In this document: piece by piece, positions 1 to 64,000 of the stretch
How positions within the stretch are numbered: the first letter of the stretch is position 1
Layout: every line of letters begins with the position of its first letter
DNA from: an uncultured delta proteobacterium
GTDB lineage: Bacteria > Desulfobacterota > Deferrisomatia > Deferrisomatales > JACRMM01
Direction: 5' to 3'
NCBI GenBank assembly: GCA_963707045.1
Contig: CAVPOV010000014.1
Coordinates: 62,643 to 126,642, forward strand
Length of the DNA: 64,000 nt
Notes under the pieces: generated by a model
Told to the model about the DNA's origin: nothing
Database searches by the model: none
The model's input: only the letters and a program-made list of their open reading frames with translations
Translations under genes and position numbers: made by a program

Positions 1-386
1 TCCTCCTCGCCGACGAGGATGTTCTTGAGGCCCGCGTGCCCCGCGCCCCACCAGGAGGCCAGGTCCGAGCGCCCGTCCCAGGCCCGCACGTCGAGGAAGG
101 AGAGCACCCGGAGCCGCCGTGGCTTCGCGGCCCAGAGGGGCTGGAAGTCGAGCCAGGCCCGGAGGTCGTCGTGTACCATCCGGGCCTCGTCGATGCCGGT
201 GAAGTCCCGGTACGCCCCGGGGATGAGCTCCACGGCCCGCTCCGGGGGCGCCCCCATGCCGGGCAGGGGGAAGACCACCACGGCCTCGTAGCCGCGGTCC
301 TCCAGCCACTCGAGCTCCGCCGCGACCTCCTCGGGCCGTCGCCCGAAGAGGCACCAGTGCATGTGCGCGTCGATCAGGCCGGGCAT
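1..386 (-). CDS. amidohydrolase-family metal-dependent hydrolase, N-terminal part (3' end lies beyond the window start)
   Basis: Minus-strand translation from ATG (386-384) gives MPGLIDAHMHWCLFGRRPEEVAAELEWLEDRGYEAVVVFPLPGMG... IDAHMH is the HxH metal-binding start typical of amidohydrolase-fold enzymes. It is not in the ORF track because it is open at the window edge. Confidence 0.55.
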   Translation of the reverse strand, partial: MPGLIDAHMHWCLFGRRPEEVAAELEWLEDRGYEAVVVFPLPGMGAPPERAVELIPGAYRDFTGIDEARMVHDDLRAWLDFQPLWAAKPRRLRVLSFLDVRAWDGRSDLASWWGAGHAGLKNILVGEE

Positions 387-782
387 GGAAGACCCCTTTC
401 GCCCGCGCCCCGGGCGACCCTCACGGCGCGGCCCACGGCAACACCTCCACGCCGTGGCGGGCCTGCACCTGCCTGCCGCCGCACATCAGGGCGGCGGGCG
501 CCTCCGGATCGTTCGCGGTCTGCCGACGAGAACCCGGATGCAGGAGAAAGGTGCGGGGCGCGCCGGGGCCCGGTCGGCGTCACGGCCGGGTGGCTCCGGG
601 CTGCGCGCGGCAAGAGGGGTTCGAGGGCTCGGGGGAGCAAGAAGCCTCCAATCTGAATTGCGAAGATTCAAATTACACGGAGCGGCTTTGCCGCTCAACC
701 CGGGTCTGCCCTCACCGGTTCACCGCGGCGGCACGAGTCCCGGCCGGAGAACGGGGGTCTCGACCAGCCGGAGGGTGACGTC

Positions 783-809
783 TTGACCCAATCGTTTAGT
801 CGCTATACT
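783..809 (+). promoter_or_regulatory. candidate sigma70-type promoter upstream of the MarR gene
   Basis: TTGACC (783-788) and TATACT (804-809) sit in a locally AT-rich patch about 35 bp upstream of the 844 start. The spacer is only 15 bp, so this is a weak call. Confidence 0.25.
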
Positions 810-843
810 TTATCTCCGCCCCAGGCCTTCGCGAGGGAAGACG

Positions 844-1326
844 ATGACGCGCAAGCAGGTCAGCAAGCAGCTTCTGGCTTCGTTTCTCCGGATGGTCAAC
901 AAGTACAACGCCATGGAGAAGCACCCCGTGCGCCACGGCGCGGGAGAGGCGTTCTTCCACTCGGAGCGCCACCTGCTCGACGTCTTCCGCGACCACCCCG
1001 AGCTCAACATCACCGAGCTCGCGGAGCGGGTGGGCGTCACCAAGGGGGCCGTCTCCCAGGCGGTGGCCAAGCTCGAGCGCAAGGGGGCCGTCGAGCGCCA
1101 CAAGGGAGCCGTCGACGACAAGCAGGTGCTCGTCCGTCTCACCCCGCTGGGGCAGGCGATCACGGAACAGCACCAACAGGTGAACGAGCAGACGGTGAAC
1201 CGGCTGTTCCACCTGATCGCCGAGAGGCCCCAGGAGCAGGTGGACTTCCTCCGGGAGGTGTTCGCCTGGATCGAGGACCACCTGGACGACGGGCTGCGCC
1301 GCATGCAGTCCCGCCACGACCATTGA
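844..1326 (+). CDS. MarR-family winged-helix transcriptional regulator
   Basis: 160-aa ORF. The central segment ELNITELAERVGVTKGAVSQAVAKLERKGAVERHKGAVDDKQVLVRLTPLG matches the MarR wHTH pattern (HTH, then D.R...V.LT..G). Confidence 0.8.
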   Translation: MTRKQVSKQLLASFLRMVNKYNAMEKHPVRHGAGEAFFHSERHLLDVFRDHPELNITELAERVGVTKGAVSQAVAKLERKGAVERHKGAVDDKQVLVRLTPLGQAITEQHQQVNEQTVNRLFHLIAERPQEQVDFLREVFAWIEDHLDDGLRRMQSRHDH

Positions 1327-1386
1327 GGAGGGCGGGCCTTTTTTCGGGCGGATCGTTCAGCAACTAAACCACAAGGGGAGACGACC

Positions 1387-1629
1387 ATGATCGAGACGCG
1401 CAAGGGCGGGACGCAGGGCCGGGGACGGTGGTATCTGGGGCTGGGAATTTCCGGGATCGCCCTGCTCTGGCTGGCGAAGAAGGCCGCCTGGCTGGGCGTG
1501 GGGTCGAGCGGGGTCTTCTGGCCCGTCCTCCTCCTGGGGGTCGGGCTCGCCGTGGCCGCCGGCGGCGTGTTCCACACCGGCCGCCGCCGCTGCGCCAGGG
1601 GCCCGGGGGTCCGCGCAGGGAATGCCTGA
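1387..1629 (+). CDS. small membrane protein (two predicted TM helices)
   Basis: 80-aa ORF with hydrophobic stretches WYLGLGISGIALLWLA and VFWPVLLLGVGLAVAAGGVF. GGAGA lies upstream of the ATG. No family was recognised. Confidence 0.4.
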   Translation: MIETRKGGTQGRGRWYLGLGISGIALLWLAKKAAWLGVGSSGVFWPVLLLGVGLAVAAGGVFHTGRRRCARGPGVRAGNA

Positions 1630-1631
1630 CC

Positions 1632-2117
1632 GTGCGCGAGGGCGCACACCGGGGCAGGCTCCGGCTCGGGTTCCTCGCGGACCACCCCGAGGCGGTCCCC
1701 ACGCTCGCGGAGTGGTTCGAGGCCGAGTGGGGGGCCCATTACGGCCCGACCGGTCCGGGGGACGCGCGCCGCGACCTCCTCGCCCGTGCGAACCGCGACG
1801 CCCTGCCGGTCGCGCTGGTCGCGTGGTGGGAGGGGGAGCTCGGCGGCACCGCGGCCCTCGAGGCGGAGTCCGTTCCCACGCCTTCCCGCCTGGGTCCGTG
1901 GATCGCCGCGGGCCTGGTGCGCCCCGCACTCCGGGGCCGCGGGGTCGGCACCGAGCTCGTCCGCTCCCTGGAGGAGCTCGCCCGGGGGATGGGGCACGCT
2001 CGCGTGTACTGCGGCACCTCGGCGGCCGGCGGAATCCTCGCCCGCCGAGGGTGGCGGCTCCGGGAGCGTGTCCGGCACGGCGGTGGGGTCGTGCCCGTCT
2101 ACCGGAAGACGCTCTGA
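1632..2117 (+). CDS. GNAT-family N-acetyltransferase
   Basis: C-terminal part of ORF 1428..2117. It contains AGLVRPALRGRGVGTELVRSLEELARGMG (the GNAT acetyl-CoA motif R/Q-x-x-G-x-G/A). I chose the GTG at 1632, just after the stop of the preceding small ORF. Confidence 0.7.
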   Translation: MREGAHRGRLRLGFLADHPEAVPTLAEWFEAEWGAHYGPTGPGDARRDLLARANRDALPVALVAWWEGELGGTAALEAESVPTPSRLGPWIAAGLVRPALRGRGVGTELVRSLEELARGMGHARVYCGTSAAGGILARRGWRLRERVRHGGGVVPVYRKTL

Positions 2118-2235
2118 GCAGGGAGGGGCGGAGCGGTTTCGGTCAGCAGCCGGCGGGGGCGGTCCGCGCCCCCCTCCGGCCCCCGAGGGAGGCGGCTCGC
2201 GCGGCCCGTGCGGCCGCGCCGCCCCCGGGGCCCCC

Positions 2236-5158
2236 CTAGTACAGGTAGCGGAAGGTCACGTACCCCCGGGTACCCCCGTCCTCGTCGAAGCCGTAGGCCA
2301 CCCCTCCGGCGAGCGTCGTGGGCAGGTAGTAGCCGAGCAGCGTGTCCACGCGAAGCTCCGCGCCCACGCCCCTGCGCCACTCGTCGTCGTCGCCGCGCCA
2401 GGCCCGGCCCGCGTCGAAGAACCCCGCCGCGTGCATCCGGCGCAGGAACACGGGCCAGTCCCGGACGCCGCGGAAGGGGCTCCAGAGGGGGAAGCGCACT
2501 TCGGCCGATCCCGCGAACGCCCTCTCCCCCCGGGACACCCGCGCATCGTAGCCGCGCACCGGGAACTCTCCCTCGAGGCCGCCCACCTGGAACAGCGACT
2601 GGAAGGGAACGTCGTCGCCCCAGCCCACGCCGCCCTTCCCCCGCAGGGCGACGACGGTGTGCGTCAGGCCCGGCACCGCGACGTACTCCCGCCACTCGCC
2701 CAGCATCGACTGGGTGTCGAGATCGGCGCCGAGCGCCTCGCTGGTGACCCGGAACCCGGCCTCCAGCCACCGCCCCCCTTCCGGGCCGACCGTGAAGGCG
2801 TTGCGGTGGGGGAAGGACGAGTCGTACCGCGCCGAGAGGGTGAGGGGGTTCCAGGTCCCGTCGAAGACGAGGTCGGCCAGGTCCCGGCGGCCCCGCAGGT
2901 CGTCTCCGACCACGGAGAGGCGGTCCCGCTCCTCCCACGCCCACTCCAGCGCCACGCTCCAGCGCCGCAGCACGCGGGGCAGGTTCTGCCGCACCTCCAG
3001 CCCGATCCCGTGCGTCTCCTCCCAGTAGTCCAGGTCGGACGCCGGGCACGTCGAACAAATCGGCGTAGAGCACGGGCAGGCGCCAGGCCCGCGCCGTCAG
3101 GGTGGGGTAGGTGGTGTCGTTGCGGTAGATGCCCCGGCCGAAGAAGCGCTGGCTGTCCACGGCCCAGTAGCCCGCCGCGAAGTAGGCGTGGCGCTGCAGG
3201 GGGTCGTGGCCCGCGGTCCACACGCCGGGGGCCGGCCCCTGGTTGTCCGCGATGGCGTCCGGAAGCCAGAACGTCGGCCGGAGCCGGTCCTTCCCCGCGT
3301 AGTCCCCGACGGTTCCCGGCGGGGGCGCGGGTGCCGGGGGCTCCCGGGGAGCCGCGACCAGCGGCTCCGGCGAGAGGGGCACGGGATCGGAGAGGGCGTC
3401 GGCCACGTCCAGCACCGACACCGCGAAACCCCCGGCGGAGTAGCTCGTGAAGGCGAGCCTCCCCCCGTCCGGGGACCAGTCCGGCTCGAACGCGCCGCCG
3501 AGAACCCGCGTCAGCCGGCGGCACGCCCCCGTTTCCCCGTCCCACAGGTAGAGGTCGAAGACCCCGGAGCGGTCCCACGCGAAGGCCAGCGAACGCCCGT
3601 CGGGATGCCAGGCGGGGAAGCCCGCCTGGGAGCCCTCCGGCGTCAGGAGGCGGACGTCTCCGCTCGCGACGTCGAGGACGGCCAGCCGCGCGTAGCCCGC
3701 TGTCCGTCTTCCGGGAAAACGCGATCCGCGTCCCGTCCGGCGACCACCGGGGCGTGTCGTAGCGCACGCCGGGCTCCTCGAGCACCACCCGCTCGGCGGT
3801 CCCCCCGGGCGCTTCCGTGAGGACCACCAGCCGGTGTCGCGCCCCCTCGAGCCGGACCGCGGCGAAGGCCCCGGCCGCGTCGCTGTGGTCGGCCTCGAGG
3901 ATCCGCGCCCCCCGCGTCAGGCGGCGGGCCGGGCCGCCCTCGACGCCCACGGCGTAGAGGTCCGTCCGGATGGTCTCCCCCGCGAAGGGCCGGTGGACCT
4001 CGACCCGGGGATAGACGACGTCTCCGGCCCGCAGGGTCGGGCGGGCGGTGGAGCCGGGGCGTTCCGCCAGCCGGCCCTCGGTGCCCGCGGCCAGGTCCCG
4101 GCGCACCAGCGCCGCCTTCACGCCCGTGTCCCTGGTGTAGGCCACCGTGCCGGCGTCGAGCCACAGGGGGCCCCAGGACGAGTAGCCGGGCGACGAGACC
4201 GTCTCGTGCCGGGTCAGCCCCTCCCGGGACAGCCGGTCGATCTCGGGGCGGTACTCCTTCTCCAGGTCGGCGAGCATCCGGCGGTACAGCCCCTGGTAGG
4301 CCTCCCCGGTCGCCCGCGCCGGGGGCCGGTCGATGGCGTAGGGGATGCGGCCCGAGTGGCCCCGCACGAGGTCTCCCAGGGCCCCCGCACCGTGGCGCTC
4401 CTCGACGAGCTGCAGGAGGCGGGCGCCGTAGATGTAGCGCGTCGCGTAGCTCGGCCACGCGGGGAAGTCCCCGCCGAGGCGGTCCAGCGGGGGAACGGCG
4501 CCCTCGGCCACGTCGCACCGGTAGATCATCCGGTACAGCGTCGAGCCCTTGCGGCCGCGGCCCGTGAGGTCGGTCTCCAGGTTCGTGGCGAACCCCTCGT
4601 GGAACCACGGGGGCAGGAAGACGTTCGGCGGTGCGGCGAAGAACCAGAACAGGGCGCCGACCGGGGTGGCCGGGACCCCGACCCGCCCGAAGATCTTCCG
4701 CATCACGGCCGAGTAGCCGCGCACCGGGTCCAGGCCCAGGACGTGCGCGTACTCGTGCACGAAGATGGTCTGAGCCAGCCGTCGTAGTCGCCCACCGTCC
4801 ACAGCATGGGCGGCGGCACGGGGAAGATCCGGATCTGGCTGTACGGGAAGATCGTCGTGTAGCCGTTGCCCAGGTCCGTCCGGTCGACGAGCGTCACCTC
4901 CGTGCGCTGCGCCGGCTCCCAGCCCACGACCTCCACCATGGGCCCGTGGACCTCCTCGGCCGCGCGGGCCAGCACCTCCGCCTGCCCGGACAGCTCCTCC
5001 GGGTAGTGGATGCGGAAGTGCTCCGTCGTGCGCGTCCGCCAGCGCAGGGCCGGGTCGTAGACGGCGGCGCCGCCGACGCCCGGCACCACCTGCGCGAGCA
5101 CCAACAGACCCCACAGCGCGAGCCGGCGTCCTAGCGGCGGAACCCCCGTCTGCCCCAT
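2236..5158 (-). pseudogene. large secreted outer-membrane protein (HExxH peptidase-like region, TolB-like beta-propeller, Omp85/surface-antigen beta-barrel), with 3 frame changes
   Basis: The signal peptide MGQTGVPPLGRRLALWGLLVLAQV starts at 5158. FVHEYAHVLG supplies an HExxH motif. Propeller-type repeats are present (RWSPDGTRIAFS, AWHPDGRSLAF, DWSPDGGRLAF). The C-terminal barrel ends ...GYVTFRYLY with an aromatic terminus. Recognisable sequence hops frame near 4775, 3705 (agcgggctac) and 3040. Confidence 0.65.
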
Positions 5159-5297
5159 TCGTTCTCTCCGGGTGCTGGCGCGAACGTCACGGGGTGCCAG
5201 TCTGACGCGGAACTCGCCCGGGTCAAAGGGCGGAGGCCCCCGGGGCGGCCTTGCGCGGCGGCACGGGGGCCGGAGGCCTCGCCAGGCGGTTTTCCGG

Positions 5298-5337
5298 TTG
5301 ACGCCGATGAATGGGGCCGTTATTGTGCATATGCACA
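5298..5337 (+). promoter_or_regulatory. candidate promoter with an overlapping 14-bp palindromic operator
   Basis: TTGACG (5298-5303), a 17-bp spacer, then TATTGT (5321-5326). The perfect palindrome TGTGCATATGCACA (5324-5337) overlaps the -10. The site is 20 bp upstream of the GGAGGT RBS and ATG of the 5357 gene. Confidence 0.45.
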
Positions 5338-5356
5338 TTAAACAGGAGGTACGACC

Positions 5357-5746
5357 ATGAAGCTCTGCTTTCCCGTGGCGAAGAACGAAGGACTCGACAG
5401 CCAGGTGTTCGGCCATTTCGGCTCGGCCCCGATGTTCGTGGTGGTGGACGCGGAGGCCGGGCGGGTGGCGGAGGTCGTCAACCGCGACCTGCACCACGCC
5501 CACGGCGCGTGCAGCCCCGTGAAGGCGCTGGGCGGGCACGCCGTGGACGCCGTGGTGGTGGGCGGCATCGGGGGCGGTGCGCTCTCGGGGCTCTCGCGGG
5601 CGGGGATCCGCGTGCTCGCGGCGGGCGCGTCGACGGTGAAGGAGAACGTCGCCCTCGCCCGGGAGGGGGCCCTGCGGGAGTGGGAGCCCGGCCGCACCTG
5701 CGGCGGCCACGGTCACGGACACGGCTGCGGCCACCACGGCCCGTGA
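5357..5746 (+). CDS. NifB/NifX-family (dinitrogenase FeMo-cofactor biosynthesis-like) domain protein with His-rich tail
   Basis: MKLCFPVAKNEGLDSQVFGHFGSAPMFVVVDAEAG...VVVGGIGGGALSGLSRAGIRV is the typical pattern of the NifX/NifB-type small domain. The tail is GGHGHGHGCGHHGP. Confidence 0.7.
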   Translation: MKLCFPVAKNEGLDSQVFGHFGSAPMFVVVDAEAGRVAEVVNRDLHHAHGACSPVKALGGHAVDAVVVGGIGGGALSGLSRAGIRVLAAGASTVKENVALAREGALREWEPGRTCGGHGHGHGCGHHGP

Positions 5747-6621
5747 GCCCGAGACCCCGGAAGCCGAGGCGCTGCGCCTGCGCCGCCCGGTGGGGCGGCG
5801 GCCTCGTGTACAAGCCCGCGGGGACCCCCCTGCGGGACCTCGTCCGGATCGGCCTGCGGCAGGACGAGCTGGAGGCGCTCCGGCTCTGCGACGCCGACGG
5901 GCTCTCCCAGGCGGAGGCCGGCGAGCGGATGGGGGTCTCCCGCGGCACCGTTCAGCGGCTCGTGTCGAGCGGGAGGTCCAAGGCGGCGCGGGCCCTGTCG
6001 GACGGGGCGGCCCTGGTCCTCGAAGGCCAAGGAGGAAGGGAGATGGCGAAGCCCCATCCCGAAGCCGGCAAGTCCAGCTTCGACCTCGTCGACCGGGACG
6101 CGCTCCTGGCCGCCGTGCCGCTGGCCGCGGTCCGCCGCGTGCTCGACCTGGGGTGCGGCGCCGGTGCCTACACCCTGTGGCTCGCGAAGCACCTCGGCCC
6201 CGGGGGCACGATCCTGGGGGTCGACGTGTGGGCCGAAGGGATCTCCCGCCTGCTCGCAGCAGCCCGGGAAGAGCGCCTCGCCAACGTGGGCGCGGAGGTC
6301 TGCGACCTGGCGGACCTGGACCCGGTTCGGGACGGCGAGGCCGACCTCGCGCTGATGGCTACGGTGCTCCACGACCTCGTGCCCCGCGGCACGGCGCCGG
6401 CCGCCCTCCGGGAGGCGGCGCGCGCCGTGCGGCCGGGCGGGCGGCTGGCGGTGGTGGAGTTCAAGAAGGCCGACACCCCGCGGGGGCCGCCGGCGAGCAT
6501 CCGCCTCTCCCCGGACGAACTGACGGAGCTCGTCGCGCCCTTCGGCTTCGCCCCGTCCGGGGTCGTCGATCTCGGAACGGACCTCTACCTGGCCGTGTTC
6601 TCCCGCACGGAAGGCCCCTGA
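5743..6621 (+). CDS. DUF134 (UPF0251) putative DNA-binding domain fused to a class I SAM-dependent methyltransferase
   Basis: The GTG at 5743 overlaps the upstream stop (GTGA). The N-terminus PRPRKPRRC..YKPAG...LRQDELEALRLCDADGLSQAEAGERMGVSRGTVQRLV is DUF134-like with a sigma70-region-4-type HTH. No stop codon separates it from VLDLGCGAGAYTLWLA...VRPGGRLAVVEF (SAM-MTase motifs I and post-I). Confidence 0.6.
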   Translation: MSPRPRKPRRCACAARWGGGLVYKPAGTPLRDLVRIGLRQDELEALRLCDADGLSQAEAGERMGVSRGTVQRLVSSGRSKAARALSDGAALVLEGQGGREMAKPHPEAGKSSFDLVDRDALLAAVPLAAVRRVLDLGCGAGAYTLWLAKHLGPGGTILGVDVWAEGISRLLAAAREERLANVGAEVCDLADLDPVRDGEADLALMATVLHDLVPRGTAPAALREAARAVRPGGRLAVVEFKKADTPRGPPASIRLSPDELTELVAPFGFAPSGVVDLGTDLYLAVFSRTEGP

Positions 6622-6879
6622 GCGGGCCCCGGACGCGATCTGCCCCGCACCACGCGCGCCGCCGTGGCCGACGGGGAGGCGGCGGCCCTCGGGGGGATCG
6701 GCGCGACCCCCGACCCGGGGCCGCCTCGCGTGCCTTGACACTCCCTTCCCGCACCGGCAGGCTGCGCGGGCCGCCACGGTGAACGCGGCGGCGGGGGCCC
6801 CGGAGGTGCGGGCTCTCGGAGTCGGGGGATTCCCGGGGCGGATTCGTCAACGAGGCGGAACGATCGAGGAGGTTGGCAG

Positions 6880-8010
6880 ATGAAGGAGATTTCCACCGTC
6901 GGCGTGGTCGGCTTCGGGGTCATGGGCGCGGCGATCGGCCTGAACGCGGCGACGGCCGGGTACCGGGTCGTGTTCAAGGAGCTAAACGACGACCTCGTGA
7001 AGCAGATGTACGACCGCTGGGTCGTCGCCGCGCTCGAGAAGCGCGTCGGCCAGGGGAAGATGACCCGGGCCCAGATGGACGACGTCACCTCGAGGATCAC
7101 CGGGACGAGCCGGTACGAGGGGCTGGCCGGGTGCGACCTCGTGATCGAGGCGGCCGTGGAGAAGATGGACCTCAAGATCCGGATCTTCGAGGACCTCTCG
7201 AAGCACTGCCGGCCCGACGCCATCCTCGTGAGCAACACCTCGACGTTCCTGATCGAGAAGCTCATGGAGCGCGCCACCCACCCCGAGCGGACGGCGGGCC
7301 TGCACTACTTCTTCCCGGCCAACGTCAACCGCCTGGTGGAGGTCATCCGCCAGGAGAAGACGAGCGACGCCACCTACCAGGCCCTGATGAAGTTCGCGGA
7401 GAAGAACCGGAAGACCGCGATCACGGTGCGCGACTTCCCCGGCTTCGCGATCAACCCCATCTTCATCGCGAGCTACATGGTCCTCGACTCCTTCCACGAC
7501 GGCGGGAAATGGAACGTCGCCACCCTGGACGACATCTCCTGCAAGGCCCTCGGGGTGCGGTTCGGGATCATGTGGGTCCAGAACGGCTCCGGCCTGGGCA
7601 CCGCCTACCACGCGGCCGAGTCCATGCACGACTACCTGGCCGACACCGACGTGGGCTACCCGCCGGTGCCGGAGGCGCTGAAGGCGCAGTTCGCGAGCGG
7701 CAAGCCGTGGAACCTGGAGGACGGGCCGGTGCTGGAGGACGCGGCGGCCCGGAACGCCGTGCGGGACCGCCTGCTCGGCGCGATCTTCGCCATCGCGACC
7801 CACCTGATCGAGAAGAAGGTCGTCACCCTCGAGGACCTGGAGCTCGGGGTGTGCACCTCCCTCGCCTGGCCCAAGGGCCCCTTCGCCCTGATGAACGAGA
7901 TGGGGATGGAAGAGGCGGCCCGCCTGGTCCGCCTGGCCGTCGCCGCGGGCGACTTCAAGATGCCGAAGGCCTTCGCCGGCGCGACTCCGGAGGCGTGGAA
8001 GCTGGGGTAG
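6880..8010 (+). CDS. 3-hydroxyacyl-CoA (3-hydroxybutyryl-CoA) dehydrogenase family protein
   Basis: 376-aa clean ORF. The N-terminal Rossmann motif is VGVVGFGVMGAAIGLNAATAGYRV. The family-typical segments NTSTF and HYFFPANVNRLVEV are also present. Confidence 0.85.
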   Translation: MKEISTVGVVGFGVMGAAIGLNAATAGYRVVFKELNDDLVKQMYDRWVVAALEKRVGQGKMTRAQMDDVTSRITGTSRYEGLAGCDLVIEAAVEKMDLKIRIFEDLSKHCRPDAILVSNTSTFLIEKLMERATHPERTAGLHYFFPANVNRLVEVIRQEKTSDATYQALMKFAEKNRKTAITVRDFPGFAINPIFIASYMVLDSFHDGGKWNVATLDDISCKALGVRFGIMWVQNGSGLGTAYHAAESMHDYLADTDVGYPPVPEALKAQFASGKPWNLEDGPVLEDAAARNAVRDRLLGAIFAIATHLIEKKVVTLEDLELGVCTSLAWPKGPFALMNEMGMEEAARLVRLAVAAGDFKMPKAFAGATPEAWKLG

Positions 8011-8208
8011 CCGCCCCTGGCCGTCTCCCTCGGCGGCTAGAACCCGGTCGCGCCCATCATGCCGAGCTCGGCGAGGCACAGGGGGCAGAACCGGACGGCC
8101 TCGGAGCTCCCGGCGCGGGCGGGGAGCGGGAGCCCGGCGGCAGGGTCGCTCTCGGGCGCCGTGTCGTCGTCCAGGTCGGCGTCGCAGCGGTCACAACGGT
8201 TCACGATC
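7886..8208. repeat. 323-bp direct repeat, copy 1 (3' end of the dehydrogenase gene plus a small Zn-ribbon ORF)
   Basis: Aligns base-for-base with 10391-10713 with 8 mismatches and no indels (about 97.5% identity). Confidence 0.9.
8037..8204 (-). CDS. small CxxC...CxxC zinc-ribbon protein (copy 1)
   Basis: VNRCDRCDADLDDDTAPESDPAAGLPLPARAGSSEAVRFCPLCLAELGMMGATGF. It is conserved in the second repeat copy. The GTG start is chosen at the repeat boundary, although the ORF track extends to 8282. Confidence 0.35.
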   Translation of the reverse strand: MNRCDRCDADLDDDTAPESDPAAGLPLPARAGSSEAVRFCPLCLAELGMMGATGF

Positions 8209-8300
8209 TCGACTCTCCGGCGGTGCCCGGCATCGCAAGCCACCGACGCCGGCATCGTCAGGCAACGCTCTCCCGCATCCACGTTTCCCCAGGCCGTCCT

Positions 8301-8665
8301 TAACTTCGCGCAGGGAGCACCACGAAATTCCCGGGATTCAGCTTGCGCTCACCGTCCCAGCGGTAGGCGACCAGGTGGCCACCTTTCGCCACACTGCAGT
8401 CCAGGCAACACGCGTTGGGAGTTTGCAGGACCGGGGGGGGGTATTGAACCAGTAGTGCCCGAAGAACACTGGCGGGGCTTCTGCGGGGTACGGCAAGCGC
8501 GCCGTTACAACACTCTCGGGCAGTGGGATGGACACATGCCCCGCATCACCTAGCCCGAACTCCCCGTAGGTCTTCCCCGCTGGATCATCCCACCAACGGA
8601 TCCGCACCGACGTGCGTCCAGATGTATAGAGACGACCCGGGGGCTTCCCCAAGAACACAAGAAGG
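8301..8665 (-). pseudogene. C-terminal remnant of a metallophosphoesterase (Ap4A-hydrolase/PrpE-like), frameshifted
   Basis: ...VRIRWWDDPAGKTYGEFGLGD...PPVFFGHYWF is followed, after a G9/C9 run at 8433-8441, in another frame by VLQTPNACCLDCSVAKGGHLVAYRWDGERKLNPGNFVVLPARS*. The N-terminal two-thirds of such enzymes are missing. Confidence 0.5.
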
Positions 8666-8813
8666 CAAGGACGTCCGTACCAGCCCTCTCTCGATCTTGC
8701 CCCCGGGGAACTCCCACAGGCCACCCAGGCGAGCGCCCTGACGGCGCTTGGCGATCAGGATCTGCCCGCCACGATCAAGGACGCCGGCCGTTACTCGGAC
8801 CATGAGAACCCTC
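8585..8813 (-). pseudogene. truncated NUDIX (MutT-like) gene fragment
   Basis: MVRVTAGVLDRGGQILIAKRRQGARLGGLWEFPGGKIE then breaks off inside the Nudix box. It is a paralogue of the intact gene at 15653-16063, sharing a 29-bp identical stretch (8691-8719 = 15951-15979). Confidence 0.6.
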
Positions 8814-8972
8814 GCTGAAATCGGCCCTCTCGCGGCTGGTGCTTCCGGAAAACCCCCGAACGGCGACCTGTGCTCTCCACGGGGCGCCGACTGCGGCCTG
8901 CTCGGCCTGGCGTTCGGCGGCTTCTTGGATCGTTGGTCCGTCCCCAAGTGTCCCAAGTGTCTCTTCGAGGGC

Positions 8973-10136
8973 TCATGGCGCCTCCGTGCCTTCGGCGAGA
9001 ACGCCGAGGTACCGGTGGTACACGAAGAGGCGGTTTCGTCGCTTGCCGGTCAGCTCCCGGACGAGTCCGAGCCCCTCTAGGAGTTCCATCGCGGCGGATG
9101 CCGCCGGGAAGGACAGCCCGGTTGTCCGGCAGACCTGGGGCATCGCGAGGATCGGTCGCGCCTTGAGCGCCTCGTGGACCCGAAGGGCCGAGCCCGCCCG
9201 GCGTCCACTCGACTCCACGTTCGCCCGATCCACCCTGAACATCTCGGCCAGGCGCTGAGCCGTGGAGACCGCTCCTTCAGCGGTCCGCCGCACCCCCTCC
9301 AGGAAGAACGTGAGCCACGCTTCCCAATCCCCGGTGCGCCGCACCCGCTCGAGCAGTTCGTAGTACGCAGGCCGGTTCTGCTTCAGGTAGAGGCTCAGGT
9401 ACAGGAGAGGCTCCCGCAGTACGCCGGTCTGGCAGAGCAGGAGCGGGATGAGCAGGCGCCCGACCCGCCCGTTTCCGTCGAGGAAGGGGTGGATCGTCTC
9501 GAACTGGACGTGCGCGAGACCGGCCCGCACCAAGACGGGCAGCCCATCGCCTTCCGCATGAAGAAAGCGCTCGAGCGCCGCCATGCAGTCCGGCACCACC
9601 GTGTGCGGCGGGGGGACGAAGACGGCGTTTCCGGGTCGGGTGCCGCCGATCCAGTTCTGGGATCGACGGAACTCCCCGGGATCCTTCGCGCTGCCGCGCC
9701 GCCGCGAGAGCAGCACGCCGTGGACCTCGCGGATCAGTCGATTGGAGAGAGGAAAGCCTTCCCGCAGGCGGTCCAGCCCGTGCTCCAGCGCCGCGACGCA
9801 GTTCGACACCTCGACCACGTCGTCCAGGGGAACACCCGGGGCCTCGTCCAACTCGAAGAGCAGAAGGTCCGACAGCGACGACTGCGTGCCTTCGATCTGG
9901 GACGACAGCACCGCCTCCTTGCGCACATAGGCGTAAAGGAAGAGCGATTTGTCGGGCAGGAGGGTCGAGACGCCGTCGAGGCGGCCGACGGCGAGCACAG
10001 CGGATTCGAACGTCTGCTGGAGTGCGCCATCGAAGGCCAGCGGTGGCTCCGGCGGAAGGGGGGCCGGCACGAAGGCGCGAACCTCCTCGCCTCCGGCGCT
10101 CGTGACCTCGTACCGGCCGGTCTCCCCACGCTCCAT
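8973..10136 (-). CDS. Fic/DOC-family protein (AMPylase-type) with an N-terminal inhibitory motif and a C-terminal wHTH-like region
   Basis: HPFLDGNGRVGRLL matches the Fic motif HxFx(D/E)GNGRxxR. SSQIEG matches the intramolecular inhibitory motif (S/T)xxxE(G/N). The 387-aa ORF is clean. Confidence 0.9.
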   Translation of the reverse strand: MERGETGRYEVTSAGGEEVRAFVPAPLPPEPPLAFDGALQQTFESAVLAVGRLDGVSTLLPDKSLFLYAYVRKEAVLSSQIEGTQSSLSDLLLFELDEAPGVPLDDVVEVSNCVAALEHGLDRLREGFPLSNRLIREVHGVLLSRRRGSAKDPGEFRRSQNWIGGTRPGNAVFVPPPHTVVPDCMAALERFLHAEGDGLPVLVRAGLAHVQFETIHPFLDGNGRVGRLLIPLLLCQTGVLREPLLYLSLYLKQNRPAYYELLERVRRTGDWEAWLTFFLEGVRRTAEGAVSTAQRLAEMFRVDRANVESSGRRAGSALRVHEALKARPILAMPQVCRTTGLSFPAASAAMELLEGLGLVRELTGKRRNRLFVYHRYLGVLAEGTEAP

Positions 10137-10312
10137 GTCGGTCGGCCCTCCTGTTCAGCGAAGTTGAATAGGGGAGGGGGTTATTAAGACTTCACTAACA
10201 AAGTTTAACTAATGGCCCTCCCGGTGGCAATCGTCTTCGCGCAGCCCTTCGCTTGGGGCCAACTCGGCGGGAGCGACCGCCAGCGCCGGCAGGCCCCGCT
10301 TCGGGACCCAAA

Positions 10313-10382
10313 GGGGACGTAACCGAAATCATGCAATTTGATCCCAGCGCGGTGAGGAATGCGGAATTTCGGTTACGTCCCC
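10313..10382. repeat. 17-bp perfect inverted repeat (hairpin element A)
   Basis: GGGGACGTAACCGAAAT (10313-10329), a 36-nt loop, then ATTTCGGTTACGTCCCC (10366-10382). It ends 8 bp before repeat copy 2. The arm sequence is related to the element at 17782-17861. Confidence 0.7.
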
Positions 10383-10393
10383 CCGTCTCCCCC

Positions 10394-10515
10394 TGATGAA
10401 CGACATGGGGATGGAAGAGGCGGCCCGCCTGGTCCGCCTGGCCGTCGCCGCGGGCGACTTCAAGATGCCGAAGGCGTTCGCCGGCGCGACCCCGGAGGCG
10501 TGGAAGCTGGGGTAG
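10394..10515 (+). pseudogene. orphan 3'-terminal 40 codons of the 3-hydroxyacyl-CoA dehydrogenase gene
   Basis: LMNDMGMEEAARLVRLAVAAGDFKMPKAFAGATPEAWKLG* duplicates the end of the 6880-8010 gene. No upstream coding part is present. Confidence 0.8.
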
Positions 10516-10541
10516 CCGCCCCTGGCCGTCTCCCTCGGCGG

Positions 10542-10709
10542 CTAGAACCCGGTCGCGCCCATCATGCCGAGCTCGGCGAGGCACAGGGGGCAGAACCGGA
10601 CGGCCTCGGAGCTCCCGGCGCGGGCGGGGAGCGGGAGCCCAGGGGCAGGATGGCTCTCGGGCGCCGTGTCGTCGTCCAGGTCGGCGTCGCAGCGGTCACA
10701 ACGGGTCAC
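10542..10709 (-). CDS. small CxxC...CxxC zinc-ribbon protein (copy 2)
   Basis: VTRCDRCDADLDDDTAPESHPAPGLPLPARAGSSEAVRFCPLCLAELGMMGATGF. It has the same length and frame as copy 1. Confidence 0.35.
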   Translation of the reverse strand: MTRCDRCDADLDDDTAPESHPAPGLPLPARAGSSEAVRFCPLCLAELGMMGATGF

Positions 10710-10738
10710 GATCCCCGGTTCTCTCACGGCCTCTTCTC

Positions 10739-11626
10739 TCAGCCCAGTTCCGGGTACGCCCGGGGTGCCACATCCCGACAGCGTTGCTCCAGCTGGTGGG
10801 CGATGCGCTGAATCATAACTTCTGGAAGGCTTGCGCCGCCTCGGGGGTCGGCTAGGAACGCGGGGGTCTTGCCGTTGAACACGGCTGGGCCGTCGGGCGC
10901 CGTCCGCTCCACGTACCACCCCGGCAGGGTCAGGGCGGGCCGCACCGCCACCGGTTCTCCCACCGCGCTCGTGAGCCACTTGCCCAGCCATTCGGCCTGG
11001 CGAATCGCCTGTTCGAGCGGCACGGTCTCTGACCACGTTGGAAAGCCCAGTGTCCGGCCATCGTAGACCACGCGGGCCGAGTCCTTCCCCTTCCCCTTTT
11101 TCGTCCGGGCCTTGGTCTCCACGGCCCACACCCCCGCCGGCCCGACCACGACGTGGTCGATGTTGAAGCGCTCGCCGGGAACGTCATGGAAGACCCGGCA
11201 GCCCCGGAGCATTAACTGGTTCAGCTCCTCCCCGACGGCACGCTCCCCGTCTAGACCCAATCTCAAACGATCCCGTTCGTCTAAGCGTGAAATCAGCCGG
11301 TAGGCGCCTATCACCACTCCACCGATACAGAGCACTCCAGCCAAAATGAGGCGCTCCGCGTTCATCCCACCTCTTGGGTAGAAGAGGACGACGGCTCCAG
11401 AGGTCATCAGCAACGGCCACAGGAGGACTAGGAGCGCTTCGTTCAAGATCTGATCGCCGATTTCCTCAAGGCGGTTCCGGAGGGACTCCCCAGGGCTTCG
11501 CAACAGATCTCTTGTCAAAGGATTCCGGCGCCCAGCGCGTCGAGCACGCCAGCGGCGCAGGTAGACAAGCCCAAGGACCACGGGCATTCCGGAGGGGGCG
11601 AGGAGGAGTTCTGCTGGCACCTGCAT
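10739..11626 (-). CDS. membrane-anchored NERD (nuclease-related domain) protein
   Basis: I took the start at ATG 11626 (MQVPAELLL...). N-terminal hydrophobic helices are followed by GERAVGEELNQLMLRGCRVFHDVPGERFNIDHVVVGPAGVWAVETK, the NERD-domain core pattern. Confidence 0.75.
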   Translation of the reverse strand: MQVPAELLLAPSGMPVVLGLVYLRRWRARRAGRRNPLTRDLLRSPGESLRNRLEEIGDQILNEALLVLLWPLLMTSGAVVLFYPRGGMNAERLILAGVLCIGGVVIGAYRLISRLDERDRLRLGLDGERAVGEELNQLMLRGCRVFHDVPGERFNIDHVVVGPAGVWAVETKARTKKGKGKDSARVVYDGRTLGFPTWSETVPLEQAIRQAEWLGKWLTSAVGEPVAVRPALTLPGWYVERTAPDGPAVFNGKTPAFLADPRGGASLPEVMIQRIAHQLEQRCRDVAPRAYPELG

Positions 11627-11709
11627 TGAAGTCGCCTTCGTAGCGGGAGAGGGCCAGAGGAAGAGCCTACAACCCCTGGCACGACGGGGTTCCGGCTTCC
11701 CCTCAAGGA

Positions 11710-12339
11710 TCAGAACCGATCGGCGTCGGCCGTTCGGCCCTTCTCGGCACGGCGACGGCTCAGCGCCTCGGCCTCCCGTGCGCCCTTGTCCTTTAGGGTG
11801 AGGTCCACGTAGTGAAGTTGGAGCGCCGAGCCCGGCCCAATCTGGACGAGCACGCGGTCCGTGGGGCTGGGCGACCACTGCTTCGCCCCGCGGTACAGGA
11901 GGAGCTCCCCCAGACTCCCCGGGATGGGCCAGTCGAAACCTCCGTACTTCCGGGAGAGGATCTGCACGAGGTTGGCCTCCCGCAGTTCCCGATCGTCTTT
12001 CGTGCCCGAGCTGGAGTTCCAGGCCACGTCCACGCTGTGCAGCTCCCGGGTGTACGGTGTCAGCTTCAGCGTAACCCGGGCCGGCCATTCCAGCAGGCGC
12101 GTCGCGTAGCTGTACGACGAATGCTTCCCGACGTCCTTCGTGGCAACCTGGTGGTTGTAGCGCTTGTTGATGTGGACATGCGGACTCGGTGCGATGGGAA
12201 GATCGTGGTCTCGGGCCGTCGCAAGAATCTGAGACAGCCCCATCCCGGAGCGCCAGACGTCGAACTCGAACGCGGCGGAGGTGGAGGGACGGCCAAACGC
12301 GAGCAGGGCGCCGAGGAGGACCAGGGCTGTACGAACCAT
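11710..12339 (-). CDS. secreted hypothetical protein
   Basis: The start MVRTALVLLGALLAFGRPSTSAA looks like a signal peptide. The ORF is 210 codons and no family was recognised. Confidence 0.55.
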   Translation of the reverse strand: MVRTALVLLGALLAFGRPSTSAAFEFDVWRSGMGLSQILATARDHDLPIAPSPHVHINKRYNHQVATKDVGKHSSYSYATRLLEWPARVTLKLTPYTRELHSVDVAWNSSSGTKDDRELREANLVQILSRKYGGFDWPIPGSLGELLLYRGAKQWSPSPTDRVLVQIGPGSALQLHYVDLTLKDKGAREAEALSRRRAEKGRTADADRF

Positions 12340-12470
12340 GCGGTTTATCCCACTCCGAGAGCGTTCGAGTGCCGAAAGCCTCTTATCGGTTTTCCGAGAT
12401 GGCCGCGGAAACCCGGGAACTACTTGTGCCACCCTCGCCTCTGTGCCCGCGGCGGCCTGTCTGTTCCTGA

Positions 12471-15400
12471 CTAACCCGCCACCACCTTCGCCTCCTGGAA
12501 CAACTCGGCCGGCATCGCGGACCGCAGCCGCCACACGATCCGCATAGGCCGCTCGCCCTCGTGGCGAACGTAGGAGACCGGCCCGAGGAACCGATAGGGC
12601 ATCGTCTCCCCTCGGCCGTCCTTCTTCCTCTGCCGCACGAACAGGAGGACGTGGCTGCCCTCCCTCTCGTGGTTCACGTAGCGGCGGCCCGTGGGCGAGT
12701 CGGCCCGGGTCACGCTCTGCGACTCCCAGTGGAACTCCGTGGGAGAGATCGGGTAGTCGTCGTAGCGCGTCGTCGCCGAGTACTCCTTTTCGGACTTCTC
12801 GAGGGTCACGAAGAGGAGGTCCGACCGGGTGGCCTGGTCGTAGTGGACCCCCTGCTGCATCTGTAGAAGCCGTCCATTGGCCGTGACGCCGAACGCGGCC
12901 AGGATCTCGTAGAGGGCGTAGGTGCCGTGCACCTGGAGCGGGACGGGCTGGCCGAGGTCGAGGGGGTAGACGGCCGAGCGGCTCCGGTCGGCCAGCACCG
13001 CCAGAAGCTCCCGAAACTCGGCGCGCATCGCCGGCTCGGCCCAGAGCTCGGCCAGCGCGTCCCCGAGCTCCGCGACCGATCGCGCGCGGTGTCCCAGGGC
13101 GGCGAAGAGCATGAGCTGGAGGCGGCCTTCGAGGGTCTCGGGGGGCCTCGGCTCGGGCGGCTGGTCGCCGGAGACCCACTCCTGCCAGGTGCCCAGGCGC
13201 AGGGGATCGTCCAGGTGGAGCAGCCGGCCGAACGCCTTGGCCAGCCCTCCCTCGTTCGGTCCCGCGGCGGCCTCGGGGAGCCCGGCCGCCCTGCGGAGCG
13301 CGGACCACGAGTTGGTCGCCGCGGACCGCGGGTAGATCTCCTCCAGCTCCACGCCGGCCTGAGACAGGAAGGCGGCGAGGTCCACGTCCCCGAGGCTCCG
13401 CAGGTCCTCCACCAGGGCCGCCCGGCCGAGCGCGGAGCGCGTCCTTCACGTTGGCCAGCACGGCCTCGCCGGGACAGACGGTCGAGTTGCAGGGAGCAGC
13501 CCGGGCGGGAGGAACGGGAACTCGGCCTCCACCTGCTTCGCGAAGTCCCGCCGCGTGCCGCCGAGGATTGCCCGGTACTTGAGGTCGAAGCGGAACTGGC
13601 GGTGCGCGTTGCCGATGAAGTCGAGGACCGAGAAGCGACCCCTTGCCCTGCGGCCAGCCGGAGCCCGCGCCCCAGCTGCTGGAGGAAGACCGTGGCGCTC
13701 TCCGTCGGGCGCAGGAAGAGGACCGTGTCGACCTCGGGCAGGTCCACGCCCTCGTTGAAGAGATCGACGGCGAAGACCACGCTGGACCCGCCGCTCGCGC
13801 AGGTCGCCGGAGGGCCGTTCCGGCGCTCGTCGCCCGGCGTGCCGCCGTGAATCGCCACGGCGGCCACGCCGGCCTCGGCGAAGCGGCGCGCCATGAAGAC
13901 CGCGTGGTCCACACCCGCGCAGAAACCCGAGCGCCCGCATCCTGGCCGGGTCGGCGACCCGGGCCTTCACCTCCTGGAGGATCCGCGCGGCGCGGCTGTG
14001 GTGGCCGGTGTAGAGCCTCTCGAGCTCCGCCAGATCGTACCGGCCCCGCGTCCAGCGATGCCCGAGAGGTCGGTCCCGTCGTGGACGCCGAAGTAGTGGA
14101 ACGGGCACAGGAGCCCCTGGTCCAGCGCCTTCCAGAGCCGCAGGTCCGCCGCCACGCGGCCTTCGAACCACTGGAGCACGTCCTGGCCGTCGGTGCGTTC
14201 CGGGGTGGCGGTCAGCCCCAGGAGCACCCTGCGGCGGAGAGCGTCCGCAGGAGCGCGTCGTAGCTCGGCGCCGCGGCGTGGTGGAACTCGTCGACGATCA
14301 CCACCTCGTAGGCGTCGGGTCGGAGCCCTGCGAGGCGCTCGGCGCGCAGCGACTGGATCGACGCGAAGACGTGGCGGCCCGCCTCGGGCCGATGCGCCGT
14401 CCACCAGGAGCTCGCCGAAGCTGCCGTCACCCAGGACCACCTGGAAGACCGCCCGGCTCTGCTCGAGGATCTCCTTCCGGTGGGCCACGAAGAGGAGGCT
14501 CGCCTCGCCCCGCTCGCGCCGCAGGCGCGCGTAGTCGAAGGCCGCGACCCAGGTCTTGCCGGTGCCGGTCGCGGCCACGACCAGGTTCTTCCAGTGCCCG
14601 CCGCTGCCGCTCGGCGTCGAGCCGCTCGAGGATCTCCTGCTGGTGCGCCTTGGGCGCCACCTCGAGTCGGCAGCTCGATGGCCGCGGTGCGCCCCTCCCC
14701 CGTCTGCCGCCGGAGCGCCCGTTCGAGCCGGTCGCCGTCCGCCTCGGGGTCGTAGGGCTGAAACTCCGCCTCGGCCCAGTACTGGTCGAACACGGCGCGG
14801 AACCGCGCCACGATGCCCGAGTTGTCGGTCTCGCTCGCGCGGACGTTCCACTCGAGCCCGTCCACGCAGGGCCGCACGGGAGAGGTTCGACGAGCCGATG
14901 TAGGCGGTGGAGAAGCCCCTCGGTCGCGGTGGAAGAGCCAGGCCTTGGCGTGAAGTCGGGTCTGATCGGTCTCGTAGGACACCTTGATCCGCGCCCCGAG
15001 GCGGCACAGCTCGTCGAGGGCCCGGCGCTGGGTGGCGCCGGTGTAGACCGTGGTGAGGACCCGAAGCTCTCGGCCCGAGCGCAGGAACTCCGCCAAAGCG
15101 TCCCGGATCACCAGGAACCCGGTCCAGCGGACGAAAGCGCAGAGGAGGTCGACCCGCTGGGCGCTCGCCAGCTCGCTCGCCACCGCGCGGCCGATCCCCT
15201 GGTCCCGGTGGCCGTTCACGAGGAGGACGCTCGACCGAAGCGGGATCACCGGACGCGCCGGTGGCTGGTTCGCACCCAGGTCCCCGGACGGCCTCACCAA
15301 GTGGAGCAGCAGGCGGCCGGGCTCGTCGACCGCGTCGCCCTCGACCACCGGGTAGGCCGTGGAGTCCTTCAGGAAGTCGAGCAGTCGGTTGGCGAGTCCG

Positions 15401-15660
15401 ATCTGCGCCGCTACCTGTTCCGTGCCCTCGCCTGGGAGGGAGCGAAGCGCGCCGAAGAGATGCCGCCCCACGTAGCGGGCCAGGACCTCGGGCGCCCCCT
15501 CGCCGTCGAGATCGCGACGGCCCGCGCCCCAGCCGCGGGCTTCGAGGCGGACCAGCGCCTCCCCGAGCTCTCGGGTCACGAGGTCCTCGTAGAGCCCCGG
15601 CAGAAGCTCGCGGCCACCGTGCCCCTCTCCGGCGCCCCCCCGCCGTCTGCCGTCACCCAC
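12471..15660 (-). pseudogene. PLD-family (NgoFVII-like) nuclease, SF2 DEAD/DEAH helicase and DUF3427 fusion, with multiple frame changes in the helicase core
   Basis: The N-terminal 245 aa are clean and carry the HKD motif RLHAKAWLFH plus YIGSSNLSRAAL. Helicase motifs VVAATGTGKTWVAA, VIVDEFHH and LGLTATPER lie scattered over three frames (about 13.4-14.9 kb). The C-terminal 313 aa are clean and end ...HWESQSVTRADSPTGRRYVNH...LLFVR...YRFLGPV (DUF3427 pattern). Confidence 0.8.
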
Positions 15661-16063
15661 CCTGCGCCGCCTTCTGCTGAGAAGAAGTCTCTTGCAGAAA
15701 CGCCACCGTGGGCAGGTCCGCGGGCGCGAACTCGTACGCCCCCATCTCCTCCGGCCGCACCCACCGCACCTCGTCGTGGTCCCGCAGCTCGAATTCCCCG
15801 GCGACGTGAACGGCCCGGTAGCTCAGGAGCTCGATCGAAAGGTGGGGGTAGTGGTGGACGTGCGACACCAGAAACTCGCCGATCTCAGCCCCGATGCCGA
15901 ACTCCTCGTGAAGCTCCCGAGCCAGGCAGTCCCGTGGGTCCTCCCCGTCCTCGATCTTGCCCCCGGGGAACTCCCACAGACCCGCGAGGCGGTGGTGTTC
16001 CCTCCGCTTGGCGATCAAGATTCTCCCGGCCCTCTCCATGACGGCGGCAGTGACTCGGATCAA
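15653..16063 (-). CDS. NUDIX hydrolase (MutT/8-oxo-dGTP diphosphatase family)
   Basis: GLWEFPGGKIEDGEDPRDCLARELHEEFGI is a complete Nudix box GX5EX7REUXEEXGU. The 3' end overlaps the start of the downstream PLD-helicase gene by 8 nt. Confidence 0.85.
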   Translation of the reverse strand: MIRVTAAVMERAGRILIAKRREHHRLAGLWEFPGGKIEDGEDPRDCLARELHEEFGIGAEIGEFLVSHVHHYPHLSIELLSYRAVHVAGEFELRDHDEVRWVRPEEMGAYEFAPADLPTVAFLQETSSQQKAAQGG

Positions 16064-16138
16064 TGGTTCTCCTCCAAGACCGATGGGCCAACGCTGAGTC
16101 CAGAGACGTTCGCGCAGAAGTGCGTTGCGCCTTCCCTC

Positions 16139-17119
16139 TCACCGCCTGCGAAACACCCTGTCGCGGTGCCACCGCACCGCCTCCGGATCCGGCCGCCAAG
16201 CGCCCTCCGCTGGCCCGATCAGGAGCCGCCCGACCAAAGCACCCAGGTGGGCCGGCACGTTGTCGCGTCCGCCCAGTTGGGGCGAGGCGAGGATCACGTA
16301 CACCGCCGTCAGGCTGAGGAGCCCCTCGTCGAAGGTCCAGTGGCAGAGGCGGCAGAGAGCCAGACCGTTTCGGGGGTCGTCGTTCTTCGACTCGCTCCAG
16401 GGGACGATGTGGGCCGCCTCGACGACGGTGTGGCCGTCGGGCGTGGTCATTCGGATGCCGCAGAAGCCGCACCGGTGCTCATAAGCCGTGACCACGGCCC
16501 GCCGGAAGCCCTGGTCCCGGGCCGGTGGCGGCACGGTCTCGGCCGCGAGGCTCGCGCCGCCGAAGGGCTCGGATCGGGCGGCCTCGAGGAGGTCGTGACT
16601 GTAGCGGTAGGCCTGGACGTTGACGGCGGCTTGGGCGAGCAGGGCGGGCCGAACCGCCGGGGCGAAGTAGTGTTCCACCAGCGCGGCGCGCAGCTTTTCG
16701 CGGCTCGCCGGGTCCAGGAGCAGCGCGAAGAGCTCTTCATCGAGCCGGGCGCCGAGGACAATCCCTTGGAGCTGCGGGACCGAACTCACGGTCTTCGTGG
16801 CTTGGAGGACCGCCTCCTTGCCCGGCACGGCGACGAGATGCCAGAAACCGCCGCTGCGAAGGTGGAAGAAGGGGTAGGCCAGGTTCCCCATCCGATCGGC
16901 GGGCATGACCTTGGACCAGTAGAGGGAGAAGAGTTCGCCAAGGTCGCGGGTGAGCTCCACGAGGTTCGCCGCCAGCGTCCCCTCGGCAATCAGGTCCATC
17001 ACCGACAGGAGCAGGAGCGGCTTGTGAGGTGCCCGCTCCAGGGTCGCGGCGGGAAACTTGCCTCTGCCCCCGTCCGTGCGCAGCCGCGTGAAGCGGCGGA
17101 CGTACTCCGGGAGGCTCAC
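16139..17119 (-). CDS. HNH endonuclease (HNH_2 type), putative type IV restriction enzyme with an N-terminal DNA-sensing domain
   Basis: The GTG at 17119 overlaps the HIT stop (GTGA). The C-terminus CGFCGIRM..EAAHIVPWSES..NGLALCRLCHWTFDEG is an HNH motif. The N-terminal PHKPLLLLSVMDLI and AYPFFHLRSGGFWHL resemble motifs I recall from ScoMcrA-type sulfur-binding (phosphorothioate-sensing) domains. That resemblance is unverified. Confidence 0.7.
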   Translation of the reverse strand: MSLPEYVRRFTRLRTDGGRGKFPAATLERAPHKPLLLLSVMDLIAEGTLAANLVELTRDLGELFSLYWSKVMPADRMGNLAYPFFHLRSGGFWHLVAVPGKEAVLQATKTVSSVPQLQGIVLGARLDEELFALLLDPASREKLRAALVEHYFAPAVRPALLAQAAVNVQAYRYSHDLLEAARSEPFGGASLAAETVPPPARDQGFRRAVVTAYEHRCGFCGIRMTTPDGHTVVEAAHIVPWSESKNDDPRNGLALCRLCHWTFDEGLLSLTAVYVILASPQLGGRDNVPAHLGALVGRLLIGPAEGAWRPDPEAVRWHRDRVFRRR

Positions 17120-17610
17120 CTCGCTCGCCCCTTCGGCTTCGGTTCGGTGACGAGCGACGCGCTGCCCAGGCCGGGGATGAACCCGGGATCCCGGTAATTG
17201 CCCCGCGCCGGGATGACGAACCGCACCCCGCCCGTGGGGTCGTCCACGTCGCCGTCGAACCGGGGGATCAGGTGCAGGTGCAAGTGGGACACGGTCTGGC
17301 CCGCGGCCGGGCCGGCGTTGAACCCGCCGTTGTAGCCGTCGGGCTTCAGTTCCGCGTCGAGTCGAGCCTTGACCCGGTCGGCGAGCTCCAGGATGGCGAG
17401 CTGTTCTTCCCGGCTGGCGTCGAACCAGGTGGGCACGTGGCGGCGGGGAACGATGAGGGTGTGGCCGGGGTTGACCGGGAAGCCGTCGGGAAAGGCCGCG
17501 GCCAGGGCGTTCTCGGCGAGGATCTCCCGGCCGCGAAGGTCGCAGAACGGGCACTTGCCGGCGGGGCTCACCGCCCGCGGGCTCCGGACCCCGGGCGGCG
17601 AAACGGCCAC
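17116..17610 (-). CDS. HIT-family (histidine triad) nucleotide hydrolase/transferase
   Basis: TVSHLHLHLIPR is the HxHxHxx histidine triad, and CPFC lies near the N-terminus. The exact start is uncertain (GTG 17610 or GTG 17571). Confidence 0.85.
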   Translation of the reverse strand: MAVSPPGVRSPRAVSPAGKCPFCDLRGREILAENALAAAFPDGFPVNPGHTLIVPRRHVPTWFDASREEQLAILELADRVKARLDAELKPDGYNGGFNAGPAAGQTVSHLHLHLIPRFDGDVDDPTGGVRFVIPARGNYRDPGFIPGLGSASLVTEPKPKGRAR

Positions 17611-17781
17611 CCCGCCGTTTCGGCGAAGTGGCCGCGTCCGTTGCCAGCCGTGCTTTCGAGCTTCCGCATCCCTGCCCCTCCCCGAGTCGATCGACCTCCC
17701 GTATCTACGCCGAACGGCGGGGAAGGGTCAACGGAGAATCCGGTCCGCCGTGGTCCCTGCCGATCCGCAGACAGAAGCCGA

Positions 17782-17861
17782 GGGGACGCAACTGAAATCA
17801 ACACATTCCTCCTCCCGGGCAACCGAGGGGAGGGACGACGCGAGGGGGAAGTTGCGTCCCC
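17782..17861. repeat. 12-bp inverted repeat (hairpin element B), related to element A
   Basis: GGGGACGCAACT (17782-17793), a 56-nt loop, then AGTTGCGTCCCC (17850-17861). The first 20 nt GGGGACGCAACTGAAATCAA versus GGGGACGTAACCGAAATCAT in element A differ at 3 positions. Confidence 0.65.
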
Positions 17862-17866
17862 GTTGA

Positions 17867-18380
17867 CTACTCACTTCTCTCCTGCACGCTCCCCAGAACC
17901 ACCGCCCACCCCGTGGCGATCCACCGCGTCGACCCCTTCGGCGTCCCGTCGAGATAGCGCAGTCGGTTCACCAGCCCCTCGTCGAGCACCGCGCCGGTAC
18001 CGGCGGAGCGTTCGCTCGCGGCCAGCACCCAGGCGATGTCGGTGAGGCTCACGGTGCGCTCGGCTAAGCCGCCCTCGCCCCCGTCGATCCGGACCCTCCC
18101 CCTTGAGCTGGTCCGACGATGCGGCAGCGTCGGTCGCCGCTTCCGACCCAGCCGCCTGGGCCCGGGTCTGCCAGCACCTGCGCCACCAGTTCCCGCGCCT
18201 TCTCGTCCCAACGTCCCACGCCCAGGTACCGCCACGGTTCCCCGGGTCCGCTTCGCCCGAGCACGAAGGAGGTCTCTCCCGGGTGCCCCTGGGTCGCGGC
18301 CAGAGTCACGCAGTCGGGGTGGAGAGAGATCCCTCGCCTTCGAGCAGGAAAAGAGGTGACCGTCCACCCGGGACCACGGC
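17867..18380 (-). pseudogene. degraded ORF of unknown function
   Basis: Two minus frames each carry protein-like sequence: ...GETSFVLGRSGPGEPWRYLGVGRWDEKARELVAQVLA and ...RVRIDGGEGGLAERTVSLTDIAWVLAASERSAGTGAVLDEGLVNRLRYLDGTPKGSTRWIATGW. No family was recognised, and part of it is repeated at 19256-19329. Confidence 0.3.
17991..18064. repeat. 74-bp direct repeat, copy 1
   Basis: Matches 19256-19329 with 5 mismatches. It encodes ..AERTVSLTDIAWVLAASER..GTGA on the minus strand in both copies. Confidence 0.8.
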
Positions 18381-18430
18381 CCCCGCGGCAGGCCGGAGAG
18401 GCCGAAGCTGCCCTGACGGGGATGACGCCG

Positions 18431-18823
18431 TCACACGGCGTCGTCCAGCAGCCGCGCCACGCGGCCCAAGAGTTGGCGCAGTTGGCCGACGGCCACTTCG
18501 CGGTCCAGCGGCGGTTCCTCCTCTTCGAGTGCCTGGTAACGGAACTGAACCCCGAAGGGGTTGTACTCCACCAGGTCCCATAGCGCTTCGACTTCGACGC
18601 CGTGTCCCTGGAGCACCGTGATGAGGGTGGCGAGATTGTGGGTCAGGGGGTATTCCTGGCCGAGCGCCGCGATCCAGGCCTTCAAGGCCTTCCCAGCGGC
18701 CTGCTGCGCGTGGAATCCGAACACCTCATCCGCGAACACCTCCGCGTCGCTCATTCCGCCCAGTGCCCGCAGGTCCTTCTCGGCCATCGCGAGCAGGGCC
18801 GCTGCATTCTCTCGCTCGCTCAT
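18431..18823 (-). CDS. HEPN domain protein (pair 1)
   Basis: MSERENAAALLAMAEKDLRAL...FGFHAQQAAGKALKAWI...NPFGVQFRYQ is the typical small HEPN protein partnered with a minimal nucleotidyltransferase. Confidence 0.8.
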   Translation of the reverse strand: MSERENAAALLAMAEKDLRALGGMSDAEVFADEVFGFHAQQAAGKALKAWIAALGQEYPLTHNLATLITVLQGHGVEVEALWDLVEYNPFGVQFRYQALEEEEPPLDREVAVGQLRQLLGRVARLLDDAV

Positions 18824-19148
18824 AGAGGACCCTGCCTTCCCGAAGCGCATGCGCCACCACGTGATTTCGGGTGTTTGCCCAGTGCTCGGCTTCTTCGGCG
18901 GTGTAGACGAGGATGTCCTGGGAAACCGGGAACCGCGCGAGGGCGCGCGACAGCCTAGCCATCTCCCGCCGCCGGCTGCGGCCCGGGCCGAAGGGCTTGT
19001 CCTCGATGACGAGGAAATCCACGTCCGACGCCGGCCCAGCCGCGCCTCTGGCGTGAGACCCGAAGAGGACGATCTTCCGAGGTTTCGCCTCACGGACGAG
19101 GATCTCGGTCATTTCCTCGACGAGCCTCTCGACGGCCTGAGCGGTCAT
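18726..19148 (-). CDS. minimal nucleotidyltransferase (MNT/NTase-fold, pair 1)
   Basis: KIVLFGSHARGAAGPASDVDFLV matches the NTase motif GS-x9-12-DxD. The ORF tail overlaps the HEPN gene by 98 nt in another frame. Confidence 0.8.
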   Translation of the reverse strand: MTAQAVERLVEEMTEILVREAKPRKIVLFGSHARGAAGPASDVDFLVIEDKPFGPGRSRRREMARLSRALARFPVSQDILVYTAEEAEHWANTRNHVVAHALREGRVLYERARECSGPARDGREGPAGTGRNERRGGVRG

Positions 19149-19255
19149 CTTCCGCCTCCCTGACTACCGGCGCCGGAGAAGGTGCCGGGCGCCCACATCG
19201 CTCTTCTAGTCCAATGCGAGGTGTGATTCCAGCCGATTGATCTAAGACCCCGAAG

Positions 19256-19329
19256 GCGCCGGTCCCGGCGGCCCGTTCGCTCGCGGCGAGCACCCAGGCG
19301 ATGTCGGTGAGGCTCACGGTGCGCTCCGC
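19256..19329. repeat. 74-bp direct repeat, copy 2
   Basis: See 17991-18064. Confidence 0.8.
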
Positions 19330-19445
19330 AGGCCGACGGGACGTTCTTGCTCTTCTCGCCTTGTCGTTGACCACACCGGGTGACGACGGGGGACGTCCTA
19401 CGCCCTCCGCGCAACGGGCCGGCTACCGGGGATGGGGCCGGAACC

Positions 19446-22400
19446 TCACGGTGAGGCGAGCTTGCGGCCGCAGTTGGGGCAGGTCTCGGCGCCCGGGCGG
19501 AGGTGCCCGAGGCAGTGGGAGCAGTGGGAGGATACGGTCCGGCGCACGCCGGCCACCCCGATGACCGGGCCGGGGCGCTTCTTCGGTTGGCTCCCGGCGG
19601 CGGGTCGGGTCTCGGCGTGCCCGGCGCTGTGGCCCCGGCCCGCGCCGGCGAAGGCGGCGAAGGCGGGCGCCCCTGCCCGGGCGTAGAAGTCGAAGCCGGC
19701 GCCTTCCTCCGTCCAGTCCTCCTCCATCAGGTATTCGCCGCTGTCCTCTGCCTCGGTTTCGGAGCGCCGGACTCGTGCCACCCACGCGGGGGCGCCTTCG
19801 TCCAACCGGGCCTGCACGCGGGAACGGAGGCCGACGAGCTCCTCCTGGAGCCCGGGGGTCTTCGCCCGCAGCTCGTTCAGGGCCCGCTCCAGCGTCTCCG
19901 GGGGCGGGACGCCGTCGACCAAGGCGTCGGGACCCAGGGCGGCGCAGACGGAGATCCGTCGGTCGGCCTTGGCGAGCCGGGCCTTCTGCTCCGCCCAGCG
20001 CCCCTCCTCTCCGGACAGCGCCGCGCGTTCCTCCTCCCACGCGGACCGGCGCTCCTGCAGCCGGGCTTCGCTCTCCCGGAGGCCGGCCTCCTCGGCCGCG
20101 AGCTTGGACCGTTCCTCGCCGAGGCGGAGCTTCTCTTCCGCGATCCGTCCCGCCTCCCGCTCCATGTCCGAGGACTCCTGGGCGAGGCGCCGGGCCCACG
20201 CATCCAGGTCGGCGTTCTCCCGGGCGAGGGCGCCGTCTTCGGCGGCGAGCCGCTCCACCTCGGCGGCCAGGGCACGGTGCGCCCGCTCCCACGCCTCCAC
20301 CTCCCCGGCCAGGTGCGCCTCCTGCCCGGCGAGGTCGCCGGCCGCCGCGGCCAGGTCGTCTCGGATCGCCGCCCAATCCGTCTGGGCTCGGGCCAGCTCC
20401 GCGGCCTCCCGGTGGTGCTCCTGCTCCGCCTCCCGCAGCGAGCCCGCCCGCAGCTCGAGCCGCGCGTCGTCCTCCTCGATCCGGGCCTGCTCGGCCGCGA
20501 TCCGCTGGCGGTGGTCGGCCAGGGTCGCGGCGGCTCTGGCGAGCTGCTCCCGCCCGTCCGCCACGCGGGCCCTGCCCTTCTCGATCCGGTCCCGCTCTTC
20601 GGCCAGCCGGGCTTCGAACCGCTCCAGCCGGGCGGCCTCCGCCCGCCGTTCCTCCCGGACGACTCCCAGGCGGGCCTCGTCTTCCGCGAGGCGGGCCAGC
20701 TCCCCGTCCAGGCCTTCCAGCTCCGCGGCCAGCGCGGCCCGCTTCGCGCCGAGGCCGGCCCTCGACTCCTCGAGGAGGGCCTGGCTTCGCTGCCACGCCG
20801 CCCGCTGCGCCGCGAGGTCGGCGTCCGCGGCGGCCAACCCCTCTTCCCACGTCGCCAGCCGGAGCCTCTCGGCGGCGATGGCTTCCTCCTCCGCCGCGCG
20901 CTCGGAGCGGACGGTGGCCGCGAACGCTTCGTCCTCCCGCAGCGCCTGCTCCCGGGCCGCCAGCGCGTCCGCGTCCGCCCGCAGCCCGGTCTCCGCCGCG
21001 GTCAGCGCGGCCCGCTCGGCCCGGAGGTCCGCCTGCTCCGCCGCCAACGCGTCCCGCGCCCCCCCGGCGGCTTCCCGTTCCGATCCCCGCTTCCGCTCCT
21101 CCTTGAGAGATGCCGCTGTTTCGTCGAGACCTCTCTTCTCCGTCGCGAAGGAGCGCCGCTCCTGCTGCAGGCTTTTCCTCTGGCCCTGCAGGTCGCGCTC
21201 CTTTCCCAGGAGCGCCTCCCGCGCCGCGGCCGACTCGGCCGCTCTCCGGGCAAGCGTCTCCCGCTCTTCCCCGAGCCGGGCCTGCTCCCCTTCCCGCACC
21301 GCCGGGTCCTGCGCCTCGCTCCCCCCGGCGAGGGCCCTCTCCTCCTTGGAGAGCTTCTTCCGCGCCCTCCCGAGCGCCCCCTTCGCTCCGGAGAGCTTCT
21401 TCTTCTCCTGGGCGAGCACTTCCGCCTCGCCTTCGCACGCCTGGAGCGCCCGGGTGTTCGCCCGCCTTCGCCGCGCGAGGTCCTTGCGGGCCGCCGCCAG
21501 TTCCCTCTCGGCCCGATCCAGCTCCTCGGGCGTCCGGACCGGAGCGGCGGCCAGGGCTTCGAGCTCGCCCCGGCGGCGGGCGAGGGCGGCCGACTGCTCC
21601 TCCCAGCGACGCATCCTCTCCGCCAGGGCGTCCTCCGCCTGCCGCAGCGCCTCCCGCTCCCCGGCCAGGAGCTCTCGGCTCTCGGCCAGCGCCGTCTCCC
21701 GCGCTTCCACCCGGGCCGCCCAGGTCCTCGCCCCGGCTTCCCGGGCGGCGAGGCCGGCTTTATCCCTCTCGAGCCGCCCGCGGTCGGCGGCGAGCTCTTC
21801 TCCGCGGCGCTGGTTGTCGCGGCCCCGCTCGTCCAGGTCTGCTTCCTCCGCGGCGGCCCGGCTGGCTTCCGCTTCGAGCCCTGCCCGCGCCTCGACGCGG
21901 CAGGCCCGCCGCCCCTCGACCTCCTCCCGGGCGGATGCCAGGGCCCCACTCTCGTCCGCCAGGGCGCGCTCGGCTTCGCGGTGAGCGGCCAGGTCCCGCT
22001 CGAACTCGGCCCGGTCCGCGGACAGTGCCCCTTCCCGCTCCCGAAGGGCGGCCTCCCACTCCTTCACCTTCTGCACGCCCGCGTCGTACTTCTCGGTGTG
22101 ACCGGCCGTGGCGTGCCGGCGCTCGGCGAGTCGGTCCCGTTCCCCCGCCAGCCGGGCCCTCGCCTCCTCCAGCGCGGCCGCCTGCGCCGCCAGGTCCCGG
22201 CTCCGTCGCCCGTGGGCCTCGCGGCGGCCCGCGAGCGCCGCCCCGCTCTCGGAATGCTCCTTCTCCCGCCGACCGACGACCCGTCTCCCGTCCCCCAGCT
22301 CTTCCTGCCGGCGTCCCAGGACCCCGCGGGCGGCGGTCAGCTTCTCCTGTCGCACCGCCGCCGTCTGCCGGCCCTCGACCTGCGCGGCCGCCCCGCGCGC

Positions 22401-23360
22401 GTGGGCTGCCCGCCGCTGGGCCAGGGTCTCTCCCGCCTCGACCCACTGCTGCCTGCGGAGGACGATCTGTCTCCCGTCGTGGACGAGCGCCGCCTCGCGG
22501 GCGCCGCACCTCCGCCCCCGCTCGTCGAGCACCGCCCTCACGTTGCCGAGCCGCTCCTCCTGCCGGACGAGCTCGGCCTCCTGCTGCTCCAGCCGCTGCC
22601 GATGTCCCGCCAGCCGGGCCCCTTCCTCTGCGAGGACCTGCTCGCCCGTGACGACCTCGGTCAGGAGCTCGATCCGTCTCCGGTGGAGGTCGAACCGGTG
22701 ACGGGCTTCGGGGAACGCGCGGCCGACCGAGAGCTTCCATCGGTTGCTCGCCCGCTCGGCGGCGGATTTCTCGACGGCGTCGAAGTTCTCGTCGTCGGCC
22801 CACCGGACGGCGAAGCCGTTGACGCTCCACCCGAGGGGAGTGGTCTCCGCGGTGAAGACCTTCTCCAGCGCCCGCTCGAGATAGGCCGCTCCCTCGCCGA
22901 AGTCGGCGTCCGCCCACTGCTGGAAGGGCGCTTCCAGACGCTTCGACAACCGGTGCGCCAGGTCGTCCGCCGCCAGCGCGGTGTGGCCTGCCAGCATCTC
23001 CACGAGGCCGCCGAGGTGGAAGGGCTTGCACGAGAGGGTGGCCGAGAGCTCGCAGTACCTGCGAGCGCCCGCGCCGTCCTCGCTTTCCAGGTCCAGGTGG
23101 AGGCGAAAGGGATCGGCGACGACGAGGAGCACGTCCGGCGGGGTGGCCCCGGCCAGCAGGCGCCGAACCCACGTGAGCCCGGCGCCGGTGCGCTCGGTGC
23201 CCCGCGTCAGCACGTCGAGGCACTTGCCCTCGTGGTAGACGCAGAGCTGGTCGCCGACCCCCACCGTGAACCCGTCCTCGAGCAGCGCGACGAGCTCCAC
23301 GGGGGCGAGGCTCTTAGCGATGGTCTGGTTTCCGTAGATCTTCCAGTTCACGATCGACAC
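19446..23360 (-). CDS. 1304-aa protein with an N-terminal globular domain (possibly SPFH/Band7-like), about 950 aa of A/E/R/L-rich coiled coil, and a C-terminal zinc ribbon
   Basis: A single uninterrupted ORF. The start is chosen at GTG 23360, 5 nt after AGGTGG. The N-terminus reads VSIVNWKIYGNQTIAKSLAPVELVALLEDGFTVGVGDQLCVYHEG... The long heptad-like region reads ...LAAEQADLRAERAALTAAETGLRADADALAAREQAL... The C-terminus is CSHCLGHLRPGAETCPNCGRKL. Confidence 0.85.
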   Translation of the reverse strand: MSIVNWKIYGNQTIAKSLAPVELVALLEDGFTVGVGDQLCVYHEGKCLDVLTRGTERTGAGLTWVRRLLAGATPPDVLLVVADPFRLHLDLESEDGAGARRYCELSATLSCKPFHLGGLVEMLAGHTALAADDLAHRLSKRLEAPFQQWADADFGEGAAYLERALEKVFTAETTPLGWSVNGFAVRWADDENFDAVEKSAAERASNRWKLSVGRAFPEARHRFDLHRRRIELLTEVVTGEQVLAEEGARLAGHRQRLEQQEAELVRQEERLGNVRAVLDERGRRCGAREAALVHDGRQIVLRRQQWVEAGETLAQRRAAHARGAAAQVEGRQTAAVRQEKLTAARGVLGRRQEELGDGRRVVGRREKEHSESGAALAGRREAHGRRSRDLAAQAAALEEARARLAGERDRLAERRHATAGHTEKYDAGVQKVKEWEAALREREGALSADRAEFERDLAAHREAERALADESGALASAREEVEGRRACRVEARAGLEAEASRAAAEEADLDERGRDNQRRGEELAADRGRLERDKAGLAAREAGARTWAARVEARETALAESRELLAGEREALRQAEDALAERMRRWEEQSAALARRRGELEALAAAPVRTPEELDRAERELAAARKDLARRRRANTRALQACEGEAEVLAQEKKKLSGAKGALGRARKKLSKEERALAGGSEAQDPAVREGEQARLGEERETLARRAAESAAAREALLGKERDLQGQRKSLQQERRSFATEKRGLDETAASLKEERKRGSEREAAGGARDALAAEQADLRAERAALTAAETGLRADADALAAREQALREDEAFAATVRSERAAEEEAIAAERLRLATWEEGLAAADADLAAQRAAWQRSQALLEESRAGLGAKRAALAAELEGLDGELARLAEDEARLGVVREERRAEAARLERFEARLAEERDRIEKGRARVADGREQLARAAATLADHRQRIAAEQARIEEDDARLELRAGSLREAEQEHHREAAELARAQTDWAAIRDDLAAAAGDLAGQEAHLAGEVEAWERAHRALAAEVERLAAEDGALARENADLDAWARRLAQESSDMEREAGRIAEEKLRLGEERSKLAAEEAGLRESEARLQERRSAWEEERAALSGEEGRWAEQKARLAKADRRISVCAALGPDALVDGVPPPETLERALNELRAKTPGLQEELVGLRSRVQARLDEGAPAWVARVRRSETEAEDSGEYLMEEDWTEEGAGFDFYARAGAPAFAAFAGAGRGHSAGHAETRPAAGSQPKKRPGPVIGVAGVRRTVSSHCSHCLGHLRPGAETCPNCGRKLASP

Positions 23361-23429
23361 GATGCCACCTGCGCGTCCGGTTCCAACTCCTCGCGCGGTC
23401 ACGCCCACGGATACGCCGGACGGACCGCC

Positions 23430-23915
23430 CTACCTCTTATCGGCCGTTCGGGGCGCGGCTCGAAGCGAAATCAGAGCGCGAGGCGGGGGCCTGGACTGCC
23501 GGGGTCGGGGAGCAGGGCTAGTGGCTGGGGGCTCTGGGGACCGGATTTCTAGCAACGAACCGTTGTCCAGGCGACCGGGGGGCAGGCGCCTGGGTTCTGG
23601 GGCAGGATGGCCGAGGAAGTCGTAACGGAGCAACACCGCGAACGGGTTCAGTTCCTGGATGGCGGCCGTGTCGGGCGGCGGCGCGATCCGATGGTCGTCG
23701 AGGAGTTCGAGCAGGAGCTCGAGGTCGTGCACCCTCCGGAATTCCACGCCATTGGACACGAGCACGGCCTTCAGGCACTTCTCGATCGCCTGCTGGGCGT
23801 GAAAGCCGATGACCTCGTCGGCGATCTCCCGGTCGGGGACCAGCTTCTCGAAGGCCCGGAGGTCGCGGTCCGCCAGGGACAGGAACCGGCGCGCCAGGTC
23901 AGCGGCCTGCTTCAT
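23430..23915 (-). CDS. HEPN domain protein (pair 2) with a Pro-rich C-terminal tail
   Basis: [22 protein letters not shown]...IGFHAQQAIEKCLKAVL...NPFAVLLRYD is a paralogue of 18431-18823. The tail from about 23590 to 23430 is low-complexity and may not be native. Confidence 0.75.
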   Translation of the reverse strand: MKQAADLARRFLSLADRDLRAFEKLVPDREIADEVIGFHAQQAIEKCLKAVLVSNGVEFRRVHDLELLLELLDDHRIAPPPDTAAIQELNPFAVLLRYDFLGHPAPEPRRLPPGRLDNGSLLEIRSPEPPATSPAPRPRQSRPPPRALISLRAAPRTADKR

Positions 23916-24221
23916 AGAGCACCTTGCCCTCCCGAAGCGCCCAGTACAGGGCCGTTCCCGGCAGGTGACCCCAGTCGGCGGCCTCCTCCTCGGAGCAGAC
24001 GAGGAGGTCCACCGCGATGCCGAGCCGGCCCACGGCGCGCCGCAGGCGAGCCATTTCCCGGACCGCGGAGTCCACCTCCCGCTCGACGACGAGAAGATCG
24101 AGATCCGAGTTCGGGCCGGCGGTGCCCTCCGCATACGACCCGAACAGCACCACCCGCACGGGGTCTGCCGCCTCCACCAGCCGTTGCGTCACCTCTCGGA
24201 TCCGCGCCTCGCTGATAACCG

Positions 24222-24225
<4 letters not shown>
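23899..24225 (-). CDS. minimal nucleotidyltransferase (pair 2)
   Basis: [24 protein letters not shown] is the NTase motif. The homologous N-terminal helix begins at a CTG (24225) that overlaps the gyrB stop (CTGA). The first canonical start is GTG 24192. Confidence 0.7.
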
Positions 24226-26673
<2,448 letters not shown>

Positions 26674-26684
<11 letters not shown>

Positions 26685-27759
26685 GGAGGATCTGTCCCTT
26701 CTGGATGCGGAAATCCGCTCGTTCTTCGCCCCGGGGCAGGGGAACCGCCTCGGGGTCCGTCACCGCCACCAGGACCTGACCGGACCACCGGGCGAGGAAG
26801 TCGCCGAGGTAGCCGAGCCTCCGGCTGTCGAGCTCCGAGCCGGGGTCGTCGAGGAGGAAGACGGGCTCCTCCCCGAGTTGGTCGCGCCCCCAGAGCAGGA
26901 GGCCGAGCTTGAGGCTCAGCGCCAGGGTCCGCAGCTGGCCCTGGGACGCGTGGCTCTCCACCGGCCGACCGCCGATGCGCACGCGGAGCGCGTCGCGGTG
27001 GGGCCCCACCGTGGTGAAGCCCAGCCGCCGGTCGGTCTCGCGGGCCTCGGCCAGGGCTTCCCGAAAAGCTTCGAGGTCCCCCGGATCCCCCGGCCCGGAC
27101 GGATCGTAGGCCAGCCGGACCTCGTCGTTTCCCCCCGAGATGTCGCCGTGGATGGCGGCCACGGCCGGCGCCACCCCCGCAAGGGTCGCCCCCCGCGCCG
27201 CGCGCACCCGTATGGCGGCGCCGCACAGCGTCTCGTCCCACACGTCGAGACTGGAGGGGTCGCCCCGGAGCGCGAAGTTCCTCTGCCGCAACGCCCTAGT
27301 ATACTCCCGAAGGGCCCCCAGGTGGGAGGCGTCGCGGACGAAGGACGCCCGGTCCAGGTAGCGGCGGCGCTGGTCCTGGCTCCCCCTGGCGAGGTCGAGG
27401 TCCGCCGGGCTGAACAGGACGGTCTGGAAGTGGGCGAGATACTGGGCCGTGCTCTCGGGGACCTTGTCGTCGACCCAGGCGGTGCGCCCTTGCCCGTCGA
27501 GGGCGACCCGGAGGTCCACCTCTCCCTCTCGGCCGACCACCCGCCCCTTCAGGAGGGCGTTCTCTCCCCCGGCCTCGATCAGGTCCCGCGGTCGCCGCGT
27601 GCGGAAGCTCTGCAGGTTCGAGAGCAGGTGGACCGCCTCGATGAGGTTCGTCTTTCCCTGGGCGTTCTCCCCGTGGAAGACCGAGAAGCGGCGCGCCGTC
27701 TCGATCTGGGCCTCCTGCAGGTTGCGGAACCCCCGGACTCCGATCCGCAGGAGCCTCAT
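26674..27759 (-). CDS. recF: DNA replication and repair protein RecF
   Basis: [15 protein letters not shown]...[15 protein letters not shown] carries the Walker A. The SMC-like signature [15 protein letters not shown] and the Walker [12 protein letters not shown] are present. The gene sits between dnaN and gyrB. Confidence 0.95.
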
Positions 27760-27766
27760 CGCCTCG

Positions 27767-28885
27767 TCAGTCGATCCTCATGGGCATCACGACCCACAGG
27801 GAACGGGGATCGGAGGAGGTGCGGATGAGGCACGGCGAAAGTGGGTCGTTGAGGGACAGGAGGATCTCCGCGTCATCCACGGCCCGCAGCACCTCGATGA
27901 CGTAGGAGGCGTTGAAGGCCACCCGGAACCCCGGCCCCTCGTACTCCGCCTCCATCTCCTCCCGGGCGTCGCCGAAGCGGGGGTCGGCGGAGGTGAGGAT
28001 CACCGAGCCCTCCTTGGCCTCCAGGATCACGCTGCGGCTCTCCTGGTCGCTGAGCAGGGAGACGCGGCGGAGGCCGTCGAGGAACTCCTGGCGGGAGATC
28101 CGGATCCCCTCCGGGGCCTCGGCCGGGATGACCTGCTCGTAGTTGGGGAAGGCCCCGTCGATGAGGAGGACCGAGAGGAGCGCCCCCTCGAGGCGGGCGA
28201 AGAGCCTCCCCTCGGCCGTGGCCACCTCGAACTCCCCGGAGCCGTCGTCGAGCAGGGACTTCAGCTCGGACAGCGCCTTCTTCGGCACGATCACTCCCTT
28301 GGCGAAGGCCTTCACCGCGGTCTCCAGGGGGCGGTCCACCAGGCCGAGCCGGTGGCCGTCCGTCGCGACCATACGCAGGCAGGTCGTTCCCCCGGGTTCC
28401 TTGTGCGTCGTGACGTGCACCCCGCACAGGGTGAGGCGCGATTCGTCGCCGGAAGCGGCGAAGAGGGTCCGGTCGAGCATCTCCCGGAAGACCCGGGTCT
28501 CCATCTTCCCGAAGGCGTCCGGCGCGTCCGGCAGGGTCGGGAACTCCTCGGGAGACCCGCCCGGGATGTGGAACACGCTCTTCTCCGCCGACACCGTGAT
28601 TCGGAGGTTCTCCCGGACCTCGAGGTCCACCGCGGTGCGCGGCATCTCCCGGACGATCTCGTGGAGCTTTCGTCCCGGGACGGTGATGCTGCCCGGCTGG
28701 AGCACCTCGCACGCCACGTCCTGGCCCAGGCTCACCCGGAGGTCGGTGGCGGAGACCCGCAGGATCCCCTTGTCCGCTTCCAGGAGGACGCTCTCGAGGA
28801 CGGGACGGGTGCTCTTGCGTTCGAGGACCGACTGGGCCCGAGACAAGACCTCCGAGAAGGCGTCCTGGGGGATCCGGATCTTCAT
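27767..28885 (-). CDS. dnaN: DNA polymerase III beta sliding clamp
   Basis: 372-aa clean ORF starting MKIRIPQDAFSEVLSRAQSVLERKSTRPVLESVLLEA. It has the conserved position immediately downstream of dnaA. Confidence 0.95.
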   Translation of the reverse strand: MKIRIPQDAFSEVLSRAQSVLERKSTRPVLESVLLEADKGILRVSATDLRVSLGQDVACEVLQPGSITVPGRKLHEIVREMPRTAVDLEVRENLRITVSAEKSVFHIPGGSPEEFPTLPDAPDAFGKMETRVFREMLDRTLFAASGDESRLTLCGVHVTTHKEPGGTTCLRMVATDGHRLGLVDRPLETAVKAFAKGVIVPKKALSELKSLLDDGSGEFEVATAEGRLFARLEGALLSVLLIDGAFPNYEQVIPAEAPEGIRISRQEFLDGLRRVSLLSDQESRSVILEAKEGSVILTSADPRFGDAREEMEAEYEGPGFRVAFNASYVIEVLRAVDDAEILLSLNDPLSPCLIRTSSDPRSLWVVMPMRID

Positions 28886-29104
28886 GAGTCCACACCTCCT
28901 ACGGTTTACGATTTTATAAAGAAAGAGAATTCAAGATCGTAGTAGGGCCTGTGGATGCTGGGGATAAGTGGTCGCGACCGACGGTCCCCGGCGCCGGGAG
29001 CCTGTGGGCGAATCTGTGGACAAGTGTCGAGTTCTCCACAGGCCCGAGAGGGGCGGAATCTGTCCACAGGAAGGCCACAGGACCGTCCACAGGATGTCGA
29101 CAGC
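28886..29104. other. candidate oriC: DnaA-box cluster plus an AT-rich unwinding element in the dnaA-dnaN spacer
   Basis: The AT-rich stretch TTTACGATTTTATAAAGAAAGAGAATTCAAGATCGTAGTA (28905-28944) stands out in an otherwise about 70% GC context. Boxes: TGGGGATAA (28959-67), TGTGGACAA (29015-23), TTCTCCACA (29032-40), CTGTCCACA (29060-68) and CCGTCCACA (29083-91), against the consensus TTATCCACA. Confidence 0.6.
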
Positions 29105-30445
29105 TCATGGGCCGAGGGAGGCGCGGATCGCGTCGACGTGGCTTCGCAGTTCGGCATCGGTCGGAAGGGCGTCGGCGATCTTGGAGCACGCGTACATGAC
29201 CGTGCTGTGGTCCCGGCCGCCGATCTTCGTGCCGATCTCCGGGAAGGAGCAGGCCGTGAGGTCGCGGGCCAGGTACATGGCGATCTGGCGCGGCAGGGCG
29301 ATGGCCCGGGTGCGGCGCTTCCCGCGCAGATCGACCACGGAGACCTGGAAGTGGGAGCACACGGCCTTGACCACCCGGTCCACCGTGATCTCCCGGGCGG
29401 TGTCGCGGATCAGGTCCTTGAGGACGCCTCGGGCCAGTTCGATGGTGATCGGCGCGTGGGTCAGGCTGGCGAAGGCGCCGATGCGGACCAGGGCCCCCTC
29501 GAGCTCGCGGATGTTCGAGGTGAAGTGCTTGGCGAGGAAGTGGGCCACGTCGTCGGGCAGGGGTACGGACTCCACCTGGGCCTTCTTCTGGAGAATCGCG
29601 ACCTTGGTCTCCATGTCCGGGGCCTGGATGTCGGCGATGAGCCCCCACTCGAAGCGGGAGCGGAGGCGGTCTTCGAGCCCCGGGATGTCCTTCGGGAACT
29701 TGTCGCTCGTGACGACGATGTTCCGGTGGCCCTCGTACAGGGCGTTGAAGGTGTGGAAGAACTCCTCCTGGGTCCTCTCCTTGCCGGAGATGAACTGGAT
29801 GTCGTCCATCAGGAGGACGTCCATCCGGCGGTACTTCTCGCGGAACTCCGGCATCTTCTTGTTCGCGAGCGCCTGGATGAGCTCGTTCATGAAGCTCTCG
29901 CTGTGCACGTAGCACACGCGCATGTCCGGGTAGTTGGCGAGCTTGAAGTTGCCGATGGCGTTGAGGAGGTGGGTCTTCCCGAGCCCGACGCCGCCGTAGA
30001 TGAACAGGGGGTTGTACGTGCGCGGTGACTTCTCCGCCACGGCGTGACTCGCCGCGTGGGCGAACTGGTTGGAGGAACCGACCACGAAGGCGTCGAAGGT
30101 GTACTTGGGGTTGAGCCCGATGCGCTTGGCCCGGCTCTGCCAGTCGGGAGTGGCCGAAGGCCTGGCCTTCGGGGACGAGGCCGTACGGAGGTAGGCCTTC
30201 TCCTCGGGTTGGACGACGAAGTCGATCTCGATCTCGCGGCCGGCCTGGCGCACCAGGGAGGCCCGGATCAGGGAGACGTAGTCGTGCTCCTGGAGCCAGT
30301 CGATGAAGAACTTGTTCGGGACCTCGACCGTGGCGCGGCCGTCGGTGATCTGGACGGGATGGAGGGGGGCCACCCAGGTGGCGAAGGCGTGGGCGGGCAA
30401 CGCGGCTTCGAGGTCGGAGAGGACGTCCTTCCAGAGGTTGTCCAT
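29105..30445 (-). CDS. dnaA: chromosomal replication initiator protein DnaA
   Basis: 446-aa clean ORF. The AAA+ Walker A is IYGGVGLGKTHLLNAIG. The C-terminal DNA-binding domain reads RQIAMYLARDLT..SFPEIGTKIGGRDHSTVMYACSKI. Confidence 0.97.
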   Translation of the reverse strand: MDNLWKDVLSDLEAALPAHAFATWVAPLHPVQITDGRATVEVPNKFFIDWLQEHDYVSLIRASLVRQAGREIEIDFVVQPEEKAYLRTASSPKARPSATPDWQSRAKRIGLNPKYTFDAFVVGSSNQFAHAASHAVAEKSPRTYNPLFIYGGVGLGKTHLLNAIGNFKLANYPDMRVCYVHSESFMNELIQALANKKMPEFREKYRRMDVLLMDDIQFISGKERTQEEFFHTFNALYEGHRNIVVTSDKFPKDIPGLEDRLRSRFEWGLIADIQAPDMETKVAILQKKAQVESVPLPDDVAHFLAKHFTSNIRELEGALVRIGAFASLTHAPITIELARGVLKDLIRDTAREITVDRVVKAVCSHFQVSVVDLRGKRRTRAIALPRQIAMYLARDLTACSFPEIGTKIGGRDHSTVMYACSKIADALPTDAELRSHVDAIRASLGP

Positions 30446-30472
30446 AGCCGGAACCCGACGGTCAGAGAAACG

Positions 30473-30504
30473 TTACCCACAAGCTTGTCCACACCTGTGG
30501 AAAA
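30473..30504. promoter_or_regulatory. three DnaA boxes upstream of dnaA
   Basis: TTACCCACA (30473-81), TTGTCCACA (30485-93) and TGTGGAAAA (30496-504) are each 8/9 to the consensus. They lie 28-60 bp upstream of the dnaA start. Confidence 0.55.
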
Positions 30505-30665
30505 GCTCGATTGCGAAGTCCGTTTCGCTACTTCCTTCGCTTTTGGAGAACTCTGGGAGGGGGTCGGCGGAGGCCCGGAGGCCGACGCCGGGGACGGAGA
30601 CTAGCAGAGGGGATTCCGGGGAGGCAAGGGGTTTGTTCCCGCTCCCGGTGGAGGGCAGCGACCCC

Positions 30666-32048
30666 ATGTTGGCAACAAATAGAACTGTCCGGTCTTGTAG
30701 CAAATGAGTTGTCCGCTTTGGTCCTGGGTCCGGCAGGGCGCGAAGGGCGTAGCCCGAAGCGCGCTGCCGGGGCCTGCTGCGCGAAGCGGGTTTACGCGGC
30801 AGCTTTGGGTTCCTGCTCGCCCAGGGACTTGCCGTGGGCATCGTAGCGCGCCAGCAGCCGGGGACCGTGGAACACCGCCAGCGTGCCGTCCAGGTAGCGG
30901 TGCACCCGTACCCGGGCCTGCACGTAGTGGCAGCGATGGGCATCGGCCGGGATCTGCAGTACCCGGCGTTCAAAATGCACGCAGTTGTCCCTGCCCACCG
31001 TGCGCTCGTAGTGCTCACAGAGGATCTCGGCGAGATCGACCCCCAGCAGGGGCACAAAGGCCGAGCCTTCCTCCGGGGCGGGGCAGGCGAACTCGGCATT
31101 GTGGCGGGGCTGGTAGACCTCCCGGAGGTAGCGGTTGGCCTGCTCCATGTCCGTAATCCCCGCCAGCGCCAGTTCCTGGGGCAGCCGGCCTTGGTGCGTG
31201 GCAAACGCGCGCTCTGAGCGTCCCCGGGCCTGCGGACTGTAGGCCGCGATCATCTCGATCCCGAGCTGCTGCATCGCGCGCCCGAACTGGGTGAGGTTCT
31301 TCTTGTCTACCTTGCCCCCCGCCTCGTGCGTGTGCCAGTACTGTGTGCCGCGATCGGTGTAGAGCGAGCAGAACAGCCCCTTGGACGCCAGGGTCTGCTG
31401 GACCCCGAGAAAGCTGCTCCGGGTGCCTTCTTCGTCCACGAAGGACATCGAGTAGTGCTCATTGGTCGCGTCGTCCATCGTCACGATCAAGTCCCAGTGC
31501 TGGCCCGGCACCCACTCATGGGTCGAGCCATCCTGGTGCACCATCATCCCCGGCCAGGGGCTGCGCTCGCGCTTCTTGCGGTGCGCCCCCTTGCCTTTGC
31601 CCCGCTTCACCAACCCGGCTTCCTGTAGCGTCGTCTTAACCCACGTGTAACTGCGACGGCCCAGGTCGCGCCGATACCACGCGTAGAAATGCTTCACATT
31701 CCAGCCCTGGTGCCGCTCCCGGTAGCGCGCCACCACGTCCTGCACTTCCGCCCCCGGCGCCTTGCGTGCAGAGCTCTGCGTCAGGCGCTTGTCCCGCAGT
31801 CCCTCCATGCCCTCCTCTTCGTACCGGTCCACGTAGCGGCGAAACGTGCGCGCACAAAGCCCCAACAGCCGCGCCGCCTCCTCTTGCGTCAGCCTCCTCG
31901 TTTGCCACCCACCATACGCTTCCTCGAATCGCATCCGTCGGGTCTCCTGTAGCCACTCCGTCCGCCTCATGTCGGCTCCTCCACAGAGCCTTCATGAACC
32001 GGACAGATCATGTGCTACAACCCCGGACAGTCTATTTGCTCCCGACAT
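30666..32048 (-). mobile_element. 1383-bp insertion sequence (rve/DDE transposase, ISNCY/IS1202-like) with about 49-bp imperfect terminal inverted repeats and a 16-bp flanking direct repeat
   Basis: The left end ATGTTGGCAACAAATAGAACTGTCCGGTCTTGTAGCAAATGAGTTGTCCG matches the reverse complement of the right end ATGTCGGGAGCAAATAGACTGTCCGGGGTTGTAGCACATGATCTGTCCG at about 41/50 positions. GGAGGGCAGCGACCCC occurs at 30650-30665 and again at 32049-32064. Confidence 0.85.
30792..31970 (-). CDS. IS transposase (N-terminal HTH plus integrase-core DDE domain)
   Basis: 392-aa clean ORF. The HTH is LTQEEAARLLGLCARTFRRYV. The catalytic-core-like segments are MVHQDGSTHEW, LYTDRGTQY and SPQARGRSERAF. Confidence 0.9.
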   Translation of the reverse strand: MRRTEWLQETRRMRFEEAYGGWQTRRLTQEEAARLLGLCARTFRRYVDRYEEEGMEGLRDKRLTQSSARKAPGAEVQDVVARYRERHQGWNVKHFYAWYRRDLGRRSYTWVKTTLQEAGLVKRGKGKGAHRKKRERSPWPGMMVHQDGSTHEWVPGQHWDLIVTMDDATNEHYSMSFVDEEGTRSSFLGVQQTLASKGLFCSLYTDRGTQYWHTHEAGGKVDKKNLTQFGRAMQQLGIEMIAAYSPQARGRSERAFATHQGRLPQELALAGITDMEQANRYLREVYQPRHNAEFACPAPEEGSAFVPLLGVDLAEILCEHYERTVGRDNCVHFERRVLQIPADAHRCHYVQARVRVHRYLDGTLAVFHGPRLLARYDAHGKSLGEQEPKAAA

Positions 32049-32144
32049 GGAGGGCAGCGACCCCATTGACCGCCCGCTTCGGGCCGTTCTATCGTCGTCG
32101 GACCGCCGTTCCGGCGGGATCGGGCGCGAAGAGGAGCCGAGGCC

Positions 32145-32774
32145 ATGGGGAAGGATGCGAAGCAGGCGCAGCGTGCGGCCCGGAAGCGCAAGGAGCGCGA
32201 AAAGAGGGTGAGCCAGGAAAAGGCGCGCCGGCGCGCGGCGACCCAGGAGGAGGCGAGCCGGGGGGGGCTTGCTCGGAGCCAGGAACTGCCGATCGAAGAG
32301 TGCGTCGTCAGCAAGGGGTGGCGGGAGCGGGGCCTCGCCCACATCCTCCTGGCGCGGCGTACCCCCCAGGGAAAGCTGGTGGTCGGGGGGTATTACGTGG
32401 ACACCGGTTGCCTGGGGCTGAAGGACACGGCGCTGCTCCCGGACGTGAGCCCGGAGGACTACCAGCAGCAGGTGAAGGCCCAGCTCTTCAACGACCCGGT
32501 GGAATTCGAGGCCTGCGACCCCGCCGAAGCCCTCGGGATCATCGAGGGCGCGCTCGCCTACGCGGACTCCCTGGGATTCCGCCCCAACAAGCGGTGGGTC
32601 GAGACCCGCCGCCTCTTCCAGGGGATCGAGGCCCGGCCGCCCAAGAAGTTCTCCTGCGGGCACGGCGGAAAGCCGCGGCTGCTGCTGCGCAAGGGGGAAA
32701 AGGCGCCCGGGGCCGTCGCGCGGCTCGAGCGGGCCGTGGGGGCGGGCAACTACCTCGTGGAAGAGCGGGAGTAG
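32145..32774 (+). CDS. hypothetical protein with a Lys/Arg-rich N-terminus
   Basis: 209-aa clean ORF with GGAG upstream of the ATG. The N-terminus is MGKDAKQAQRAARKRKEREKRVSQEKARRR. No family was recognised. Confidence 0.55.
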   Translation: MGKDAKQAQRAARKRKEREKRVSQEKARRRAATQEEASRGGLARSQELPIEECVVSKGWRERGLAHILLARRTPQGKLVVGGYYVDTGCLGLKDTALLPDVSPEDYQQQVKAQLFNDPVEFEACDPAEALGIIEGALAYADSLGFRPNKRWVETRRLFQGIEARPPKKFSCGHGGKPRLLLRKGEKAPGAVARLERAVGAGNYLVEERE

Positions 32775-33139
32775 GCGGCCCGCCCGGCCGTTTCCCTCCG
32801 GCGACACCCCCCAGGGCTTCCGGCCTTCCTGCCCGGTCCCAGGACCGCCGCGCTGAGGTCCTGCTCCGTCCGTCCGCACGTATTCCGACCCTCGATCGGG
32901 AAGCACACGGCCCCGGCACCCCCGGGGAAGGCCGGTTACGCCTTCGAAACCCGAGTGCGAAGATGGGGAAACAGAAGCGGGCCACGGCCGCCGGGCGGCG
33001 CGCCGGCGCGGGAAGAAGCCCGGGTGGTCGTTGGAACGGTCGTTGCGTTCGGCCCCTCCCTGCGGTTCCGCGTCGGAGCCGCCCCGCGCCGTGAGCGGCC
33101 GGGTGACGCAGGCGAAAAGCGATCGGCGGGAGGTGCTTC

Positions 33140-33676
33140 GTGGCAAAGCGCATGCGAGGGGTGGCGGCGGCTCTGGTGGTGGGTCTGGCGGTGGGGCTGC
33201 TCGGCGCGCCCGCGGAGGCGATCTGCGTGAAGGACGGGGACCCTGCGAAGGGGTTCACGCTCCCGGACGTGAACGGGCACCCGGTGTCCCTGGCGGAGCA
33301 CGAGGGCAAGGTGGTGCTCGTGGTGTTCTGGGCCTCGTGGTGCTCCCGGTGCCGGGACGAGCTGGCGTACCTCAAGGATCTCTCTTCGCGCTTCAGCGAC
33401 GAGGTGGTGGTGCTCGCGATCAACCAGGAGACCGAGCACGCCGAACCAGGGGCCGTGGCGGTGCTGAGGCAGGAGATCGGGGAGATGGGGGTGGAGTTCC
33501 CCGTGCTGTTGGACAGCGAACTGGAGGTGTGGGGCTCCTACTGCGTCAACGCGCTTCCCACGAGCATCGTGATCGGCCGGGACGGCCGCGTGGCCTTCGC
33601 GGAGCCGAACTACTACTGGGCGAGCCAGGACAACCTGGTGGCGGCGCTCACCGAGCAGGGCGTGCTGCTCAAGTAG
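33140..33676 (+). CDS. TlpA/ResA-like thiol-disulfide oxidoreductase (thioredoxin fold), secreted
   Basis: A signal peptide is followed by VVLVVFWASWCSRCRDEL, which contains the WCxxC active site. Confidence 0.8.
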   Translation: MAKRMRGVAAALVVGLAVGLLGAPAEAICVKDGDPAKGFTLPDVNGHPVSLAEHEGKVVLVVFWASWCSRCRDELAYLKDLSSRFSDEVVVLAINQETEHAEPGAVAVLRQEIGEMGVEFPVLLDSELEVWGSYCVNALPTSIVIGRDGRVAFAEPNYYWASQDNLVAALTEQGVLLK

Positions 33677-33720
33677 CTTCGCGTTCGCTCGTCTCCCGAA
33701 TTCTTCGAGCAGGAGCCGCC

Positions 33721-34239
33721 ATGCGCCGTCCGCCAGTCGTGCTCGTCCTCTGCGTCGCTGCGGCGTGGGCTTCGGTGGGCCTTCTCCTGGCCGCGTGTTC
33801 GTCCCCGGCCGGGCCGGCGGCCCGGGCCGCGCCGGAGTTCCGGCTCCAGACGGTGGAGGGGCGCGAGGCACGCCTCTCCGACTACCGGGGCAAGGTGGTC
33901 CTGCTGCACTTCTGGGCCACCTGGTGCCGGCCCTGTGTCGACGCGATCCCCCAGGAGAACGAACTGGCGGAGCGGTTCGGGGAGAGGGGGTTCGTGGTCC
34001 TGGGGATGAACCTGGACCGCTCCGAGGAGGAGGTCGAGCGGTTCCTGGAGGAGAACGACGTCCGCTACCCCGTGCTCCGGGTCGATCGGGTCACCCGGGA
34101 GGCGTACGAAGTGGCGTCGCTGCCCACGACCGTGCTCCTCGACCGGGAGGGGCGGGTGCGGCGCCGCGAGGTGGGCTCCCGGCCCGGGGATCTCGGCGGC
34201 CTCGCCGCGCGCATCGAGCGCCTCCTCGAGGGGGGCTGA
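33721..34239 (+). CDS. TlpA-like thiol-disulfide oxidoreductase lipoprotein
   Basis: MRRPPVVLVLCVAAAWASVGLLLAAC carries a lipobox. VVLLHFWATWCRPCVDAIP contains the WCxxC site. Confidence 0.8.
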   Translation: MRRPPVVLVLCVAAAWASVGLLLAACSSPAGPAARAAPEFRLQTVEGREARLSDYRGKVVLLHFWATWCRPCVDAIPQENELAERFGERGFVVLGMNLDRSEEEVERFLEENDVRYPVLRVDRVTREAYEVASLPTTVLLDREGRVRRREVGSRPGDLGGLAARIERLLEGG

Positions 34240-34287
34240 TCTTCGTCGCGGTGGATTCCCCGTGACAAGCCGTGATTTCGGAGTACC

Positions 34288-34941
34288 ATGTCGGGCTTCG
34301 ATCCCGGGGGAGGGAGGATGCTCGACATGCTGGGGGTCCTGGCATCGGCAAGGGGGTTGTTGGGGTGGGTCGCCGCGGCGGTCCTGTGGGCCGGCCTCGC
34401 GGCGGCCGAGGCCCCCGAGGCGCTGAGACACCGGGCGGAGCTGGGCGACGACGAGGCCTTCGGGAGTCTGTGCCGTCTCGCCGACGGCGGCGACCCCCGG
34501 GCGCAGAACGAGTTGGGCGCGCTGTACCAGAGCGGCGGCGGGGGAAGCCAGGGCAAGGCCCGGGCGCTGGAGTGGTACGCGAAGGCCGCGGAGCAGGGCT
34601 ACGTGCCGGCCCAGCACAACCTGGGGATGCTCTTCCTGGTCCGCGGCGGTTCCTCCGAGGCGTTGGCCAGGCAGTGGCTCGAGAAGGCCGCGGAGGGGGG
34701 CTACACCCCGTCCCAACTCCAGTTGGCCCTCCTGTGCACGAACGGCAAGGCCGGGGCACGCGACTACGCGGAGGGGCACAAGTGGCTGAGCGTGGCGGCG
34801 GCGCGGACGGAGGGCGCGGAGAGCGACCGCATCGAGAAACTCCGCGATGCCCTCGAACCCAGGATGCGGGGGGAGGACGTGGAGGCCGCCCGGGCCCAGG
34901 CGCGGTTGTGGCTCCAGACCCACGCCCCGGACCGCCCGTAG
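34288..34941 (+). CDS. Sel1-like repeat (TPR-family) protein
   Basis: Repeated GDPRAQNELGALYQSG...KARALEWYAKAAEQGYVPAQHNLGMLF...WLEKAAEGGYTPSQLQLALL segments match the Sel1 repeat pattern. Confidence 0.8.
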   Translation: MSGFDPGGGRMLDMLGVLASARGLLGWVAAAVLWAGLAAAEAPEALRHRAELGDDEAFGSLCRLADGGDPRAQNELGALYQSGGGGSQGKARALEWYAKAAEQGYVPAQHNLGMLFLVRGGSSEALARQWLEKAAEGGYTPSQLQLALLCTNGKAGARDYAEGHKWLSVAAARTEGAESDRIEKLRDALEPRMRGEDVEAARAQARLWLQTHAPDRP

Positions 34942-35058
34942 GACCTGGTGCCGCGTTGCCCGTCGCTCGGATACTGTCCGGTATTCTAGCTCCCCGCGCC
35001 TCGCGGGATCGGGCGCCGTCGCGCCCTCGGTACGCGACCCTGCTTCGAGAGCGCGACT

Positions 35059-35268
35059 CTAGCGTCGGCTCCCCTCCACGGTGACCGGCGCGAAGACGAT
35101 GACCCCCGTGGAGGGGTCCACGGAGTAGGCGAGGGTGTCCTCGCCCCGCGGGGGCGGCGCGGTGGTGTAGCCGATGGTCCCCGGACCGGGGCGGGGGAGG
35201 AGCAGCAAGGCCGCGTTGAGCACGACGAGCACCCCGAGAAGCAGCCACAGCACGATCGCCCGCACCAT
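35059..35268 (-). CDS. small single-pass membrane protein
   Basis: AAGGAGGGA lies upstream of ATG 35268. The sequence is MVRAIVLWLLLGVLVVLNAALLLLP... Confidence 0.45.
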   Translation of the reverse strand: MVRAIVLWLLLGVLVVLNAALLLLPRPGPGTIGYTTAPPPRGEDTLAYSVDPSTGVIVFAPVTVEGSRR

Positions 35269-35675
35269 GATTCCCTCCTTTTCGGACCCCTGAAACCCGC
35301 AAGGCGCCCGCAGACCCGGGGAAAGAGCCCCCGCGGTCGAACTTCGGCGCGCCAAAGGGCCCGCCTGCAAGGAACGCTCCGGGATCGTCGGGGGAACAGA
35401 GCCCGCCCTGGCCCCCGGAAAACCGCTCCGGAAAGGGGGTCCCGCGCGACGGCGCGGAGCGCCTCCGGGGGCGGGGGGGAAATCCGTTGCCACTAGTGGG
35501 AAGGCGTCCGGCGTCCAACGGGCGGCGGCCTTTTCAAACAACTCGACCGGTGCCATCCTGCCTTCGTTCGCCGGACCGCCGATCCCAGCTCCCTGGCGCG
35601 ACGGCGTTCGGTACGCGGTGGGAAGGCGGGAGAGCGGGGTTCGGGGTGGCCGCGTCGCTCGGGACGGAGGTTTCG

Positions 35676-36842
35676 ATGGCGGCTCGAAAGGTCTGCACGG
35701 TTCTGGGTGCTCTGCTCGCGGCCCTCATGGTCGGGGCGATCCAGTTCGCCTTCAACCCCCTGGGGCTCGGCCCCGAGCCCGCTTCCGTGCTCGGACCGGC
35801 CTTCTTCGAGACCACGGTGCGGGACAGCCGGGACATCGAGCTGCTGGTGGACGGAAAGGCGGCCTTCGACGCCGTCTTCGCCAGCTTGGAGGCGGCGACC
35901 GAGTCCATCCACATCCAGACGTACATCTGGAAGGACGACGAGACCGGGCGCGCCGTCGTCGAGAGACTGAGAGCCGCGGCCGACCGGGGGGTGGCGGTGA
36001 CGGTGAACAAGGATCTCCTGGGCACCGTCTTCGAGCTGGGCGACATGATCCGGGGCCGCCCGAGCCCCGTCTTCCTGGCGAGCGGGCTCAAGGGCTACCC
36101 GAACATCGAGGTGAACACGAAGCTGTTCGCCCACAACGATCACTCCAAGTACTTCATCGTCGACCACGAGACGCTGATCTTCGGGGGCATGAACATCGCG
36201 GACGAGTACCGCTTCCAGTGGCACGACTACATGGGACTGATCCGGGGGAGGGACCGGGTGGCCCTGTTCGAGAGCCGGGTCCTTCGGGGCGACCCCTGGC
36301 CCGGGGGGCTCCCCGCCGTGGTCGCGGTGAACGACGGGCACGCCACCGAGATCCGCACGGCGCTGCGGGAGATGATCGACCACGCGGGGGAGCGGGTGGT
36401 CGTGCAGCACGCCTACTTCTCGGACGACCTCGTCATCGAGGCCCTGCTCCGCGCGGCCGCCCGCGGGGTGCAGGTCGACGTGATGCTCCCGAGCGATCCG
36501 GACACCCACGGCTACGCCAACCGGGCCACGATCAACCGGCTGCTGGCGTCTCGGCACCGGGACCGCGTCCGCGTCGTTCTCTACCCCGGCATGAGCCACG
36601 CCAAGGTCGTCCTGGCCGACGGGCGGATCGCCGCCGTGGGCTCCGCCAACCTGACGCCGCGGAGCATGCTCACGAGCAGGGAGCTCACGCTGTTCGTCCA
36701 CTGGAAGCCGGACCAGCCGTTCGTCCGGGAGCTGCGGGAGCAGCTGGACGCCGATCTGGCGAAGAGCACGGAAGTGCGGGAACCCTTTCGGCTCTCTACG
36801 GTGGACGGGGTGAAGGCCGTGGCGGGAAAGTACATCTGGTAG
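35676..36842 (+). CDS. phospholipase D / cardiolipin synthase family protein (two HKD motifs), N-terminal TM anchor
   Basis: The start is taken at ATG 35676 (MAARKVCTVLGALLAALMVGAI). The HKD motifs are HSKYFIVDHETLIFGGMNI and HAKVVLADGRIAAVGSANL. Confidence 0.8.
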   Translation: MAARKVCTVLGALLAALMVGAIQFAFNPLGLGPEPASVLGPAFFETTVRDSRDIELLVDGKAAFDAVFASLEAATESIHIQTYIWKDDETGRAVVERLRAAADRGVAVTVNKDLLGTVFELGDMIRGRPSPVFLASGLKGYPNIEVNTKLFAHNDHSKYFIVDHETLIFGGMNIADEYRFQWHDYMGLIRGRDRVALFESRVLRGDPWPGGLPAVVAVNDGHATEIRTALREMIDHAGERVVVQHAYFSDDLVIEALLRAAARGVQVDVMLPSDPDTHGYANRATINRLLASRHRDRVRVVLYPGMSHAKVVLADGRIAAVGSANLTPRSMLTSRELTLFVHWKPDQPFVRELREQLDADLAKSTEVREPFRLSTVDGVKAVAGKYIW

Positions 36843-37312
36843 TGGGGCATGCTGCGGCTGGCGCGGGGCCGATGCTCCGTGGGCCGAAGGGGTCCTCTAG
36901 GCAGGAACCCGAGCCGGAAAAGGGTGAAAGCAGGCCGACGATCCCCACCGTCTCGCGGCCGGCAACGAGAGGTGACGCCCCCGAGAGGGGGGGCGGCGAA
37001 GCTCGGGGAAGGGCGACCTCGACGCAGGCGGCCGTGCAGCCCCGCCATCGCGATTTCCGCCCGAGACCCTGCCCCTGCCCCTCGGGCGGGGACGGTCTTG
37101 GAATCCTGGGCGATTCTGTGGGCCGCCTCCGGAGGGGGCCTCGGCTGGCTTCCGAGCCGGGGCCTGGGTGTCTCGCGGGGAAAAAAGATCGCCCCTTGGG
37201 AGGGCGCCTCGGGGGGGCAAGGCACACACTCGAAAGGGGCGAATCGGTGAGGACGTTTCCTTCCCGGAATGCACCGTGACTGCACGGGAGGAGGGACGCC
37301 CTTCGCAACTTC

Positions 37313-37388
<76 letters not shown>

Positions 37389-37470
37389 CGAGGGCCGGCA
37401 TTCTCTCCGCTCGGACCCACGGTGTCAAGCCGGGAGGGCTTCGCGGGAGGCGGATCGGGCGGCTCCGGGA

Positions 37471-37923
37471 TCAGTAGGGCACGAGGACGGCCCCGAGGTC
37501 GTCCTTGGTGACGTCCTTCCAGCGGTTGAGCGTCCAGTTCCCCACCCACGCCTTGAACAGGCCGAGGTTCTTCTGGCGCTCGGTCTCCGAATCGCCCAGC
37601 TGCGCGTACATGTTGCCGGCCTTCCCCCCGGGGGATCCCTTGCCGTCGTCGAGGCGGCGCATGAGGGCGCCGGTGTCGGGCCAGCCGGTGAAGTAGACGA
37701 GGTGGGCGTAGGAGTCCATGCGTGGCCCCTTGCCCTGGGCGACCTGCCCGTCCTTGTCGCGCTTGAAGGCGGGGTACTCCAGGGCATCGCCGCCGTGGCA
37801 CCCCGCGCAGCGGGCCTCGAAGAGCGGCCGGATGTGCTCCGACCACGTGACTTCTTCGGCCGGCGCGGCGGCGGGCAGGGCGAGGGATGCCGCGAGGAGG
37901 GCGGGTAAGGCGAATCGCTTCAA
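37471..37923 (-). CDS. secreted c-type cytochrome-like protein (single CxxCH)
   Basis: AAGGAG lies 6 nt before TTG 37923. The signal peptide is LKRFALPALLAASLALPAAAPA. The haem-binding motif is CAGCH. Confidence 0.55.
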   Translation of the reverse strand: MKRFALPALLAASLALPAAAPAEEVTWSEHIRPLFEARCAGCHGGDALEYPAFKRDKDGQVAQGKGPRMDSYAHLVYFTGWPDTGALMRRLDDGKGSPGGKAGNMYAQLGDSETERQKNLGLFKAWVGNWTLNRWKDVTKDDLGAVLVPY

Positions 37924-38100
37924 GGCGAGCTCCTTTCTCGGGACCAGGCCCGAAAACATCTTCGGTTCCGGGTGAACGACGTCGTCAACACGAACAGTGG
38001 CACGGTGGGGAACCAGAGTCAAGCATTGTGTCGGGGCGGTGTGGTTTCGGCCGCCCCCGCGCGGGAAGACCTCGTCGGGGAGCAGGCGGGCCGGCCGGGA

Positions 38101-39255
38101 TCAAGCCCCGGTGTCGTCGAGGAGGCGGGCGCCCCAGAGGGCGAGCCCGTCGGCGCGCCGGAACGCCTCGGCGTTCGGCCGGACGGCGTCGTCCCCGACC
38201 GGCCCGAAGAAGCCGGTGGCGAGGAGCTCGCGGCGCAGCCGGTCCAGGCGGGCCGCGGGCAGCCCGAACCGGGGACCCCAAACGGCCGGGGAGAAGGGCT
38301 CGTCGCACCGAAAGGCGAGGAAGAGCCGCTCCAGGAGTGCCTGGTCCCGGGACAGCTCCTCGCTCCCGCCGGGGGGCGGCTGGCCGCGGGTCGCGGCCGC
38401 GCCGTACGCGCGGAGCCCCGCGTCGTTCCAACGGCGCGTGCCCCAGGGCCCCCGATCGGGTTCGAAGCCGTGCGCTCCCGGGCCGAGCCCCACGTAGGGG
38501 GAGCCGTCCCAGTACGCTCGATTGTGGCGGCACTCGAAGCCCGGCCGCGCGAAGTTGGAGACCTCGTACAGGCGGAATCCGCGCGCCCCGAGCGCCTCGA
38601 CCAGGGCGGTCCACTGGGCTTCCTCCCGCTCCTCGTCCGCCAGCCGGAAGGCGCCCCGGACGGCGTCGCGGTGAAGGGCCGTGCCCGGGTGGAGCTCGAG
38701 GCTGTACGCCGAGAGGTGGGTGACCCCGTGGTCGGCGAGCCGGCCTGCGGAGCGGGCGAGCTCTGCCGGCGAGAGGTCGGGGAGTCCGTAGAGCAGGTCG
38801 GCGCTGAGGGACGCGAAGCCCTCGGCGGCGGCGGCCTGGAGGAAGTCCAGGGTGCGCCGCGCGTCCTGGCGGCGGCCCAGGCGCTCCAGGAGCGGGTCGT
38901 CGAGGGCCTGGACGCCCACGGAGAGGCGGGTGACCCCGGCGGCCCGCAGGCCCCGAAGATCCGCGGGGTCGTCCGGGGCGAGCTCCACGGTCACCTCGGC
39001 GTCGGCCGCGAGCCCCCACGCGCCCGCCACCGCGCCGCGGATCCGCTCCAGGCCCTCGGGTCCGAGCAGGACCGGATTGCCTCCCCCGAAGTAGAGGGTC
39101 GCGGCGGGTCCGGCGGCGTCGGAGGGCAGACGCGCCTCCGAGGCGATCCACTCCGGGTACGAGGGGAGCAGCGCCAGGGGCTCGCCGCTGTAGAAGGCGC
39201 AGTAGGCGCACCGCCGGCGGCAGAAGGGGACGTGAACGTAGACGGAGAGCGCCAT
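38101..39255 (-). CDS. hemW: radical SAM HemN-like protein (HemW-type haem chaperone / oxygen-independent coproporphyrinogen oxidase family)
   Basis: The start at ATG 39255 gives MALSVYVHVPFCRRRCAYCAF, which contains the CxxxCxxC radical-SAM motif. The length is 384 aa. Confidence 0.8.
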   Translation of the reverse strand: MALSVYVHVPFCRRRCAYCAFYSGEPLALLPSYPEWIASEARLPSDAAGPAATLYFGGGNPVLLGPEGLERIRGAVAGAWGLAADAEVTVELAPDDPADLRGLRAAGVTRLSVGVQALDDPLLERLGRRQDARRTLDFLQAAAAEGFASLSADLLYGLPDLSPAELARSAGRLADHGVTHLSAYSLELHPGTALHRDAVRGAFRLADEEREEAQWTALVEALGARGFRLYEVSNFARPGFECRHNRAYWDGSPYVGLGPGAHGFEPDRGPWGTRRWNDAGLRAYGAAATRGQPPPGGSEELSRDQALLERLFLAFRCDEPFSPAVWGPRFGLPAARLDRLRRELLATGFFGPVGDDAVRPNAEAFRRADGLALWGARLLDDTGA

Positions 39256-39415
39256 GCGCCCGATCCTACCCGGGGGAGGCGGCGGGCCGCCAGGTGTTCG
39301 ACGCGGAGAAAGGGCCGGTGCAGCTTGACAAGTCCGCGCCCGATCCCCTACCCTTCCGGTTTTCCCATGAAGCGACACACCGGCGATACACGCCTTCGTC
39401 CGAGGAGGACGCGAG

Positions 39416-39568
39416 ATGCAGCAGCACACCTATCAGCCCAGTCGGCTCCGGCGCAAGCGGGTCCACGGGTTTCGAGCCCGGATGGCGACGGCGAACGGCC
39501 GCAAGGTGATTTCGCGGCGGCGCCGGAAGGGCCGCAAGCTCCTCTCGGTGGAGATCCCGAAGAAGTAG
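39416..39568 (+). CDS. rpmH: 50S ribosomal protein L34
   Basis: GAGGAGG RBS. The sequence is [50 protein letters not shown]. It is too short for the ORF track and has the conserved position before rnpA. Confidence 0.9.
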
Positions 39569-39570
39569 CC

Positions 39571-39942
39571 GGCGGCGGACGCTCCGCGTTCGCCTTTCCC
39601 GCGGCATGCCGGATCCGCAAGCGCGCCGAGTTCGATCGGGTCTTTCGCACCGGTCGGAGCCGGCACACCGCTCACTTCCGCGTCGTCGTGGCCCGGGCCC
39701 CGGGGGCGGAGAGCCGCCTGGGCCTCGCGGTGTCCCGCAAGGTGGGAAAGGCCCACGACCGGGCGCGCGTGAAGCGGCTGGTGCGCGAGTACTTCCGACA
39801 CCACAGGGGCCGGTTCGCATCCCCCGTGGATCTGGTCGTGAGCGCGAAGCCGGGAGCCGCTGCCCTGACGCTGGAGGCCCTGTGCCGGGAGCTCGATTCC
39901 GCCCTGGCCGATTGGCGGGCGCAGCCGCCGTCGGACTCCTGA
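39571..39942 (+). CDS. rnpA: ribonuclease P protein component (start codon unresolved)
   Basis: ...FAFPAACRIRKRAEFDRVFRTGRSRHTAHFRVVVA...GLAVSRKVGKAHDRARVKRLVREYFR matches the RnpA pattern. There is no in-frame ATG, GTG or TTG between the rpmH stop and the conserved core. Confidence 0.7.
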   Translation, partial: GGGRSAFAFPAACRIRKRAEFDRVFRTGRSRHTAHFRVVVARAPGAESRLGLAVSRKVGKAHDRARVKRLVREYFRHHRGRFASPVDLVVSAKPGAAALTLEALCRELDSALADWRAQPPSDS

Positions 39943-40178
39943 GGGTCTACCGCGCGGCCCTGTCGCCCTGGCTGCCGCGGACCTGCCGCTTCCACCCGAG
40001 CTGCAGCACCTACGCGCTGGCCGCGTTCCGGACGTACGGATTCGGGCGGGCGTCCGCCTTGACGGTGCGACGGCTTCTCCGCTGTCACCCGTTCCACCCG
40101 GGGGGCGTCGACCCGCTCCCCGACCCACCGGGGAGCACCCGCCCCGCAGGGGGCACAGAAGGGATCTCATGGAGCTGA
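39912..40178 (+). CDS. yidD: membrane protein insertion efficiency factor YidD
   Basis: LLRVYRAALSPWLPRTCRFHPSCSTYALAAFRTYGFGRASALTVRRLLRCHPFHPGGVDP is the YidD signature. The TTG start at 39912 is tentative. Confidence 0.75.
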   Translation: MAGAAAVGLLRVYRAALSPWLPRTCRFHPSCSTYALAAFRTYGFGRASALTVRRLLRCHPFHPGGVDPLPDPPGSTRPAGGTEGISWS

Positions 40179-41743
40179 AGCGAACCATCCTGGCCGTAGC
40201 GCTGTCCATGGCGGTGCTCGTGCTATTCCAGTACTTCGCCGCGCCGCCGCCCGAGCAGCGCTCCGCGCCGCCGGCGTCCGCCCCTGCGGCTGCGCCCGTG
40301 CCGCTGGCCGCGCCGTCGCCCACGGCCGCCCTGCAGGCCCCCTCCGGGTCGGCCGCGGCGCTCACCCGGGCCCGGATCGAGAACGACCGCCTGACCGCGG
40401 AGCTTTCGAGCCGCGGCGCGGTGGTGGTCGGCGCGAGCCTCAAGGAGTACCGGGAGGGGACGAGCCCCGCGAGCAGTCCGGTGGCCCTGCTCGGCGGGCC
40501 GTCCGGCCAGGACCTGGCCGGGGCCACGCGGCTCGTGCAGGCGCTGCCGGACTGGGCCCAGGGGTACGAGGAGGTGGAGCGGGGGAAGGACCGGGTCGTG
40601 TATCGGCTGCAGACCCCCGCCGGACTCACCATCGAGAAGGCCTTCTCCCTGGCGCCGGGACGCTACGACGTGGCGCTGGAGGTGCGCGTGCGAAACGCCG
40701 GAGCCGACGCGCTGCGCGACCGTCTCGGAGTGGTAATGGTGCAGGACTTCGGGACCGTGGAGGATCGCTACTCCTTCACCGGCCCGGCCTACTACAAGGA
40801 CGGCGACTTCGAGGAGGTTAAGGTCAAGAACGTGAAGGAAGGCGTCCAGGAGGGCTCCGGGGTGTCGTGGGCGGCCCTCTTGGAGAAGTACTTCCTGGTG
40901 GCGGCCGTGCCCCCCGGGCCGGAGGGGACGAGCCTGCGGCTCGGGACGCACCTGGGGCAGGAGAAGGTGGTGGAGGCGGAGCTCGCCGGCCCGGCGTTCG
41001 ACCTGCCGAGCGGCGGCGAGCACGTGGAGACCTACCGCCTCTACCTGGGGCCGAAGCTCTCGGAGGCCCTGGCGCCCCTCGGTTCGAATCTCGACGACGT
41101 GGTCCACTACGGCTTCTTCCACGTGATCGCGAAGCCCCTGATGGTGTTCCTGAAGGGGATCTACGGCTTCACCGGGAACTACGGGATCGCGATCATCGTG
41201 CTCACCACCCTCGTGAAGGGGGCGTTCTGGCCGCTGAGCGCCCGTAGCTACCGCTCGATGCAGCGGATGAAGGAGCTCCAGCCCAAGCTGCAGAAGATCA
41301 AGGAGCGCTACGGCAAGGACCGGGAGCGGCTCAACATGGAGATGATGCAGCTCTACAAGACCCACAAGGTCAACCCCCTGGGGGGCTGCCTCCCCATGCT
41401 CATCCAGATCCCGGTGTTCTTCGCCCTCTACAAGATCCTTCTGGAGACGATCGAACTGCGCCACGCCCCCTTCTTCTGGTGGATCCAGGACCTCTCCGCG
41501 AAGGATCCGTACTACATCACGCCGCTCCTCATGGGGGCGAGCATGTTCCTGCAGCAGATGATGACCCCGATGGCCGGCGGCAGCGAGGCGCAGGCGAAGA
41601 TGATGAAGTACGGGATGCCCGCCATCTTCACGTTCATGTTCCTGAACTTCCCCTCCGGGTTGGTGGTCTACTGGCTCGTGAACAACATCCTGAGCATCGC
41701 CCAGCAGGGCCTGCAGATGAAGGCGTCCGCCAAGGCCGCGTAG
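40169..41743 (+). CDS. yidC: membrane protein insertase YidC
   Basis: 524-aa clean ORF. The conserved core reads GNYGIAIIVLTTLVKGAFWPLS..MQRMKELQPKLQKIKERYGKD..NPLGGCLPMLIQIPVFFALY. Confidence 0.95.
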   Translation: MELKRTILAVALSMAVLVLFQYFAAPPPEQRSAPPASAPAAAPVPLAAPSPTAALQAPSGSAAALTRARIENDRLTAELSSRGAVVVGASLKEYREGTSPASSPVALLGGPSGQDLAGATRLVQALPDWAQGYEEVERGKDRVVYRLQTPAGLTIEKAFSLAPGRYDVALEVRVRNAGADALRDRLGVVMVQDFGTVEDRYSFTGPAYYKDGDFEEVKVKNVKEGVQEGSGVSWAALLEKYFLVAAVPPGPEGTSLRLGTHLGQEKVVEAELAGPAFDLPSGGEHVETYRLYLGPKLSEALAPLGSNLDDVVHYGFFHVIAKPLMVFLKGIYGFTGNYGIAIIVLTTLVKGAFWPLSARSYRSMQRMKELQPKLQKIKERYGKDRERLNMEMMQLYKTHKVNPLGGCLPMLIQIPVFFALYKILLETIELRHAPFFWWIQDLSAKDPYYITPLLMGASMFLQQMMTPMAGGSEAQAKMMKYGMPAIFTFMFLNFPSGLVVYWLVNNILSIAQQGLQMKASAKAA

Positions 41744-41771
41744 GGGCCGGCGGGCGCCCGGGACGCGTCCC

Positions 41772-43151
41772 GTGCGCAGCCTCGACGACACCATTGCAGC
41801 CGTCGCGACGCCCCCCGGCGAGGGGGGCGTCGCCATCGTGCGCGCGAGCGGGCCGGGAGCGGCGTCGCTCGCCCGGGCGGTGCTGCGTGGCCGGGGCGGG
41901 GAGGCCCCGTGCCTGGACGGCCGCACCCTGCGGTGGGTGCAGGCGGTGGAGCCGGAGACCGGGCGGCCGGTGGACGAGGCCCTGTGCCTGTGGATGCCCG
42001 GCCCGGAGTCCTACACGCGGGAGGACGTCCTGGAGGTGCAGTGCCACGGGGGGCACGCGGCCGCCCGCTCGGTGCTGGAGCTGATGCTGCGCGCGGGGGC
42101 GCGGCTCGCCGAGCCCGGGGAGTTCACGCTGCGGGCCTACCTGCGCGGGCGCCTCGACCTGGTGCAGGCCGAGGCCGTGCTCGACGTCATCCGTGCCCGG
42201 ACCGGCGAGGCGCTGGCCCACCACCAGGAGATCCTCGACGGGCGCCTCTCGGAGGAGGTCGGGCGCTGGCAGGAGGACCTGGGCCGGACGCTCGCCGGGC
42301 TGGAGGCGCACCTCGACTTCCCGGAGGAGGAGGTCGGGGAGGCGGACCTGGGACGGGCGGCGCAGGGCCTGGCGGCGGTGCGCGAAGCGATGGTGGAGAA
42401 GCTCGCTTCCTACGCCTGGGGACGCACCGCGCGGGAGGGCTTCCGGGTGGTGCTCGCCGGGGCGCCGAACACCGGGAAGTCGAGCTTGTTCAACCGGCTG
42501 CTCGAGGACGAGCGGGCGATCGTGAGCCCGGAGCCGGGGACGACCCGGGACGTGCTGGAGGCGTGGCTGAACGCGCTGGGGGCGCCCGTGCGGCTCGTGG
42601 ACACGGCGGGCCTGCGGCCTTCGGAGAGCGCGGTGGAGCGGGAGGGGGTGCGGCGGGCGCGGGACGCGGCCCGGGGAGCCGGGCTCGTCCTGTTCGTGTG
42701 CGACGGCGCCCGGGCGCTCTCGGGGGACGAGCGGGCGGCCGCGGCCGAGCACGCCGCCGGCGGGCGGGCCGTGGCCGTGGTGAACAAGGCGGACCTGGGG
42801 CGGGTGCCGGCCGAGGACCTGGGGAGGGCGTTCGGCCGCGCGCCGATCGCGGCGTCGGCGCGGACGGGGGAAGGGGTCTCGGACGTTCTCGGTGCCGTGC
42901 GGGAGGCCGCGTGGGGGGGGCGTGGCGCCTCGGCGGAGGTCCCCATCACCCGGGAGCGCCACCGGCGGGCGGTGGAGCAGGCGGCCGGCGCCCTGGAGCG
43001 GGCGCTGGAGGTGCTGGAGAAGGGGGGGTACCCGGAGGTGGCGGCGAGCGAGGTTCACGGGGCGCGCCGGCATCTCGGGGAACTGCTGGGCTGGGGCACG
43101 CACGAGGACGTGCTGGAGGCGATCTTCGAGGAGTTCTGCGTCGGCAAGTAG
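41772..43151 (+). CDS. mnmE: tRNA modification GTPase MnmE
   Basis: DTIAAVATPPGEGGVAIVRASG is followed by the G-domain motifs GAPNTGKSSLFN and DTAG. The C-terminus is CVGK. Confidence 0.95.
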   Translation: MRSLDDTIAAVATPPGEGGVAIVRASGPGAASLARAVLRGRGGEAPCLDGRTLRWVQAVEPETGRPVDEALCLWMPGPESYTREDVLEVQCHGGHAAARSVLELMLRAGARLAEPGEFTLRAYLRGRLDLVQAEAVLDVIRARTGEALAHHQEILDGRLSEEVGRWQEDLGRTLAGLEAHLDFPEEEVGEADLGRAAQGLAAVREAMVEKLASYAWGRTAREGFRVVLAGAPNTGKSSLFNRLLEDERAIVSPEPGTTRDVLEAWLNALGAPVRLVDTAGLRPSESAVEREGVRRARDAARGAGLVLFVCDGARALSGDERAAAAEHAAGGRAVAVVNKADLGRVPAEDLGRAFGRAPIAASARTGEGVSDVLGAVREAAWGGRGASAEVPITRERHRRAVEQAAGALERALEVLEKGGYPEVAASEVHGARRHLGELLGWGTHEDVLEAIFEEFCVGK

Positions 43152-43164
43152 GGGCGCCGCGGAG

Positions 43165-43180
43165 TGTTTCACGTGAAACG
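43165..43180. promoter_or_regulatory. parS centromere-like site 1
   Basis: TGTTTCACGTGAAACG is 15/16 to the parS consensus TGTTNCACGTGAAACA. It lies in the mnmE-mnmG spacer. Confidence 0.8.
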
Positions 43181-43196
43181 GCGCCGAGGGGTCGGG

Positions 43197-45068
43197 ATGG
43201 ACTGGGCGGTCTCCTTCGACGTGGCGGTGGTGGGCGCGGGGCACGCGGGCATCGAGGCGGCGCTCGCGGCGGCCCGGGTCGGGGCGCGCACCGTGCTCCT
43301 CACGATGAACCTCGACACGGTGGGGCAGATGTCCTGCAACCCGGCGATCGGGGGGCTGGCCAAGGGGCACCTCGTCCGGGAGGTGGACGCCCTGGGCGGG
43401 GAGATGGGGCGCGCGATCGACGCGACCGGCATCCAGTTCCGGCGCCTCAACACGCGCAAGGGACCGGCGGTGTGGGCGAGCCGCGCGCAGGCCGACCGGG
43501 CGCGCTACGCGCGCCACATGAAGGCCGTCGTCGAAGGCCATCCGAACCTCGTCGTGCAGCAGGCCGAGGTCGTCGGCCTGTGGGTAGAGGGGGGACGCCT
43601 GGCCGGGGTGTGGACGCGCCCGGGGTACCGGGTGCGGGCCCCCGCCGTGGTTCTGGCCCCCGGCACCTTCCTCAACGGGCTCGTCCACATCGGGCTCACG
43701 CACTTTCCGGCTGGTCGGGCGGCGGACCCCCCGTCGGTGGCGTTGGCCGGGAGCCTGCGGGAGCTCGGGCTTCGGCTCGGGCGCCTCAAGACGGGCACGC
43801 CGCCCCGGCTCAACGGGCGCACCGTGGCGTGGGAGGGGCTGCCGGCCCAGTTTGGGGACGACACCGCGGTGCCGTTCTCCTTCGACACCGATCGGATCGA
43901 CCGCCACCAGCGCCCGTGCCACGTGACCTACACGACGCCGGAGACCCACGCGGTCATCCGCGGGGCGTTGGACCGGTCGCCCCTGTACACCGGGGTGATC
44001 CAGGGGGTGGGGCCGCGGTACTGCCCGAGCATCGAGGACAAGGTGGTGCGGTTCGCGGACCGGGAGCGCCACCAGGTCTTCCTCGAGCCGGAGGGGGAGG
44101 ACACCCGCGAGGTGTACCCCAACGGCATCTCGACGAGTCTCCCGCTGGACGTCCAGCTCCGGATGGTCCGCTCGATCCCCGGGCTGGAGCGGGCGGAGAT
44201 CCTGCGGCCCGGGTACGCGGTGGAGTACGACTTCGCCGATCCCCTGGAGCTCTACCCGACCCTGGAGGCGAAGCGGCTCGAGGGCCTGTTCCTCGCGGGC
44301 CAGATCAACGGCACGTCGGGCTACGAGGAGGCGGCCGCCCAGGGGATCCTGGCGGGGGTGAACGCGGCGCTCCGGGCCGGGGGCGGCGTGCCGGTGGTGG
44401 TGGGGCGCCAGGAGGGGTACCTCGGGGTGCTCGTGGACGACCTCGTCACCCGGGGTGTGGCCGAGCCGTACCGGATGTTCACGAGCCGCGCCGAGTACCG
44501 GCTCCTGCTGCGGGAGGACAACGCGGACCTGCGGTTGACGCCCCTGGGCCTCCGTGTCGGGAGCGTGCCCGCGGGGAGGGCGGCCCGCTTCGAGCGCCGG
44601 AAGCAGACCCTCGCGGCGCTGCGGGAGTTCCTGGAGAACACCCGCCTCGCCCCTTCGCCCGCCGCGGACCGGGCCTTCCGCGAGGCGGGTACGGCGCCGC
44701 CCCGGCAGGCGGCGCGCCTCGCGGAGCTGCTGGCCCGGCCGGAGATCGGGCTCGCCGTGCTCCGCCCCCTGGTGGAGGGGTGGCCGGAAGCCGACCCGCG
44801 GGACGAGGAGACGGCGGAGGTGGAGATCAAGTACGCCGGCTACGTGCGCCGCGACCTGGAGACCCTCGAGCGGGTGCGGCGCCTCGAGCACACGGCGCTG
44901 CCCGCGGACCTGGACTACGACCGGGTGGCCGGGCTCACCGAGGAGGTGCGCCAGGTGCTGCACGCGGTGCGCCCGCTCTCCCTCGGGCAGGCGCAGCGGA
45001 TCCGGGGGATGCGGCCGGCCGCGGTGTCCGCCCTGCTGGTGCACCTGCGGAAGGCGGGGGCCCTGTGA
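43197..45068 (+). CDS. mnmG: tRNA uridine 5-carboxymethylaminomethyl modification enzyme MnmG (GidA)
   Basis: [21 protein letters not shown] is the FAD-binding GxGxxG motif. The ORF is clean at 623 aa. The start is taken at ATG 43197. Confidence 0.95.
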
Positions 45069-45696
45069 ACTCGGGCCCGTTCGAGGCACTGGAGACCCGC
45101 CGGCAGGGGCTCCGGCTCCATCTGCTCGAGCGGTACGCGCAGGAGTTGGAACGCTGGAACCGGGCCGTGCGCCTCGTGGGCCCGAAGGACCTGCCCGGGA
45201 TCCGGGTGCAGATCGCGGACGCCCTGTGGCCGTTCCTCCTGCACCCCCCACGGTTTCCCCTGCTCGACGTTGGCAGCGGCGCCGGCCTGCCGGCGCTGCC
45301 CGTGGCCGTCGCCTTTCCCGGAGCCCCCATCACGTGTCTGGAGCCCCAGGGGAAGCGGGTGAGCTTCCTCCGCCACGCCGTCCGGGCCGTGGGCCTCGAG
45401 GGGGTGCGGGTCGCGCAGGGGCGCGCCGAGGAAGCCGCGGCCCGGGACCCGACCCTGCGGGAGGCCTTCGCGACGGTCACGGCGCGGGCCGTGGGCTCCG
45501 CCGAGGAACTCCTGGCGCTCGCGGGGCCGTACCTGTCGCCGGGGGGCACCGTGTTCCTCCCCGGGGGGACGAGGAACCGGCCCGGCCGACGGGGTGGGAG
45601 CTCGTGCTCGACGAAGCCTACGCGGGCCCCGAGGGCGTGGGGCGGCGGCGCCTGCACCTCTACGCCCGTGCCGGCGCCGCGCCGGCGGGGCGGTGA
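45065..45696 (+). pseudogene. rsmG: 16S rRNA (guanine527-N7)-methyltransferase RsmG (GidB), with one frame change
   Basis: The GTG overlaps the mnmG stop (GTGA). LLDVGSGAGLPALPVAVA is the SAM motif. The frame switches at a G6 run (45563-45568), and one extra G would restore ...FLPGGDEEPARPTGWELVLDEAY... Confidence 0.85.
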
Positions 45697-45697
45697 G

Positions 45698-45713
45698 CGT
45701 TTCACGTGAAACA
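45698..45713. promoter_or_regulatory. parS centromere-like site 2
   Basis: CGTTTCACGTGAAACA is 15/16 to the parS consensus. It lies about 100 bp upstream of parA. Confidence 0.8.
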
Positions 45714-45810
45714 CGACCCGCAGGGTTCGCGGGGGAGGGGCGCGCCCCCCGCGGAGGGCGTTCCGTTCGCCCAGCCCCTGTGGTAACGTCTGCCGTCCCA
45801 GGAGGTCGCG

Positions 45811-46600
45811 ATGAGCCGAATCTTGTCGGTCGCCAACCAGAAGGGCGGGGTCGGCAAGACCACCACCGCCGTCAACCTCGCCGCGTCCCTCGCCGACGCC
45901 GGCGAGCGGGTGCTGCTCTTCGACATCGACCCCCAGGCCAACGCGTCCGCCGGGCTGGGGGTGCGTGCCGCAGAGACGGAGCTCCACCACCTATGACGCC
46001 CTCGCGGGCCTGGCCCCCCTCACGGAGCTGGTTCGTGACCACCCAGCTCGACGCACCTCTCCCTCGTCCCGGCCAGCCGCCACCTGGCCGGCGCCGAGGT
46101 GGAGCTGGTGTCGGCGCGAACGCCGCGAGTACCGGCTGCGGGAGGCGCTGCAGGGGGCCCGCGGCCGATTACGACTACGTGCTTCTCGACTGCCCGCCGA
46201 GCCTCGGGCCTGCTCACCATCAACGCGCTGGTGGCCTCGGACGCGGTGATCATCCCCCTCCAGTGCGAGTACTACGCCCTGGAGGGGCTGTGCCAGCTGC
46301 TCCAGACCGATCCGCACGGTCAAGCGCAGCTTCAACCCGACCCTGGACATCCAGGGCATCGCTCCTCACCATGTTCGACACCCGCAACAACCTCAGCCAC
46401 CAGGTGGCCGAGGAGGTGAAGCGCCACTTCCAGGGACAAGGTGTTCCAGTCGGTCATCCCGCGCAACGTGCGGCTCAGCGAAGCGCCCAGCCACGGCAAG
46501 CCCGCCTTGCTCTACGAATCCGCGCAGCGCCGGCGCCCAGGGCTATCTCAACATGGCCCGGGAATTGCTCGACCTGACCCGGCGCGCGCCAGCCGGCAGA
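45811..46600 (+). pseudogene. parA: chromosome partitioning ATPase ParA (Soj), with many frame changes (3' end approximate)
   Basis: [28 protein letters not shown] carries the deviant Walker A. Later ParA segments ([65 protein letters not shown]) are spread over three frames. Confidence 0.85.
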
Positions 46601-46632
46601 TCCTTCGTGCCGTCTCGCCAAGGGGGACCGCC

Positions 46633-47504
46633 ATGCCCGCCTCGGCCAAACGCCACAGCGACTGCCCTCGGCATGGGCCTCGACGCCCTGCTTCCCGACC
46701 GCCTGCAGGGCGAGTACTTCCTCTGCCCGGTGGAGGACATCCGACCCCAGCCCCCAGCAGCCCCGCCAGCAGTTTCCCGAGGAGGCCATTCAGGAACTGG
46801 CCGACAGCATCCGGGAGAAGGGCCTGATCCAGCCGGTGATCCTGCGGCGCTCGGCAGGAGCGGGGGCCGTACGAGCTCATCGCCGGCGAACGGCGCTGGC
46901 GGGCGGCCCAGCGGGCCGGGCTCACGGAGCTCCCCGCCGTCCTGCGGCAGGCCGACGAGGAGGAGGTCCTCGAGCTGGCGCTCGATCGAGAACCTGCAGC
47001 GCGAGGACCTGAACCCCGTCGACCAAGCCGAGGCGTACCAGGTGCTGCTCGACAGACGGGGCTCACCCAGGAAGAGGTGGCCCAGCGAAGATCGGCAAGT
47101 CGCGGGTCGCGGTGGCGAACACGCTGCGCCTGCTGTCGCTGCCGGCCGCCGTGCTGGAGGCCCTGCGCACCGGTACCGTCACGGCGGGACACGCCCGGGC
47201 CATCCTCACGGTGGAGGGGGAGGCCCGGCGCCTGGCCCTGCTCGACCGGGTGGTCCGCCGGGGGCTGTCGGTGCGGGAGGCGGAGGCCCTGGCGCGCCGA
47301 CCCGCGGCCCCCCGGGCGGAGCGGGCGCGCCCGCGGGACCCGAACCTCCGGGCCTTGGAAGAACGGCTGGCCCGCCGCCTGGGGACCCGCGTGGTGTTGC
47401 GGGGCGGGCGTCGGAAGGGGGCCGGTCACATCGCGATCGAGTACCGGAACCTCGACGACCTGGACCGCCTGCTCGGTCTCCTGGAGGGATCCCCGAAGCG
47501 CTAG
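46633..47504 (+). pseudogene. parB: chromosome partitioning protein ParB (Spo0J), with frame changes in the N-terminal two-thirds
   Basis: AAGGGGGA RBS precedes ATG 46633. ParB segments [37 protein letters not shown] and IENLQREDLNP lie in shifting frames. The sequence is clean from about 47100 (RVAVANTLRLLSLPAAVLEAL...) to the stop at 47504. Confidence 0.85.
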
Positions 47505-47594
47505 CGTTCCCGTTCGTGTCTCGCAAGACATTGGAATTACATGAGAAATCGTCCTCGCGTCGGAGGAGGGCCCGGTTGACACCCGGTACGGCCC

Positions 47595-47867
47595 GTGCTA
47601 GCTAACCGACCCTTCTGGAAGAAGGTGGCCGACCCCCGGGAGCTCAAGGATCTCTCGGAGCACCTGGGCTTGGTCTCCCAGCTGGGACTCACGATGGTGG
47701 CGGCCATCGGCATCGCCCTCGCCATCGGGCACGGGCTGGACCGGTGGCTGGGCACGGGGGGGCTGTGGAAGGCCCTGTTCATCCCCGTGGGCGTGCTGTC
47801 CGGCGGATGGGCCGTGTACAAGGTGGTCGCGGCCGTGGGGCGCCGCGCGGAGGATCGCCGGCGATGA
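47595..47867 (+). CDS. AtpZ/AtpI-type small membrane protein preceding the ATP synthase genes
   Basis: There are two TM helices (LGLTMVAAIGIALAIGHGLDRWLGTGG and ALFIPVGVLSGGWAVY). It is the first gene of the atp cluster. The start is uncertain. Confidence 0.55.
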   Translation: MLANRPFWKKVADPRELKDLSEHLGLVSQLGLTMVAAIGIALAIGHGLDRWLGTGGLWKALFIPVGVLSGGWAVYKVVAAVGRRAEDRRR

Positions 47868-48244
47868 CCGAAGCGGCCTTCCGAAGGCACGCGGGGTTCG
47901 CGGCGCTGTGGGCCCTCGCGGCGGGGGCCGTCGGAGGAGCCGCCCTGGGGGTGTTCGGGCAGCCCGCGGCCGGGCTCGGCGTGGTCCTGGGGGCGGGGGC
48001 CGGGGCCGCGGCCCTGCGCCTGCACGCGGGGGACCTCCTGGCCCAGGCGCGCCTGGCCGCGGCGCCGGCGGCCCGGCGCGACCGCCTGGGGCGCATCGGG
48101 CGCCTGGCGGTCCGGGGGGCGGCGCTGGCCGCAGCCGTGCTCCGCCCGGAGGTCTCCGTGGCGTGGACCGCGGCCGGGCTCTTCCTCGCACCTGCGGTCC
48201 TCGTGGCCTTCGAGTTCGGCGGCCGGCGCGCCGAGCCGGGCTGA
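47864..48244 (+). CDS. atpI: ATP synthase subunit I-like membrane protein
   Basis: The ATG overlaps the preceding stop (ATGA). This hydrophobic 126-aa protein lies directly upstream of atpB. Confidence 0.5.
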   Translation: MTEAAFRRHAGFAALWALAAGAVGGAALGVFGQPAAGLGVVLGAGAGAAALRLHAGDLLAQARLAAAPAARRDRLGRIGRLAVRGAALAAAVLRPEVSVAWTAAGLFLAPAVLVAFEFGGRRAEPG

Positions 48245-48266
48245 TCGGGACCGGTCGGGAGGCCTC

Positions 48267-48941
48267 GTGGGCGACTTCCTCGACGTCCCGCAGTGGGTCC
48301 TGCAAGTGGGCTCCCGGGAGCTGTCGGTCAACGCCGTCACCGTCGTCATGTCGTGGGTCGTGATGGCGATCCTCGTGGTCGTCGGCGCTGCGGTGGCGCG
48401 TCGCCCGCACCTCGTGCCCGGGCCGGTGCAGGGCCTGGTGGAGGTGGTGGTCGAGTCCTTCCGCTCGCTCGTGGACGAGAGCCTCGGCCGGCTAGGCCCC
48501 CGCTACTTCTCGTTCATCACGGCGCTGTTCCTGTTCGTGCTGGTCTCGAACTGGATCGGCATGGTGCCGTGGCTCGAGGAGCCGACCCGGGACCTGAACA
48601 CCGCGCTCGTGCTCGGCGCCCTGGGCTTCGTCGTCACCCACGTGACGGCGGTGCGCGTGAAGGGGTGGCGGGCCTACGCGAGGGAGTACTTCCAGCCCTT
48701 CTTCCTGATGTTCCCCCTGAACGTGATCGGGGAGCTGGCGAAGGTCGTTTCCATCTCGTTTCGCCTGTACGGGAACATCATGGGGGGCGCGATCATTATA
48801 ATGGTGGTGTCGCGGCTGGTGCGGCAGCTCGTGCTGCCCCCGCTGCTCAACGTCTTCTTCGGCGCCTTCGTCGGCACCGTGCAGGCGTTCGTGTTCGCGA
48901 TGCTGACGCTGACCTACATCTCCGTCGCGATCCGGGACTGA
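48267..48941 (+). CDS. atpB: F0F1 ATP synthase subunit a
   Basis: 224-aa clean ORF. ISFRLYGNIMGG contains the conserved stator Arg. Confidence 0.95.
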   Translation: MGDFLDVPQWVLQVGSRELSVNAVTVVMSWVVMAILVVVGAAVARRPHLVPGPVQGLVEVVVESFRSLVDESLGRLGPRYFSFITALFLFVLVSNWIGMVPWLEEPTRDLNTALVLGALGFVVTHVTAVRVKGWRAYAREYFQPFFLMFPLNVIGELAKVVSISFRLYGNIMGGAIIIMVVSRLVRQLVLPPLLNVFFGAFVGTVQAFVFAMLTLTYISVAIRD

Positions 48942-48946
48942 GGGAC

Positions 48947-49681
48947 GTGGACGCGGCCTCCTTCGCGCGGGTCGGGGCGTACCTGGGGGCCGGGGTGTGC
49001 GTGGGGCTCGGGGCCATCGGGGCGGCCCTGGGCGAGGGCTACGCGGCGCGCGCGGCGGTGGAGGGCATCGCCCGGCAGCCCCGGGCGAGCGCGGGGCTGC
49101 TGCGCACCATGCTGGTGGGCCAGGCGGTGGCCGAGTCCGCGAGCATCTTCGCCCTGGTCGTGGGGTTCCTCCTCCTCTTCACGCCGTGGAGTGCGAGGGA
49201 CTACGTGGAGGGCGTCGCCCTGTTCTCGGCGGGCCTGTGCATGGGGGTGGGGGCACTCGGGCCGGGCTTCGGAGCGGGGCAGGCGGGGGCCATGGCGTGT
49301 CAGGGCGTCGCGCGCCAGCCCCAGGCGGCCCAGCCCCTCACCACCGTGATGCTCGTGGGGCAGGCGGTGGCCCAGACCCCGGCCGTGTTCGCGCTGCTCG
49401 TCTCCTTCCTGATCCTGTTTCGGGACTACGGCGAACGGGTGAACCCGCTGGTGGCCTCGGCCGCCCTGCTCGGGGCCGCGGTCGCGACCGGCGTGGGCGC
49501 CGTGGGGCCCGGGGTGGGCGCGGGCTCGGCGGCGGCGGCGGCCTGCGACGCCACCTCCCGGAATCGGGACCAGGCCCCCGCCCTGCTGCGGACGATGCTC
49601 GTGGGCCAGGCGGTCAGCCAGTCCACCAGCATCTACGCCCTGGTGGTGTCCCTTCTCCTTCTCTACGTTCCGTTCCTGTAA
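48947..49681 (+). CDS. fused triple-hairpin ATP synthase c subunit (three tandem c-subunit repeats in one polypeptide)
   Basis: GTG 48947 to TAA 49679-81 with no internal stop. Each repeat carries GxGxGxG plus ARQP/RNRD-loop plus LVGQAV(A/S)(E/Q)... The repeats read ...[14 protein letters not shown] (E63), ...[14 protein letters not shown] (Q143) and ...MLVGQAVSQSTSIY (Q225). Confidence 0.8.
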   Translation: MDAASFARVGAYLGAGVCVGLGAIGAALGEGYAARAAVEGIARQPRASAGLLRTMLVGQAVAESASIFALVVGFLLLFTPWSARDYVEGVALFSAGLCMGVGALGPGFGAGQAGAMACQGVARQPQAAQPLTTVMLVGQAVAQTPAVFALLVSFLILFRDYGERVNPLVASAALLGAAVATGVGAVGPGVGAGSAAAAACDATSRNRDQAPALLRTMLVGQAVSQSTSIYALVVSLLLLYVPFL

Positions 49682-49695
49682 AACGGAGGTGACGC

Positions 49696-49950
49696 ATGGC
49701 CGTCGAAATCTCGGGAGCCGACATCATACGCGCCGCGGCGCTGCTCGGGGCGGGCATCGCCATGGGCTTCGGGGCCATCGGGCCGGGGGTGGGCGAGGGC
49801 TTCGCCGCGGGAAAGGCGTGCGAGGGCATCGCCCGCGCGCCGGAGCACGCGAACCTGCTGACGAGGACGATGCTCGTGGGCCAGGCCGTGGCCGAATCCA
49901 CGGGCATCTACTCCCTGGTCATCGCGCTGCTCCTGATCTTCGTGGTGTGA
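49696..49950 (+). CDS. atpE: F0F1 ATP synthase subunit c (single hairpin)
   Basis: GGAGGT RBS. The sequence is [84 protein letters not shown]. Confidence 0.95.
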
Positions 49951-49984
49951 GCCGGGAAAACGTTTCGGAGCGGGAGAAACGCGT

Positions 49985-50013
49985 TTGAATCGCACAAAGC
50001 GATCGTGTATGCT
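49985..50013 (+). promoter_or_regulatory. candidate internal promoter between atpE and atpF'
   Basis: TTGAAT (49985-90), a 17-bp spacer, then TATGCT (50008-13). It is preceded by the short palindromes AAACGTTT and AAACGCGTTT, and AGGAGG lies at 50041. Confidence 0.4.
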
Positions 50014-50052
50014 CGGCGCCGCTTCGCTCCAGGGCAACCCAGGAGGCCGTCT

Positions 50053-50480
50053 GTGATCAATCTCAACTGCCACGCTGCTCATCCAGCTCGCGAATTTCCT
50101 GCTGCTGATGTTCCTGCTCAACCGCATCCTCTTCCGGCCGATGGTGCGCCTGCTCGACGAGCGGCGGGAGCGCACGGAGGGGCGGAAGAAGAAGGCGGTC
50201 GAGACGGAGGGCCAGGCCCAGGCCATCTGGGACGACTACCAGAAGAAGATCCACGACGCGAAGGCCGAGGCGGACCGCGTGCGGGCCCAGGTGGTGCGCC
50301 GAGGCCGAGGCGGAACGCGAGAAGCTGCTCGAAGGGGCGGCGGCCTCGGCGGAGAAGACGGTGACCCAGGTGCGCGCGCGGGTTCGGGCCGAGGCCGAGG
50401 ACGCCCGCAAGGCGCTGCGCGAAGAGGCCGGGCGCCTCGGGGCCGCCGCGGCCGAACGCATTCTCGGGAGGGCGATGTGA
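50053..50480 (+). pseudogene. atpF: ATP synthase subunit b', with 2 frame changes
   Basis: VINLN then, after an extra T at 50068, ATLLIQLANFLLLMFLLNRILFRPMVRLLDERRERTEG... There is a second switch near 50295. The gene ends ...AAAERILGRAM*. Confidence 0.75.
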
Positions 50481-51072
50481 TGTCGCGCGATTCGATCCGC
50501 CGGGCTTTCGGGCGGCTGCTGGCCCTGGCCGTGCTGGCCGCTCCCGCCGTGGCCGCGGCGAGCGAGGCGGCCGGGGAGGCGGCCGGCAACCCCTGGTACG
50601 ACCTGATCATGAAGTTCGTGAACTTCGCCATCCTCGTCGGGATGCTCTTCTACTTCCTGCGAAAGCCGGTCACGCCAGGGGCTGGCCGACCGCCGCGCCA
50701 CCGTCAAGCGCGAGCTCGAGGAGGCCCTCAAGGCCAAGGAGACACGCGGAGGCGAAGTACCGGGAGTACGGCCAGGGGTGGCGAACCTGGAGGCGGAGAT
50801 CCGCCGCATCCAGGAGGACTTCCAGGTCGAGGGGGAGCGTCAGAAGGACCGGATCGTCGCCGAGGCGCGAGAAGGCGCGCGGAGTCCATCCGCGCCCACG
50901 CGGAGGCGGCCGGCGCCAACGAGGTCAAGCGGGCTACCGGACGAGCTTCGCGCCGAGGTGGGGCGGCTCGCGGTGGAGCTCGCCGAGCAGCTGCTGGTCA
51001 AGGCCTACACCGCCAAAGACCAGGAACACGCCGTCAAGCTCACCATCGAAGAACGTCGAGGGGCTCAATTGA
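50480..51072 (+). pseudogene. atpF: ATP synthase subunit b, with several frame changes
   Basis: The ATG overlaps the previous stop (TGATG). The sequence is MSRDSIRRAFGRLLALAVLAAPAVA...WYDLIMKFVNFAILVGMLFYFLRKPV, followed by coiled-coil segments (VANLEAEIRRIQEDFQVEGERQKDRIVAEAREGA, LAVELAEQLLVKAYTAKDQEHAVKLTIE) in other frames. Confidence 0.75.
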
Positions 51073-51604
51073 TTCGCACCCGCATTGCCCAGCGCTACAC
51101 CAAGGCCCTGTTCGAACTGGCCCAGGAAGCCGGGCAGACCACGGAAGTCGCGGAGCAGACTCCAGGCCGTCAGACGGCGTCCTGTCCGAGCAGGAGGACC
51201 TGCGCACGGCACTGCTCAGCCCCGTGCTGACGCGGACCGCGAAGGCGGAGGTGCTCGAGGCGCTGCTCGGGGCGGCGGCCTTCGACCCGCTCGTGGCCAA
51301 CTTCCTCCGCGTGCTCCTGGAGGCCCGCAAGCTCCGCTACCTGGGCGACGTCCTGGGTGCCTACCGCGACATGGTGGACGACGCGGAGCGGCCGGGTCCA
51401 CGGCGAGGCCGTGACCCCGCAGGCCCTGAGGCCTCGGAGGTCGCACGCCCTGACCGCGGCCCTGGCCAAGGCGCTCGGCAAGGAAGTGGAGCTCGAGGCC
51501 CGGGTCAGGACCCCGTCCCTGCTCGGCGGCGTGGTGGCCCGGGTGGGCAACCTGGTGTTCGACGGAAGCCTTCGCACCCAGCTCGAGCGATCAAGGAAAT
51601 CTGA
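51069..51604 (+). pseudogene. atpH: ATP synthase subunit delta, with several frame changes
   Basis: IRTRIAQRYTKALFELAQEAGQ, ...[19 protein letters not shown]...[27 protein letters not shown] and ...[24 protein letters not shown] lie in different frames. Confidence 0.75.
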
Positions 51605-51622
51605 CCAAGGGGTGACTAGACG

Positions 51623-53148
<1,526 letters not shown>

Positions 53149-53167
53149 CCGCCGGGGAGCGTGACGC

Positions 53168-54043
<876 letters not shown>

Positions 54044-54083
54044 TAGATACTTCGCATACCATTTGGAAGGAGGCAGTAAGCCC

Positions 54084-55941
<1,858 letters not shown>

Positions 55942-55969
55942 GACCGCCTCCGCCGCGCACGAACGCAAG

Positions 55970-56002
55970 ACGGGCGGCCCACCGGGCCGCCCGTTCTCTT
56001 TT
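55970..56002. terminator. GC-rich hairpin between convergent genes (candidate bidirectional terminator)
   Basis: ACGGGCGGCCC-ACC-GGGCCGCCCGT (55970-55994) is followed by TCTCTTTTCC. It sits between the atpC stop (55941) and the stop of the minus-strand gene at 56024. Confidence 0.6.
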
Positions 56003-56023
56003 CCCCGCCGCGCCGCCGGCCCG

Positions 56024-56572
56024 CTACTCGCCCTCCGCCTCCCGGACCACCTCCCCGCGCAGCTTGGGCCCCTTCTCCCCTTCCACCACCGAGAAGCGGA
56101 CGCCGAGGACCTTCGGCTGGGACAGCCGCCGCCGGACCTCGGCCAGGATCCGCCCCCGCAGCTCCTCCGAGGAGGGGGCGCCGCCGCGGTCGCCGAGGGC
56201 CTTGGCCACGGCGCGCTGGATGCGGTCCACGTAGCGGTTGAGGACCCGGTCGTCCTCCAGGGACGCCCGGTCGAAGAGGCAGGACGAAGCGCCGTTGCCC
56301 TCCGGGCCGGCGTCCCGGGCACGGTTGTTCCGCATGTCCACCAGGTGGCGAACCTGCGCCTCCAGTGCCTGGAAGCGGTGGGCGAGGCCCTGGGCGCGGA
56401 AGCGCTGCACCGTGGCGGTCCACGGGTGACGGGTCGCGCCCATGATCTCGCGCTGGACCTCGTCGTGGAGGGCGATCGGCTCCCCGCGGCGCTTGCCGGC
56501 GAGGAAGAGGTCGTACTCGCGCTTGAGGCGGTCGATCTTCCGGGCGAGCTTTTCGAGTTCGTCGGTCGCCAC
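56024..56572 (-). CDS. hypothetical protein (coiled-coil N-terminus)
   Basis: 182-aa ORF from GTG 56572: VATDELEKLARKIDRLKREYDLFLAGKRRGEP... No family was confidently recognised. Confidence 0.5.
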   Translation of the reverse strand: MATDELEKLARKIDRLKREYDLFLAGKRRGEPIALHDEVQREIMGATRHPWTATVQRFRAQGLAHRFQALEAQVRHLVDMRNNRARDAGPEGNGASSCLFDRASLEDDRVLNRYVDRIQRAVAKALGDRGGAPSSEELRGRILAEVRRRLSQPKVLGVRFSVVEGEKGPKLRGEVVREAEGE

Positions 56573-56580
56573 CGGGTTTC

Positions 56581-57781
56581 TCAGCAGGTGCAGACGGCCG
56601 TGGGCGCGTCCCCTTCGGCGAAGGGAGAGATGGCCCGCAGCCGCTCGATGATCGGGGGCAGCTCCCGCACGACGAAGTCGACCTCCTCCTCGGTGTTGTA
56701 GCGGCTCAGGCTGAAGCGGATCGAGCCGTGGGCGTAGGTGAAGGGCACGCCCATGGCGCGCAGCACGTGCGAGGGCTCCAGGCTGCCGGAGGTGCAGGCC
56801 GAGCCCGGAGCTGGCGCAGATGCCGAGCTCGTCCAGGAGCAGCAGGATCGCCTCGCCCTCGACGAACTCGAAGCTGATGTTGGTGGTGTTGGGCAGGCGG
56901 TTCGGCCGGGTCGCCGTTGAGCCGGGCGTCCGGGACCGCCGGCCAGCAGGCCCCTCTCGAGCCGGTCGCGCAGGGCTCGCGACCCGGGTGTTCTCCTCCT
57001 CGAGGTTGCGGCCCGCCAGCTCGCAGGCCTTGCCCAGGCCGACGATCGCGGCGACGTTCTCCGTGCCGCCGCGCCGGCCGCGCTCCTGGTGGCCGCCGAC
57101 GAGGAACGGCCGGAACGGCGTGCCCTTGCGCCGGACGTACAGGGCGCCGACGCCCTTGGGGGCGTGGAGCTTGTGGCCGGAGAGCACGAGGAAGTCCACG
57201 GGCAGCGTCTCGATGTCCAGCGGGAGCTTGCCCGACCGCCTGCACCGCGTCGGTGTGGAACGAGGATGCCGCCGCTCTTGACGATCTCGGCCGACCTCCT
57301 CGACCGGGAAGATCACGCCGGTCTCGTTGTTGGCCTACATGATCGAGACCAGGGCGGTGTCGTCCCGGAGGCTCGCCGCGGAGCTCGTCCAGGTCGAGCA
57401 TCCCCTGCGCCGTCCACCCCGAGCAGGGTGACGTGGTAGCCCTTCTTCACCAGGTGGTTGGCGAGGTCGAGCACCGCCGGGTGCTCGACCCTGGTGGTGA
57501 CGACGTGGCGCTTGTCCGGCTGGGCCTCCAGGGCGGAACGGATGGCCGTGTTGTCGCTCTCGGTGCCGCAGCAGGTGAAGACGATCTCGCTCGGCGTCGC
57601 GCCCAGCAGGGCCGCCACCTGCTCCCGCGCCTGCCGCGACCTTGCGCGCCGACCTGGCCGCCGAAGCTGTGCATGCTCGAGGGGTTGCCGTAGAGCTCGC
57701 TGAAGTAGGGCGAGCATCGCCTCGAGCACCTCCGGGGCCACCCGGGTGGTGGCGTTGTTGTCGAGGTAGATGGGCGTTCAT
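56581..57781 (-). pseudogene. nifS: cysteine desulfurase NifS/IscS family, with many frame changes plus an in-frame TAG
   Basis: Segments YLDNNATTRVAPEVLEAM, YGNPSSMHSFGGQ, EIVFTCCGTESDNTAI, LSGHKLHAPKGVGALYVR and ...HGSIRFSLSRYNTEEEVDFV lie across three frames. SIM*ANNETG has TAG (57335-57337) where homologues have Trp. Confidence 0.85.
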
Positions 57782-57784
57782 CAC

Positions 57785-58635
57785 TCATACCTCCACGACC
57801 TGGATGTTCGGCGTCCACGACCTCCTTGAGGCGTCGCCTCCACCCCGCTCCTTGAGGGTGATCTGGCTCGACGGGCAGTGGGCGCAGGCGCCGCGCAGGC
57901 TCACGAACACCTCGGTCGCCGTCCACGTCGACCAGCTCGATGTCGCCGCCGTCGGCCTGCAGGCTGGGCCGGATCTCCTCGTCGATCACCTTCTGCGACC
58001 AGCTGGATGCTTCTGCATGTTGGTGAGCTTGCGTCGGCGCCGCGGCCGGCTTCGCCTCGCGCTGCGCTTCCGCGCGCCGCAGCGCCTCGGCCAGGATCTC
58101 CTCGATCGTCGGGCAGGCAGCGCCGCAGCCGCCGCCGGCCTTGGTGTAGTGGGTGACGTCCTCGACGGTGCTGAGGTCGTTCTCCCCGACCGCCCGGCGG
58201 ATCTGGTCCTCGGTGACGCCGAAGCAGTTGCAGACCACCTCGCCCTCGAGCTCCTGCTTGGGCGTCTCGCCGCCGCGGTAGTTCGTCGATCGCCGCCTCG
58301 AGCGCCTCGCGGCCCATCACCGAGCAGTGCATCTTCTCCTCGGGCAGGCCGCCCAGGTACTCGGCGATGTCCTTGTTGGTGATCTGCGCGGCCTCCTCGA
58401 GGGTCTTGCCCTTGACCATCTCGGTGAGCGCCGAGCTGGAGGCGATGGCGCTGCCGCAGCCGAAGGTCTGGAACTTGGCGTCGGCGATCCGCTCGTCCTC
58501 GAGCTTGAAGGTACAGCCGCAGCGCGTCGCCGCAGGCCAGGGAGCCGACCTCGCCGACGCCGTCGGGGTCTCCATCTCGCCCACGTTGCGGGGGTTCAGG
58601 AAGTGGTCCTTGACCTTGTCGGTGTAGTCCCACAT
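57785..58635 (-). pseudogene. nifU: full-length NifU-type Fe-S cluster scaffold (IscU-like N domain, central 2Fe-2S domain, Nfu-like C domain), with several frame changes
   Basis: [20 protein letters not shown].., [54 protein letters not shown]...AGGGCGAC and [19 protein letters not shown] lie in shifting frames. Confidence 0.85.
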
Positions 58636-58728
58636 GGGGCGCTACCTCGCGGAAAGGGCTGGTTCAGGGGGTTCGCGTTCGGGAAAACGAGGAGGCAATT
58701 TAACAAGGCGTCCGGAGTCTGTCAAAGC

Positions 58729-59796
58729 TCATTGCCCGCCCAGCAACCGCGTCGATCTCGGGCCTCGAGCACCCCCAGATCGGTGTCGCCGGACCGGGCG
58801 TGGGCCACCCTGCCCCCGGCGTCGAACGAGGACCACGGTCGGGGTCACCCGGACGCCGAGCGCCTGGGAGAGGTCCCCGTCGTCGCGCACGGGTCGTCGA
58901 GGAGGCAGGGCAGGGCGGCGTGGGGGGCGACGAACCGCTCCACCCGGGTGAGCAGTTGGACCGAGTCGACGTTGACCGCGTAGGAGGCGAGCCCCCGGGC
59001 CCGGTATCGCTCCGCAGAGCGCCACCAGCCGGGGATACTCGCTGCGGCACGGCCGGCAGTAGAGGCTCCAGAAGAACAGGAGGGCCGGGCGCCCGGAGGG
59101 GAGCTCCACGGGCAGCCCTGCGAGGTTCGCGGCCCGCAGGGGGCCGACGGCCTGCCCGGGCTGGGCGAGCTGCGCGCCCGCCGGCGCGAAGGCCGTGGCG
59201 CCCCCGCGGGACGCGAGGGTGACGTCCTCGGCCTCCCCCTTGCGCAGCAGGCTGCGCACCTTGGCTTCGAAGGCCCGCTCGTCCCCGGGGCGGTACCCCT
59301 CCTGGTACAGCCGGATCCAGCCCTCCCGGTCGACGATGACCGTGACCGGGAGCAGTTCGACGTTGTAGGCCTGGACGATCTCCTGGCGCGGGTCCCGCAC
59401 GACGGGGTAGGGCGGGGAGATCCCCGCCTTCTTCAGGAACGAGGCGACGCGCTCCGAGGAGAAGACGTCGGTGTTGACGCTCAGCACCGCCAGCCCGTCA
59501 GCGGCGTAGCGCCGGTACAGTTCCTCGATGTGGGGCATCTCCTCCAGGCACGACTTGCAGAAGATGCTCCAGAACTCGAGCAGGACGACGTGGGTGCCCA
59601 CGAGGTCCGCGAGCCGCACCGGAGAGCCGTCGAGGGTGCGCGCCGCGAAGGCCGGCGCGAGGGAGTTCACCTCCACGACGACGCTCTCGCCCTCGGTCTT
59701 CTCCTGCAGGCCGGCGCCGTCGTCCCCGGGGCGGCAGCCCGGCGCGGTGCCGAGGACGAGGATCGCGCACAGGGCGGGGAGCAGGGTCCGTCTCAT
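58729..59796 (-). pseudogene. lipoprotein with two tandem thioredoxin-fold (TlpA-like) domains; the second domain has frame changes
   Basis: MRRTLLPALCAILVLGTAPGC carries a lipobox. Domain 1 is VVLLEFWSIFCKSCLEEMP. Domain 2 is ALLFFWSLYCRPCRSEYP. Downstream of about 59050 the sequence alternates between frames (RYRARGLASYAVNVD.. versus the listed ORF). Confidence 0.7.
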
Positions 59797-59828
59797 CCCC
59801 GCAGGATACGGAAGCCCGGGTAGACCGG

Positions 59829-60731
59829 TCAAAACGTTCCGCAGGCGGGGGGCCGGGGAGGTCGTCGCCCCCAGAAGTACGCGACCCCCGGCAGGTCGAA
59901 GCGGGCGAAGGGCGAAACACCGTCGGGCCCCGGCGAGAGTCGGCGGCGCACGAGGTCGGGGGGGATGCCCCGCTCCGCCGCCAGCTTCCGGAAGATCGCC
60001 TCGCCCGCGGCGGCGAGGTCCTCGGGCCCGGGCCAGGCCGCGACCTCCGCCTCCACCCGCTCGATCGCGCGCCGGGTGAGTTCCACCCAGCGGCGGGCAC
60101 CGTCGCCGACCCGCACCTCGCGGTGCCCGGTCACCAGGGTGCGGAAGGGGAGCGCCAGCAAGGAGTCGAGGCTGCGGCGGTAGGTGTCGCCGTCGCGGAA
60201 GCAGACCCAAGGGCTGGGGTAGAACGCCTCCTCCCACGATTCCCCTTTGGGCTGCACGAGGTCTCCCGGGAAGAGGACCGGCGGGGCCTCCGCCCAGAAC
60301 GACAGATCGTCGCCCCGGGGGGAGTGGCCCGGCGTGGGGATCGCCAGCACCCCCGGGCCGGCCGGAAGCGCGCGCACTGCGTCCACGGGTTCGTCGGGAT
60401 CGGCCGGCCCCCCGGGGTGCGCGGCCACCCGGAGGCCGGGGCCGAGCGCCTCGCGGAACACGGCGAGGTTGGCGACGTGGTCGGGGTGGCCGTGGGTGAC
60501 CAGGACCCACCGCACCGGCTTGCCGGTCTGCCCCACCAGGGCCAGCACGTCGGCCAGCGGGCCGAGAGGGGAGGAGGCGGTGCCCGCCGGTTCGTCCCCG
60601 GGGTCCACCACCGCCAGGTGATCTCCTCCCTCGAGCACCGCGGCCCGCCCGGACGTGATCCAGACGCCCGGTGCGAGCTCCCTCCGCCCGGGGCCGGGTC
60701 GAGGCTCCGAGCCGCTCCAGCGCCGCGCCAT
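59829..60731 (-). CDS. MBL-fold metallo-hydrolase
   Basis: The start is taken at ATG 60731. VLVTHGHPDHVANL is the HxHxDH motif, and TPGHSPG-like (TPGHSPRGD) lies downstream. Confidence 0.8.
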   Translation of the reverse strand: MARRWSGSEPRPGPGRRELAPGVWITSGRAAVLEGGDHLAVVDPGDEPAGTASSPLGPLADVLALVGQTGKPVRWVLVTHGHPDHVANLAVFREALGPGLRVAAHPGGPADPDEPVDAVRALPAGPGVLAIPTPGHSPRGDDLSFWAEAPPVLFPGDLVQPKGESWEEAFYPSPWVCFRDGDTYRRSLDSLLALPFRTLVTGHREVRVGDGARRWVELTRRAIERVEAEVAAWPGPEDLAAAGEAIFRKLAAERGIPPDLVRRRLSPGPDGVSPFARFDLPGVAYFWGRRPPRPPACGTF

Positions 60732-60867
60732 GGGACCCCCTGGGGTACGGCTCCCCGCCTTGAGTTCTCCCCGGATCTCCCTTACTCTGCTCGCGGTGGT
60801 TTCCCGGCTCCGGCAAGGGGAAATCGGTTCCCGGACGGGGCGCCGGCCAGAGAGGGAGACGTCGCGC

Positions 60868-61530
60868 GTGGACTCTAGCGATCGCCTGCGGACCCTGTCA
60901 AACGGGGGGTCGGCTCCGGTGCGCGTCCTGTGCATCTACGGCAGTCCCCGCCTCCACGGGAACACGGACGGGCTGATGGACGCCTTCGCGGAGGGGGTGG
61001 AGGAGGCGGGCGGCGTGGCCGAACGCGTCTACCTGCGCAACCTGAAGATATCCCCGTGCCGGGAGATCTACGCCTGCCGGGACGAGGGGCGCTGCGCCCT
61101 GCGGGACGACATGCAGCCCCTGTACGACGCGCTGCGGGACGCGGAGGCCGTGGCCCTGGCCAGCCCCATCATGTTCTACTCGGTGAGCGCCCACACCAAG
61201 GCGTTCATGGACCGGTGCCAGGCCTTCTGGTGCGTCAAGTACCTGCGCAAGGAGTCGGTCAACCGCAGCCGGCTTCCCCTGCGCAAGGGGGTCTTCCTCA
61301 GCGTGGGAGGATCCCGCGGGCAGAAGATCTTCGACGGCGCGCTCCTCACCTTCCGCTACTTCCTCGACACCCTCGACGCAGAGCCGTGGAAGTGGCTCAC
61401 CTACCGCGAGATCGACGAGAAGGGCGACATCGAGCGCCACCCCGGGGCGCTCGCGGAGGCACGGGCCCTGGGCGGCGAGCTGGTGGCCGTCGTCCGGCGC
61501 GACCTGGAGGAGGCCGCGCGTGGCTCGTGA
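60868..61530 (+). CDS. NADPH-dependent FMN reductase / iron-sulfur flavoprotein family
   Basis: VRVLCIYGSPRLHGNTDGLMDAFAEG... is the flavodoxin-like pattern, with PCREIYACRDEGRC as a Cys cluster. The start is GTG 60868 or GTG 60919. Confidence 0.7.
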   Translation: MDSSDRLRTLSNGGSAPVRVLCIYGSPRLHGNTDGLMDAFAEGVEEAGGVAERVYLRNLKISPCREIYACRDEGRCALRDDMQPLYDALRDAEAVALASPIMFYSVSAHTKAFMDRCQAFWCVKYLRKESVNRSRLPLRKGVFLSVGGSRGQKIFDGALLTFRYFLDTLDAEPWKWLTYREIDEKGDIERHPGALAEARALGGELVAVVRRDLEEAARGS

Positions 61531-61987
61531 TCGAAGGGCCGGGGCCGCCGATCGGCTCGCGACGGCCCGGCAGCGGCTCGAACTCTATCTGAAGGGCAAG
61601 GGGCTGCGGGCCACCCGCCAGCGGGACGCCATCCTCCAGGTGTTCCTCGAGGGGGACCGCCACGTGAGCGTGGAGGAGCTCTACGCTCGGGTGCGGCAGC
61701 TCTGGCCTTCCATCGGGCACACCACGGTCTACCGGAACATGAGCCTGTTCGTGGAGGCGGGGATCGCGAAGGAGCGCCGATTCCACGAGGGCCGGATGCG
61801 CTACGAGCCGGGGGTCGACGTCGGCCACCACGACCACCTCGTGTGTCTGGACTGCGGAGCGATCCAGGAGTTCGAGGACGCCACCATCGAGGCCATCCAG
61901 CGCGAGATCGCGGGGAGGAAGGGGTTCCTCGTCCGCTACCACCGCCTCGAGCTGTACGGTCTCTGTCCCCGGTGCCAGGGGGAGTGA
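61520..61987 (+). CDS. Fur-family metalloregulator (Fur, Zur or PerR not resolved)
   Basis: LRATRQRDAILQVFLEGDRHVSVEELY is the wHTH. HHDHLVCLDCG...CPRC provides the two CxxC zinc-site pairs. It overlaps the upstream gene by 11 nt. Confidence 0.9.
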   Translation: MARDRRAGAADRLATARQRLELYLKGKGLRATRQRDAILQVFLEGDRHVSVEELYARVRQLWPSIGHTTVYRNMSLFVEAGIAKERRFHEGRMRYEPGVDVGHHDHLVCLDCGAIQEFEDATIEAIQREIAGRKGFLVRYHRLELYGLCPRCQGE

Positions 61988-62103
61988 GCCTCCCCGGGAG
62001 GCGCGCGACCGAACCCCACGGGCCATCCGGACAAAGTCGCGGCGTTTGACCGGGAAGTGCTCCGGTGTTATAAGCACCGTTCCGGTCAACAATACCGGCA
62101 TAG

Positions 62104-62213
62104 CCTCTTATCGAGAGTGGCGGAGGGACCAGGCCCTGCGAAGCCACAGCAACCGGCCCGAGAGGGCGAGGTGCTAATTCCTGCGGGGCGCGACGCCCCG
62201 AGAGATGAGAAGG
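62104..62213 (+). promoter_or_regulatory. SAM-I (S-box) riboswitch upstream of metX
   Basis: CCTCTTATCGAGAGTGGCGGAGGGACCAGGCCCTGCGAAGCCACAGCAACCGG...AGGTGCTAATTCCTGC...GAGAGATGAGAAGG matches the conserved S-box core (CTTATC-AGAG-GG-GGAGGGA-GGCCC-GAAGCC-CAGCAACC...GGTGCTAA-TCC...AGA-GATAAGA). Confidence 0.85.
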
Positions 62214-62294
62214 TCGGCCAACCGTCGGAGCGGGGCCCGGTCGGGCCCCTCGCACTCCACGCCTCCCGGCGCCGTCCTTCCGAGGAGGTCTCCG

Positions 62295-63446
62295 TTGTCG
62301 CCTGAACCCGCCGCGGCCGGCGTGGGGGTCGTGACCCCAAGCCGCGTCGTGCTGTGCGAACCGCCCGACGAGCTCTACCTGCAGAGCGGCCGCATCCTGG
62401 GGCCCGTGGAAGTGGTCTACGAGACCTACGGCACCCTCGCGCCCGCGCGCGACAACGTGGTCCTCGTGTGCCACGCCCTCTCGGGCGACCACCACGTGGC
62501 GGGGTACCACGGACCGGACGACCGGATCGCCGGGTGGTGGGACCCCATGGTGGGGCCCGGGCGACCCATCGACACCGACCGCTATTTCGTCGTCTGCCCC
62601 AACGTCCTCGGCAGCTGCAAGGGGACCACGGGCCCGGCCAGCGTCAACCGGCGCACCGGGGCTCCGTACGGGATGCAGTTCCCGGTGATCACGATACGGG
62701 ACATGGTGCGGGTGCAGGCGCTCCTTCTCGACCGCCTGGGCATCGACCGGCTCCTGTGCGTCATCGGCGGCTCGATGGGGGGCATGCAGGCGCTCGAGTG
62801 GGCCGTGCGCTACCCCGAACGGGTGCGTTCGGTCGTTCCCATCTCCACCACCGCCGCGTCCTCGCCCCTGAGCATCGGGTTCAACAAGATCGGCAGGCGG
62901 GCGATCATGGCGGACCCCAACTGGAAGGGCGGGGACTACTACGGCGGCGAGCCCCCCCGGGACGGCCTCGCGGTCGCGCGGATGATCGGGCACCTCACGT
63001 TCATGAGCGACGCCTCGATGCGCCGCAAGTTCGGGCGGCGGATCTCCGGTCGCGAGGGGATCTACGCGTTCACGGCTCAGTACGACGTGGAGCGCTACCT
63101 GCACTACAACGGGTACAAGTTCCCGGAGCGCTTCGACGCCAACAGCTACCTGTACCTCACGAAGGCCCTGGACACCTTCGACCTGGGGGACGGCTTCGCC
63201 GGCGGGCTGGAAGAGGCCCTCGCCCAGGTGCGGGCCCGGACCCGGTTCGTGACCTTCACCTCGGACTGGCTGTACCCGCCCCTCGACACCGACCTCATGG
63301 AGATCCTCCTGCGCCGCCTCGGGAAGTCCGTGGAGCACGTCCGCGTGGAGAGCGACTACGGCCACGACGCGTTCCTGGTGGAGTCCGACCGCTACGGGCA
63401 CCGCGTGGCCGAGTTCCTGGCCCGAGTCCACGCCTCCGACGACTGA
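62295..63446 (+). CDS. metX: homoserine O-acetyltransferase
   Basis: GAGGAGG lies 6 nt before TTG 62295. ...VLVCHALSGDHHVAG..WWD..VGPG.PIDTDRYFVVCPNVLGSC.GTTGP...VIGGSMGGMQALEW carries the alpha/beta-hydrolase GxSxG motif. This is a known SAM-riboswitch target. Confidence 0.9.
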   Translation: MSPEPAAAGVGVVTPSRVVLCEPPDELYLQSGRILGPVEVVYETYGTLAPARDNVVLVCHALSGDHHVAGYHGPDDRIAGWWDPMVGPGRPIDTDRYFVVCPNVLGSCKGTTGPASVNRRTGAPYGMQFPVITIRDMVRVQALLLDRLGIDRLLCVIGGSMGGMQALEWAVRYPERVRSVVPISTTAASSPLSIGFNKIGRRAIMADPNWKGGDYYGGEPPRDGLAVARMIGHLTFMSDASMRRKFGRRISGREGIYAFTAQYDVERYLHYNGYKFPERFDANSYLYLTKALDTFDLGDGFAGGLEEALAQVRARTRFVTFTSDWLYPPLDTDLMEILLRRLGKSVEHVRVESDYGHDAFLVESDRYGHRVAEFLARVHASDD

Positions 63447-63548
63447 GCGGCGCCGGGCCCCGGCGGTTCCGGGCGCCTCGCGCGGGATGCTATACTCCCG
63501 CCGGTGCCGCCCGCGCCCCCGCTCCGTCCCCCGATCCGGAGGAGAGAC

Positions 63549-64000
63549 TTGCGCCTTCCCCGCCTCCCCCTGCTCCGGACCCTGGGCTGGACCCTCGCCC
63601 TCGCCCTGACCGCCCCCCTGGCGCTCGGAGTCGCGCCGCCCCCCGAGGCGCTGGAACTGCCCGAGGTGGTCGTGCGCGGCATCGACCGGGTGCGTCTGGA
63701 GGCGGAGCGGGAGGGCGTTCTGGCCCTCGAGGCCCCCCGGATCGCCCAGACGCCGCTGAGCGTGGAGCTGCCCGCCGAGACCCTGCCCCAGCCCTCCCTG
63801 CGGGAAGCGCCGCCCGTGCAGTCGCCCGGCTGCGCCTACCGGAACCCGGTGACGGGAGCGCTGGCCCGCGCCACGGGGGGAGCGGAGAGTCTGTACAAGA
63901 GCGCCATGGAGCGGCTGTCCCGGGGCCTGCTGGGAGAGGCGTCCGGCTTTCTCGCCCAGCTCCGTTCCGAGCACCCGGACAGCCCGCTGGCGGGGAACTC
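63549..64000 (+). CDS. secreted protein, N-terminal part (possibly TPR-containing; runs off the window end)
   Basis: GGAGGAGAG lies before TTG 63549. The signal peptide is LRLPRLPLLRTLGWTLALALTAPLALG. The frame is open to the window end, and the terminal ..AMERLSRGLLGEASGFLAQLRSEHPDSPLAGN resembles a TPR helix pair. Confidence 0.45.
   Translation, partial: MRLPRLPLLRTLGWTLALALTAPLALGVAPPPEALELPEVVVRGIDRVRLEAEREGVLALEAPRIAQTPLSVELPAETLPQPSLREAPPVQSPGCAYRNPVTGALARATGGAESLYKSAMERLSRGLLGEASGFLAQLRSEHPDSPLAGN

Follow-up and report, generated by a model that had tools for sequence, protein, structure and literature searches.

A 323-bp direct repeat in the 64-kb stretch of DNA analysed here (the window) is a genuine duplication of native DNA and an ordinary recombination scar, not a new kind of element. 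The best explanation, which we regard as plausible but somewhat short of probable, is that sister genomes had different foreign blocks at one and the same site, and that Campbell-type or one-sided homologous recombination brought one block, together with 323 bp of native flanking DNA, into the genome with the other. We retrieved neither an empty site nor a sister genome with just one island, the best relatives of the adjoining 3-hydroxyacyl-CoA dehydrogenase gene (hbd) being 86–92% identical and non-syntenic on both sides, and we consequently infer this two-genome history from composition and boundaries alone.

The two copies of the repeat (copy A and copy B, Table 1) aligned over 323 nt with eight mismatches and no gaps at an offset of 2505 nt, which reproduces the ungapped alignment of the original prediction. 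The mismatches were located at 7899, 7971, 7986, 8136, 8138, 8145, 8147, and 8200 in the numbering of copy A, and fuzzy identity reached slightly past both ends of the repeat (7883–8210). The content described earlier was also recovered in both copies: the last 40 codons of hbd (the stop codon in copy A is at 8008–8010), a 26-bp spacer (8011–8036 in copy A), and a 55-codon CxxC ORF. Of the 323 bp, 198 bp represent this lineage-specific small gene. The pair was the only long near-identical repeat within the 64-kb window, which excludes a chance origin, and no third or partial copy was found there. Copy A completes a full-length hbd, whose homologues are equal in length (the best is 91% identical). 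The CxxC gene of copy B has been publicly called as a 61-aa protein from a GTG at 10727, 11 nt past the stop codon of the neighboring NERD-domain gene, while the other member of the same public cluster, P0244 (72 aa), fits the copy A version from an ATG at 8255, by length alone. Two distant CxxC homologues keep both cysteine pairs and the motif LCLAELxMMGA.

Table 1. Positions of the repeat copies, the islet between them, and associated features in the window.
Feature	Position	Strand	Description
hbd	6880–8010	+	intact 376-aa 3-hydroxyacyl-CoA dehydrogenase; Pfam 3HCDH_N + 3HCDH
Direct repeat copy A	7886–8208	.	hbd 3' end, 26-bp spacer, complete CxxC-A
CxxC-A	8037–8204	-	55-codon CxxC...CxxC zinc-ribbon-like gene; GTG at 8204, stop 8037–8039
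Islet between repeats	8209–10390	.	2182 bp
Metallophosphoesterase remnant	8300–8607	-	C-terminal ~100 aa only; tblastn
MutT-type NUDIX remnant	8690–8803	-	first 38–40 residues only; Pfam NUDIX_4 + NUDIX
Fic AMPylase, SoFic type	8973–10136	-	intact, 387 aa; Pfam Fic_N + Fic; PADLOC SoFic
Predicted Fic promoter	10202–10230	-	sigma-70-like, TTGCCA-17-TAAACT; upstream of Fic
Hairpin H1	10313–10382	.	70 nt, 17-bp perfect arms (GGGGACGTAACCGAAAT); -25.6 kcal/mol, z = -4.2
Direct repeat copy B	10391–10713	.	displaced hbd pseudo-3' end (10391–10515), spacer, complete CxxC-B
CxxC-B	10542–10709	-	second CxxC copy; 3 aa differ from CxxC-A
NERD-domain gene	10739–11629	-	directly right of copy B; foreign-like composition
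Hairpin H2	17782–17861	.	related to H1 via common 5' end GGGGACGYAACYGAAATCA

The repeat DNA is native by codon usage (GC3 0.91–0.99), and rightward of both copies the sequence has a foreign composition (GC3 0.72–0.85). Specifically, GC3 was 0.99 for hbd, 0.91–0.95 for CxxC (0.95 for CxxC-A), and 0.94–0.96 for dnaA, dnaN, and mnmG, compared with 0.72 for the metallophosphoesterase remnant, 0.79 for the NUDIX remnant, 0.85 for Fic, and 0.75 for the NERD gene. Overall GC content was 73.7% in the repeat, 66.5% in the islet, and 64.9% in the NERD gene. In both copies, foreign DNA begins at the identical nucleotide, 4–6 nt upstream of the CxxC start codon. Copy A is followed on its right by the metallophosphoesterase and MutT remnants, SoFic, and H1, and copy B by the NERD gene, a type IV restriction enzyme gene, and then other genes. 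It is the right boundary that is informative, and it suggests that the insertion point was reused at the 5' edge of CxxC and not at hbd.

The two foreign blocks split by the repeat form the left portion of an island of defence and toxin genes, ~17 kb long, that spans hbd to gyrB, beside dnaA-dnaN-recF, and adjoins the replication origin. Its defence genes include SoFic, a type IV restriction enzyme, a phosphorothioated-DNA-binding (PT-DNA) HNH restriction endonuclease, and HEPN/MNT (minimal nucleotidyltransferase) toxin-antitoxin-type pairs. No genome of the same species was found. In the nearest relatives (hbd 86–92% identical), homology is lost exactly at the hbd stop codon, where a nitroreductase-like gene follows, so these genomes offer no empty site for comparison. 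The CxxC gene, Fic, and the NERD gene were absent from the closest hbd relatives. The polarity of the changes between the copies was read from three plus two informative sites. Copy A had the outgroup state at 7899, 7971, and 7986, while copy B was derived at all three of these hbd sites (one change being E to D); judged against the CxxC homologues, copy A was the derived one at 8147 and 8145. Both copies share derived states against the outgroups and are therefore each other's closest relatives, having diverged after the split from the relatives that are 89–92% identical.

The cargo expected between the copies was found in full, namely a Fic gene, remnants of a metallophosphoesterase and a MutT/NUDIX gene, and hairpin H1. 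The islet is decayed. The metallophosphoesterase remnant matched genes annotated as such at 42–49% identity (E to 4e-17, tblastn) with one frame change in a G9 run at 8433–8441, and searches of Pfam and NCBIfam gave no match for it. The NUDIX remnant covers only model positions ~3–45 of NCBIfam MutT models and shares 75% identity across 113 nt with another NUDIX gene in the window (15950–16062). An ORF at 8791–8976 on the minus strand, which overlaps the Fic stop codon (ATGA), is broken by a 94-bp indel relative to the compared sequence L164; the predicted Fic promoter falls inside a block conserved with L164 and L165.

The Fic gene is a putative SoFic-type anti-phage defence gene. It matched the PADLOC SoFic model at 3.4e-115 (model positions 5–359 of 361), with a catalytic motif HPFLDGNGRVGR at 9456–9491 that fits HPFx[DE]GNGRxxR and an N-terminal inhibitory motif SSQIEG at 9888–9905 that fits [ST]xxxE[GN]. 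AS1 is the small downstream antitoxin of SoFic. Our gene resembles the single-gene SoFic defence system (PMC12249575) in its full-length model match, its Fic_N and Fic domains, and both motifs, but no conserved AS1-like gene was seen downstream of it, and its score against the NCBIfam equivalog ProtAdlyltaseSoFic (138.9 bits) was far under the cut-off of 550. More than 8000 Fic homologues were found at E ≤ 1e-60, and the best 120 of these were 81–97% identical and came from several phyla. Some homologues are part of type I restriction-modification loci, and some are carried by plasmids or viral contigs. Fic together with the NUDIX start is 94% identical to an unrelated contig from another metagenome, with homology ending at 10284, before H1. 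The islet cargo is typical mobile DNA. Searches of plasmid and phage collections returned matches to the Fic gene only, or none.

H1 ends 8 nt short of copy B, and the related H2 ends 5 nt past the stop of an ORF at 17867–18367 on the minus strand; these are the only two copies and lie 7.4 kb apart. By inspection, both carry ACGYAAC...GTTRCGT, one off the integron attC consensus (RYYYAAC...GTTRRRY) per box. We rejected an integron cassette, as the H1 stem is perfect and without extrahelical bases, two copies do not form an array, and no intI was found.

Under the two-genome history, closely related genomes ~2.5% apart would have carried different islands at the site just 5' of CxxC, and one island would have been transferred to the other genome along with the 323 bp of adjacent native DNA. 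Fixation could have come from Campbell-type integration, in which a circle enters through a single crossover inside the common 323 bp, or from homologous crossing-over at one end combined with illegitimate joining beside H1 at the other. In the present arrangement hbd stays intact through copy A, and copy B amounts to a displaced, untranslated hbd 3' fragment with a second CxxC gene behind the NERD gene. What is known of Campbell-type integration and of homology-facilitated illegitimate recombination comes mostly from transformation experiments and laboratory constructs. As in those, a homologous segment would be duplicated around incoming DNA, or donor stacked beside recipient, with no dedicated recombinase and with the junction here at a hairpin; unlike those, the process is in our case deduced from sequence. 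At present the islet could leave as a 2505-bp circle, or be amplified, only if the repeats recombined by a RecA-type process. The original prediction had offered homologous recombination as its fallback for excision or amplification, and that idea is sound.

A lost integrase is a possible alternative that stands against this history. In the form closest to e14 or phage 21, which we consider unlikely, an integrase element would have targeted the 3' part of hbd with a surrogate hbd end (and CxxC), which would have kept the gene intact; the integrase and the bulk of the element's genes would later have disappeared, so that only a CIME-like remnant stayed between attL and attR. Integration of e14 or phage 21 in the icd gene of E. 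coli leaves an icdC pseudo-3' end (Hill et al. 1989; PMC13626634), and the icd and icdC sequences flanking e14 are the precedent here: a repeated gene 3' end flanks the insert, one copy completes the gene while the other is a displaced fragment, and recombination between the copies deletes the insert to give a chimeric but intact gene (PMC13626634). Our locus likewise has direct repeats including the hbd 3' end that bracket foreign DNA, a full-length hbd, and truncated genes consistent with decay. The footprint of integration proposed earlier stands as regards the foreign DNA between the repeats, the intact hbd, and the decayed islet, but not as regards site-specific integration, for which no recombinase is present. 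Every stretch of the islet was accounted for and none was a recombinase, and no integrase, excisionase, or other recombinase domain was found among the ~50 window ORFs scanned, a subset of those in the window, in line with the integrase-free window first described. e14 itself encodes its own integrase and excises site-specifically, and spans 15 kb compared with 2.2 kb here. In addition, our repeat runs 198 bp past hbd, across a whole unrelated gene, and stops at the start of that gene. It is not the conserved attachment region that an island had been proposed to carry. The supposed surrogate gene end also has the wrong polarity: in the simple e14 type, the fused copy is diverged and the displaced copy original, but here the hbd-fused copy A is ancestral at all three differing hbd sites. 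Four hbd relatives carry neither an element nor an att-like remnant at the hbd end, and the third repeat copy that accretion predicts is absent from the window.

CIMEs are cis-mobilizable elements, decayed ICEs or IMEs that retain attL and attR without integration genes (PMC5704250). The islet resembles them as a short insert lacking integration and transfer genes, set between direct repeats at a gene end and in tandem with accessory DNA, but its repeats consist of 323 bp of ordinary coding DNA whose att role is putative. No cognate ICE or IME was found in the plasmid and phage collections searched, nor was a third att copy found in the window.

An intragenomic copy-and-paste event is, in our view, improbable. 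The foreign DNA from 8209 to beyond the NERD gene would once have been continuous, with H1 as the 3' hairpin of the NERD gene, and a template switch or repair at the hairpin would have placed a 323-bp hbd–CxxC copy between the NERD stop and H1. Without copy B, H1 would lie 33 nt past the NERD stop, much as H2 lies close behind its own gene, and the composition is foreign on both flanks of copy B. The leader upstream of copy A also came closer to those of CxxC homologues than did the leader of copy B, with matches to L167 at 14 of 20 and 8 of 20 positions, respectively (hand count from the alignment), although this comparison is weak. Such an event leaves unaccounted for the exact coincidence of the end of the copied segment with the native/foreign boundary by the CxxC start; clear microhomology is absent at both junctions, and the 2.5% divergence, with changes in both copies, would need the event to be old.

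We give similarly little credence to an assembly artefact, in which two co-existing strains with alternative islands at one site had their alleles set in series by the assembler, with duplication of the common flank. The gyrB gene needs at least six frame changes, and breaks also occur in the type IV restriction enzyme gene, a BamA-like gene, and atpA, next to intact genes. This pattern suggests a consensus that is noisy and possibly drawn from mixed strains, and 2.5% divergence is a typical distance between strains. These clustered frameshifts weigh against the two-genome history at the junctions. Yet the copies are identical in length and differ by substitutions only, the junction at 10390/10391 has no sequence in common with the hbd context for a false overlap, and copy B begins mid-hbd, where simple concatenation of alleles predicts otherwise. 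Also against an artefact, the public CxxC cluster has two members, one of 61 aa that matches copy B and one of 72 aa, seen on a 178,344-bp contig. Insertion of a transposon or IS was rejected, as the duplication is 323 bp long and not a short one of 2–14 bp, and neither a transposase nor terminal inverted repeats (at 8209 and 10390) are present.

A bolder reading, which we regard as a long shot, is that the nucleotide 5' of CxxC, perhaps with the H1/H2 palindromes, is a reusable, integrase-independent docking point of the origin-proximal defence island, and that defence cassettes such as SoFic travel from strain to strain with a native-flank 'handle' and enter or leave as small circles by homologous recombination. 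If so, the 323-bp repeat would be a working part of a cassette-exchange system and not a scar. The significance of the locus is modest and it opens no new question. It shows cleanly how a defence system of one gene (SoFic) is lodged in a decayed, repeat-flanked islet of an origin-proximal defence island, where the duplicated native flank may let a defence gene be lost or amplified without a dedicated recombinase. If the insertion point were reused in sister strains, it would provide a small test case for the exchange of defence-island content.

The two 323-bp direct repeats, copy A (7886-8208) and copy B (10391-10713), lie at an offset of 2505 nt and align without gaps, with 8 mismatches over 323 nt, as the original prediction had described. 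A whole-window repeat search and sensitive blastn showed neither a third or partial copy nor any other long near-identical repeat in the window. The content of each copy was likewise as first reported: the last 40 codons of hbd, a 26-bp spacer, and an opposite-strand, 55-codon CxxC...CxxC ORF. The ORF starts at a GTG located 4 nt inward from the repeat edge. The inventory of the islet between the copies (8209-10390), namely a Fic gene, two gene remnants, and a hairpin, was also correct.

Coordinates of hbd and of the features in the repeat-flanked islet
Feature	Position	Strand	Evidence and details
hbd, 3-hydroxyacyl-CoA dehydrogenase, 376 aa	6880-8010		Pfam 3HCDH_N/3HCDH
Metallophosphoesterase remnant, C-terminal ~100 residues only	8300-8607	minus	tblastn
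MutT-type NUDIX remnant, first ~38-40 residues only	8690-8803	minus	
Fic gene, intact, 387 aa	8973-10136	minus	Fic_N + Fic; catalytic motif HPFLDGNGRVGR; inhibitory motif SSQIEG
Sigma-70-like promoter	10230-10202	minus	
Hairpin H1	10313-10382		17-bp perfect arms; -25.6 kcal/mol; z = -4.2

At the three differing sites within hbd, copy A agrees with the outgroups and copy B is derived, one of its changes being an E to D replacement; at codon 20 of the CxxC ORF (8147 and 8145), copy A is derived and copy B retains the homologue state. Because derived states are split between the copies, both must have changed after separating. Compared with outgroups the copies also share derived states, and they are therefore mutually closest relatives. 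Four of the eight mismatches cluster at 8136-8147. They alter two codons, 9 nt from each other, in a matching way (minus-strand GAC to CAT and GCC to CCT, first and third positions changed), and this suggests that one templated multi-nucleotide event, and not four independent substitutions, produced them.

The left side of copy A is a plain continuation of hbd. Copy B begins in mid-hbd, 8 nt past H1, with no convincing microhomology. The right edges of both copies fall at the identical nucleotide, 4-6 nt upstream of the CxxC start codon, and the DNA beyond them is compositionally foreign in both cases and differs in content. Given this shared edge and the differing foreign neighbours, two foreign blocks have been joined to one point of a native hbd-CxxC module. 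GC3 separated native genes (0.91-0.99; hbd 0.99, the CxxC copies 0.95 and 0.91, dnaA 0.94) from accessory genes (metallophosphoesterase remnant 0.72, NUDIX remnant 0.79, Fic 0.85, and NERD, the gene right of copy B, 0.75).

The duplicated segment probably marks the stacking of two islands rather than an integrase cut site. As for how the repeat arose, we tentatively favor, with somewhat less than even confidence, a stacking that involved 323 bp of native flank. Related genomes, differing by about 2.5%, would have held different islands 5' of the CxxC gene, and one island would have been carried into the other genome along with this flank. Fixation may have been Campbell-type, with a single crossover inside the shared segment. 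Alternatively, a homologous crossover may have formed one end and an illegitimate join at the hairpin the opposite end. Such a history would explain the identical right-hand edges and would also account for the arbitrary mid-gene left edge beside a strong hairpin, a repeat of native composition lying between foreign blocks, and both the lack of a recombinase and the strain-level divergence.

The islet cargo is foreign. The Fic gene, assigned to SoFic by PADLOC (3.4e-115), had more than 8000 homologues at E <= 1e-60, and the best 120 of these were 81-97% identical, nearly all 383-395 aa long, and spread over several phyla (Thermodesulfobacteriota, Planctomycetota, Methylomirabilota, Eisenbacteria, and others), an unusually high conservation. 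Homologues were found in a type I restriction-modification operon (L165), beside a MutY-like gene (L166), on plasmids, and on 80 viral or prophage contigs. L164, a 1.7-kb contig from another metagenome, matched the window at 94% DNA identity from 10284 down to 8952 and at 86% over 8857-8737, thus covering the Fic cassette and the start of the NUDIX remnant, with homology ending before H1. In other genomes, Fic DNA homology ended at most about 100 nt upstream and about 5 nt downstream of the gene. Searched against a plasmid collection, the islet matched by its Fic gene alone (65-71% identity), and it had no match in a phage collection. The metallophosphoesterase remnant, which contains a single frame change within a G9 run, was identified solely by tblastn against annotated plasmid genes and had no match in Pfam, NCBIfam, or PDB. 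A second NUDIX gene (15950-16062), with the type IV restriction enzyme on one side and the HNH endonuclease on the other, is 75% identical over 113 nt to the islet remnant. An arginine-rich ORF of 61 codons (8791-8976, minus strand) begins at an ATG overlapping the stop codon of Fic (ATGA), and an AS1 antitoxin has been reported at the corresponding position for E. coli Sofic. The ORF is probably not conserved, because a 94-bp indel (8858-8951) interrupts it relative to L164.

The CxxC ORF is a genuine gene, though nearly an orphan. When 1.8 billion representative proteins were searched exhaustively with a profile, and a word-indexed search was added, only two homologues emerged; both are distant (52-56% identity) and keep both pairs of Cys residues as well as LCLAELxMMGA at the C terminus. 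A role as a conserved hbd neighbour was rejected, as these only two homologues adjoin unrelated genes; the gene was absent from all 80 hbd loci of the genome-contig scan. The best hbd identities were 86% in genome contigs, 77% in metagenome contigs, and 91% by protein search, and the closest public relative by hbd was a Deferrisomatales MAG (86% identical). Exact-match look-ups with hbd and Fic returned no match. On the contigs of four hbd relatives (L001 and L161-L163; three at 89-92% nucleotide identity), hbd was the only part in common with the window and similarity ended at its stop codon, with a nitroreductase-like gene following hbd where the contigs reached far enough. Comparison with genomes lacking 8209-10390 had been proposed as a check, and these relatives offered no empty or alternative site. 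With the CxxC homologues located elsewhere and the relatives' similarity lost at the hbd stop, the hbd-CxxC adjacency is lineage-specific. The repeat does not constitute a conserved attachment region.

The window covers the replication-origin region of a genome of ~71% GC, with dnaA, dnaN, recF, and gyrB at 24.7-30.5 kb and yidC, mnmE, mnmG, parB, and ATP synthase genes farther right. The ~17 kb from hbd to gyrB is a defence and toxin island, comprising the SoFic-type Fic gene, NERD, a HIT gene, HEPN/nucleotidyltransferase pairs, a type IV methyl-directed restriction enzyme (PLD-helicase-DUF3427), and a phosphorothioated-DNA-binding (PT-DNA) HNH endonuclease. Two 74-nt direct-repeat copies at 93% identity (17991-18064 and 19256-19329) encode ERTVSLTDIAWVLAASER in two small minus-strand ORFs on either side of a HEPN gene (18431-19093), and these ORFs are probably paralogous antitoxin-like genes. 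The island also holds a 1320-aa ORF (19446-23408, minus strand) with native-like GC3 (0.91), no Pfam match, and strongly negative GC and AT skew over the entire gene. In the ATP synthase region, three diverged copies (64-70%) of a 209-nt unit at 48974-49943 are possibly tandem c-subunit genes.

The hbd-gyrB island yielded no domain of integrase, resolvase, or transposase type, and the roughly 50 ORFs scanned across the window showed no integrase-like domain, in line with the earlier remark that the window has no integrase. The sole transposase-like ORF (30792-31991, minus strand, 399 aa) has HTH domains only (HTH_29/28/23/32) and lies directly beside dnaA. The original prediction had read the duplicated gene end as an integration footprint. 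Such an origin would resemble e14, the E. coli element in icd with a displaced icdC end: an integrase-borne surrogate 3' end, now left as a remnant like a cis-mobilizable element (CIME) (PMC13626634, PMC5704250). The repeat geometry and the decay of the islet do match this reading, but the recombinase and polarity tests both went against it, and it does not account for the extension of the repeat across a second gene as far as that gene's start codon. We consider it unlikely.

Hairpins H1 and H2 (17782-17861) are palindromes whose 5' ends, in the same orientation, have GGGGACGYAACYGAAATCA in common. On L164 (90-200), a ~60-nt tandem repeat upstream of the 97%-identical Fic gene contains two occurrences of the H2 3' end (GTTGCGTCC-N2-GTTGACT). 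H1 was rejected as a known RNA (no Rfam match) and as a repeated mobile-element end (two copies only in the window), and an attC reading of H1/H2 was rejected, as each box departs from the consensus by one position, the H1 stem lacks extrahelical bases, and there was no intI. No element of this type was present in the 160 loci scanned or in viral contigs. Insertion at the hairpin of a segment copied within the genome would fit where H1 lies with respect to the NERD stop, as well as a weak resemblance between leader sequences, but it leaves the right-hand edge unexplained and seems quite improbable.

An assembly artefact has an equally slight chance of being the explanation. Reading through gyrB (24700-26700, minus strand) takes six or more frame changes, and splits also affect the type IV restriction enzyme (12471-15660, minus), a BamA/Omp85-like gene (2236-5737, minus), and atpA (51620-52399, plus), so the consensus is locally poor; hbd, Fic, dnaA, dnaN, recF, yidC, mnmE, and mnmG are intact. 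The breaks look like clustered assembly indel errors, and 'pseudogenes' in the window are therefore not to be taken at face value. Copies A and B, however, differ by substitutions alone, the novel junction has no sequence in common with hbd, and a public CxxC cluster, seen on a 178,344-bp contig, has two members, one of 61 aa that matches copy B and one of 72 aa. Tandem duplication of the whole 2505-bp unit with loss of a second islet was rejected because it needs a precise replacement at the repeat boundary, and a transposon-type target duplication is ruled out by length.

The observation itself is thus confirmed, and its interpretation is supported in part. The feature is of a kind already known: an accessory islet, decayed and flanked by repeats, that sits within a defence island. 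By established recombination biology, repeats of 323 bp that are 97.5% identical serve RecA well as a substrate, and the islet could therefore be deleted as a 2505-bp circle or amplified. After its deletion by RecA, a single CxxC gene and a chimeric but intact end of hbd would remain.

Follow-up and report, generated by a model that had tools for sequence, protein, structure and literature searches.

Results

Four minus-strand genes lie together in the window (the whole 64,000-nucleotide stretch analysed here), encoding in order a HIT-family hydrolase (17116-17571, 151 aa), an SBD-HNH endonuclease (16139-17119, 326 aa), a predicted NUDIX_4 (MutT/NudG-like) pyrophosphohydrolase (15653-16063, 136 aa) and a disrupted SauUSI-like Type IV restriction gene with PLD nuclease, SF2 helicase and DUF3427 domains (12471-15660, conceptual translation of about 1055 aa). 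Pfam matches for HIT (E 2.8e-22), HNH_2 (E 1.4e-12) and NUDIX_4 (E 3.6e-23), together with ResIII, Helicase_C and DUF3427 (E 3.4e-24) matched on pieces of the fourth gene, bear out the domain identities given to all four in an initial annotation of this DNA. Reading the sequence we also recovered every junction described there: GTGA is common to the HIT stop TGA (17118-17116) and the HNH start GTG (17119-17117), the NUDIX ORF (16063-15653) overlaps by 8 nt with the in-frame GTG at 15660 that starts the PLD gene, and a 75-nt spacer (16064-16138, minus strand) separates the HNH stop (16139) from the NUDIX start (16063). The TTG start of the NUDIX gene lies 7 nt after a GGAGGAG within this spacer, and a promoter and terminator scan of 12000-18500 found no terminator-like site there. 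A separate gene call, taken from the protein collection, gave the same HNH start and 326 aa, and placed the HIT start at 17571 (151 aa) and not at the GTG at 17610 to which a longer ORF extends. Start/stop overlaps of a few nucleotides are frequent in operons and have no significance alone, and it is conservation and gene fusions elsewhere, not the overlaps themselves, that take the pairings beyond chance.

The HIT protein has an intact histidine triad, HLHLHLI, and in alignments a clade-specific tail, GDVDDPxGGVRFVIPxRGNY, and searches of PDB and NCBIfam gave no match to a functionally defined HIT subfamily. Its clade is carried by 593 species representatives, and in the neighbourhoods of the best 80 of these relatives a nuclease was fused to or abutted the HIT gene at no fewer than 61 of the 76 informative loci. 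In-frame HIT-PLDc_2-ResIII-Helicase_C fusions, some with DUF3427 and spread over many phyla, account for 40 of these 76; among the same best 80 of 593, five further loci have an adjoining, unfused PLD-helicase, 12 have HNH downstream (including a fusion in L003), one has a small PLD, and at least three have HNH_4 upstream with a 4-nt overlap. Pairing with an SBD-type HNH also occurs in L028 and L040, and in L174, the closest HIT relative (HIT 80%, SBD-HNH 74% and likewise 326 aa, with a 4-nt overlap). As the pair is kept in L174 within an unrelated neighbourhood, it appears to move as one unit. L175 carries three HIT copies without a nuclease nearby, and in those HIT-PLD-helicase fusions that were examined no SBD was detected, several carrying DUF3427 or uncharacterised C-terminal readers. 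That the HIT gene might be a generic Hint homologue, adjacent to nucleases by chance, had been raised in the initial annotation; the gene neighbourhoods show a clade that is nuclease-fused or nuclease-adjacent, and on this evidence the window HIT is no generic Hint, but a predicted dedicated partner of DNA-targeting nucleases.

At its N-terminus the SBD-HNH protein has a ScoMcrA-type sulfur-binding domain with the motifs APHKPLLLL and AYPFFHL, followed by a C-terminal HNH_2 domain. PF26340 (DNA-SBD_ScoMcrA) is precomputed on the identical protein, residues 1-151 match SBDHga1 (PDB 8h0l, E 8.5e-16), and the protein matches NCBIfam NF045808, 'phosphorothioated DNA-binding restriction endonuclease', at E 9.8e-41. 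It is a predicted phosphorothioate (PT)-DNA-dependent Type IV restriction enzyme, in which the SBD would sense PT DNA and the HNH would cut. SBD domains recognise the Rp form of PT links (ScoMcrA paper).

The NUDIX protein keeps an intact Nudix box, GGKIEDGEDPRDCLARELHEEFGI, and fits the PADLOC candidate PDC-S07 over its full length (E 1e-45). Its best NCBIfam match is a pyrimidine (d)NTP diphosphatase model (E 7.5e-35, under the model cutoff), it scores under the NudG and MutT equivalog cutoffs, and its best PDB matches are 3ees, 2rrk (CTP pyrophosphohydrolase) and 5zrc (MutT2); by these comparisons it is closest to NudG and MutT2 types, not to NDP-sugar hydrolases. Three of its four relatives at 80% identity or above lie upstream of an intact SauUSI-like gene (L081, L083 and L084, the last two with HNH remnants or partial deletions), and L082, with an 85% identical NUDIX, has an unrelated context. 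Distant relatives lie upstream of such a gene at 3 of 49 informative loci. Of six SauUSI-like genes sampled independently, five lack an adjacent NUDIX, and the sixth has one downstream, not upstream. In these gene contexts the NUDIX gene is an optional add-on to SauUSI-like genes. A truncated NUDIX copy (8684-8803, minus strand, 40 aa, 72.5% identical) also occurs in the window, as had been noted for the islet at 8301-8813; the Ap4A-hydrolase-like remnant placed beside it there is without Pfam support.

The fourth gene had been annotated as one PLD nuclease-helicase-DUF3427 gene. We found that its 3190 nt (12471-15660) are not divisible by 3, hold no single ORF and are broken by 16 indels, so that co-translation of the second pair, as was proposed, is not readable from the window sequence. 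GC3 phase flips repeatedly along the gene and homologues align in alternating frames; by frameshift-aware alignment every catalytic motif is present in the conceptual translation, and the gene matches PADLOC mREase_IV over its full length (E 2e-253) and SauUSI itself (PDB 7clg, E 9.8e-76). Pairwise and four-way DNA alignments with the orthologues of L081, L083 and L084, which are intact at 1030-1058 aa (L081 at 90% DNA identity), show that all 16 indels are private to the window and fall within 13431-14924 (minus strand), a stretch that takes in the end of the PLD domain together with the helicase core; 15 of them are insertions of 1-2 nt and the other is a deletion of 1 nt. In L081, too, the NUDIX stop overlaps the GTG at which the helicase frame starts, and the first 27 residues are conserved. 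The indel stretch has the fewest substitutions against L081 (7.8 per 100 nt), 70% of them at codon position 3, and of all parts of the gene it bears the clearest mark of purifying selection. Since the indels are private and small, with insertions predominating and most sites lying outside homopolymers, since they lie in the most strongly constrained stretch, and since the frames of the other long genes of the window are intact, we lean somewhat towards a local assembly or consensus artefact over old decay.

Discussion

We read this locus, with about even confidence, as a tandem of two Type IV (modification-dependent) restriction cassettes within a defence and toxin-antitoxin islet, their hydrolases being housecleaning partners. 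Judged from sequence, cassette 1 consists of HIT and SBD-HNH and cassette 2 of NUDIX and the SauUSI-like PLD-helicase-DUF3427 enzyme, and both nucleases are predicted modification-dependent restriction enzymes, in agreement with the initial annotation, which had guessed both effectors to be restriction-like. The same annotation took the hydrolases as dedicated nuclease partners, and the HIT neighbourhoods and the nearest NUDIX relatives support it. It called the pairings unrecognised, which stands for HIT: literature searches for a HIT and nuclease (SBD-HNH) pairing found no report, and the ScoMcrA paper mentions no HIT gene. The NUDIX pairing was already known, from at least 60 linked NUDIX/SauUSI pairs in 2011 (Xu et al. 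2011, PMC3141236) and was noted again in 2025; in S. suis, all 23 of 23 PDC-S07 cases lay together with Type IV RM.

In our preferred reading, which we infer, each hydrolase would destroy free nucleotides bearing the modification sensed by its nuclease; when degraded modified DNA is salvaged, the mark would then be kept out of the host chromosome and self-restriction would be avoided. The hydrolases would be accessory, and not needed for cutting. For the NUDIX, of NudG/MutT2-like type, the substrate would be 5-methyl-dCTP or 5hm-dCTP; 5-methyl-dCTP is preferred by E. coli NudG/Orf135. The HIT enzyme would remove the sulfur from dNMP-5'-phosphorothioates. Polymerases convert Sp-dNTP-alpha-S into Rp-PT links. 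HINT1 releases H2S from (d)NMPS, leaving (d)NMP (PMC8775712). The cutting of 5mC/5hmC DNA by SauUSI is ATP-dependent. Protection of the host pool, an alternative offered in the initial annotation, would be the better fit to enzyme affinities. Several observations count against this housecleaning role. A PT-specific function cannot be general to the HIT clade, because about half of the close relatives are PLD-helicase-fused and no SBD was detected in those examined, and one would not readily design a pool-cleaning enzyme as a fused domain. The HINT1 desulfurase is slow (kcat about 0.02 per second, PMC8775712), the NUDIX lies below equivalog cutoffs and the HIT protein has no defined-subfamily match. 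Most SauUSI-like genes sampled lack an adjacent NUDIX, most distant NUDIX relatives are unlinked, and SauUSI is active alone, without NUDIX (PMC3874153). Should the 16 indels prove real, moreover, cassette 2 is dead in the window's organism.

Hydrolases aimed at the invader are a reading that we consider rather unlikely, in which they would act as counter-counter-defence by destroying modified phage precursors or modification donors (hm-dCTP, NDP-sugars for hmC glucosylation, hypermodification intermediates), and incoming DNA would stay cuttable by the linked Type IV enzyme or phage replication would starve. Being optional beside nucleases active alone is expected of a module that widens target range, a fused HIT domain suits activity at the site of attack, NTPs and NDP-X compounds are common Nudix substrates, and in PADLOC the NUDIX counts as a defence candidate in its own right. 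However, the window NUDIX is nearest to MutT/NudG-type NTP pyrophosphohydrolases and not to NDP-sugar hydrolases, and loss of 5mC/5hmC precursors would erase the very mark required by a SauUSI-type enzyme.

The initial annotation had also offered hydrolases that set a nucleotide signal or threshold. Enzymes that set or erase such a signal (Ap4A, another NpnN, a cyclic or NAD-derived messenger), gating the nuclease as a threshold or off-switch, seem improbable to us, and we found nothing in support of this claim. HIT/Fhit and some Nudix enzymes do cleave NpnN, Ap4A-related HIT structures are among the PDB matches, the window HIT weakly matches a PADLOC Thoeris-associated HIT family (E 2e-10), and a regulatory domain would be well served by tight coupling and fusion. 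Yet no cyclase, TIR, SIR2 or similar enzyme that could generate a signal is encoded in the cassettes or in the conserved neighbourhoods examined, no nucleotide-sensor domain is recognisable in either nuclease, and modified DNA itself activates SauUSI and SBD-HNH enzymes. We find it quite improbable, too, that there is no joint function, with NUDIX and HIT as ordinary housecleaning genes riding in mobile defence islets and cassette 2 a decaying relic. The largely unlinked distant NUDIX relatives, the contexts of L082 and L175, the HNH remnants or partial deletions of L083 and L084, the truncated NUDIX copy and the broken SauUSI-like frame would all fit. But hitch-hiking does not explain 40 in-frame PLD-helicase fusions in many phyla among the best 80 HIT species representatives, nor the HNH fusion; the HIT/SBD-HNH pair moves together, NUDIX and SauUSI-type genes are linked repeatedly, from Staphylococcus and Streptococcus up to the window's lineage, and the sample already argues against chance-level adjacency or fusion of HIT and nuclease.

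Among known systems, SauUSI (PDB 7CLG) has the same architecture as the window gene, a PLD nuclease, an SF2 ATPase/helicase and a DUF3427 target-recognition domain, and in S. aureus similarly stands beside a small MutT/NUDIX gene, SAUSA300_2432 (Xu et al. 2011, PMC3141236). The window copy is distant (E ~1e-75, aligned mainly over residues 146-686), and has about 140 additional N-terminal residues and an interrupted frame. PDC-S07, which the window NUDIX fits end to end and which in S. suis likewise lies beside Type IV RM, is a single-gene candidate in PADLOC, whereas in the window, L081, L083 and L084 the NUDIX is the upstream member of a two-gene cassette. The ScoMcrA/SBD-HNH enzymes (NF045808; SBDHga, PDB 8H0L) resemble the window protein in having a C-terminal HNH behind an N-terminal SBD whose H-K and Y-P cavity residues are conserved; the window protein is a shorter, two-domain form in which a Pfam scan detected no SRA domain, it falls below the family cutoff (139.7 against 180 bits), and a HIT gene with translational overlap precedes it. 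Finally, the housecleaning enzymes E. coli NudG/Orf135, mycobacterial MutT2, human DCTPP1 and HINT1 (PMC8775712) share folds and catalytic motifs with the window NUDIX and HIT, but are housekeeping proteins unlinked to nucleases, whereas the window proteins are nuclease-linked and score below equivalog cutoffs.

Two coupled hydrolase-nuclease cassettes

We show here that the four consecutive coding regions running from 17610 down to 12471 on the minus strand of the window, which has a G+C content of about 70%, form two Type IV restriction cassettes in tandem, each with a hydrolase upstream, in tight coupling with its nuclease or, elsewhere, fused to it. In cassette 1 a HIT gene (17116-17571) precedes a gene that joins a ScoMcrA-type sulfur-binding domain (SBD) to an HNH nuclease (16139-17119), and in cassette 2 a NUDIX gene (15653-16063) precedes a SauUSI-like gene encoding a PLD nuclease, a helicase and DUF3427 (12471-15660). 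The junctions described in the initial annotation are borne out by the sequence: the TGA stop of the HIT gene and the GTG start of the HNH gene have GTGA in common (17119-17116), 75 nt separate the HNH stop at 16139 from the NUDIX TTG start at 16063, and the NUDIX stop (15655-15653) sits 8 nt inside the open reading frame that begins with GTG at 15660. GGAGGAG precedes the TTG start, and an independent gene call in the protein collection gives the identical HNH start (326 aa) and a HIT protein of 151 aa from 17571. Around these genes, also on the minus strand, lie a Fic/DOC gene (8973-10136), a NERD-domain protein (10739-12088), a HEPN protein (18431-19093) and a 1320-aa coiled-coil or low-complexity ORF (19446-23408), and the four genes together with their Fic, NERD and HEPN flanks are a defence and toxin-antitoxin islet. 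We hold the identities of these genes and their associations with high confidence.

A further NUDIX fragment had been noted next to an Ap4A-hydrolase-like remnant. The fragment is indeed present as a 40-aa N-terminal piece (8684-8803, minus strand) that is PDC-S07-like, is 72.5% identical to the NUDIX at 15653-16063 and ends after the GGKIE motif, and the supposed remnant matches no Pfam family. A stretch reading PVFFGHYW lies in another frame beside the fragment (8000-8680).

Identity of the two nucleases

The cassette 1 nuclease carries a C-terminal HNH domain (Pfam HNH_2, E 1.4e-12; HNH, E 1e-4), and an SBD (PF26340) is recorded for the identical protein. The Hahella SBD structure (PDB 8H0L) matches its residues 1-151 (E 8.5e-16), and equivalents of the cavity residues H116, R/K117, Y164 and P165 of Liu et al. 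(PMC6224610) are visible as the HK of APHKP and the YP of AYPFFHL. Against the model NF045808, 'phosphorothioated DNA-binding restriction endonuclease', it scores 139.7 bits (E 9.8e-41) under a narrow cutoff of 180, and it is a relative rather than a certified member of that model.

For the cassette 2 nuclease, the initial annotation had read an intact gene across 12471-15660, which does not hold, as these 3190 nt are not divisible by 3 and do not form a single frame. The ORF from 15660 stops after 482 codons, the matches to ResIII, Helicase_C and DUF3427 are spread over separate ORFs that overlap, the codon position with the highest G+C flips at least six times within 13600-14800, and intact homologues match 12471-15660 in alternating frames. 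Frameshift-aware alignment restores about 1055 aa of protein, with about 50% identity to intact relatives and all catalytic motifs retained. End to end, this reconstruction matches mREase_IV, PADLOC's model of methyl-directed Type IV restriction enzymes (E 2e-253), and its best solved relative is SauUSI itself (PDB 7CLG, E 9.8e-76). The PLD (HxK) nuclease is evident from LHAKAW and GSSNLS in the conceptual translation, which aligns to the PLD region of 7CLG, and PLDc_2 is recorded for the orthologues; the SF2 helicase is evident from ResIII and Helicase_C on the ORF pieces and from ATGTGKT, DEFH, TATPER and QQLGRGLR in the reconstruction. DUF3427 is found at 12471-13412 (PF11907, E 3.4e-24), and a second matched stretch aligns to the 7CLG C-terminus.

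The frame is uninterrupted, at 1030-1058 codons, in the orthologues at three related loci, L081 (a 90% identical locus in a Deferrisomatales MAG), L083 and L084. Compared with these three, the window has 16 private indels, of which 15 insert 1-2 nt and one deletes 1 nt. They are confined to 13431-14924; the 736 nt ahead of this interval, the 960 nt beyond it and the NUDIX gene are free of them. Homopolymers were ruled out as their cause, since most of the 16 lie outside runs. Relaxed selection was not seen in the affected interval: substitutions are sparser there than elsewhere in the gene (7.8 per 100 nt), and 70% of them are at codon position 3, the strongest third-position bias in the gene. 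In several other long ORFs of the window the coding signal is uniform throughout. We lean towards a local consensus or polishing error, which the indel pattern fits somewhat better than it fits gradual pseudogene decay, and which could have arisen, for example, if reads of related populations were cross-mapped onto the conserved helicase core of this metagenome-derived assembly. That a gene judged intact by eye holds 16 frameshifts, probably from assembly error, is a warning in itself.

The NUDIX gene and its linkage to SauUSI-like genes

The NUDIX protein (Pfam NUDIX/NUDIX_4, E 3.6e-23) contains the Nudix box GX5EX7REUXEEXGU as GGKIEDGEDPRDCLARELHEEFGI, and G35, E41, R49, E50 and E53 are invariant in our NUDIX alignment. 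Residues 1-126 cover positions 6-131 of the 135-position profile of PDC-S07, a PADLOC defence candidate, a full-length match (E 1e-45). Its closest relatives are (d)NTP pyrophosphohydrolases of the MutT/NudG type (PDB 3ees, 2rrk "CTP pyrophosphohydrolase" and 5zrc MutT2), and it scores below the equivalog cutoffs of both the NudG-type model (NF007834, 119.7 versus 156 bits) and the MutT model (TIGR00586, 81.9 versus 97.9 bits).

Its partnership with SauUSI-type genes is an already known linkage. Xu et al. (2011) described a conserved MutT/NUDIX gene adjoining sauUSI in "at least 60" linked pairs, its function unexamined (PMC3141236), and for S. suis a 2025 preprint reports co-localisation of PDC-S07 with Type IV RM in 23/23 genomes. 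Of the four relatives that are at least 80% identical, three (L081, L083 and L084) lie directly ahead of an intact SauUSI-like gene and the fourth (L082) is in an unrelated context; at L081 the NUDIX stop is overlapped by the same GTG as in the window, and at L084 the gene order is that of the window, SBD-HNH, NUDIX, SauUSI-like. Among metagenomic NUDIX relatives at 36-57% identity a SauUSI-like gene comes next in 3 of 49 informative loci, and one relative of this set is preceded by an SBD-HNH gene. When SauUSI-like genes were sampled independently (n=6), five had no adjoining NUDIX and one had a NUDIX downstream. The link is therefore not obligatory.

Several neighbouring arrangements were also recorded. 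At L084 (1-949) the SBD-HNH gene is decayed, the 3' end of the HNH running into a NUDIX that is missing its first ~20 codons, a junction merged by the gene caller into a 211-aa product, and at L083 (7684-7850) short HNH remnants alone remain upstream of the NUDIX. L081 also has the C-terminal segment of DUF3427 in a second copy (5007-5218, 62% aa identity to the helicase end), shortly before an Mrr_cat restriction-type gene (5256-6140) that lies downstream of it, a hint that a further reader of the DUF3427 type is paired with another kind of nuclease. A scan of viral contigs for SauUSI-like genes gave three true matches only, too small a number for statistics. On a viral contig (L167, IMG/VR) a NUDIX gene (31% identical, 5843-6184) lies immediately downstream, not upstream, of a SauUSI-like gene.

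The HIT gene and its nuclease partners

The HIT protein has the histidine triad HxHxHxx within a HIT fold (PF01230, E 2.8e-22, with many HIT structures among its PDB matches), and H96, H98 and H100 are invariant in our HIT alignment. It falls in no functionally defined subfamily, neither HinT phosphoramidase nor Ap4A phosphorylase/adenylyltransferase, the best NCBIfam scores being 56, 51 and 35 bits against cutoffs of 290, 130 and 206. The clade to which it belongs is present in at least 593 species representatives from many phyla, and we surveyed the neighbourhoods of the closest 80 of these (51-69% identity). In 40 loci the HIT frame runs on into a PLD-helicase, giving proteins of about 950-1600 aa (HIT-PLDc_2-ResIII-Helicase_C by Pfam, some with DUF3427), and in a further 5 a PLD-helicase is adjacent. 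An HNH nuclease lies immediately downstream in 12 loci, often with a 4-nt overlap, among them L003 as a HIT-HNH fusion; one locus has a small PLD nuclease, and in at least three an HNH_4 gene overlaps the HIT start. The contig is too short to judge in 4 loci, and the remaining 15 or fewer show no linked nuclease, so that among these closest relatives at least 61 of 76 informative loci tie the clade to a DNA nuclease.

The closest HIT relative (L174, 80%) is followed, with a 4-nt overlap, by an SBD-HNH gene of 326 aa that is 74% identical to that of the window, in a neighbourhood quite unlike the window's. As the pair is kept in so different a setting, HIT and SBD-HNH travel as a unit, and the same pairing also occurs in L028 and L040, from other phyla. 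With these counts and a pair that moves together, the possibility raised earlier, that the gene is a generic Hint homologue found here independently of nucleases, can be rejected. Near the L174 pair there is another defence-island context, with NERD-UvrD and YhcG-like genes upstream and, downstream (7760-9700), a MotA/ExbB-like protein that includes an extended helical region and is possibly ZorA-like.

HIT has a second type of partner, an HNH_4 nuclease that measures about 355-390 aa, usually overlaps the HIT gene by 4 nt, and lies downstream of it in six loci (L004, L013, L025, L032, L068 and L075) and upstream in three (L039, L044 and L048), and which at L003 (5995-7488) is fused to HIT in a 497-aa protein. 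The N-terminal domain of these partners is conserved, with the motifs ATYKYAVLLAL.DL and ELYWPQ, and has no Pfam match; as a remote SBD homologue it was rejected (hhalign probability 5%, not significant).

Two Bacteroidales MAGs carry the HIT clade fused behind an N-terminal region (L054, 5491-6594; L076, 5485-6582) whose sequence resembles that of SAM-dependent methyltransferases (motif ILDFGCGFG). A 4.8-kb contig (L175, JGI 3300041084) holds three HIT copies, 66-75% identical to that of the window (3-152, 2319-2768 and 4378-4791), among AbiEi/AbiEii genes, a UPF0175/DUF3368 pair (likely toxin-antitoxin) and Fic genes, with no adjoining nuclease.

We found no literature on HIT proteins with Type IV, HNH or PLD-helicase enzymes, which is weak evidence as subscription journals lay mostly outside the search, and on the fused proteins PADLOC reports mREase_IV and a generic HIT match only, having no dedicated model for their HIT portion. 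Both the recurring HIT partner and the large group of PLD-helicase enzymes that carry a fused HIT domain appear to be undescribed.

Discussion

Type IV enzymes are taken to require no self-protection, given that the modification is simply absent from their host. Degraded modified DNA would release modified mononucleotides into salvage, and both 5-methyl-dCTP and Sp-dNTP-alpha-S are polymerase substrates, the latter yielding Rp-phosphorothioate links. If such nucleotides entered host DNA, a cell with a mark-cutting nuclease would risk cutting itself. We tentatively suggest that the hydrolases keep house against this: a NudG/MutT2-like NUDIX would remove 5-methyl- or 5-hydroxymethyl-dCTP, the precursors of the mark that a SauUSI-like enzyme would sense, averting self-cutting, much as E. 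coli NudG prefers 5-methyl-dCTP, and a HIT enzyme that desulfurates dNMP-phosphorothioates would be the equivalent safeguard for SBD-HNH. SBD domains do read the Rp form of phosphorothioate (PMC6224610), and desulfuration has been shown for HINT1 but is slow (PMC8775712), which counts against the housecleaning mechanism. It is doubtful, if conceivable, that HIT and NUDIX are interchangeable partners of modification-dependent enzymes in clearing precursors, each removing the mark of its own nuclease, and that HIT-fused PLD-helicases work alike. No SBD was detected among the HIT-fused PLD-helicases examined, whose readers include DUF3427 or unknown domains, and as PLD-helicases of this kind are the main fusion partners of the HIT clade, a sulfur-specific role cannot be general.

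Other roles for the hydrolases must be weighed against housecleaning. They might act instead on the modified precursors or modification donors of the invader, which we judge unlikely. The initial annotation had proposed that they control a nucleotide signal, a role that the substrate range of such enzymes might allow and that seems quite improbable here, as no signal-making enzyme or sensor domain was found. That hydrolase and nuclease simply adjoin, with no joint function, is very improbable, being contradicted by the HIT-nuclease fusions. Whatever their role, the hydrolases are accessory, as the nucleases are also found, and are active, on their own; SauUSI, for one, acts as a single polypeptide (PMC3874153).

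Should the hydrolases indeed be needed to stop salvaged modified nucleotides from entering host DNA, this would explain the 15-year-old linkage of SauUSI and NUDIX, and with it the defence candidate PDC-S07, and would give a role to a large HIT clade, present in at least 593 species representatives, whose members are joined to PLD-helicase and HNH nucleases by fusion or coupling. It would also amount to a principle of immunity for Type IV systems, which lack a methyltransferase to mark self. The value of the finding lies in offering a concrete, testable explanation for a linkage that has long gone unexplained.

Taking the SBD-HNH and SauUSI-like identities together, both effectors are modification-dependent restriction enzymes. 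By analogy with SauUSI, for which alone ATP-dependent cleavage restricted to 5mC/5hmC DNA is known (PMC3141236, PMC3874153), the SauUSI-like enzyme should read modified cytosine, and SBD-HNH is predicted to read backbone sulfur. Cassette 2, its own frame broken in the window, belongs to the SauUSI family by architecture and HMM, its protein having the PLD-helicase-DUF3427 layout in common with SauUSI, and the cassette 1 nuclease is a two-domain relative of the ScoMcrA-type SBD-HNH enzymes.

Follow-up and report, generated by a model that had tools for sequence, protein, structure and literature searches.

A predicted SPFH protein with a stalk of about 926 residues and a C-terminal zinc ribbon, from a rare, unnamed family

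The SPFH complexes known to date all form domed rings, either homo- or hetero-oligomeric, in which the CC1 helices run in parallel and whose number of subunits scales with CC1 length (PMC12624060). In flotillin, 44 helices of 186 aa each run side by side in parallel as a one-layered wall, from which heptads are absent (PMC11260169). Attachment to a membrane is not a requirement for SPFH assemblies, as the vault exemplifies (PMC12624060). A combination of SPFH domain, coiled coil and C-terminal Zn ribbon is known from archaea, where it occurs in proteins of the 'Meth_adaptin' ESCRT loci (Makarova et al. 2024, PMC10936438). The three-part architecture is also that of bacterial PF13421/COG4260 Band_7_1 proteins, e.g. 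B. subtilis YdjI, which are cytoplasmic and have no TM anchor.

Here we describe a 1304-aa protein built on the same plan, encoded in a 64,000-nt stretch of DNA from an uncultured delta proteobacterium (the window). The SPFH fold and the plan of SPFH domain, coiled coil and Zn ribbon are known; what appears to be new, as read from sequence, is a rare family whose stalk reaches an extreme of ~926 aa.

The coding sequence occupies positions 19446..23360 of the minus strand (1304 aa plus stop; GTG start at 23360-23358, stop at 19448-19446), intact as the earlier note had described it. Its Shine-Dalgarno sequence, AGGTGG, lies at 23365..23370 (minus strand); sequence and GTG agree with the previous description, while the spacer measures 4 nt (AGGTGG-CATC-GTG) instead of 5 nt. 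The GC content by codon position (GC1/2/3 = 0.82/0.54/0.91) follows a coding pattern, with GC3 above GC1 on the minus strand only. It is not the longest ORF, as had been claimed: an antisense ORF at 19503-23552(+) extends over 1349 aa. We rejected the latter as a gene; it is P/G/L/R-rich with GC1>GC3, a non-coding shadow ORF. The start of the protein agrees with that of its homologue P0001 (MSIVNWKIYG vs xPISEWKIYG). Start codon and Shine-Dalgarno sequence are also kept in L001, a relative ~90% identical in aligned DNA, with AGGGGG at the equivalent place.

That the 1304-aa ORF is an artefact, produced by misassembly, by gene decay or by a frame staying open by chance in DNA of 77% GC, is hardly credible and already close to refuted. 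The longer antisense frame, the abundant frameshifts in the adjacent gyrB and type IV restriction enzyme genes and the end of the L001 contig 824 nt into the gene could be read in this way. However, besides the strand-specific GC3, the conserved modules of the homologues are matched in frame at both ends of the ORF, a high-confidence fold is predicted for the N-terminal domain, and dN/dS against L001 is 0.47 (274 codons). Fusion by collapsed repeats, which the earlier note had raised against its own description, finds no trace either: the gene holds no DNA repeats, collapsed or recent, and the internal similarity of the protein barely exceeds that of register-preserving shuffles (117 vs at most 99).

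The N-terminal domain (residues 1-~217; 22710..23360, minus strand) is predicted to adopt the SPFH/Band-7 fold. An AF2 model of residues 1-250, built on a 13-sequence alignment, reaches a pLDDT of 85.7 and a pTM of 0.79. It bears out that the first ~230 aa are globular, and the SPFH/Band-7-like fold suspected for them is corroborated by Foldseek: every one of the top 48 PDB matches (probability 1.00) is a prohibitin, HflK/C, flotillin, stomatin, vault or QmcA structure. The best match is the prohibitin 8rrh (E 5.9e-8), and core-domain matches include 4fvg (TM 0.64, rmsd 3.9 Å); in BFVD, the structure matches are viral Band 7/SPFH proteins. Helices at residues 193-213 and 215-249 of this confident model extend to ~residue 332 in the stalk model, so that a long helix (CC1) stands directly behind the domain, as is characteristic of the SPFH superfamily.

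At the level of sequence, the window protein has no match to Band_7 (PF01145) at E<=1, reaches no SPFH threshold in Pfam or NCBIfam and retrieves no solved SPFH structure. In a domain-only scan, PF01145 is weakly matched by 4/13 family members (best E 1.8e-5) and is the sole Pfam family matched by more than one relative. The relatives score 13-20 bits (P0013 20.4, P0004 16.0, P0012 13.4), all below the gathering threshold of 23.6 bits. The earlier assignment to COG4260/PF13421 does not hold: none of the 13 family N-domains matches PF13421 at E<=10 and neither does the full 1304-aa protein, very weak matches being possibly hidden by HMMER filters.

The fold of the domain is shared with flotillin, HflK-HflC, prohibitin, stomatin and QmcA (Foldseek E 6e-8 to 1e-5). 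Like the canonical SPFH cage formers, the window protein has an SPFH domain, directly followed by a long helix and then by a distinct C-terminal cap-like module. In contrast to them, it scores under every Pfam/NCBIfam threshold and carries no N-terminal TM helix, hydrophobic hairpin, lipid anchor or signal peptide; the domain begins at once (MSIVNWKIYG). No TM segment was found elsewhere, the highest 19-residue Kyte-Doolittle mean (1.28) falling within a β-strand of the N-terminal domain. Where flotillin has 186 aa (PMC11260169) and no heptad, the window protein has a stalk of ~926 aa with a strict heptad, and its C-terminus is a zinc ribbon instead of a β-barrel or helical cap. The SPFH-like shoulder and cap helix of the major vault protein also combine a soluble SPFH fold with a long helix behind it, and the vault structures 9mxv, 9r86 and 4v60 are matched by the N-terminal model (Foldseek E 4e-6). 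The vault is a cage and has no zinc ribbon, and at its N-terminus the major vault protein carries repeat domains in a long array; for the window protein, oligomerisation is a prediction.

The helical heptad stalk (residues 218-1143, ~926 aa; 19932..22709, minus strand) was delimited by periodicity, register map, heptad position table and AF2. Its power at a period of 3.5 aa is 8.27 vs at most 1.32 across 200 shuffles, ~6x the best of them. Its composition (A 20.6%, R 14.2%, E 14.1%, L 10.6%) is as rich in Ala, Glu, Arg and Leu as the earlier note had it. The heptad signal reported there is real, but the ~950 aa of uninterrupted coiled coil become ~926 aa, broken by three Pro and by 4-6 Gly-rich breaks. 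These Pro residues (607, 611 and 686) are the only ones in the stalk.

Four breaks are placed by the AF2 stalk model, which is of low confidence (all coordinates on the minus strand). A Gly-rich one at residues 347-379 (22224..22322) is non-helical in the model and has a weak heptad score; a Pro-containing one follows at 605-611 (AAPVRTP; 21528..21548), modelled as 605-610. The register shifts at the midpoint of the stalk, in residues 677-695 (LAGGSEAQDPAVREGEQAR; 21276..21332), and the break at 742-768 (21057..21137) is found in both the register map and the model. Short breaks at 880-886 and 986-995 are predicted by the same model. Helices are predicted from the single sequence, with a pLDDT of only 56, at 217-332, 336-346, 380-502, 511-604, 611-676, 696-741, 769-879, 887-985 and 996-1128.

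Only one position of the heptad is hydrophobic (73-94% L/I/V/W), with one Leu in every seven residues. At +3/+4, hydrophobic residues make up 0-13% and most residues are charged, the face opposite to Leu is Ala-rich, and E/R occupy the flanking positions. With a single hydrophobic position and charges at +3/+4, the stalk is therefore not a textbook a/d coiled coil, and the hydrophobic a and d of the canonical two-stranded form are not seen in it. A dimeric or even a largely monomeric rod would also agree with the single-Leu heptad and its E/R ladder, and the stalk sequence alone would accommodate parallel and antiparallel packing alike. No strong heptad signal was found in the stalks of relatives.

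In coiled-coil length, the protein is comparable to SMC, Rad50, MukB and JetC. We nonetheless rejected an SMC/Rad50/MukB-type identity, in line with the previous reading: the Walker A/B ABC ATPase head, hinge and zinc hook are missing, the N-terminal domain being SPFH instead, and neither [AG]xxxxGK[ST] nor GK[ST] occurs anywhere in the protein. SMC-type profile matches are confined to the coiled coil and lie far under their cut-offs (TIGR02168, 34.7 bits vs 567), as does JetC (E 1.6e-4), the only PADLOC-DB v2 entry to match.

The conserved C-terminal module (residues 1144-1304; 19449..19931, minus strand), defined by alignment with P0001-P0005, combines short helices with two motifs, G-x-PP and acidic-aromatic, and with a G/P linker and the Zn ribbon. 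In the same alignment, the acidic-aromatic motif GEYLMEEDWTEEGAGFDFY (residues 1208-1226; 19683..19739, minus strand) has the family consensus (F/Y)L...W(D/S/T)EE..F.F. The ribbon, with Cys 1280/1283/1294/1297 (19470..19523, minus strand), gives sub-threshold matches to Pfam Zn_ribbon_3, Zn_Ribbon_1 and DZR (E 0.009-0.055), and its four Cys and flanking R/G are kept in 6/6 clade members. The zinc ribbon anticipated here is thus present, spaced as CSHC-x10-CPNC rather than with x9. A C-terminal ribbon behind an SPFH domain (CxxC-x10-CxxC at 1280-1297) is a COG4260-type feature. The module is acidic overall (net -2, pI 6.3), and Pfam recognises no DNA-binding domain in it.

An exhaustive phmmer search of 1.84 billion (1.84e9) proteins recovered 14 representatives of the family, and none of 10 checked members bears a functional name. 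The six aligned clade members (the window protein and P0001-P0005) have an identical N-to-C order of modules and a conserved C-terminal module, with stalks of different lengths; across the family, these range from roughly 0 to 926 aa. By sequence, the window protein appears as the longest-stalked member of a rare, unnamed SPFH, stalk and zinc-ribbon family, its stalk several-fold longer than those of its relatives. From the PF13421 proteins it differs in that no member of its family matches PF13421. The large AAA ATPases that adjoin distant family members are reminiscent of the Vps4 context, whereas the window gene, unlike those of the Meth_adaptin loci and of YdjI, has no PspA/ESCRT-III, Vps4 or YdjG/H-like neighbours.

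We consider it an even prospect that the protein is a scaffold of the SPFH type that assembles with itself in the cytoplasm, its stalk setting the distance from the SPFH base to the zinc-ribbon head. The scaffold or ruler idea voiced in the earlier note is still the best reading. We infer self-association, parallel stalks and converging heads because all solved SPFH proteins behave so. The SPFH domains would assemble into a ring or array, probably at the inner face of the cytoplasmic membrane; contact could be made by the conserved N-terminal aromatics W6 and Y9 instead of a TM anchor, and since the protein has no membrane anchor, its membrane association is an assumption. The stalks would pack in parallel, side by side, the Leu stripe of one helix against the Ala-rich face of its neighbour, with the E/R ladder stabilising them. 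The analogy to flotillin is imperfect, as its wall has no heptads. The zinc-ribbon heads would then converge, and either close the assembly or attach to a second surface or to a partner. The stalk would serve as spacer or ruler for the height or reach of the assembly and could span up to ~140 nm when fully extended, less if folded at the Gly/Pro breaks.

It is conceivable, though in our view unlikely, that the stalk serves as wall or spoke in an SPFH assembly whose size far exceeds all those solved to date: a cytoplasmic cage or tube of vault scale or larger, or a membrane-anchored ruler of >100 nm with its zinc-ribbon head deep in the cytoplasm. Extrapolation of the published relation between CC1 length and subunit number, y = 0.1782x + 10.22 (PMC12624060), gives ~33 subunits from the first 130-aa helix alone and ~175 from the whole stalk. 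If true, the protein would offer a natural stress test of the rule by which SPFH cages take their size from stalk length.

The stalk could instead fold back as an intramolecular antiparallel coiled coil, an SMC/Rad50-type arm without ATPase. The result would be a ~60-70 nm rod with the zinc-ribbon head beside the SPFH domain, both modules at one end. The break at 677-695 with its register shift lies at the stalk midpoint (~680 of 218-1143); a Pro/Gly break (Pro 347, ...SYEAPEVEVKGVGD...) likewise interrupts the stalk of P0001 (~215-483) close to its middle; and the Foldseek matches of the stalk model are helical hairpins (Vipp1/PspA, BAR), but none is significant (E >= 0.05). What makes this arrangement doubtful is that helices run parallel, leading off the SPFH base, in all solved SPFH assemblies (PMC12624060, PMC11260169). 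Moreover, the weak-heptad stretch 300-335 has no mirror partner across an apex at ~683, and the second break at 605-611 would leave unequal arms if it is homologous to that of P0001. AF2 monomer models tend to fold long helices back regardless, and the pLDDT is 56 here.

Two further explanations draw on the neighbourhood. The gene directly follows dnaA-dnaN-recF-gyrB, and the locus is the chromosomal origin. Paralogous NTase/HEPN pairs (47% and 39% identity to each other) flank the gene directly on both sides, on the same strand, and the NTase has a PADLOC match, to the candidate PDC-S09. The downstream genes encode a methyl-directed type IV restriction enzyme, spread over three ORFs, along with HNH, NERD, HIT (ThsC-like) and NUDIX (PDC-S07) proteins. 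The flanking pairs of the defence island described earlier are thus confirmed, and the protein could act with these genes in an anti-phage or TA system, as its component, sensor or scaffold; we judge such a role improbable. PADLOC gives coiled-coil noise only on the protein itself. In L001, the gyrB-to-gene slot carries another TA family (HepT-like, PF01934), yet the big gene is conserved. At eight homologue loci, representing six independent contexts (L002/L007/L008, L003, L005, L006, L009 and L010), no neighbour is shared with the window and no called neighbour has a TA or defence domain. Homologues scattered without defence or TA neighbours are what the earlier note had named as contradicting it, and the defence inference therefore fails on this point. 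Neither 72,556 plasmids nor 50,697 phage records contain a match to the family, and a literature search found no SPFH-based defence system of such kind. The gene is stand-alone in that homologue loci have no neighbour gene in common with the window; on this stand-alone reading, the toxin-antitoxin genes beside it would be passengers, unrelated to it, in a variable region near the origin. Alternatively, the protein could tether the chromosome near its origin, the zinc ribbon on DNA near oriC and the SPFH end on the membrane or pole, linked by the long coiled coil. All six DnaA-box-like sites of the window fall within 28959-29040 and 30473-30504, ~5.6-7 kb from the gene; the origin-proximal position is conserved in L001; and zinc ribbons can bind nucleic acid (PMC3581485). 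We find a tether highly improbable all the same: that position is common to two genomes only, ~90% identical in aligned DNA, the C-terminal module is acidic and without a recognised DNA-binding domain, and P0001/P0015 (three contigs), the closest homologue of full length, is bordered by PilZ, Ysc84 and GGDEF genes, away from dnaA.

The gene lies at 19446-23360 on the minus strand and encodes a protein of 1304 aa from a GTG start; the coordinates of the earlier note stand and only the strand has to be added. An AGGTGG is placed 4 nt upstream of the start. The only close relative of the gene that we found is on L001, a MAG contig labelled Thermodesulfobacteriota that ends 824 nt into it; there the start codon is identical and the SD sequence similar (AGGGGG). 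Over the first 274 codons the two copies share 92% nucleotide and 88% amino-acid identity, with no indels and a dN/dS of 0.47. GC contents of 0.82, 0.54 and 0.91 at the three codon positions give the coding pattern of a genome with about 71% GC. ORF calling also returns a longer frame of 1349 aa on the opposite strand (19503-23552, plus), a trap for gene calling by ORF length: its GC1 (0.90) exceeds its GC3 (0.82) and its translation is rich in Leu, Gly, Pro and Arg, so it is a shadow frame, and we rejected coding on the antisense strand.

The N-terminal domain proved to be SPFH-like at the level of the fold. An AlphaFold2 model, computed from an alignment of 13 sequences of relatives' domains, is confident (pLDDT 85.7, pTM 0.79). 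Its best 48 Foldseek matches in the PDB are SPFH proteins without exception: prohibitin (8rrh, 5.9e-8), HflK/C, flotillin, stomatin, QmcA and major vault protein. Band 7/SPFH proteins were matched in a viral structure library too. In a member-by-member Pfam scan, Band_7 (PF01145) is the sole family matched by more than one of the 13 members (four, best E-value 1.8e-5). Together, these results bear out the SPFH-like guess made from the sequence alone. Its narrower assignment to COG4260 finds no support, as PF13421 is matched by none of the 13 in the same scan. Pfam, NCBIfam and PADLOC matched nothing in residues 1-250 of the protein itself. When profiles were searched against the sequences in the PDB, no SPFH protein was matched, so that the kinship is visible at fold level only. 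The protein has no transmembrane segment, its 19-residue hydropathy peaking at 1.28. SPFH proteins are found across all domains of life; those studied in recent cryo-EM work all build domed cages, whose size follows the length of the helix behind the SPFH domain. To our knowledge, the function of most bacterial members is unknown.

Residues 218-1143 form a stalk rich in Ala, Arg, Glu and Leu, with only three prolines (607, 611 and 686). Its hydrophobic residues recur sharply every 3.5 residues (the power at this period is 8.27, and 200 shuffles reached 1.32 at most), and the heptad register is almost unchanged across hundreds of residues. One heptad position is 73-94% Leu, Ile, Val or Trp; positions +3 and +4 are charged, not hydrophobic, and a canonical a/d coiled coil was rejected on this ground. 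Ala is enriched at +1, +5 and +6, and sometimes at +2. The heptad thus lines up Leu in a narrow stripe, with the Ala-rich face on more or less the other side of the helix, and Glu at +3 can form an i+3/i+4 salt-bridge ladder with Arg at +6; helices that touch neighbours on two sides would be compatible with this pattern. A single-sequence AlphaFold2 model of residues 190-1304 is of low confidence (pLDDT 56) and was used for helix boundaries only. It contains nine long helices of 35-133 residues each, with six predicted breaks at 347-379, 605-610, 677-695, 742-768, 880-886 and 986-995; the coiled coil had been described as uninterrupted, which these breaks make an overstatement. With this model, Foldseek returned generic helical hairpins, none of them significant. 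Fully extended, the 926 residues would measure about 139 nm by calculation. An SMC-like ATPase was considered as the identity of the protein and rejected.

The earlier note had also raised the possibility of a fusion artefact of collapsed repeats. The gene contains no tandem or dispersed DNA repeats except low-identity 21/42-nt periodicities, self-BLAST of the stalk found no internal match, and in a Smith-Waterman self-scan its internal similarity barely exceeds that of register-preserving shuffles. With DNA repeats absent and similarity near shuffle level, the ORF is not such an artefact; a recent internal duplication was rejected on the same marginal similarity.

The tail (residues 1144-1304) is conserved as a module in an alignment of the protein with the homologues P0001-P0005. 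Its elements are short helices, a G-x-PP motif, an acidic-aromatic motif, a Gly/Pro linker and a zinc ribbon. The acidic-aromatic motif has the consensus (F/Y)L...W(D/S/T)EE..F.F and reads GEYLMEEDWTEEGAGFDFY at 1208-1226 of the window protein; the ribbon follows the family pattern S-x-R-C-x2-C-x10-C-x2-C-G-R. We hold the identity and architecture of the protein with high confidence.

The family is small. An exhaustive phmmer search, the sole homologue search that worked, recovered only 14 relatives among 1.84 billion representatives. Ten of these representatives were checked: they stand for clusters of one or two sequences, with two names only, both 'hypothetical protein'. Word-indexed searches returned nothing with the N-terminal domain alone or with a trimmed 12-sequence profile, and only the already known P0008 with the 13-sequence profile; the 13-sequence alignment is too divergent to serve for pattern scans. 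The contig collection holds no exact match to the protein, two metagenome contig scans found no relatives, and a genome scan gave one truncated relative. Between the conserved ends, the stalk is shortest in P0002-P0005, at about 0-60 residues; P0001 (616 aa, with an N-terminal domain 40% identical to that of the window protein) has about 260, and the window protein about 926. The heptad signal is strong in the last only, marginal in P0001 and absent from a distant clade (P0007-P0009). In P0002, P0003 and P0004 (loci L004 and L005), an extra N-terminal region precedes the matched SPFH domain, the short stalk and the ribbon; it looks like a second SPFH-like copy, and in P0004 its residues 91-180 match Band_7 weakly.

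The locus is a chromosomal origin region with an attached variable, defence-rich stretch. On the minus strand, dnaA (29105-30445), dnaN (27767-28885), recF (26674-27759) and gyrB (24222-26684) are followed by an NTase (about 23899-24219), a HEPN gene (23430 to about 23912), the big gene, a further NTase (about 18810-19121) and HEPN gene (18431 to about 18970), then defence-type genes. All six DnaA-box-like sites in the window (TTATCCACA with at most one mismatch; in 100 shuffles there were never as many as six) lie at 28959-29040, in the dnaA-dnaN spacer, and at 30473-30504, upstream of dnaA. Beside the latter, a segment of about 1.4 kb (30641-32056) is missing in L001; this IS insertion carries a 392-aa ORF (30792-31970, minus) with transposase-type HTH domains (HTH_29/28/23/32). 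While dnaA, dnaN and recF are intact, gyrB is split among at least four reading-frame segments: compared with L001, whose gyrB is intact at 817 aa, 22 bases are inserted and 13 deleted in 28 gaps, mostly of a single base, and substitutions are biased from GC to AT (104 vs 42) at a local GC of 64%. Either the gene is decaying as a pseudogene or the consensus sequence is poor at this place.

Downstream on the same strand, a type IV methyl-directed restriction enzyme, frameshifted as gyrB is, spans three ORFs (14212-15660, 13446-14171 and 12471-13412; PADLOC mREase_IV, a 945-position model; ResIII and DUF3427). Near it are genes for NERD-domain (10739-12088), NUDIX (15653-16138), HNH endonuclease (16139-17554) and HIT (17116-17727) proteins, all on the minus strand. 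The NUDIX protein is the PADLOC candidate PDC-S07 (E-value 2e-45) and the HIT protein weakly matches ThsC; the HNH and HIT ORFs, mechanical calls, overlap in different frames. The two NTase/HEPN pairs flanking the big gene (23430-24219 and 18431-19121) are paralogous, at 47% and 39% identity. L001, whose DNA is 85-90% identical over aligned blocks, keeps the order dnaA-dnaN-recF-gyrB-[TA]-big gene; between its gyrB and its big gene (9071-9687) stands a HepT-like PF01934 cassette of another family. TA modules have therefore been swapped at a fixed site, as passengers that can be exchanged.

These neighbours had suggested a defence island and a defence role for the protein. Elsewhere the contexts differ: PilZ, Ysc84 and GGDEF genes accompany P0001 and P0015 on three contigs, BrkB, HAD and EAL/HDOD genes accompany P0003, and P0005 has no recognisable neighbours. 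All-against-all BLAST found no neighbour common to the homologue loci and the window, and the family has no match in plasmid and phage collections; for these reasons the defence inference fails by the earlier note's own measure, and defence genes beside a replication origin are not evidence for a defence role. A literature search on COG4260 and on SPFH-based defence systems found nothing relevant. The DnaA-box clusters marking the origin are about 5.6-7 kb from the gene, which could be read as a tether of the origin; like defence, that role lacks a conserved context, and both are disfavoured.

[quoted passage not shown] In flotillin, 44 parallel helices of 186 residues each stand in one layer as the wall, and the cage is able to contact membranes at both ends (PMC11260169); the present stalk is about five times as long as such a helix. 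As the vault demonstrates, an SPFH cage can be soluble (PMC12624060). By analogy, the protein would self-assemble as a cytoplasmic scaffold, its stalk serving as a spacer that separates the SPFH base from the zinc-ribbon head. We give even chances to this overall reading, and our confidence in the mode of assembly is modest. In its main structural rival, the stalk would instead fold back antiparallel at the mid-stalk break predicted at 677-695.

A scaffold with SPFH domain, coiled coil and zinc ribbon is of a kind already known: such proteins are described from ESCRT-type loci of archaea, and YdjI and other proteins of PF13421 recruit PspA (PMC10936438). What is new here is an unnamed lineage missed by family libraries, an outlier stalk length and a distinctive single-Leu heptad. 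The family is an SPFH lineage devoid of transmembrane segments, and the window protein is known from metagenome-assembled sequence only. Its natural series of stalk lengths between conserved ends suits a test of the stalk as a ruler, and the window protein, a real outlier, allows a test of the rule that the size of an SPFH assembly is set by the length of its stalk. Designers of long helical assemblies could draw on the unusually regular heptad.

In the distant clade, P0007, P0008 and P0009 lie in a conserved gene cluster (L003 1743-9918, L009 3357-7951 and L010 1444-9837), whose partners have no homologue in the window. Three unknown proteins are common to L003 (438, 577 and 346 aa) and L010 (340, 572 and 328 aa; E-values 1e-17 to 5e-35), a protein of about 195 aa to L003 and L009, and a large AAA (or kinase+AAA) ATPase to L009 and L010; the cluster may be an uncharacterised multi-gene system. 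Far from the big gene, the window's only Rfam and ARAGORN matches are a SAM riboswitch (RF00162, 62105-62211, plus, 94.5 bits) and a tRNA-Phe(GAA) (37313-37388, minus).

Follow-up and report, generated by a model that had tools for sequence, protein, structure and literature searches.

The region between atpB and atpE in an F-type ATP synthase operon raises a simple question: what does a second c-subunit gene do there, one that encodes three fused hairpins but retains an ion-carrying carboxylate in only the first of them? We call its product c3, and refer to the whole stretch of DNA analyzed, 64,000 nucleotides long, as the window.

The operon and its fused c gene

The operon lies on the forward strand. 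Its genes from b' to epsilon were mapped from L081, a relative with 90% identity and an intact operon, which also served as the reference for indel counts.

47595–47867 (+): atpZ-like small membrane protein, the first operon gene; PF09527 (ATPase_gene1), E 1.7e-12
47864–48244 (+): atpI-like gene, 126 aa, start MTEAAFRRH; weak PF03899 match, E 0.0024, under the curated cut-off
48267–48941 (+): atpB, Fo subunit a, 224 aa; PF00119, E 1.3e-45
48947–49681 (+): c3, fused three-hairpin c subunit, 244 aa; GTG start, weak Shine-Dalgarno GAGG
49696–49950 (+): atpE, single-hairpin c, 84 aa; PF00137, E 4.1e-18; ATG start, strong Shine-Dalgarno GGAGGTGA
50053–50480 (+): b'
50480–51072 (+): b
51069–51615 (+): delta
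51623–53148 (+): alpha
53168–54037 (+): gamma
54084–55506 (+): beta
55523–55941 (+): epsilon

An earlier note, made from the letters alone, had described c3 as three tandem hairpins in one uninterrupted frame, and had proposed a profile search and a structure prediction as checks. Each came out as it expected. The ORF comprises 244 codons and a stop (48947–49681, +) with no internal stops, and the ATP-synt_C profile finds three Pfam stretches in it (E 2.4e-42). The AlphaFold2 model consists of three helical hairpins with six membrane helices (pLDDT 95.4, pTM 0.91), some of the helices being kinked in DSSP. Against PF00137, c3 scores 143.4 bits (cut-off 24), placing it in the family; it also exceeds the cut-off of TIGR01260 for F-type c (106 bits, cut-off 43.95) and reaches 181.6 bits with the F-type c model NF009999. 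Models of V-type K give at most 60.9 bits, every one of them under its own cut-off, and c3 thus shows neither the better V-type K match nor the V/A operon of a V/A-type proteolipid. The hairpins of c3 and the single c share 44–55% identity in a gap-free alignment.

The GTG start at 48947 agrees with the N-termini of homologues and with the JGI gene call in L081. The c3 reading frame is open already from 48293, running across atpB, because G+C is high. We also considered whether the 'RDY' repeats of the linkers and the 'IRD-stop' that ends atpB are remnants of old gene junctions, and dropped the idea because the motif is not kept at the first junction in relatives.

This block had also been said to be free of frame changes. 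Relative to L081, there are indeed no indels in atpZ, atpB, c3 or c. Over the remainder of the operon (50053–55941, +), every gene is broken by one-base indels in the window, with 4–20 indels per gene from b' to epsilon relative to L081; intact F1 and stalk genes were seen in relatives only. One orthologue of c3 (P0001) has 244 aa and is 95% identical, and three others (P0074, P0084 and P0108) have 242 aa and are 70–73% identical. The dN/dS of c3 is 0.072, and that of its individual hairpins, 0.03–0.11, is similar to values for atpB (0.065) and c.

The F-type setting of c3, between atpB and the stalk genes, was confirmed in the window and in the intact L081 operon. Independent contigs carry the intact order atpZ-atpI-atpB-c3-c-b'-b-delta-alpha-gamma-beta-epsilon, with a c3 of 242–244 aa. 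The atpZ-like gene is also found in L081 and L082, and the atpI-like gene agrees in position and sequence with a 126-aa gene of L081. AtpB exceeds the cut-off of TIGR01131 (129 bits), and its motif SFRLYGN, assigned by eye, probably holds the essential stator Arg. The operon holds a single atpB and a single set of F1 genes. Genes of the replication origin are nearby, with mnmG-rsmG-parAB upstream of the operon and dnaA at 29105–30445; such an origin-proximal position is typical of the main housekeeping enzyme. N-ATPase (TIGR03322/TIGR03306) was rejected as a classification: the gene order is the standard one with delta, not atpDCQRBEFAG without it, and the single c (67.6 bits, cut-off 130.85) and subunit a (127 bits, cut-off 302) score far below the family cut-offs. 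c3 does exceed the TIGR03322 cut-off, at 148.3 bits, but only because three hairpins are summed.

Live and silent ion sites

The three hairpins differ at the ion-site positions.

48947–49192 (+): hairpin 1 (aa 1–82), live half-site with Glu30 and Glu63
49193–49432 (+): hairpin 2 (aa 83–162), silent, with Ala at position 32 and Gln143, then T-P-F
49433–49678 (+): hairpin 3 (aa 163–244), silent, with Ala at position 32 and Gln225; S-T-Y kept

The key codons are exactly those read in the earlier note, namely GAG at 49133–49135 for Glu63, CAG at 49373–49375 for Gln143 and CAG at 49619–49621 for Gln225. c3 therefore has a single Glu, in hairpin 1, and departs from the F-type pattern of a carboxylate in every hairpin. 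Glu30 and Glu63 occupy the Q/E32 and E65 positions of I. tartaricus, while the other face of hairpin 1 reads S-A-F and is degenerate. The R-Q-P loop motif, which in c subunits makes contact with F1, is kept in hairpins 1 and 2.

The adjoining 84-aa c subunit does carry the two-carboxylate Na+-type motif ascribed to it, with the sequence GPGVGEG as claimed. Its ligand set is complete (E32/V63/E65/S66/T67/Y70) and includes every residue of the Na+ ligand list for the F. nucleatum c subunit (PMC3692424). Over 66–69 residues it shares 62% identity with its counterparts in I. tartaricus and F. nucleatum. From the ligand set of the live sites, coupling to Na+ is predicted, of the two-carboxylate kind seen in F. 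nucleatum.

c3 is one member of a large family, with three to six hairpins, and is not peculiar to this window. The survey of homologous operons that the earlier note had called for turned up fused c genes in hundreds of species, and every hairpin number from 3 to 6 occurs. Among species-representative genomes the family has at least 275 loci, mostly in Desulfobacterales. By their record titles, the lineages include the Desulfosarcina/Desulfococcus group, Syntrophobacteraceae, Methylomirabilis, Brocadiaceae and Nitrospinaceae. The general pattern is a Glu kept in the first hairpin and Gln in later ones, and one relative, L074, has six hairpins with five silent positions in a row. Of 82 loci, 79 have a single-hairpin c gene after the fused one. 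Two of the three exceptions are cut by a contig end, and the third (L011) has the order reversed and a two-hairpin gene with Glu in both hairpins. The match to the Shine-Dalgarno sequence averages 6.0 nt (strong) for single c genes versus 4.1 nt (weak) for multi-hairpin genes, ten of which have none. A full-text literature search turned up no account of an F-type c subunit built of three or more hairpins; papers on hybrid rotors may mention them.

Covariation of the ligands across junctions was counted in 200 family members, which are related and partly redundant, and the counts ignore kinship. Where hairpin i+1 has Glu, hairpin i carries Tyr70 at 57 of 69 internal junctions; where hairpin i+1 has Gln, it does so at 1 of 600. 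Silent positions carry Gln in 603 of 604 cases. As read from these sequences, both halves of the ion site are lost at silent junctions while the last hairpin keeps S-T-Y, a pattern that fits completion of the next live subunit's site. The opposite junction geometry does not fit the covariation of Tyr70 with Glu. The geometry that does fit is also that of the solved rings of I. tartaricus, in which the pair Glu65A/Gln32A goes with Ser66B/Val63B, and of E. hirae NtpK. In NtpK, Thr64 lies in the first hairpin and Gln110 and Glu139 in the second. The site there combines Glu139 and Gln110 with Thr64 (PMC2359735).

A proposed mixed rotor and its alternatives

Taken together, our results make it reasonably probable that c3 is a real, selected minor rotor subunit that enters a mixed Na+-coupled c ring with the single c and brings three hairpins but one site. 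Co-assembly itself, the copies per ring, ring size, Na+ specificity and the direction of operation are points that we infer. On this model, c3 would be made in a smaller amount than the single c, in keeping with its weaker Shine-Dalgarno site, and both would join one ring, as A. woodii c1 does with c2/c3. In c rings each ion site is split over two hairpins, with Glu65 and residue 32 forming the A half and Ser66, Thr67, Tyr70 and the Val63 carbonyl of the preceding hairpin forming the B half. Hairpin 1 of c3, with a full A half (Glu30, Glu63), would then be completed by the S-T-Y face of a preceding c. The junctions between hairpins 1 and 2 and between hairpins 2 and 3 would be silent, Gln mimicking a permanently neutral Glu, and the S-T-Y face kept in hairpin 3 would supply the B half to the c subunit that comes next. 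This half-site layout would add three hairpins but one ion site only. A ring of n single c and one c3 would have n+3 hairpins and n+1 sites, thereby lowering the ions needed per ATP; purely as an illustration, the ratio in an 11-hairpin ring would fall from 3.7 to 3.0. Through c3, then, fewer Na+ ions are probably spent per ATP. Two to five consecutive silent positions nevertheless raise a mechanical problem for ATP synthesis, since a ring of about 11 hairpins would have to turn through 65–165 degrees with no ion entering, and a lower ion/ATP ratio is not obviously a gain for energy-limited anaerobes.

The same ring architecture might instead be coupled to H+. Sequence gives no certain reading of ion specificity, and hairpin 1 of c3 has Ala and Phe at the Thr67 and Tyr70 positions. 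Under the geometry supported by covariation, however, these two residues face a silent junction, and every live site has the full E32/V63/E65/S66/T67/Y70 set, as in the Na+-binding subunits of F. nucleatum and I. tartaricus, to which the single c is 62% identical. We find H+ coupling unlikely.

Another possibility is that the operon serves two alternative rotors, in which rings of c alone make ATP and rings of c3 alone act as a V-ATPase-like, ATP-driven Na+ pump with the same F1, a and b parts. Four c3, for example, would give 12 hairpins with 4 sites, or about 1.3 ions per ATP. With its S-T-Y face, hairpin 3 would fit hairpin 1 of another c3 no less well than a single c, the five consecutive silent sites of L074 are more easily reconciled with ATP-driven rotation, and a low ion/ATP ratio is an accepted hallmark of pumps (PMC9171764). 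A multi-hairpin gene without a single c was, however, found nowhere among the 82 loci except where a contig end cuts the locus. The weak translation signals of the multi-hairpin genes point to a minor subunit, the sole solved precedent, that of A. woodii, is a mixed ring, and one atpB and one F1 set are all that the operon offers for two machines. Separate rotors therefore seem improbable to us.

We give a similarly small chance to c3 being a nucleus or ruler of ring assembly, a three-hairpin arc that sets the curvature and starts c oligomerization, with the loss of sites a tolerated side effect. Ring assembly in Na+ F-ATPases needs the help of AtpI, and atpI- and atpZ-like genes head this operon. 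The number of hairpins also varies from 3 to 6 across lineages, as expected if the exact number of sites is less important. A scaffold, however, need not lose its carboxylates, and the near-invariant Gln (603/604) together with the coordinated erasure of both half-sites suggests selection for a defined state in which no ion binds. c3 would in any case still be placed in the ring, which makes a role in assembly compatible with the mixed ring that we favor. The error-rich window (about 150 one-base indels relative to L081 in neighboring genes) might suggest that the ORF arose through errors of assembly or sequencing, or that three tandem c genes have fused and are decaying. Either reading is effectively refuted by the lack of indels in atpB, c3 and c, the same-length orthologues in at least six independent assemblies, the hundreds of relatives with four to six hairpins, the dN/dS of 0.07 and the conserved Gln at silent positions.

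If the mixed-ring reading holds, its wider consequence could be a graded Na+/ATP 'gearbox' in the F-type ATP synthases of widespread anaerobic bacteria, set by fused c subunits with one live site, which we put forward only tentatively. Two to five silent hairpins in a row would then bring Na+/ATP far under the value of any homomeric ring, perhaps to about 2–3, and the Fo motor would be forced through long arcs without ion input. Should such enzymes still make ATP, the way in which torque generation and elastic coupling are currently modeled would have to be revised. What is new is that the A. woodii design principle recurs, with two to five adjacent silent sites, in a far larger family that is apparently independent and is carried by lineages dominant in marine sulfate reduction and in other anaerobic processes. 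The family offers a natural series on how many non-conducting positions the Fo motor tolerates, a possible case of ion/ATP tuning at the thermodynamic limit, and an example of coordinated dismantling of shared ion sites. Its proteins are currently annotated merely as 'ATP synthase F0 subunit C'. ATP yields estimated from the genomes of these organisms may have to be revised, as counting one site for each hairpin would give too many. Members are carried by two cultured strains, Desulfacinum infernum DSM 9756 (4 hairpins) and Dethiosulfatarculus sandiegensis SPR (5 hairpins), so the question is open to experiment.

Comparison with known rotor subunits

Like the V-type proteolipids (NtpK and eukaryotic c, c' and c''), c3 has linked hairpins and one site per subunit, and its model matches their fold (TM 0.8 on target). 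The V-type site combines the second helix of one hairpin with the hairpin after it (PMC2359735). Those proteins have four helices, a live site in the second hairpin and V-type operons, whereas c3 has six helices and an F-type operon, and it places live and silent hairpins in the opposite order to E. hirae NtpK. Methanocaldococcus jannaschii has a triplicated A-type proteolipid (PMC2359735). c3 resembles it, and other archaeal multi-hairpin c subunits, in having three hairpins per polypeptide and fewer sites than hairpins. The M. jannaschii protein keeps two carboxylates and its first hairpin is silent. Unlike that archaeal A1AO protein, c3 is F-type by HMM and operon, and its one carboxylate is in hairpin 1. 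As in the two-carboxylate c subunit of F. nucleatum, Glu32 and Glu65 are found both in the single c and in the A half of hairpin 1, and the single c has Ser66, Thr67 and Tyr70 as well. The F. nucleatum ring and the I. tartaricus c11 ring, however, are homomeric with one site per hairpin, whereas this operon also encodes a fused subunit that is partly silent.

The A. woodii hybrid ring has been taken as a curiosity, with one silent site in 11 hairpins, and has been discussed as an intermediate between F-type synthase and V-type pump. It has 10 Na+ sites and 3.3 Na+/ATP (PMC7793690; PMC9171764). The earlier note had likened c3 to its c1 subunit, and the comparison is apt, c1 being the solved structure that matches best, both in sequence (E 1.1e-25) and in fold (PDB 4BEM chain J, TM 0.83 on target). 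The accompanying label 'V-type-like' is loose, since the c3 hairpins score as F-type c (181.6 versus at most 60.9 bits for V-type K). As with c1 of A. woodii and Clostridium aceticum, a multi-hairpin c gene lies between atpB and the single c gene or genes of an F-type operon. Glu is in the first hairpin and Gln follows, giving E-Q-Q in c3 and E-Q in c1. The residues of A. woodii c1 are E-T-S..F in hairpin 1 and Q-T-T..Y in hairpin 2, so that in both proteins Tyr70 is lost before a silent site and T/S-T-Y is kept in the last hairpin. Unlike c1, which has two hairpins, four helices and one silent site, c3 has three hairpins with two adjacent silent sites, and its relatives have up to five. Position 32 at live sites is Glu in the c3 system versus Gln in that of A. 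woodii c1. A neighbor-joining tree of hairpins, built from short sequences and carrying no support values, groups A. woodii c1 with A. woodii c2, apart from the c3 family. This suggests that the c3 family and A. woodii c1 arose independently, c1 being the closest relative in design.

The three-hairpin gene and its setting

An earlier note had read three c-subunit hairpins in one uninterrupted 244-codon frame between atpB and an 84-aa c gene, and both neighbours are found there:

upstream of atpB: two genes, one atpZ-like (PF09527) and one atpI-like
ending at 48941: atpB (PF00119), immediately upstream of c3
48947-49681, + strand: c3, the fused c subunit, 244 codons with a single terminal stop
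49696-49950, + strand: c, the single-hairpin c subunit, 84 aa, downstream of c3

Translation agrees with that reading, as does an HMM search of the kind it proposed, which placed three ATP-synt_C stretches in the single ORF (Pfam E 2.4e-42). The three hairpins (h1, h2 and h3) and c align without gaps, at 44-55% pairwise identity. The residues assigned to the carboxylate position are encoded by GAG for Glu63 (49133-49135) and, exactly where the note put them, by CAG for Gln143 (49373-49375) and Gln225 (49619-49621); hairpins with Glu here are called live and those with Gln silent. Six TM helices had been expected, and AlphaFold2 (pLDDT 95.4, pTM 0.91) models three helical hairpins with six membrane helices, of which DSSP shows some as kinked.

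The block was also said to be free of frame changes. Sequence quality in the window is poor: relative to L081, a 90%-identical syntenic locus on another contig, it carries about 120-150 one-base indels, in two regions (45811-47504 and 50053-55941) covering parA, parB, b', b, delta, alpha, gamma, beta and epsilon; atpZ, atpB, c3 and c have none. The indels are patchily distributed, mostly insertions, of any base and independent of homopolymer runs. With this insertion bias and ordinary mismatch rates, they have the look of sequencing errors and not of decaying genes. The L081 operon is intact (mnmG-rsmG-parA-parB-atpZ-atpI-atpB-c3(244 aa)-c(84 aa)-b'-b-delta-alpha-gamma-beta-epsilon), and 242-aa orthologues, 70-73% identical to c3, occur at locus L082 and in three other clusters. 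Compared with L081, c3 has a dN/dS of 0.072 (0.03-0.11 for individual hairpins), atpB one of 0.065 and c one of 0.086. Given the intact operon, orthologues of the same type, low dN/dS and a confident AlphaFold2 model, we reject the reading of c3 as an artefact.

Three genes indicate that the window covers the chromosomal replication-origin region:

25142-26128, - strand: gyrB fragment
26674-27759, - strand: recF
29105-30445, - strand: dnaA

Downstream of this region (25142-30445, - strand) lies mnmG-rsmG-parA-parB-atp. The arrangement of mnmG-rsmG-parAB-atp beside the origin is as in E. coli and is the classical site of the housekeeping atp operon. From this location we tentatively take the enzyme for a functioning ATP synthase and not for a specialised pump. 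A Fic/DOC family protein (8973-10136, - strand) and a NERD nuclease-related domain protein (10739-12088, - strand) have no relation to c3.

A family of multi-hairpin c subunits

A protein search with c3 brought up hundreds of relatives, with lengths near 242, 324 and 400-406 aa, labelled in databases merely 'ATP synthase F0 subunit C'; a genome scan of species representatives gave at least 275 loci, and a 50%-identity representative library held 101 clusters at E <= 1e-30. By record title, the majority are Desulfobacterales (Desulfosarcina, Desulfonema, Desulfococcus), others being Syntrophobacteraceae, Methylomirabilis, Brocadiaceae, Nitrospinaceae and Cloacimonadota bins. Members include one in the isolate Dethiosulfatarculus sandiegensis SPR (record title) and a 324-aa protein in Desulfacinum infernum DSM 9756.

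The main carboxylate-position patterns are E-Q-Q, E-Q-Q-Q and E-Q-Q-Q-Q, with one six-hairpin protein (E-Q-Q-Q-Q-Q), and some variants additionally keep the last-hairpin Glu. In 79 of 82 loci the gene after the multi-hairpin one encodes a single-hairpin c bearing the E-E-S-T-Y signature; two exceptions are at contig ends and the third is a different arrangement. Most three-hairpin loci on long enough contigs run on into delta-alpha-gamma-beta-epsilon, and four-hairpin Desulfobacterales loci end after b within the 6 kb of sequence covered. The six-hairpin gene (L074, 1839-3290) has a full delta-to-epsilon operon downstream, and its five silent positions in a row are the extreme of the series; five hairpins are found at L045, L039 and L070, and a single c gene comes next in each of these four. 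Loci L054 and L080 (Cloacimonadota bin) have three hairpins in reversed order (Q-Q-E, the first two silent and the last live), so the live hairpin does not sit at one fixed place in all lineages.

A distinct four-hairpin group (proteins P0194, P0200, P0201 and about 40 alike; about 315-321 aa, ~30% identical to c3) has the pattern E-Q-E-D (QETxL / SQTPF / LETPF / SDTxY), keeping three of four carboxylates. Very long concatemers with Glu throughout also occur: P0155 (1139 aa, 15 hairpins), P0176 (968 aa, 11), P0235 (631 aa, 7), P0256 (524 aa, 7) and P0153 (434 aa, 5). They recall the 13-hairpin c protein of Methanopyrus kandleri, and may be entire rings in a single polypeptide.

Ion sites and a proposed mixed rotor

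The Na+ site of a c ring spans two hairpins. In I. tartaricus, whose numbering is used here for site positions, one contributes Glu65 and Gln32 and the other Ser66 and the Val63 carbonyl, and the equivalents in the fused NtpK of E. hirae are Glu139 and Gln110 with Thr64 (PMC2359735). F. nucleatum has Glu32 in place of Gln32, Thr67 holds a bound water and Tyr70 hydrogen-bonds Glu65 (PMC3692424).

Site residues of c3 hairpins and c
h1: positions 32, 65 = E, E; positions 66, 67, 70 = S, A, F
h2: positions 32, 65 = A, Q; positions 66, 67, 70 = T, P, F
h3: positions 32, 65 = A, Q; positions 66, 67, 70 = S, T, Y
single c: positions 32, 65 = E, E; positions 66, 67, 70 = S, T, Y

In NtpK, Thr64 presumably lies in the first hairpin and Gln110 and Glu139 in the second. 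Suppose that the 66/67/70 face of one hairpin completes the site of the next: the silent h1/h2 and h2/h3 junctions would then have neither half, and under the same geometry the live junctions c/h1 and h3/c would be complete. In 200 family members, a set with shared ancestry and some redundancy, Tyr70 occurs in 57 of 69 internal junctions preceding a Glu hairpin and in 1 of 600 preceding a Gln hairpin, counts that the reverse geometry does not fit; Glu65 comes together with Glu32 in 241 of 265 cases, and Gln fills 603 of 604 silent positions. From the residues of the live sites we predict Na+ coupling.

We propose that c3 would be a minor rotor subunit, co-assembled with c. Translation signals hint at a minor share: Shine-Dalgarno matches are long for single c genes (mean 6.0 nt; GGAGGTGA and ATG for c) and weak for multi-hairpin genes (mean 4.1 nt, none in ten; GAGG and GTG for c3). 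With one c3 per ring, sites would equal hairpins minus two. An 11-hairpin ring would have 9 sites and 3.0 ions/ATP versus 3.7; the size serves as illustration only and was picked because c shares 62% identity with the I. tartaricus and F. nucleatum c11 subunits.

With neighbouring silent positions, no ion would be transferred while such a rotor moves past the stator by two steps, or by as many as five in relatives. This is trivial in ATP hydrolysis; synthesis requires either elastic storage or a ring of large size. Because silent positions would have to be crossed during synthesis, we keep two unlikely alternatives, a homomeric c3 ring working as a pump and, equally doubtful, a mainly architectural role for c3. 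The silent-step problem is what makes the family worth study.

Comparison with known rotors

By HMM score the c3 hairpins fall under F-type c (NF009999, 181.6 bits) rather than V-type K (at most 60.9 bits). The best solved match in both sequence and fold is A. woodii c1 (4BEM chain J, sequence E 1.1e-25), with four-helix V-type proteolipids as runner-up folds; the highest query TM-score in the fold search was 0.63, and no solved chain spanned the six helices in full. Hairpins were also compared in a neighbour-joining tree, where single c subunits, first hairpins and inner Gln hairpins each largely cluster across taxa, last hairpins less cleanly. The hairpins of A. woodii c1 fall with c2 from the same species, which suggests an origin independent of the c3 family, the sequences being short and the tree without support. 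A full-text literature search found no F-type c subunit with more than two hairpins, though an earlier mention is possible.

In c1 of A. woodii and C. aceticum the first hairpin carries the site, and the second reads Q..QT (PMC7911925). The A. woodii ring combines nine c2/3 with one c1 (PMC9171764); it has 10 Na+ sites, with a ratio of 3.3 Na+/ATP (PMC7793690). In its logic A. woodii c1 is the same as c3 (hairpin 1 E-T-S..F, hairpin 2 Q-T-T..Y), and we rate the c3 family as a new form of an already known hybrid-rotor principle.
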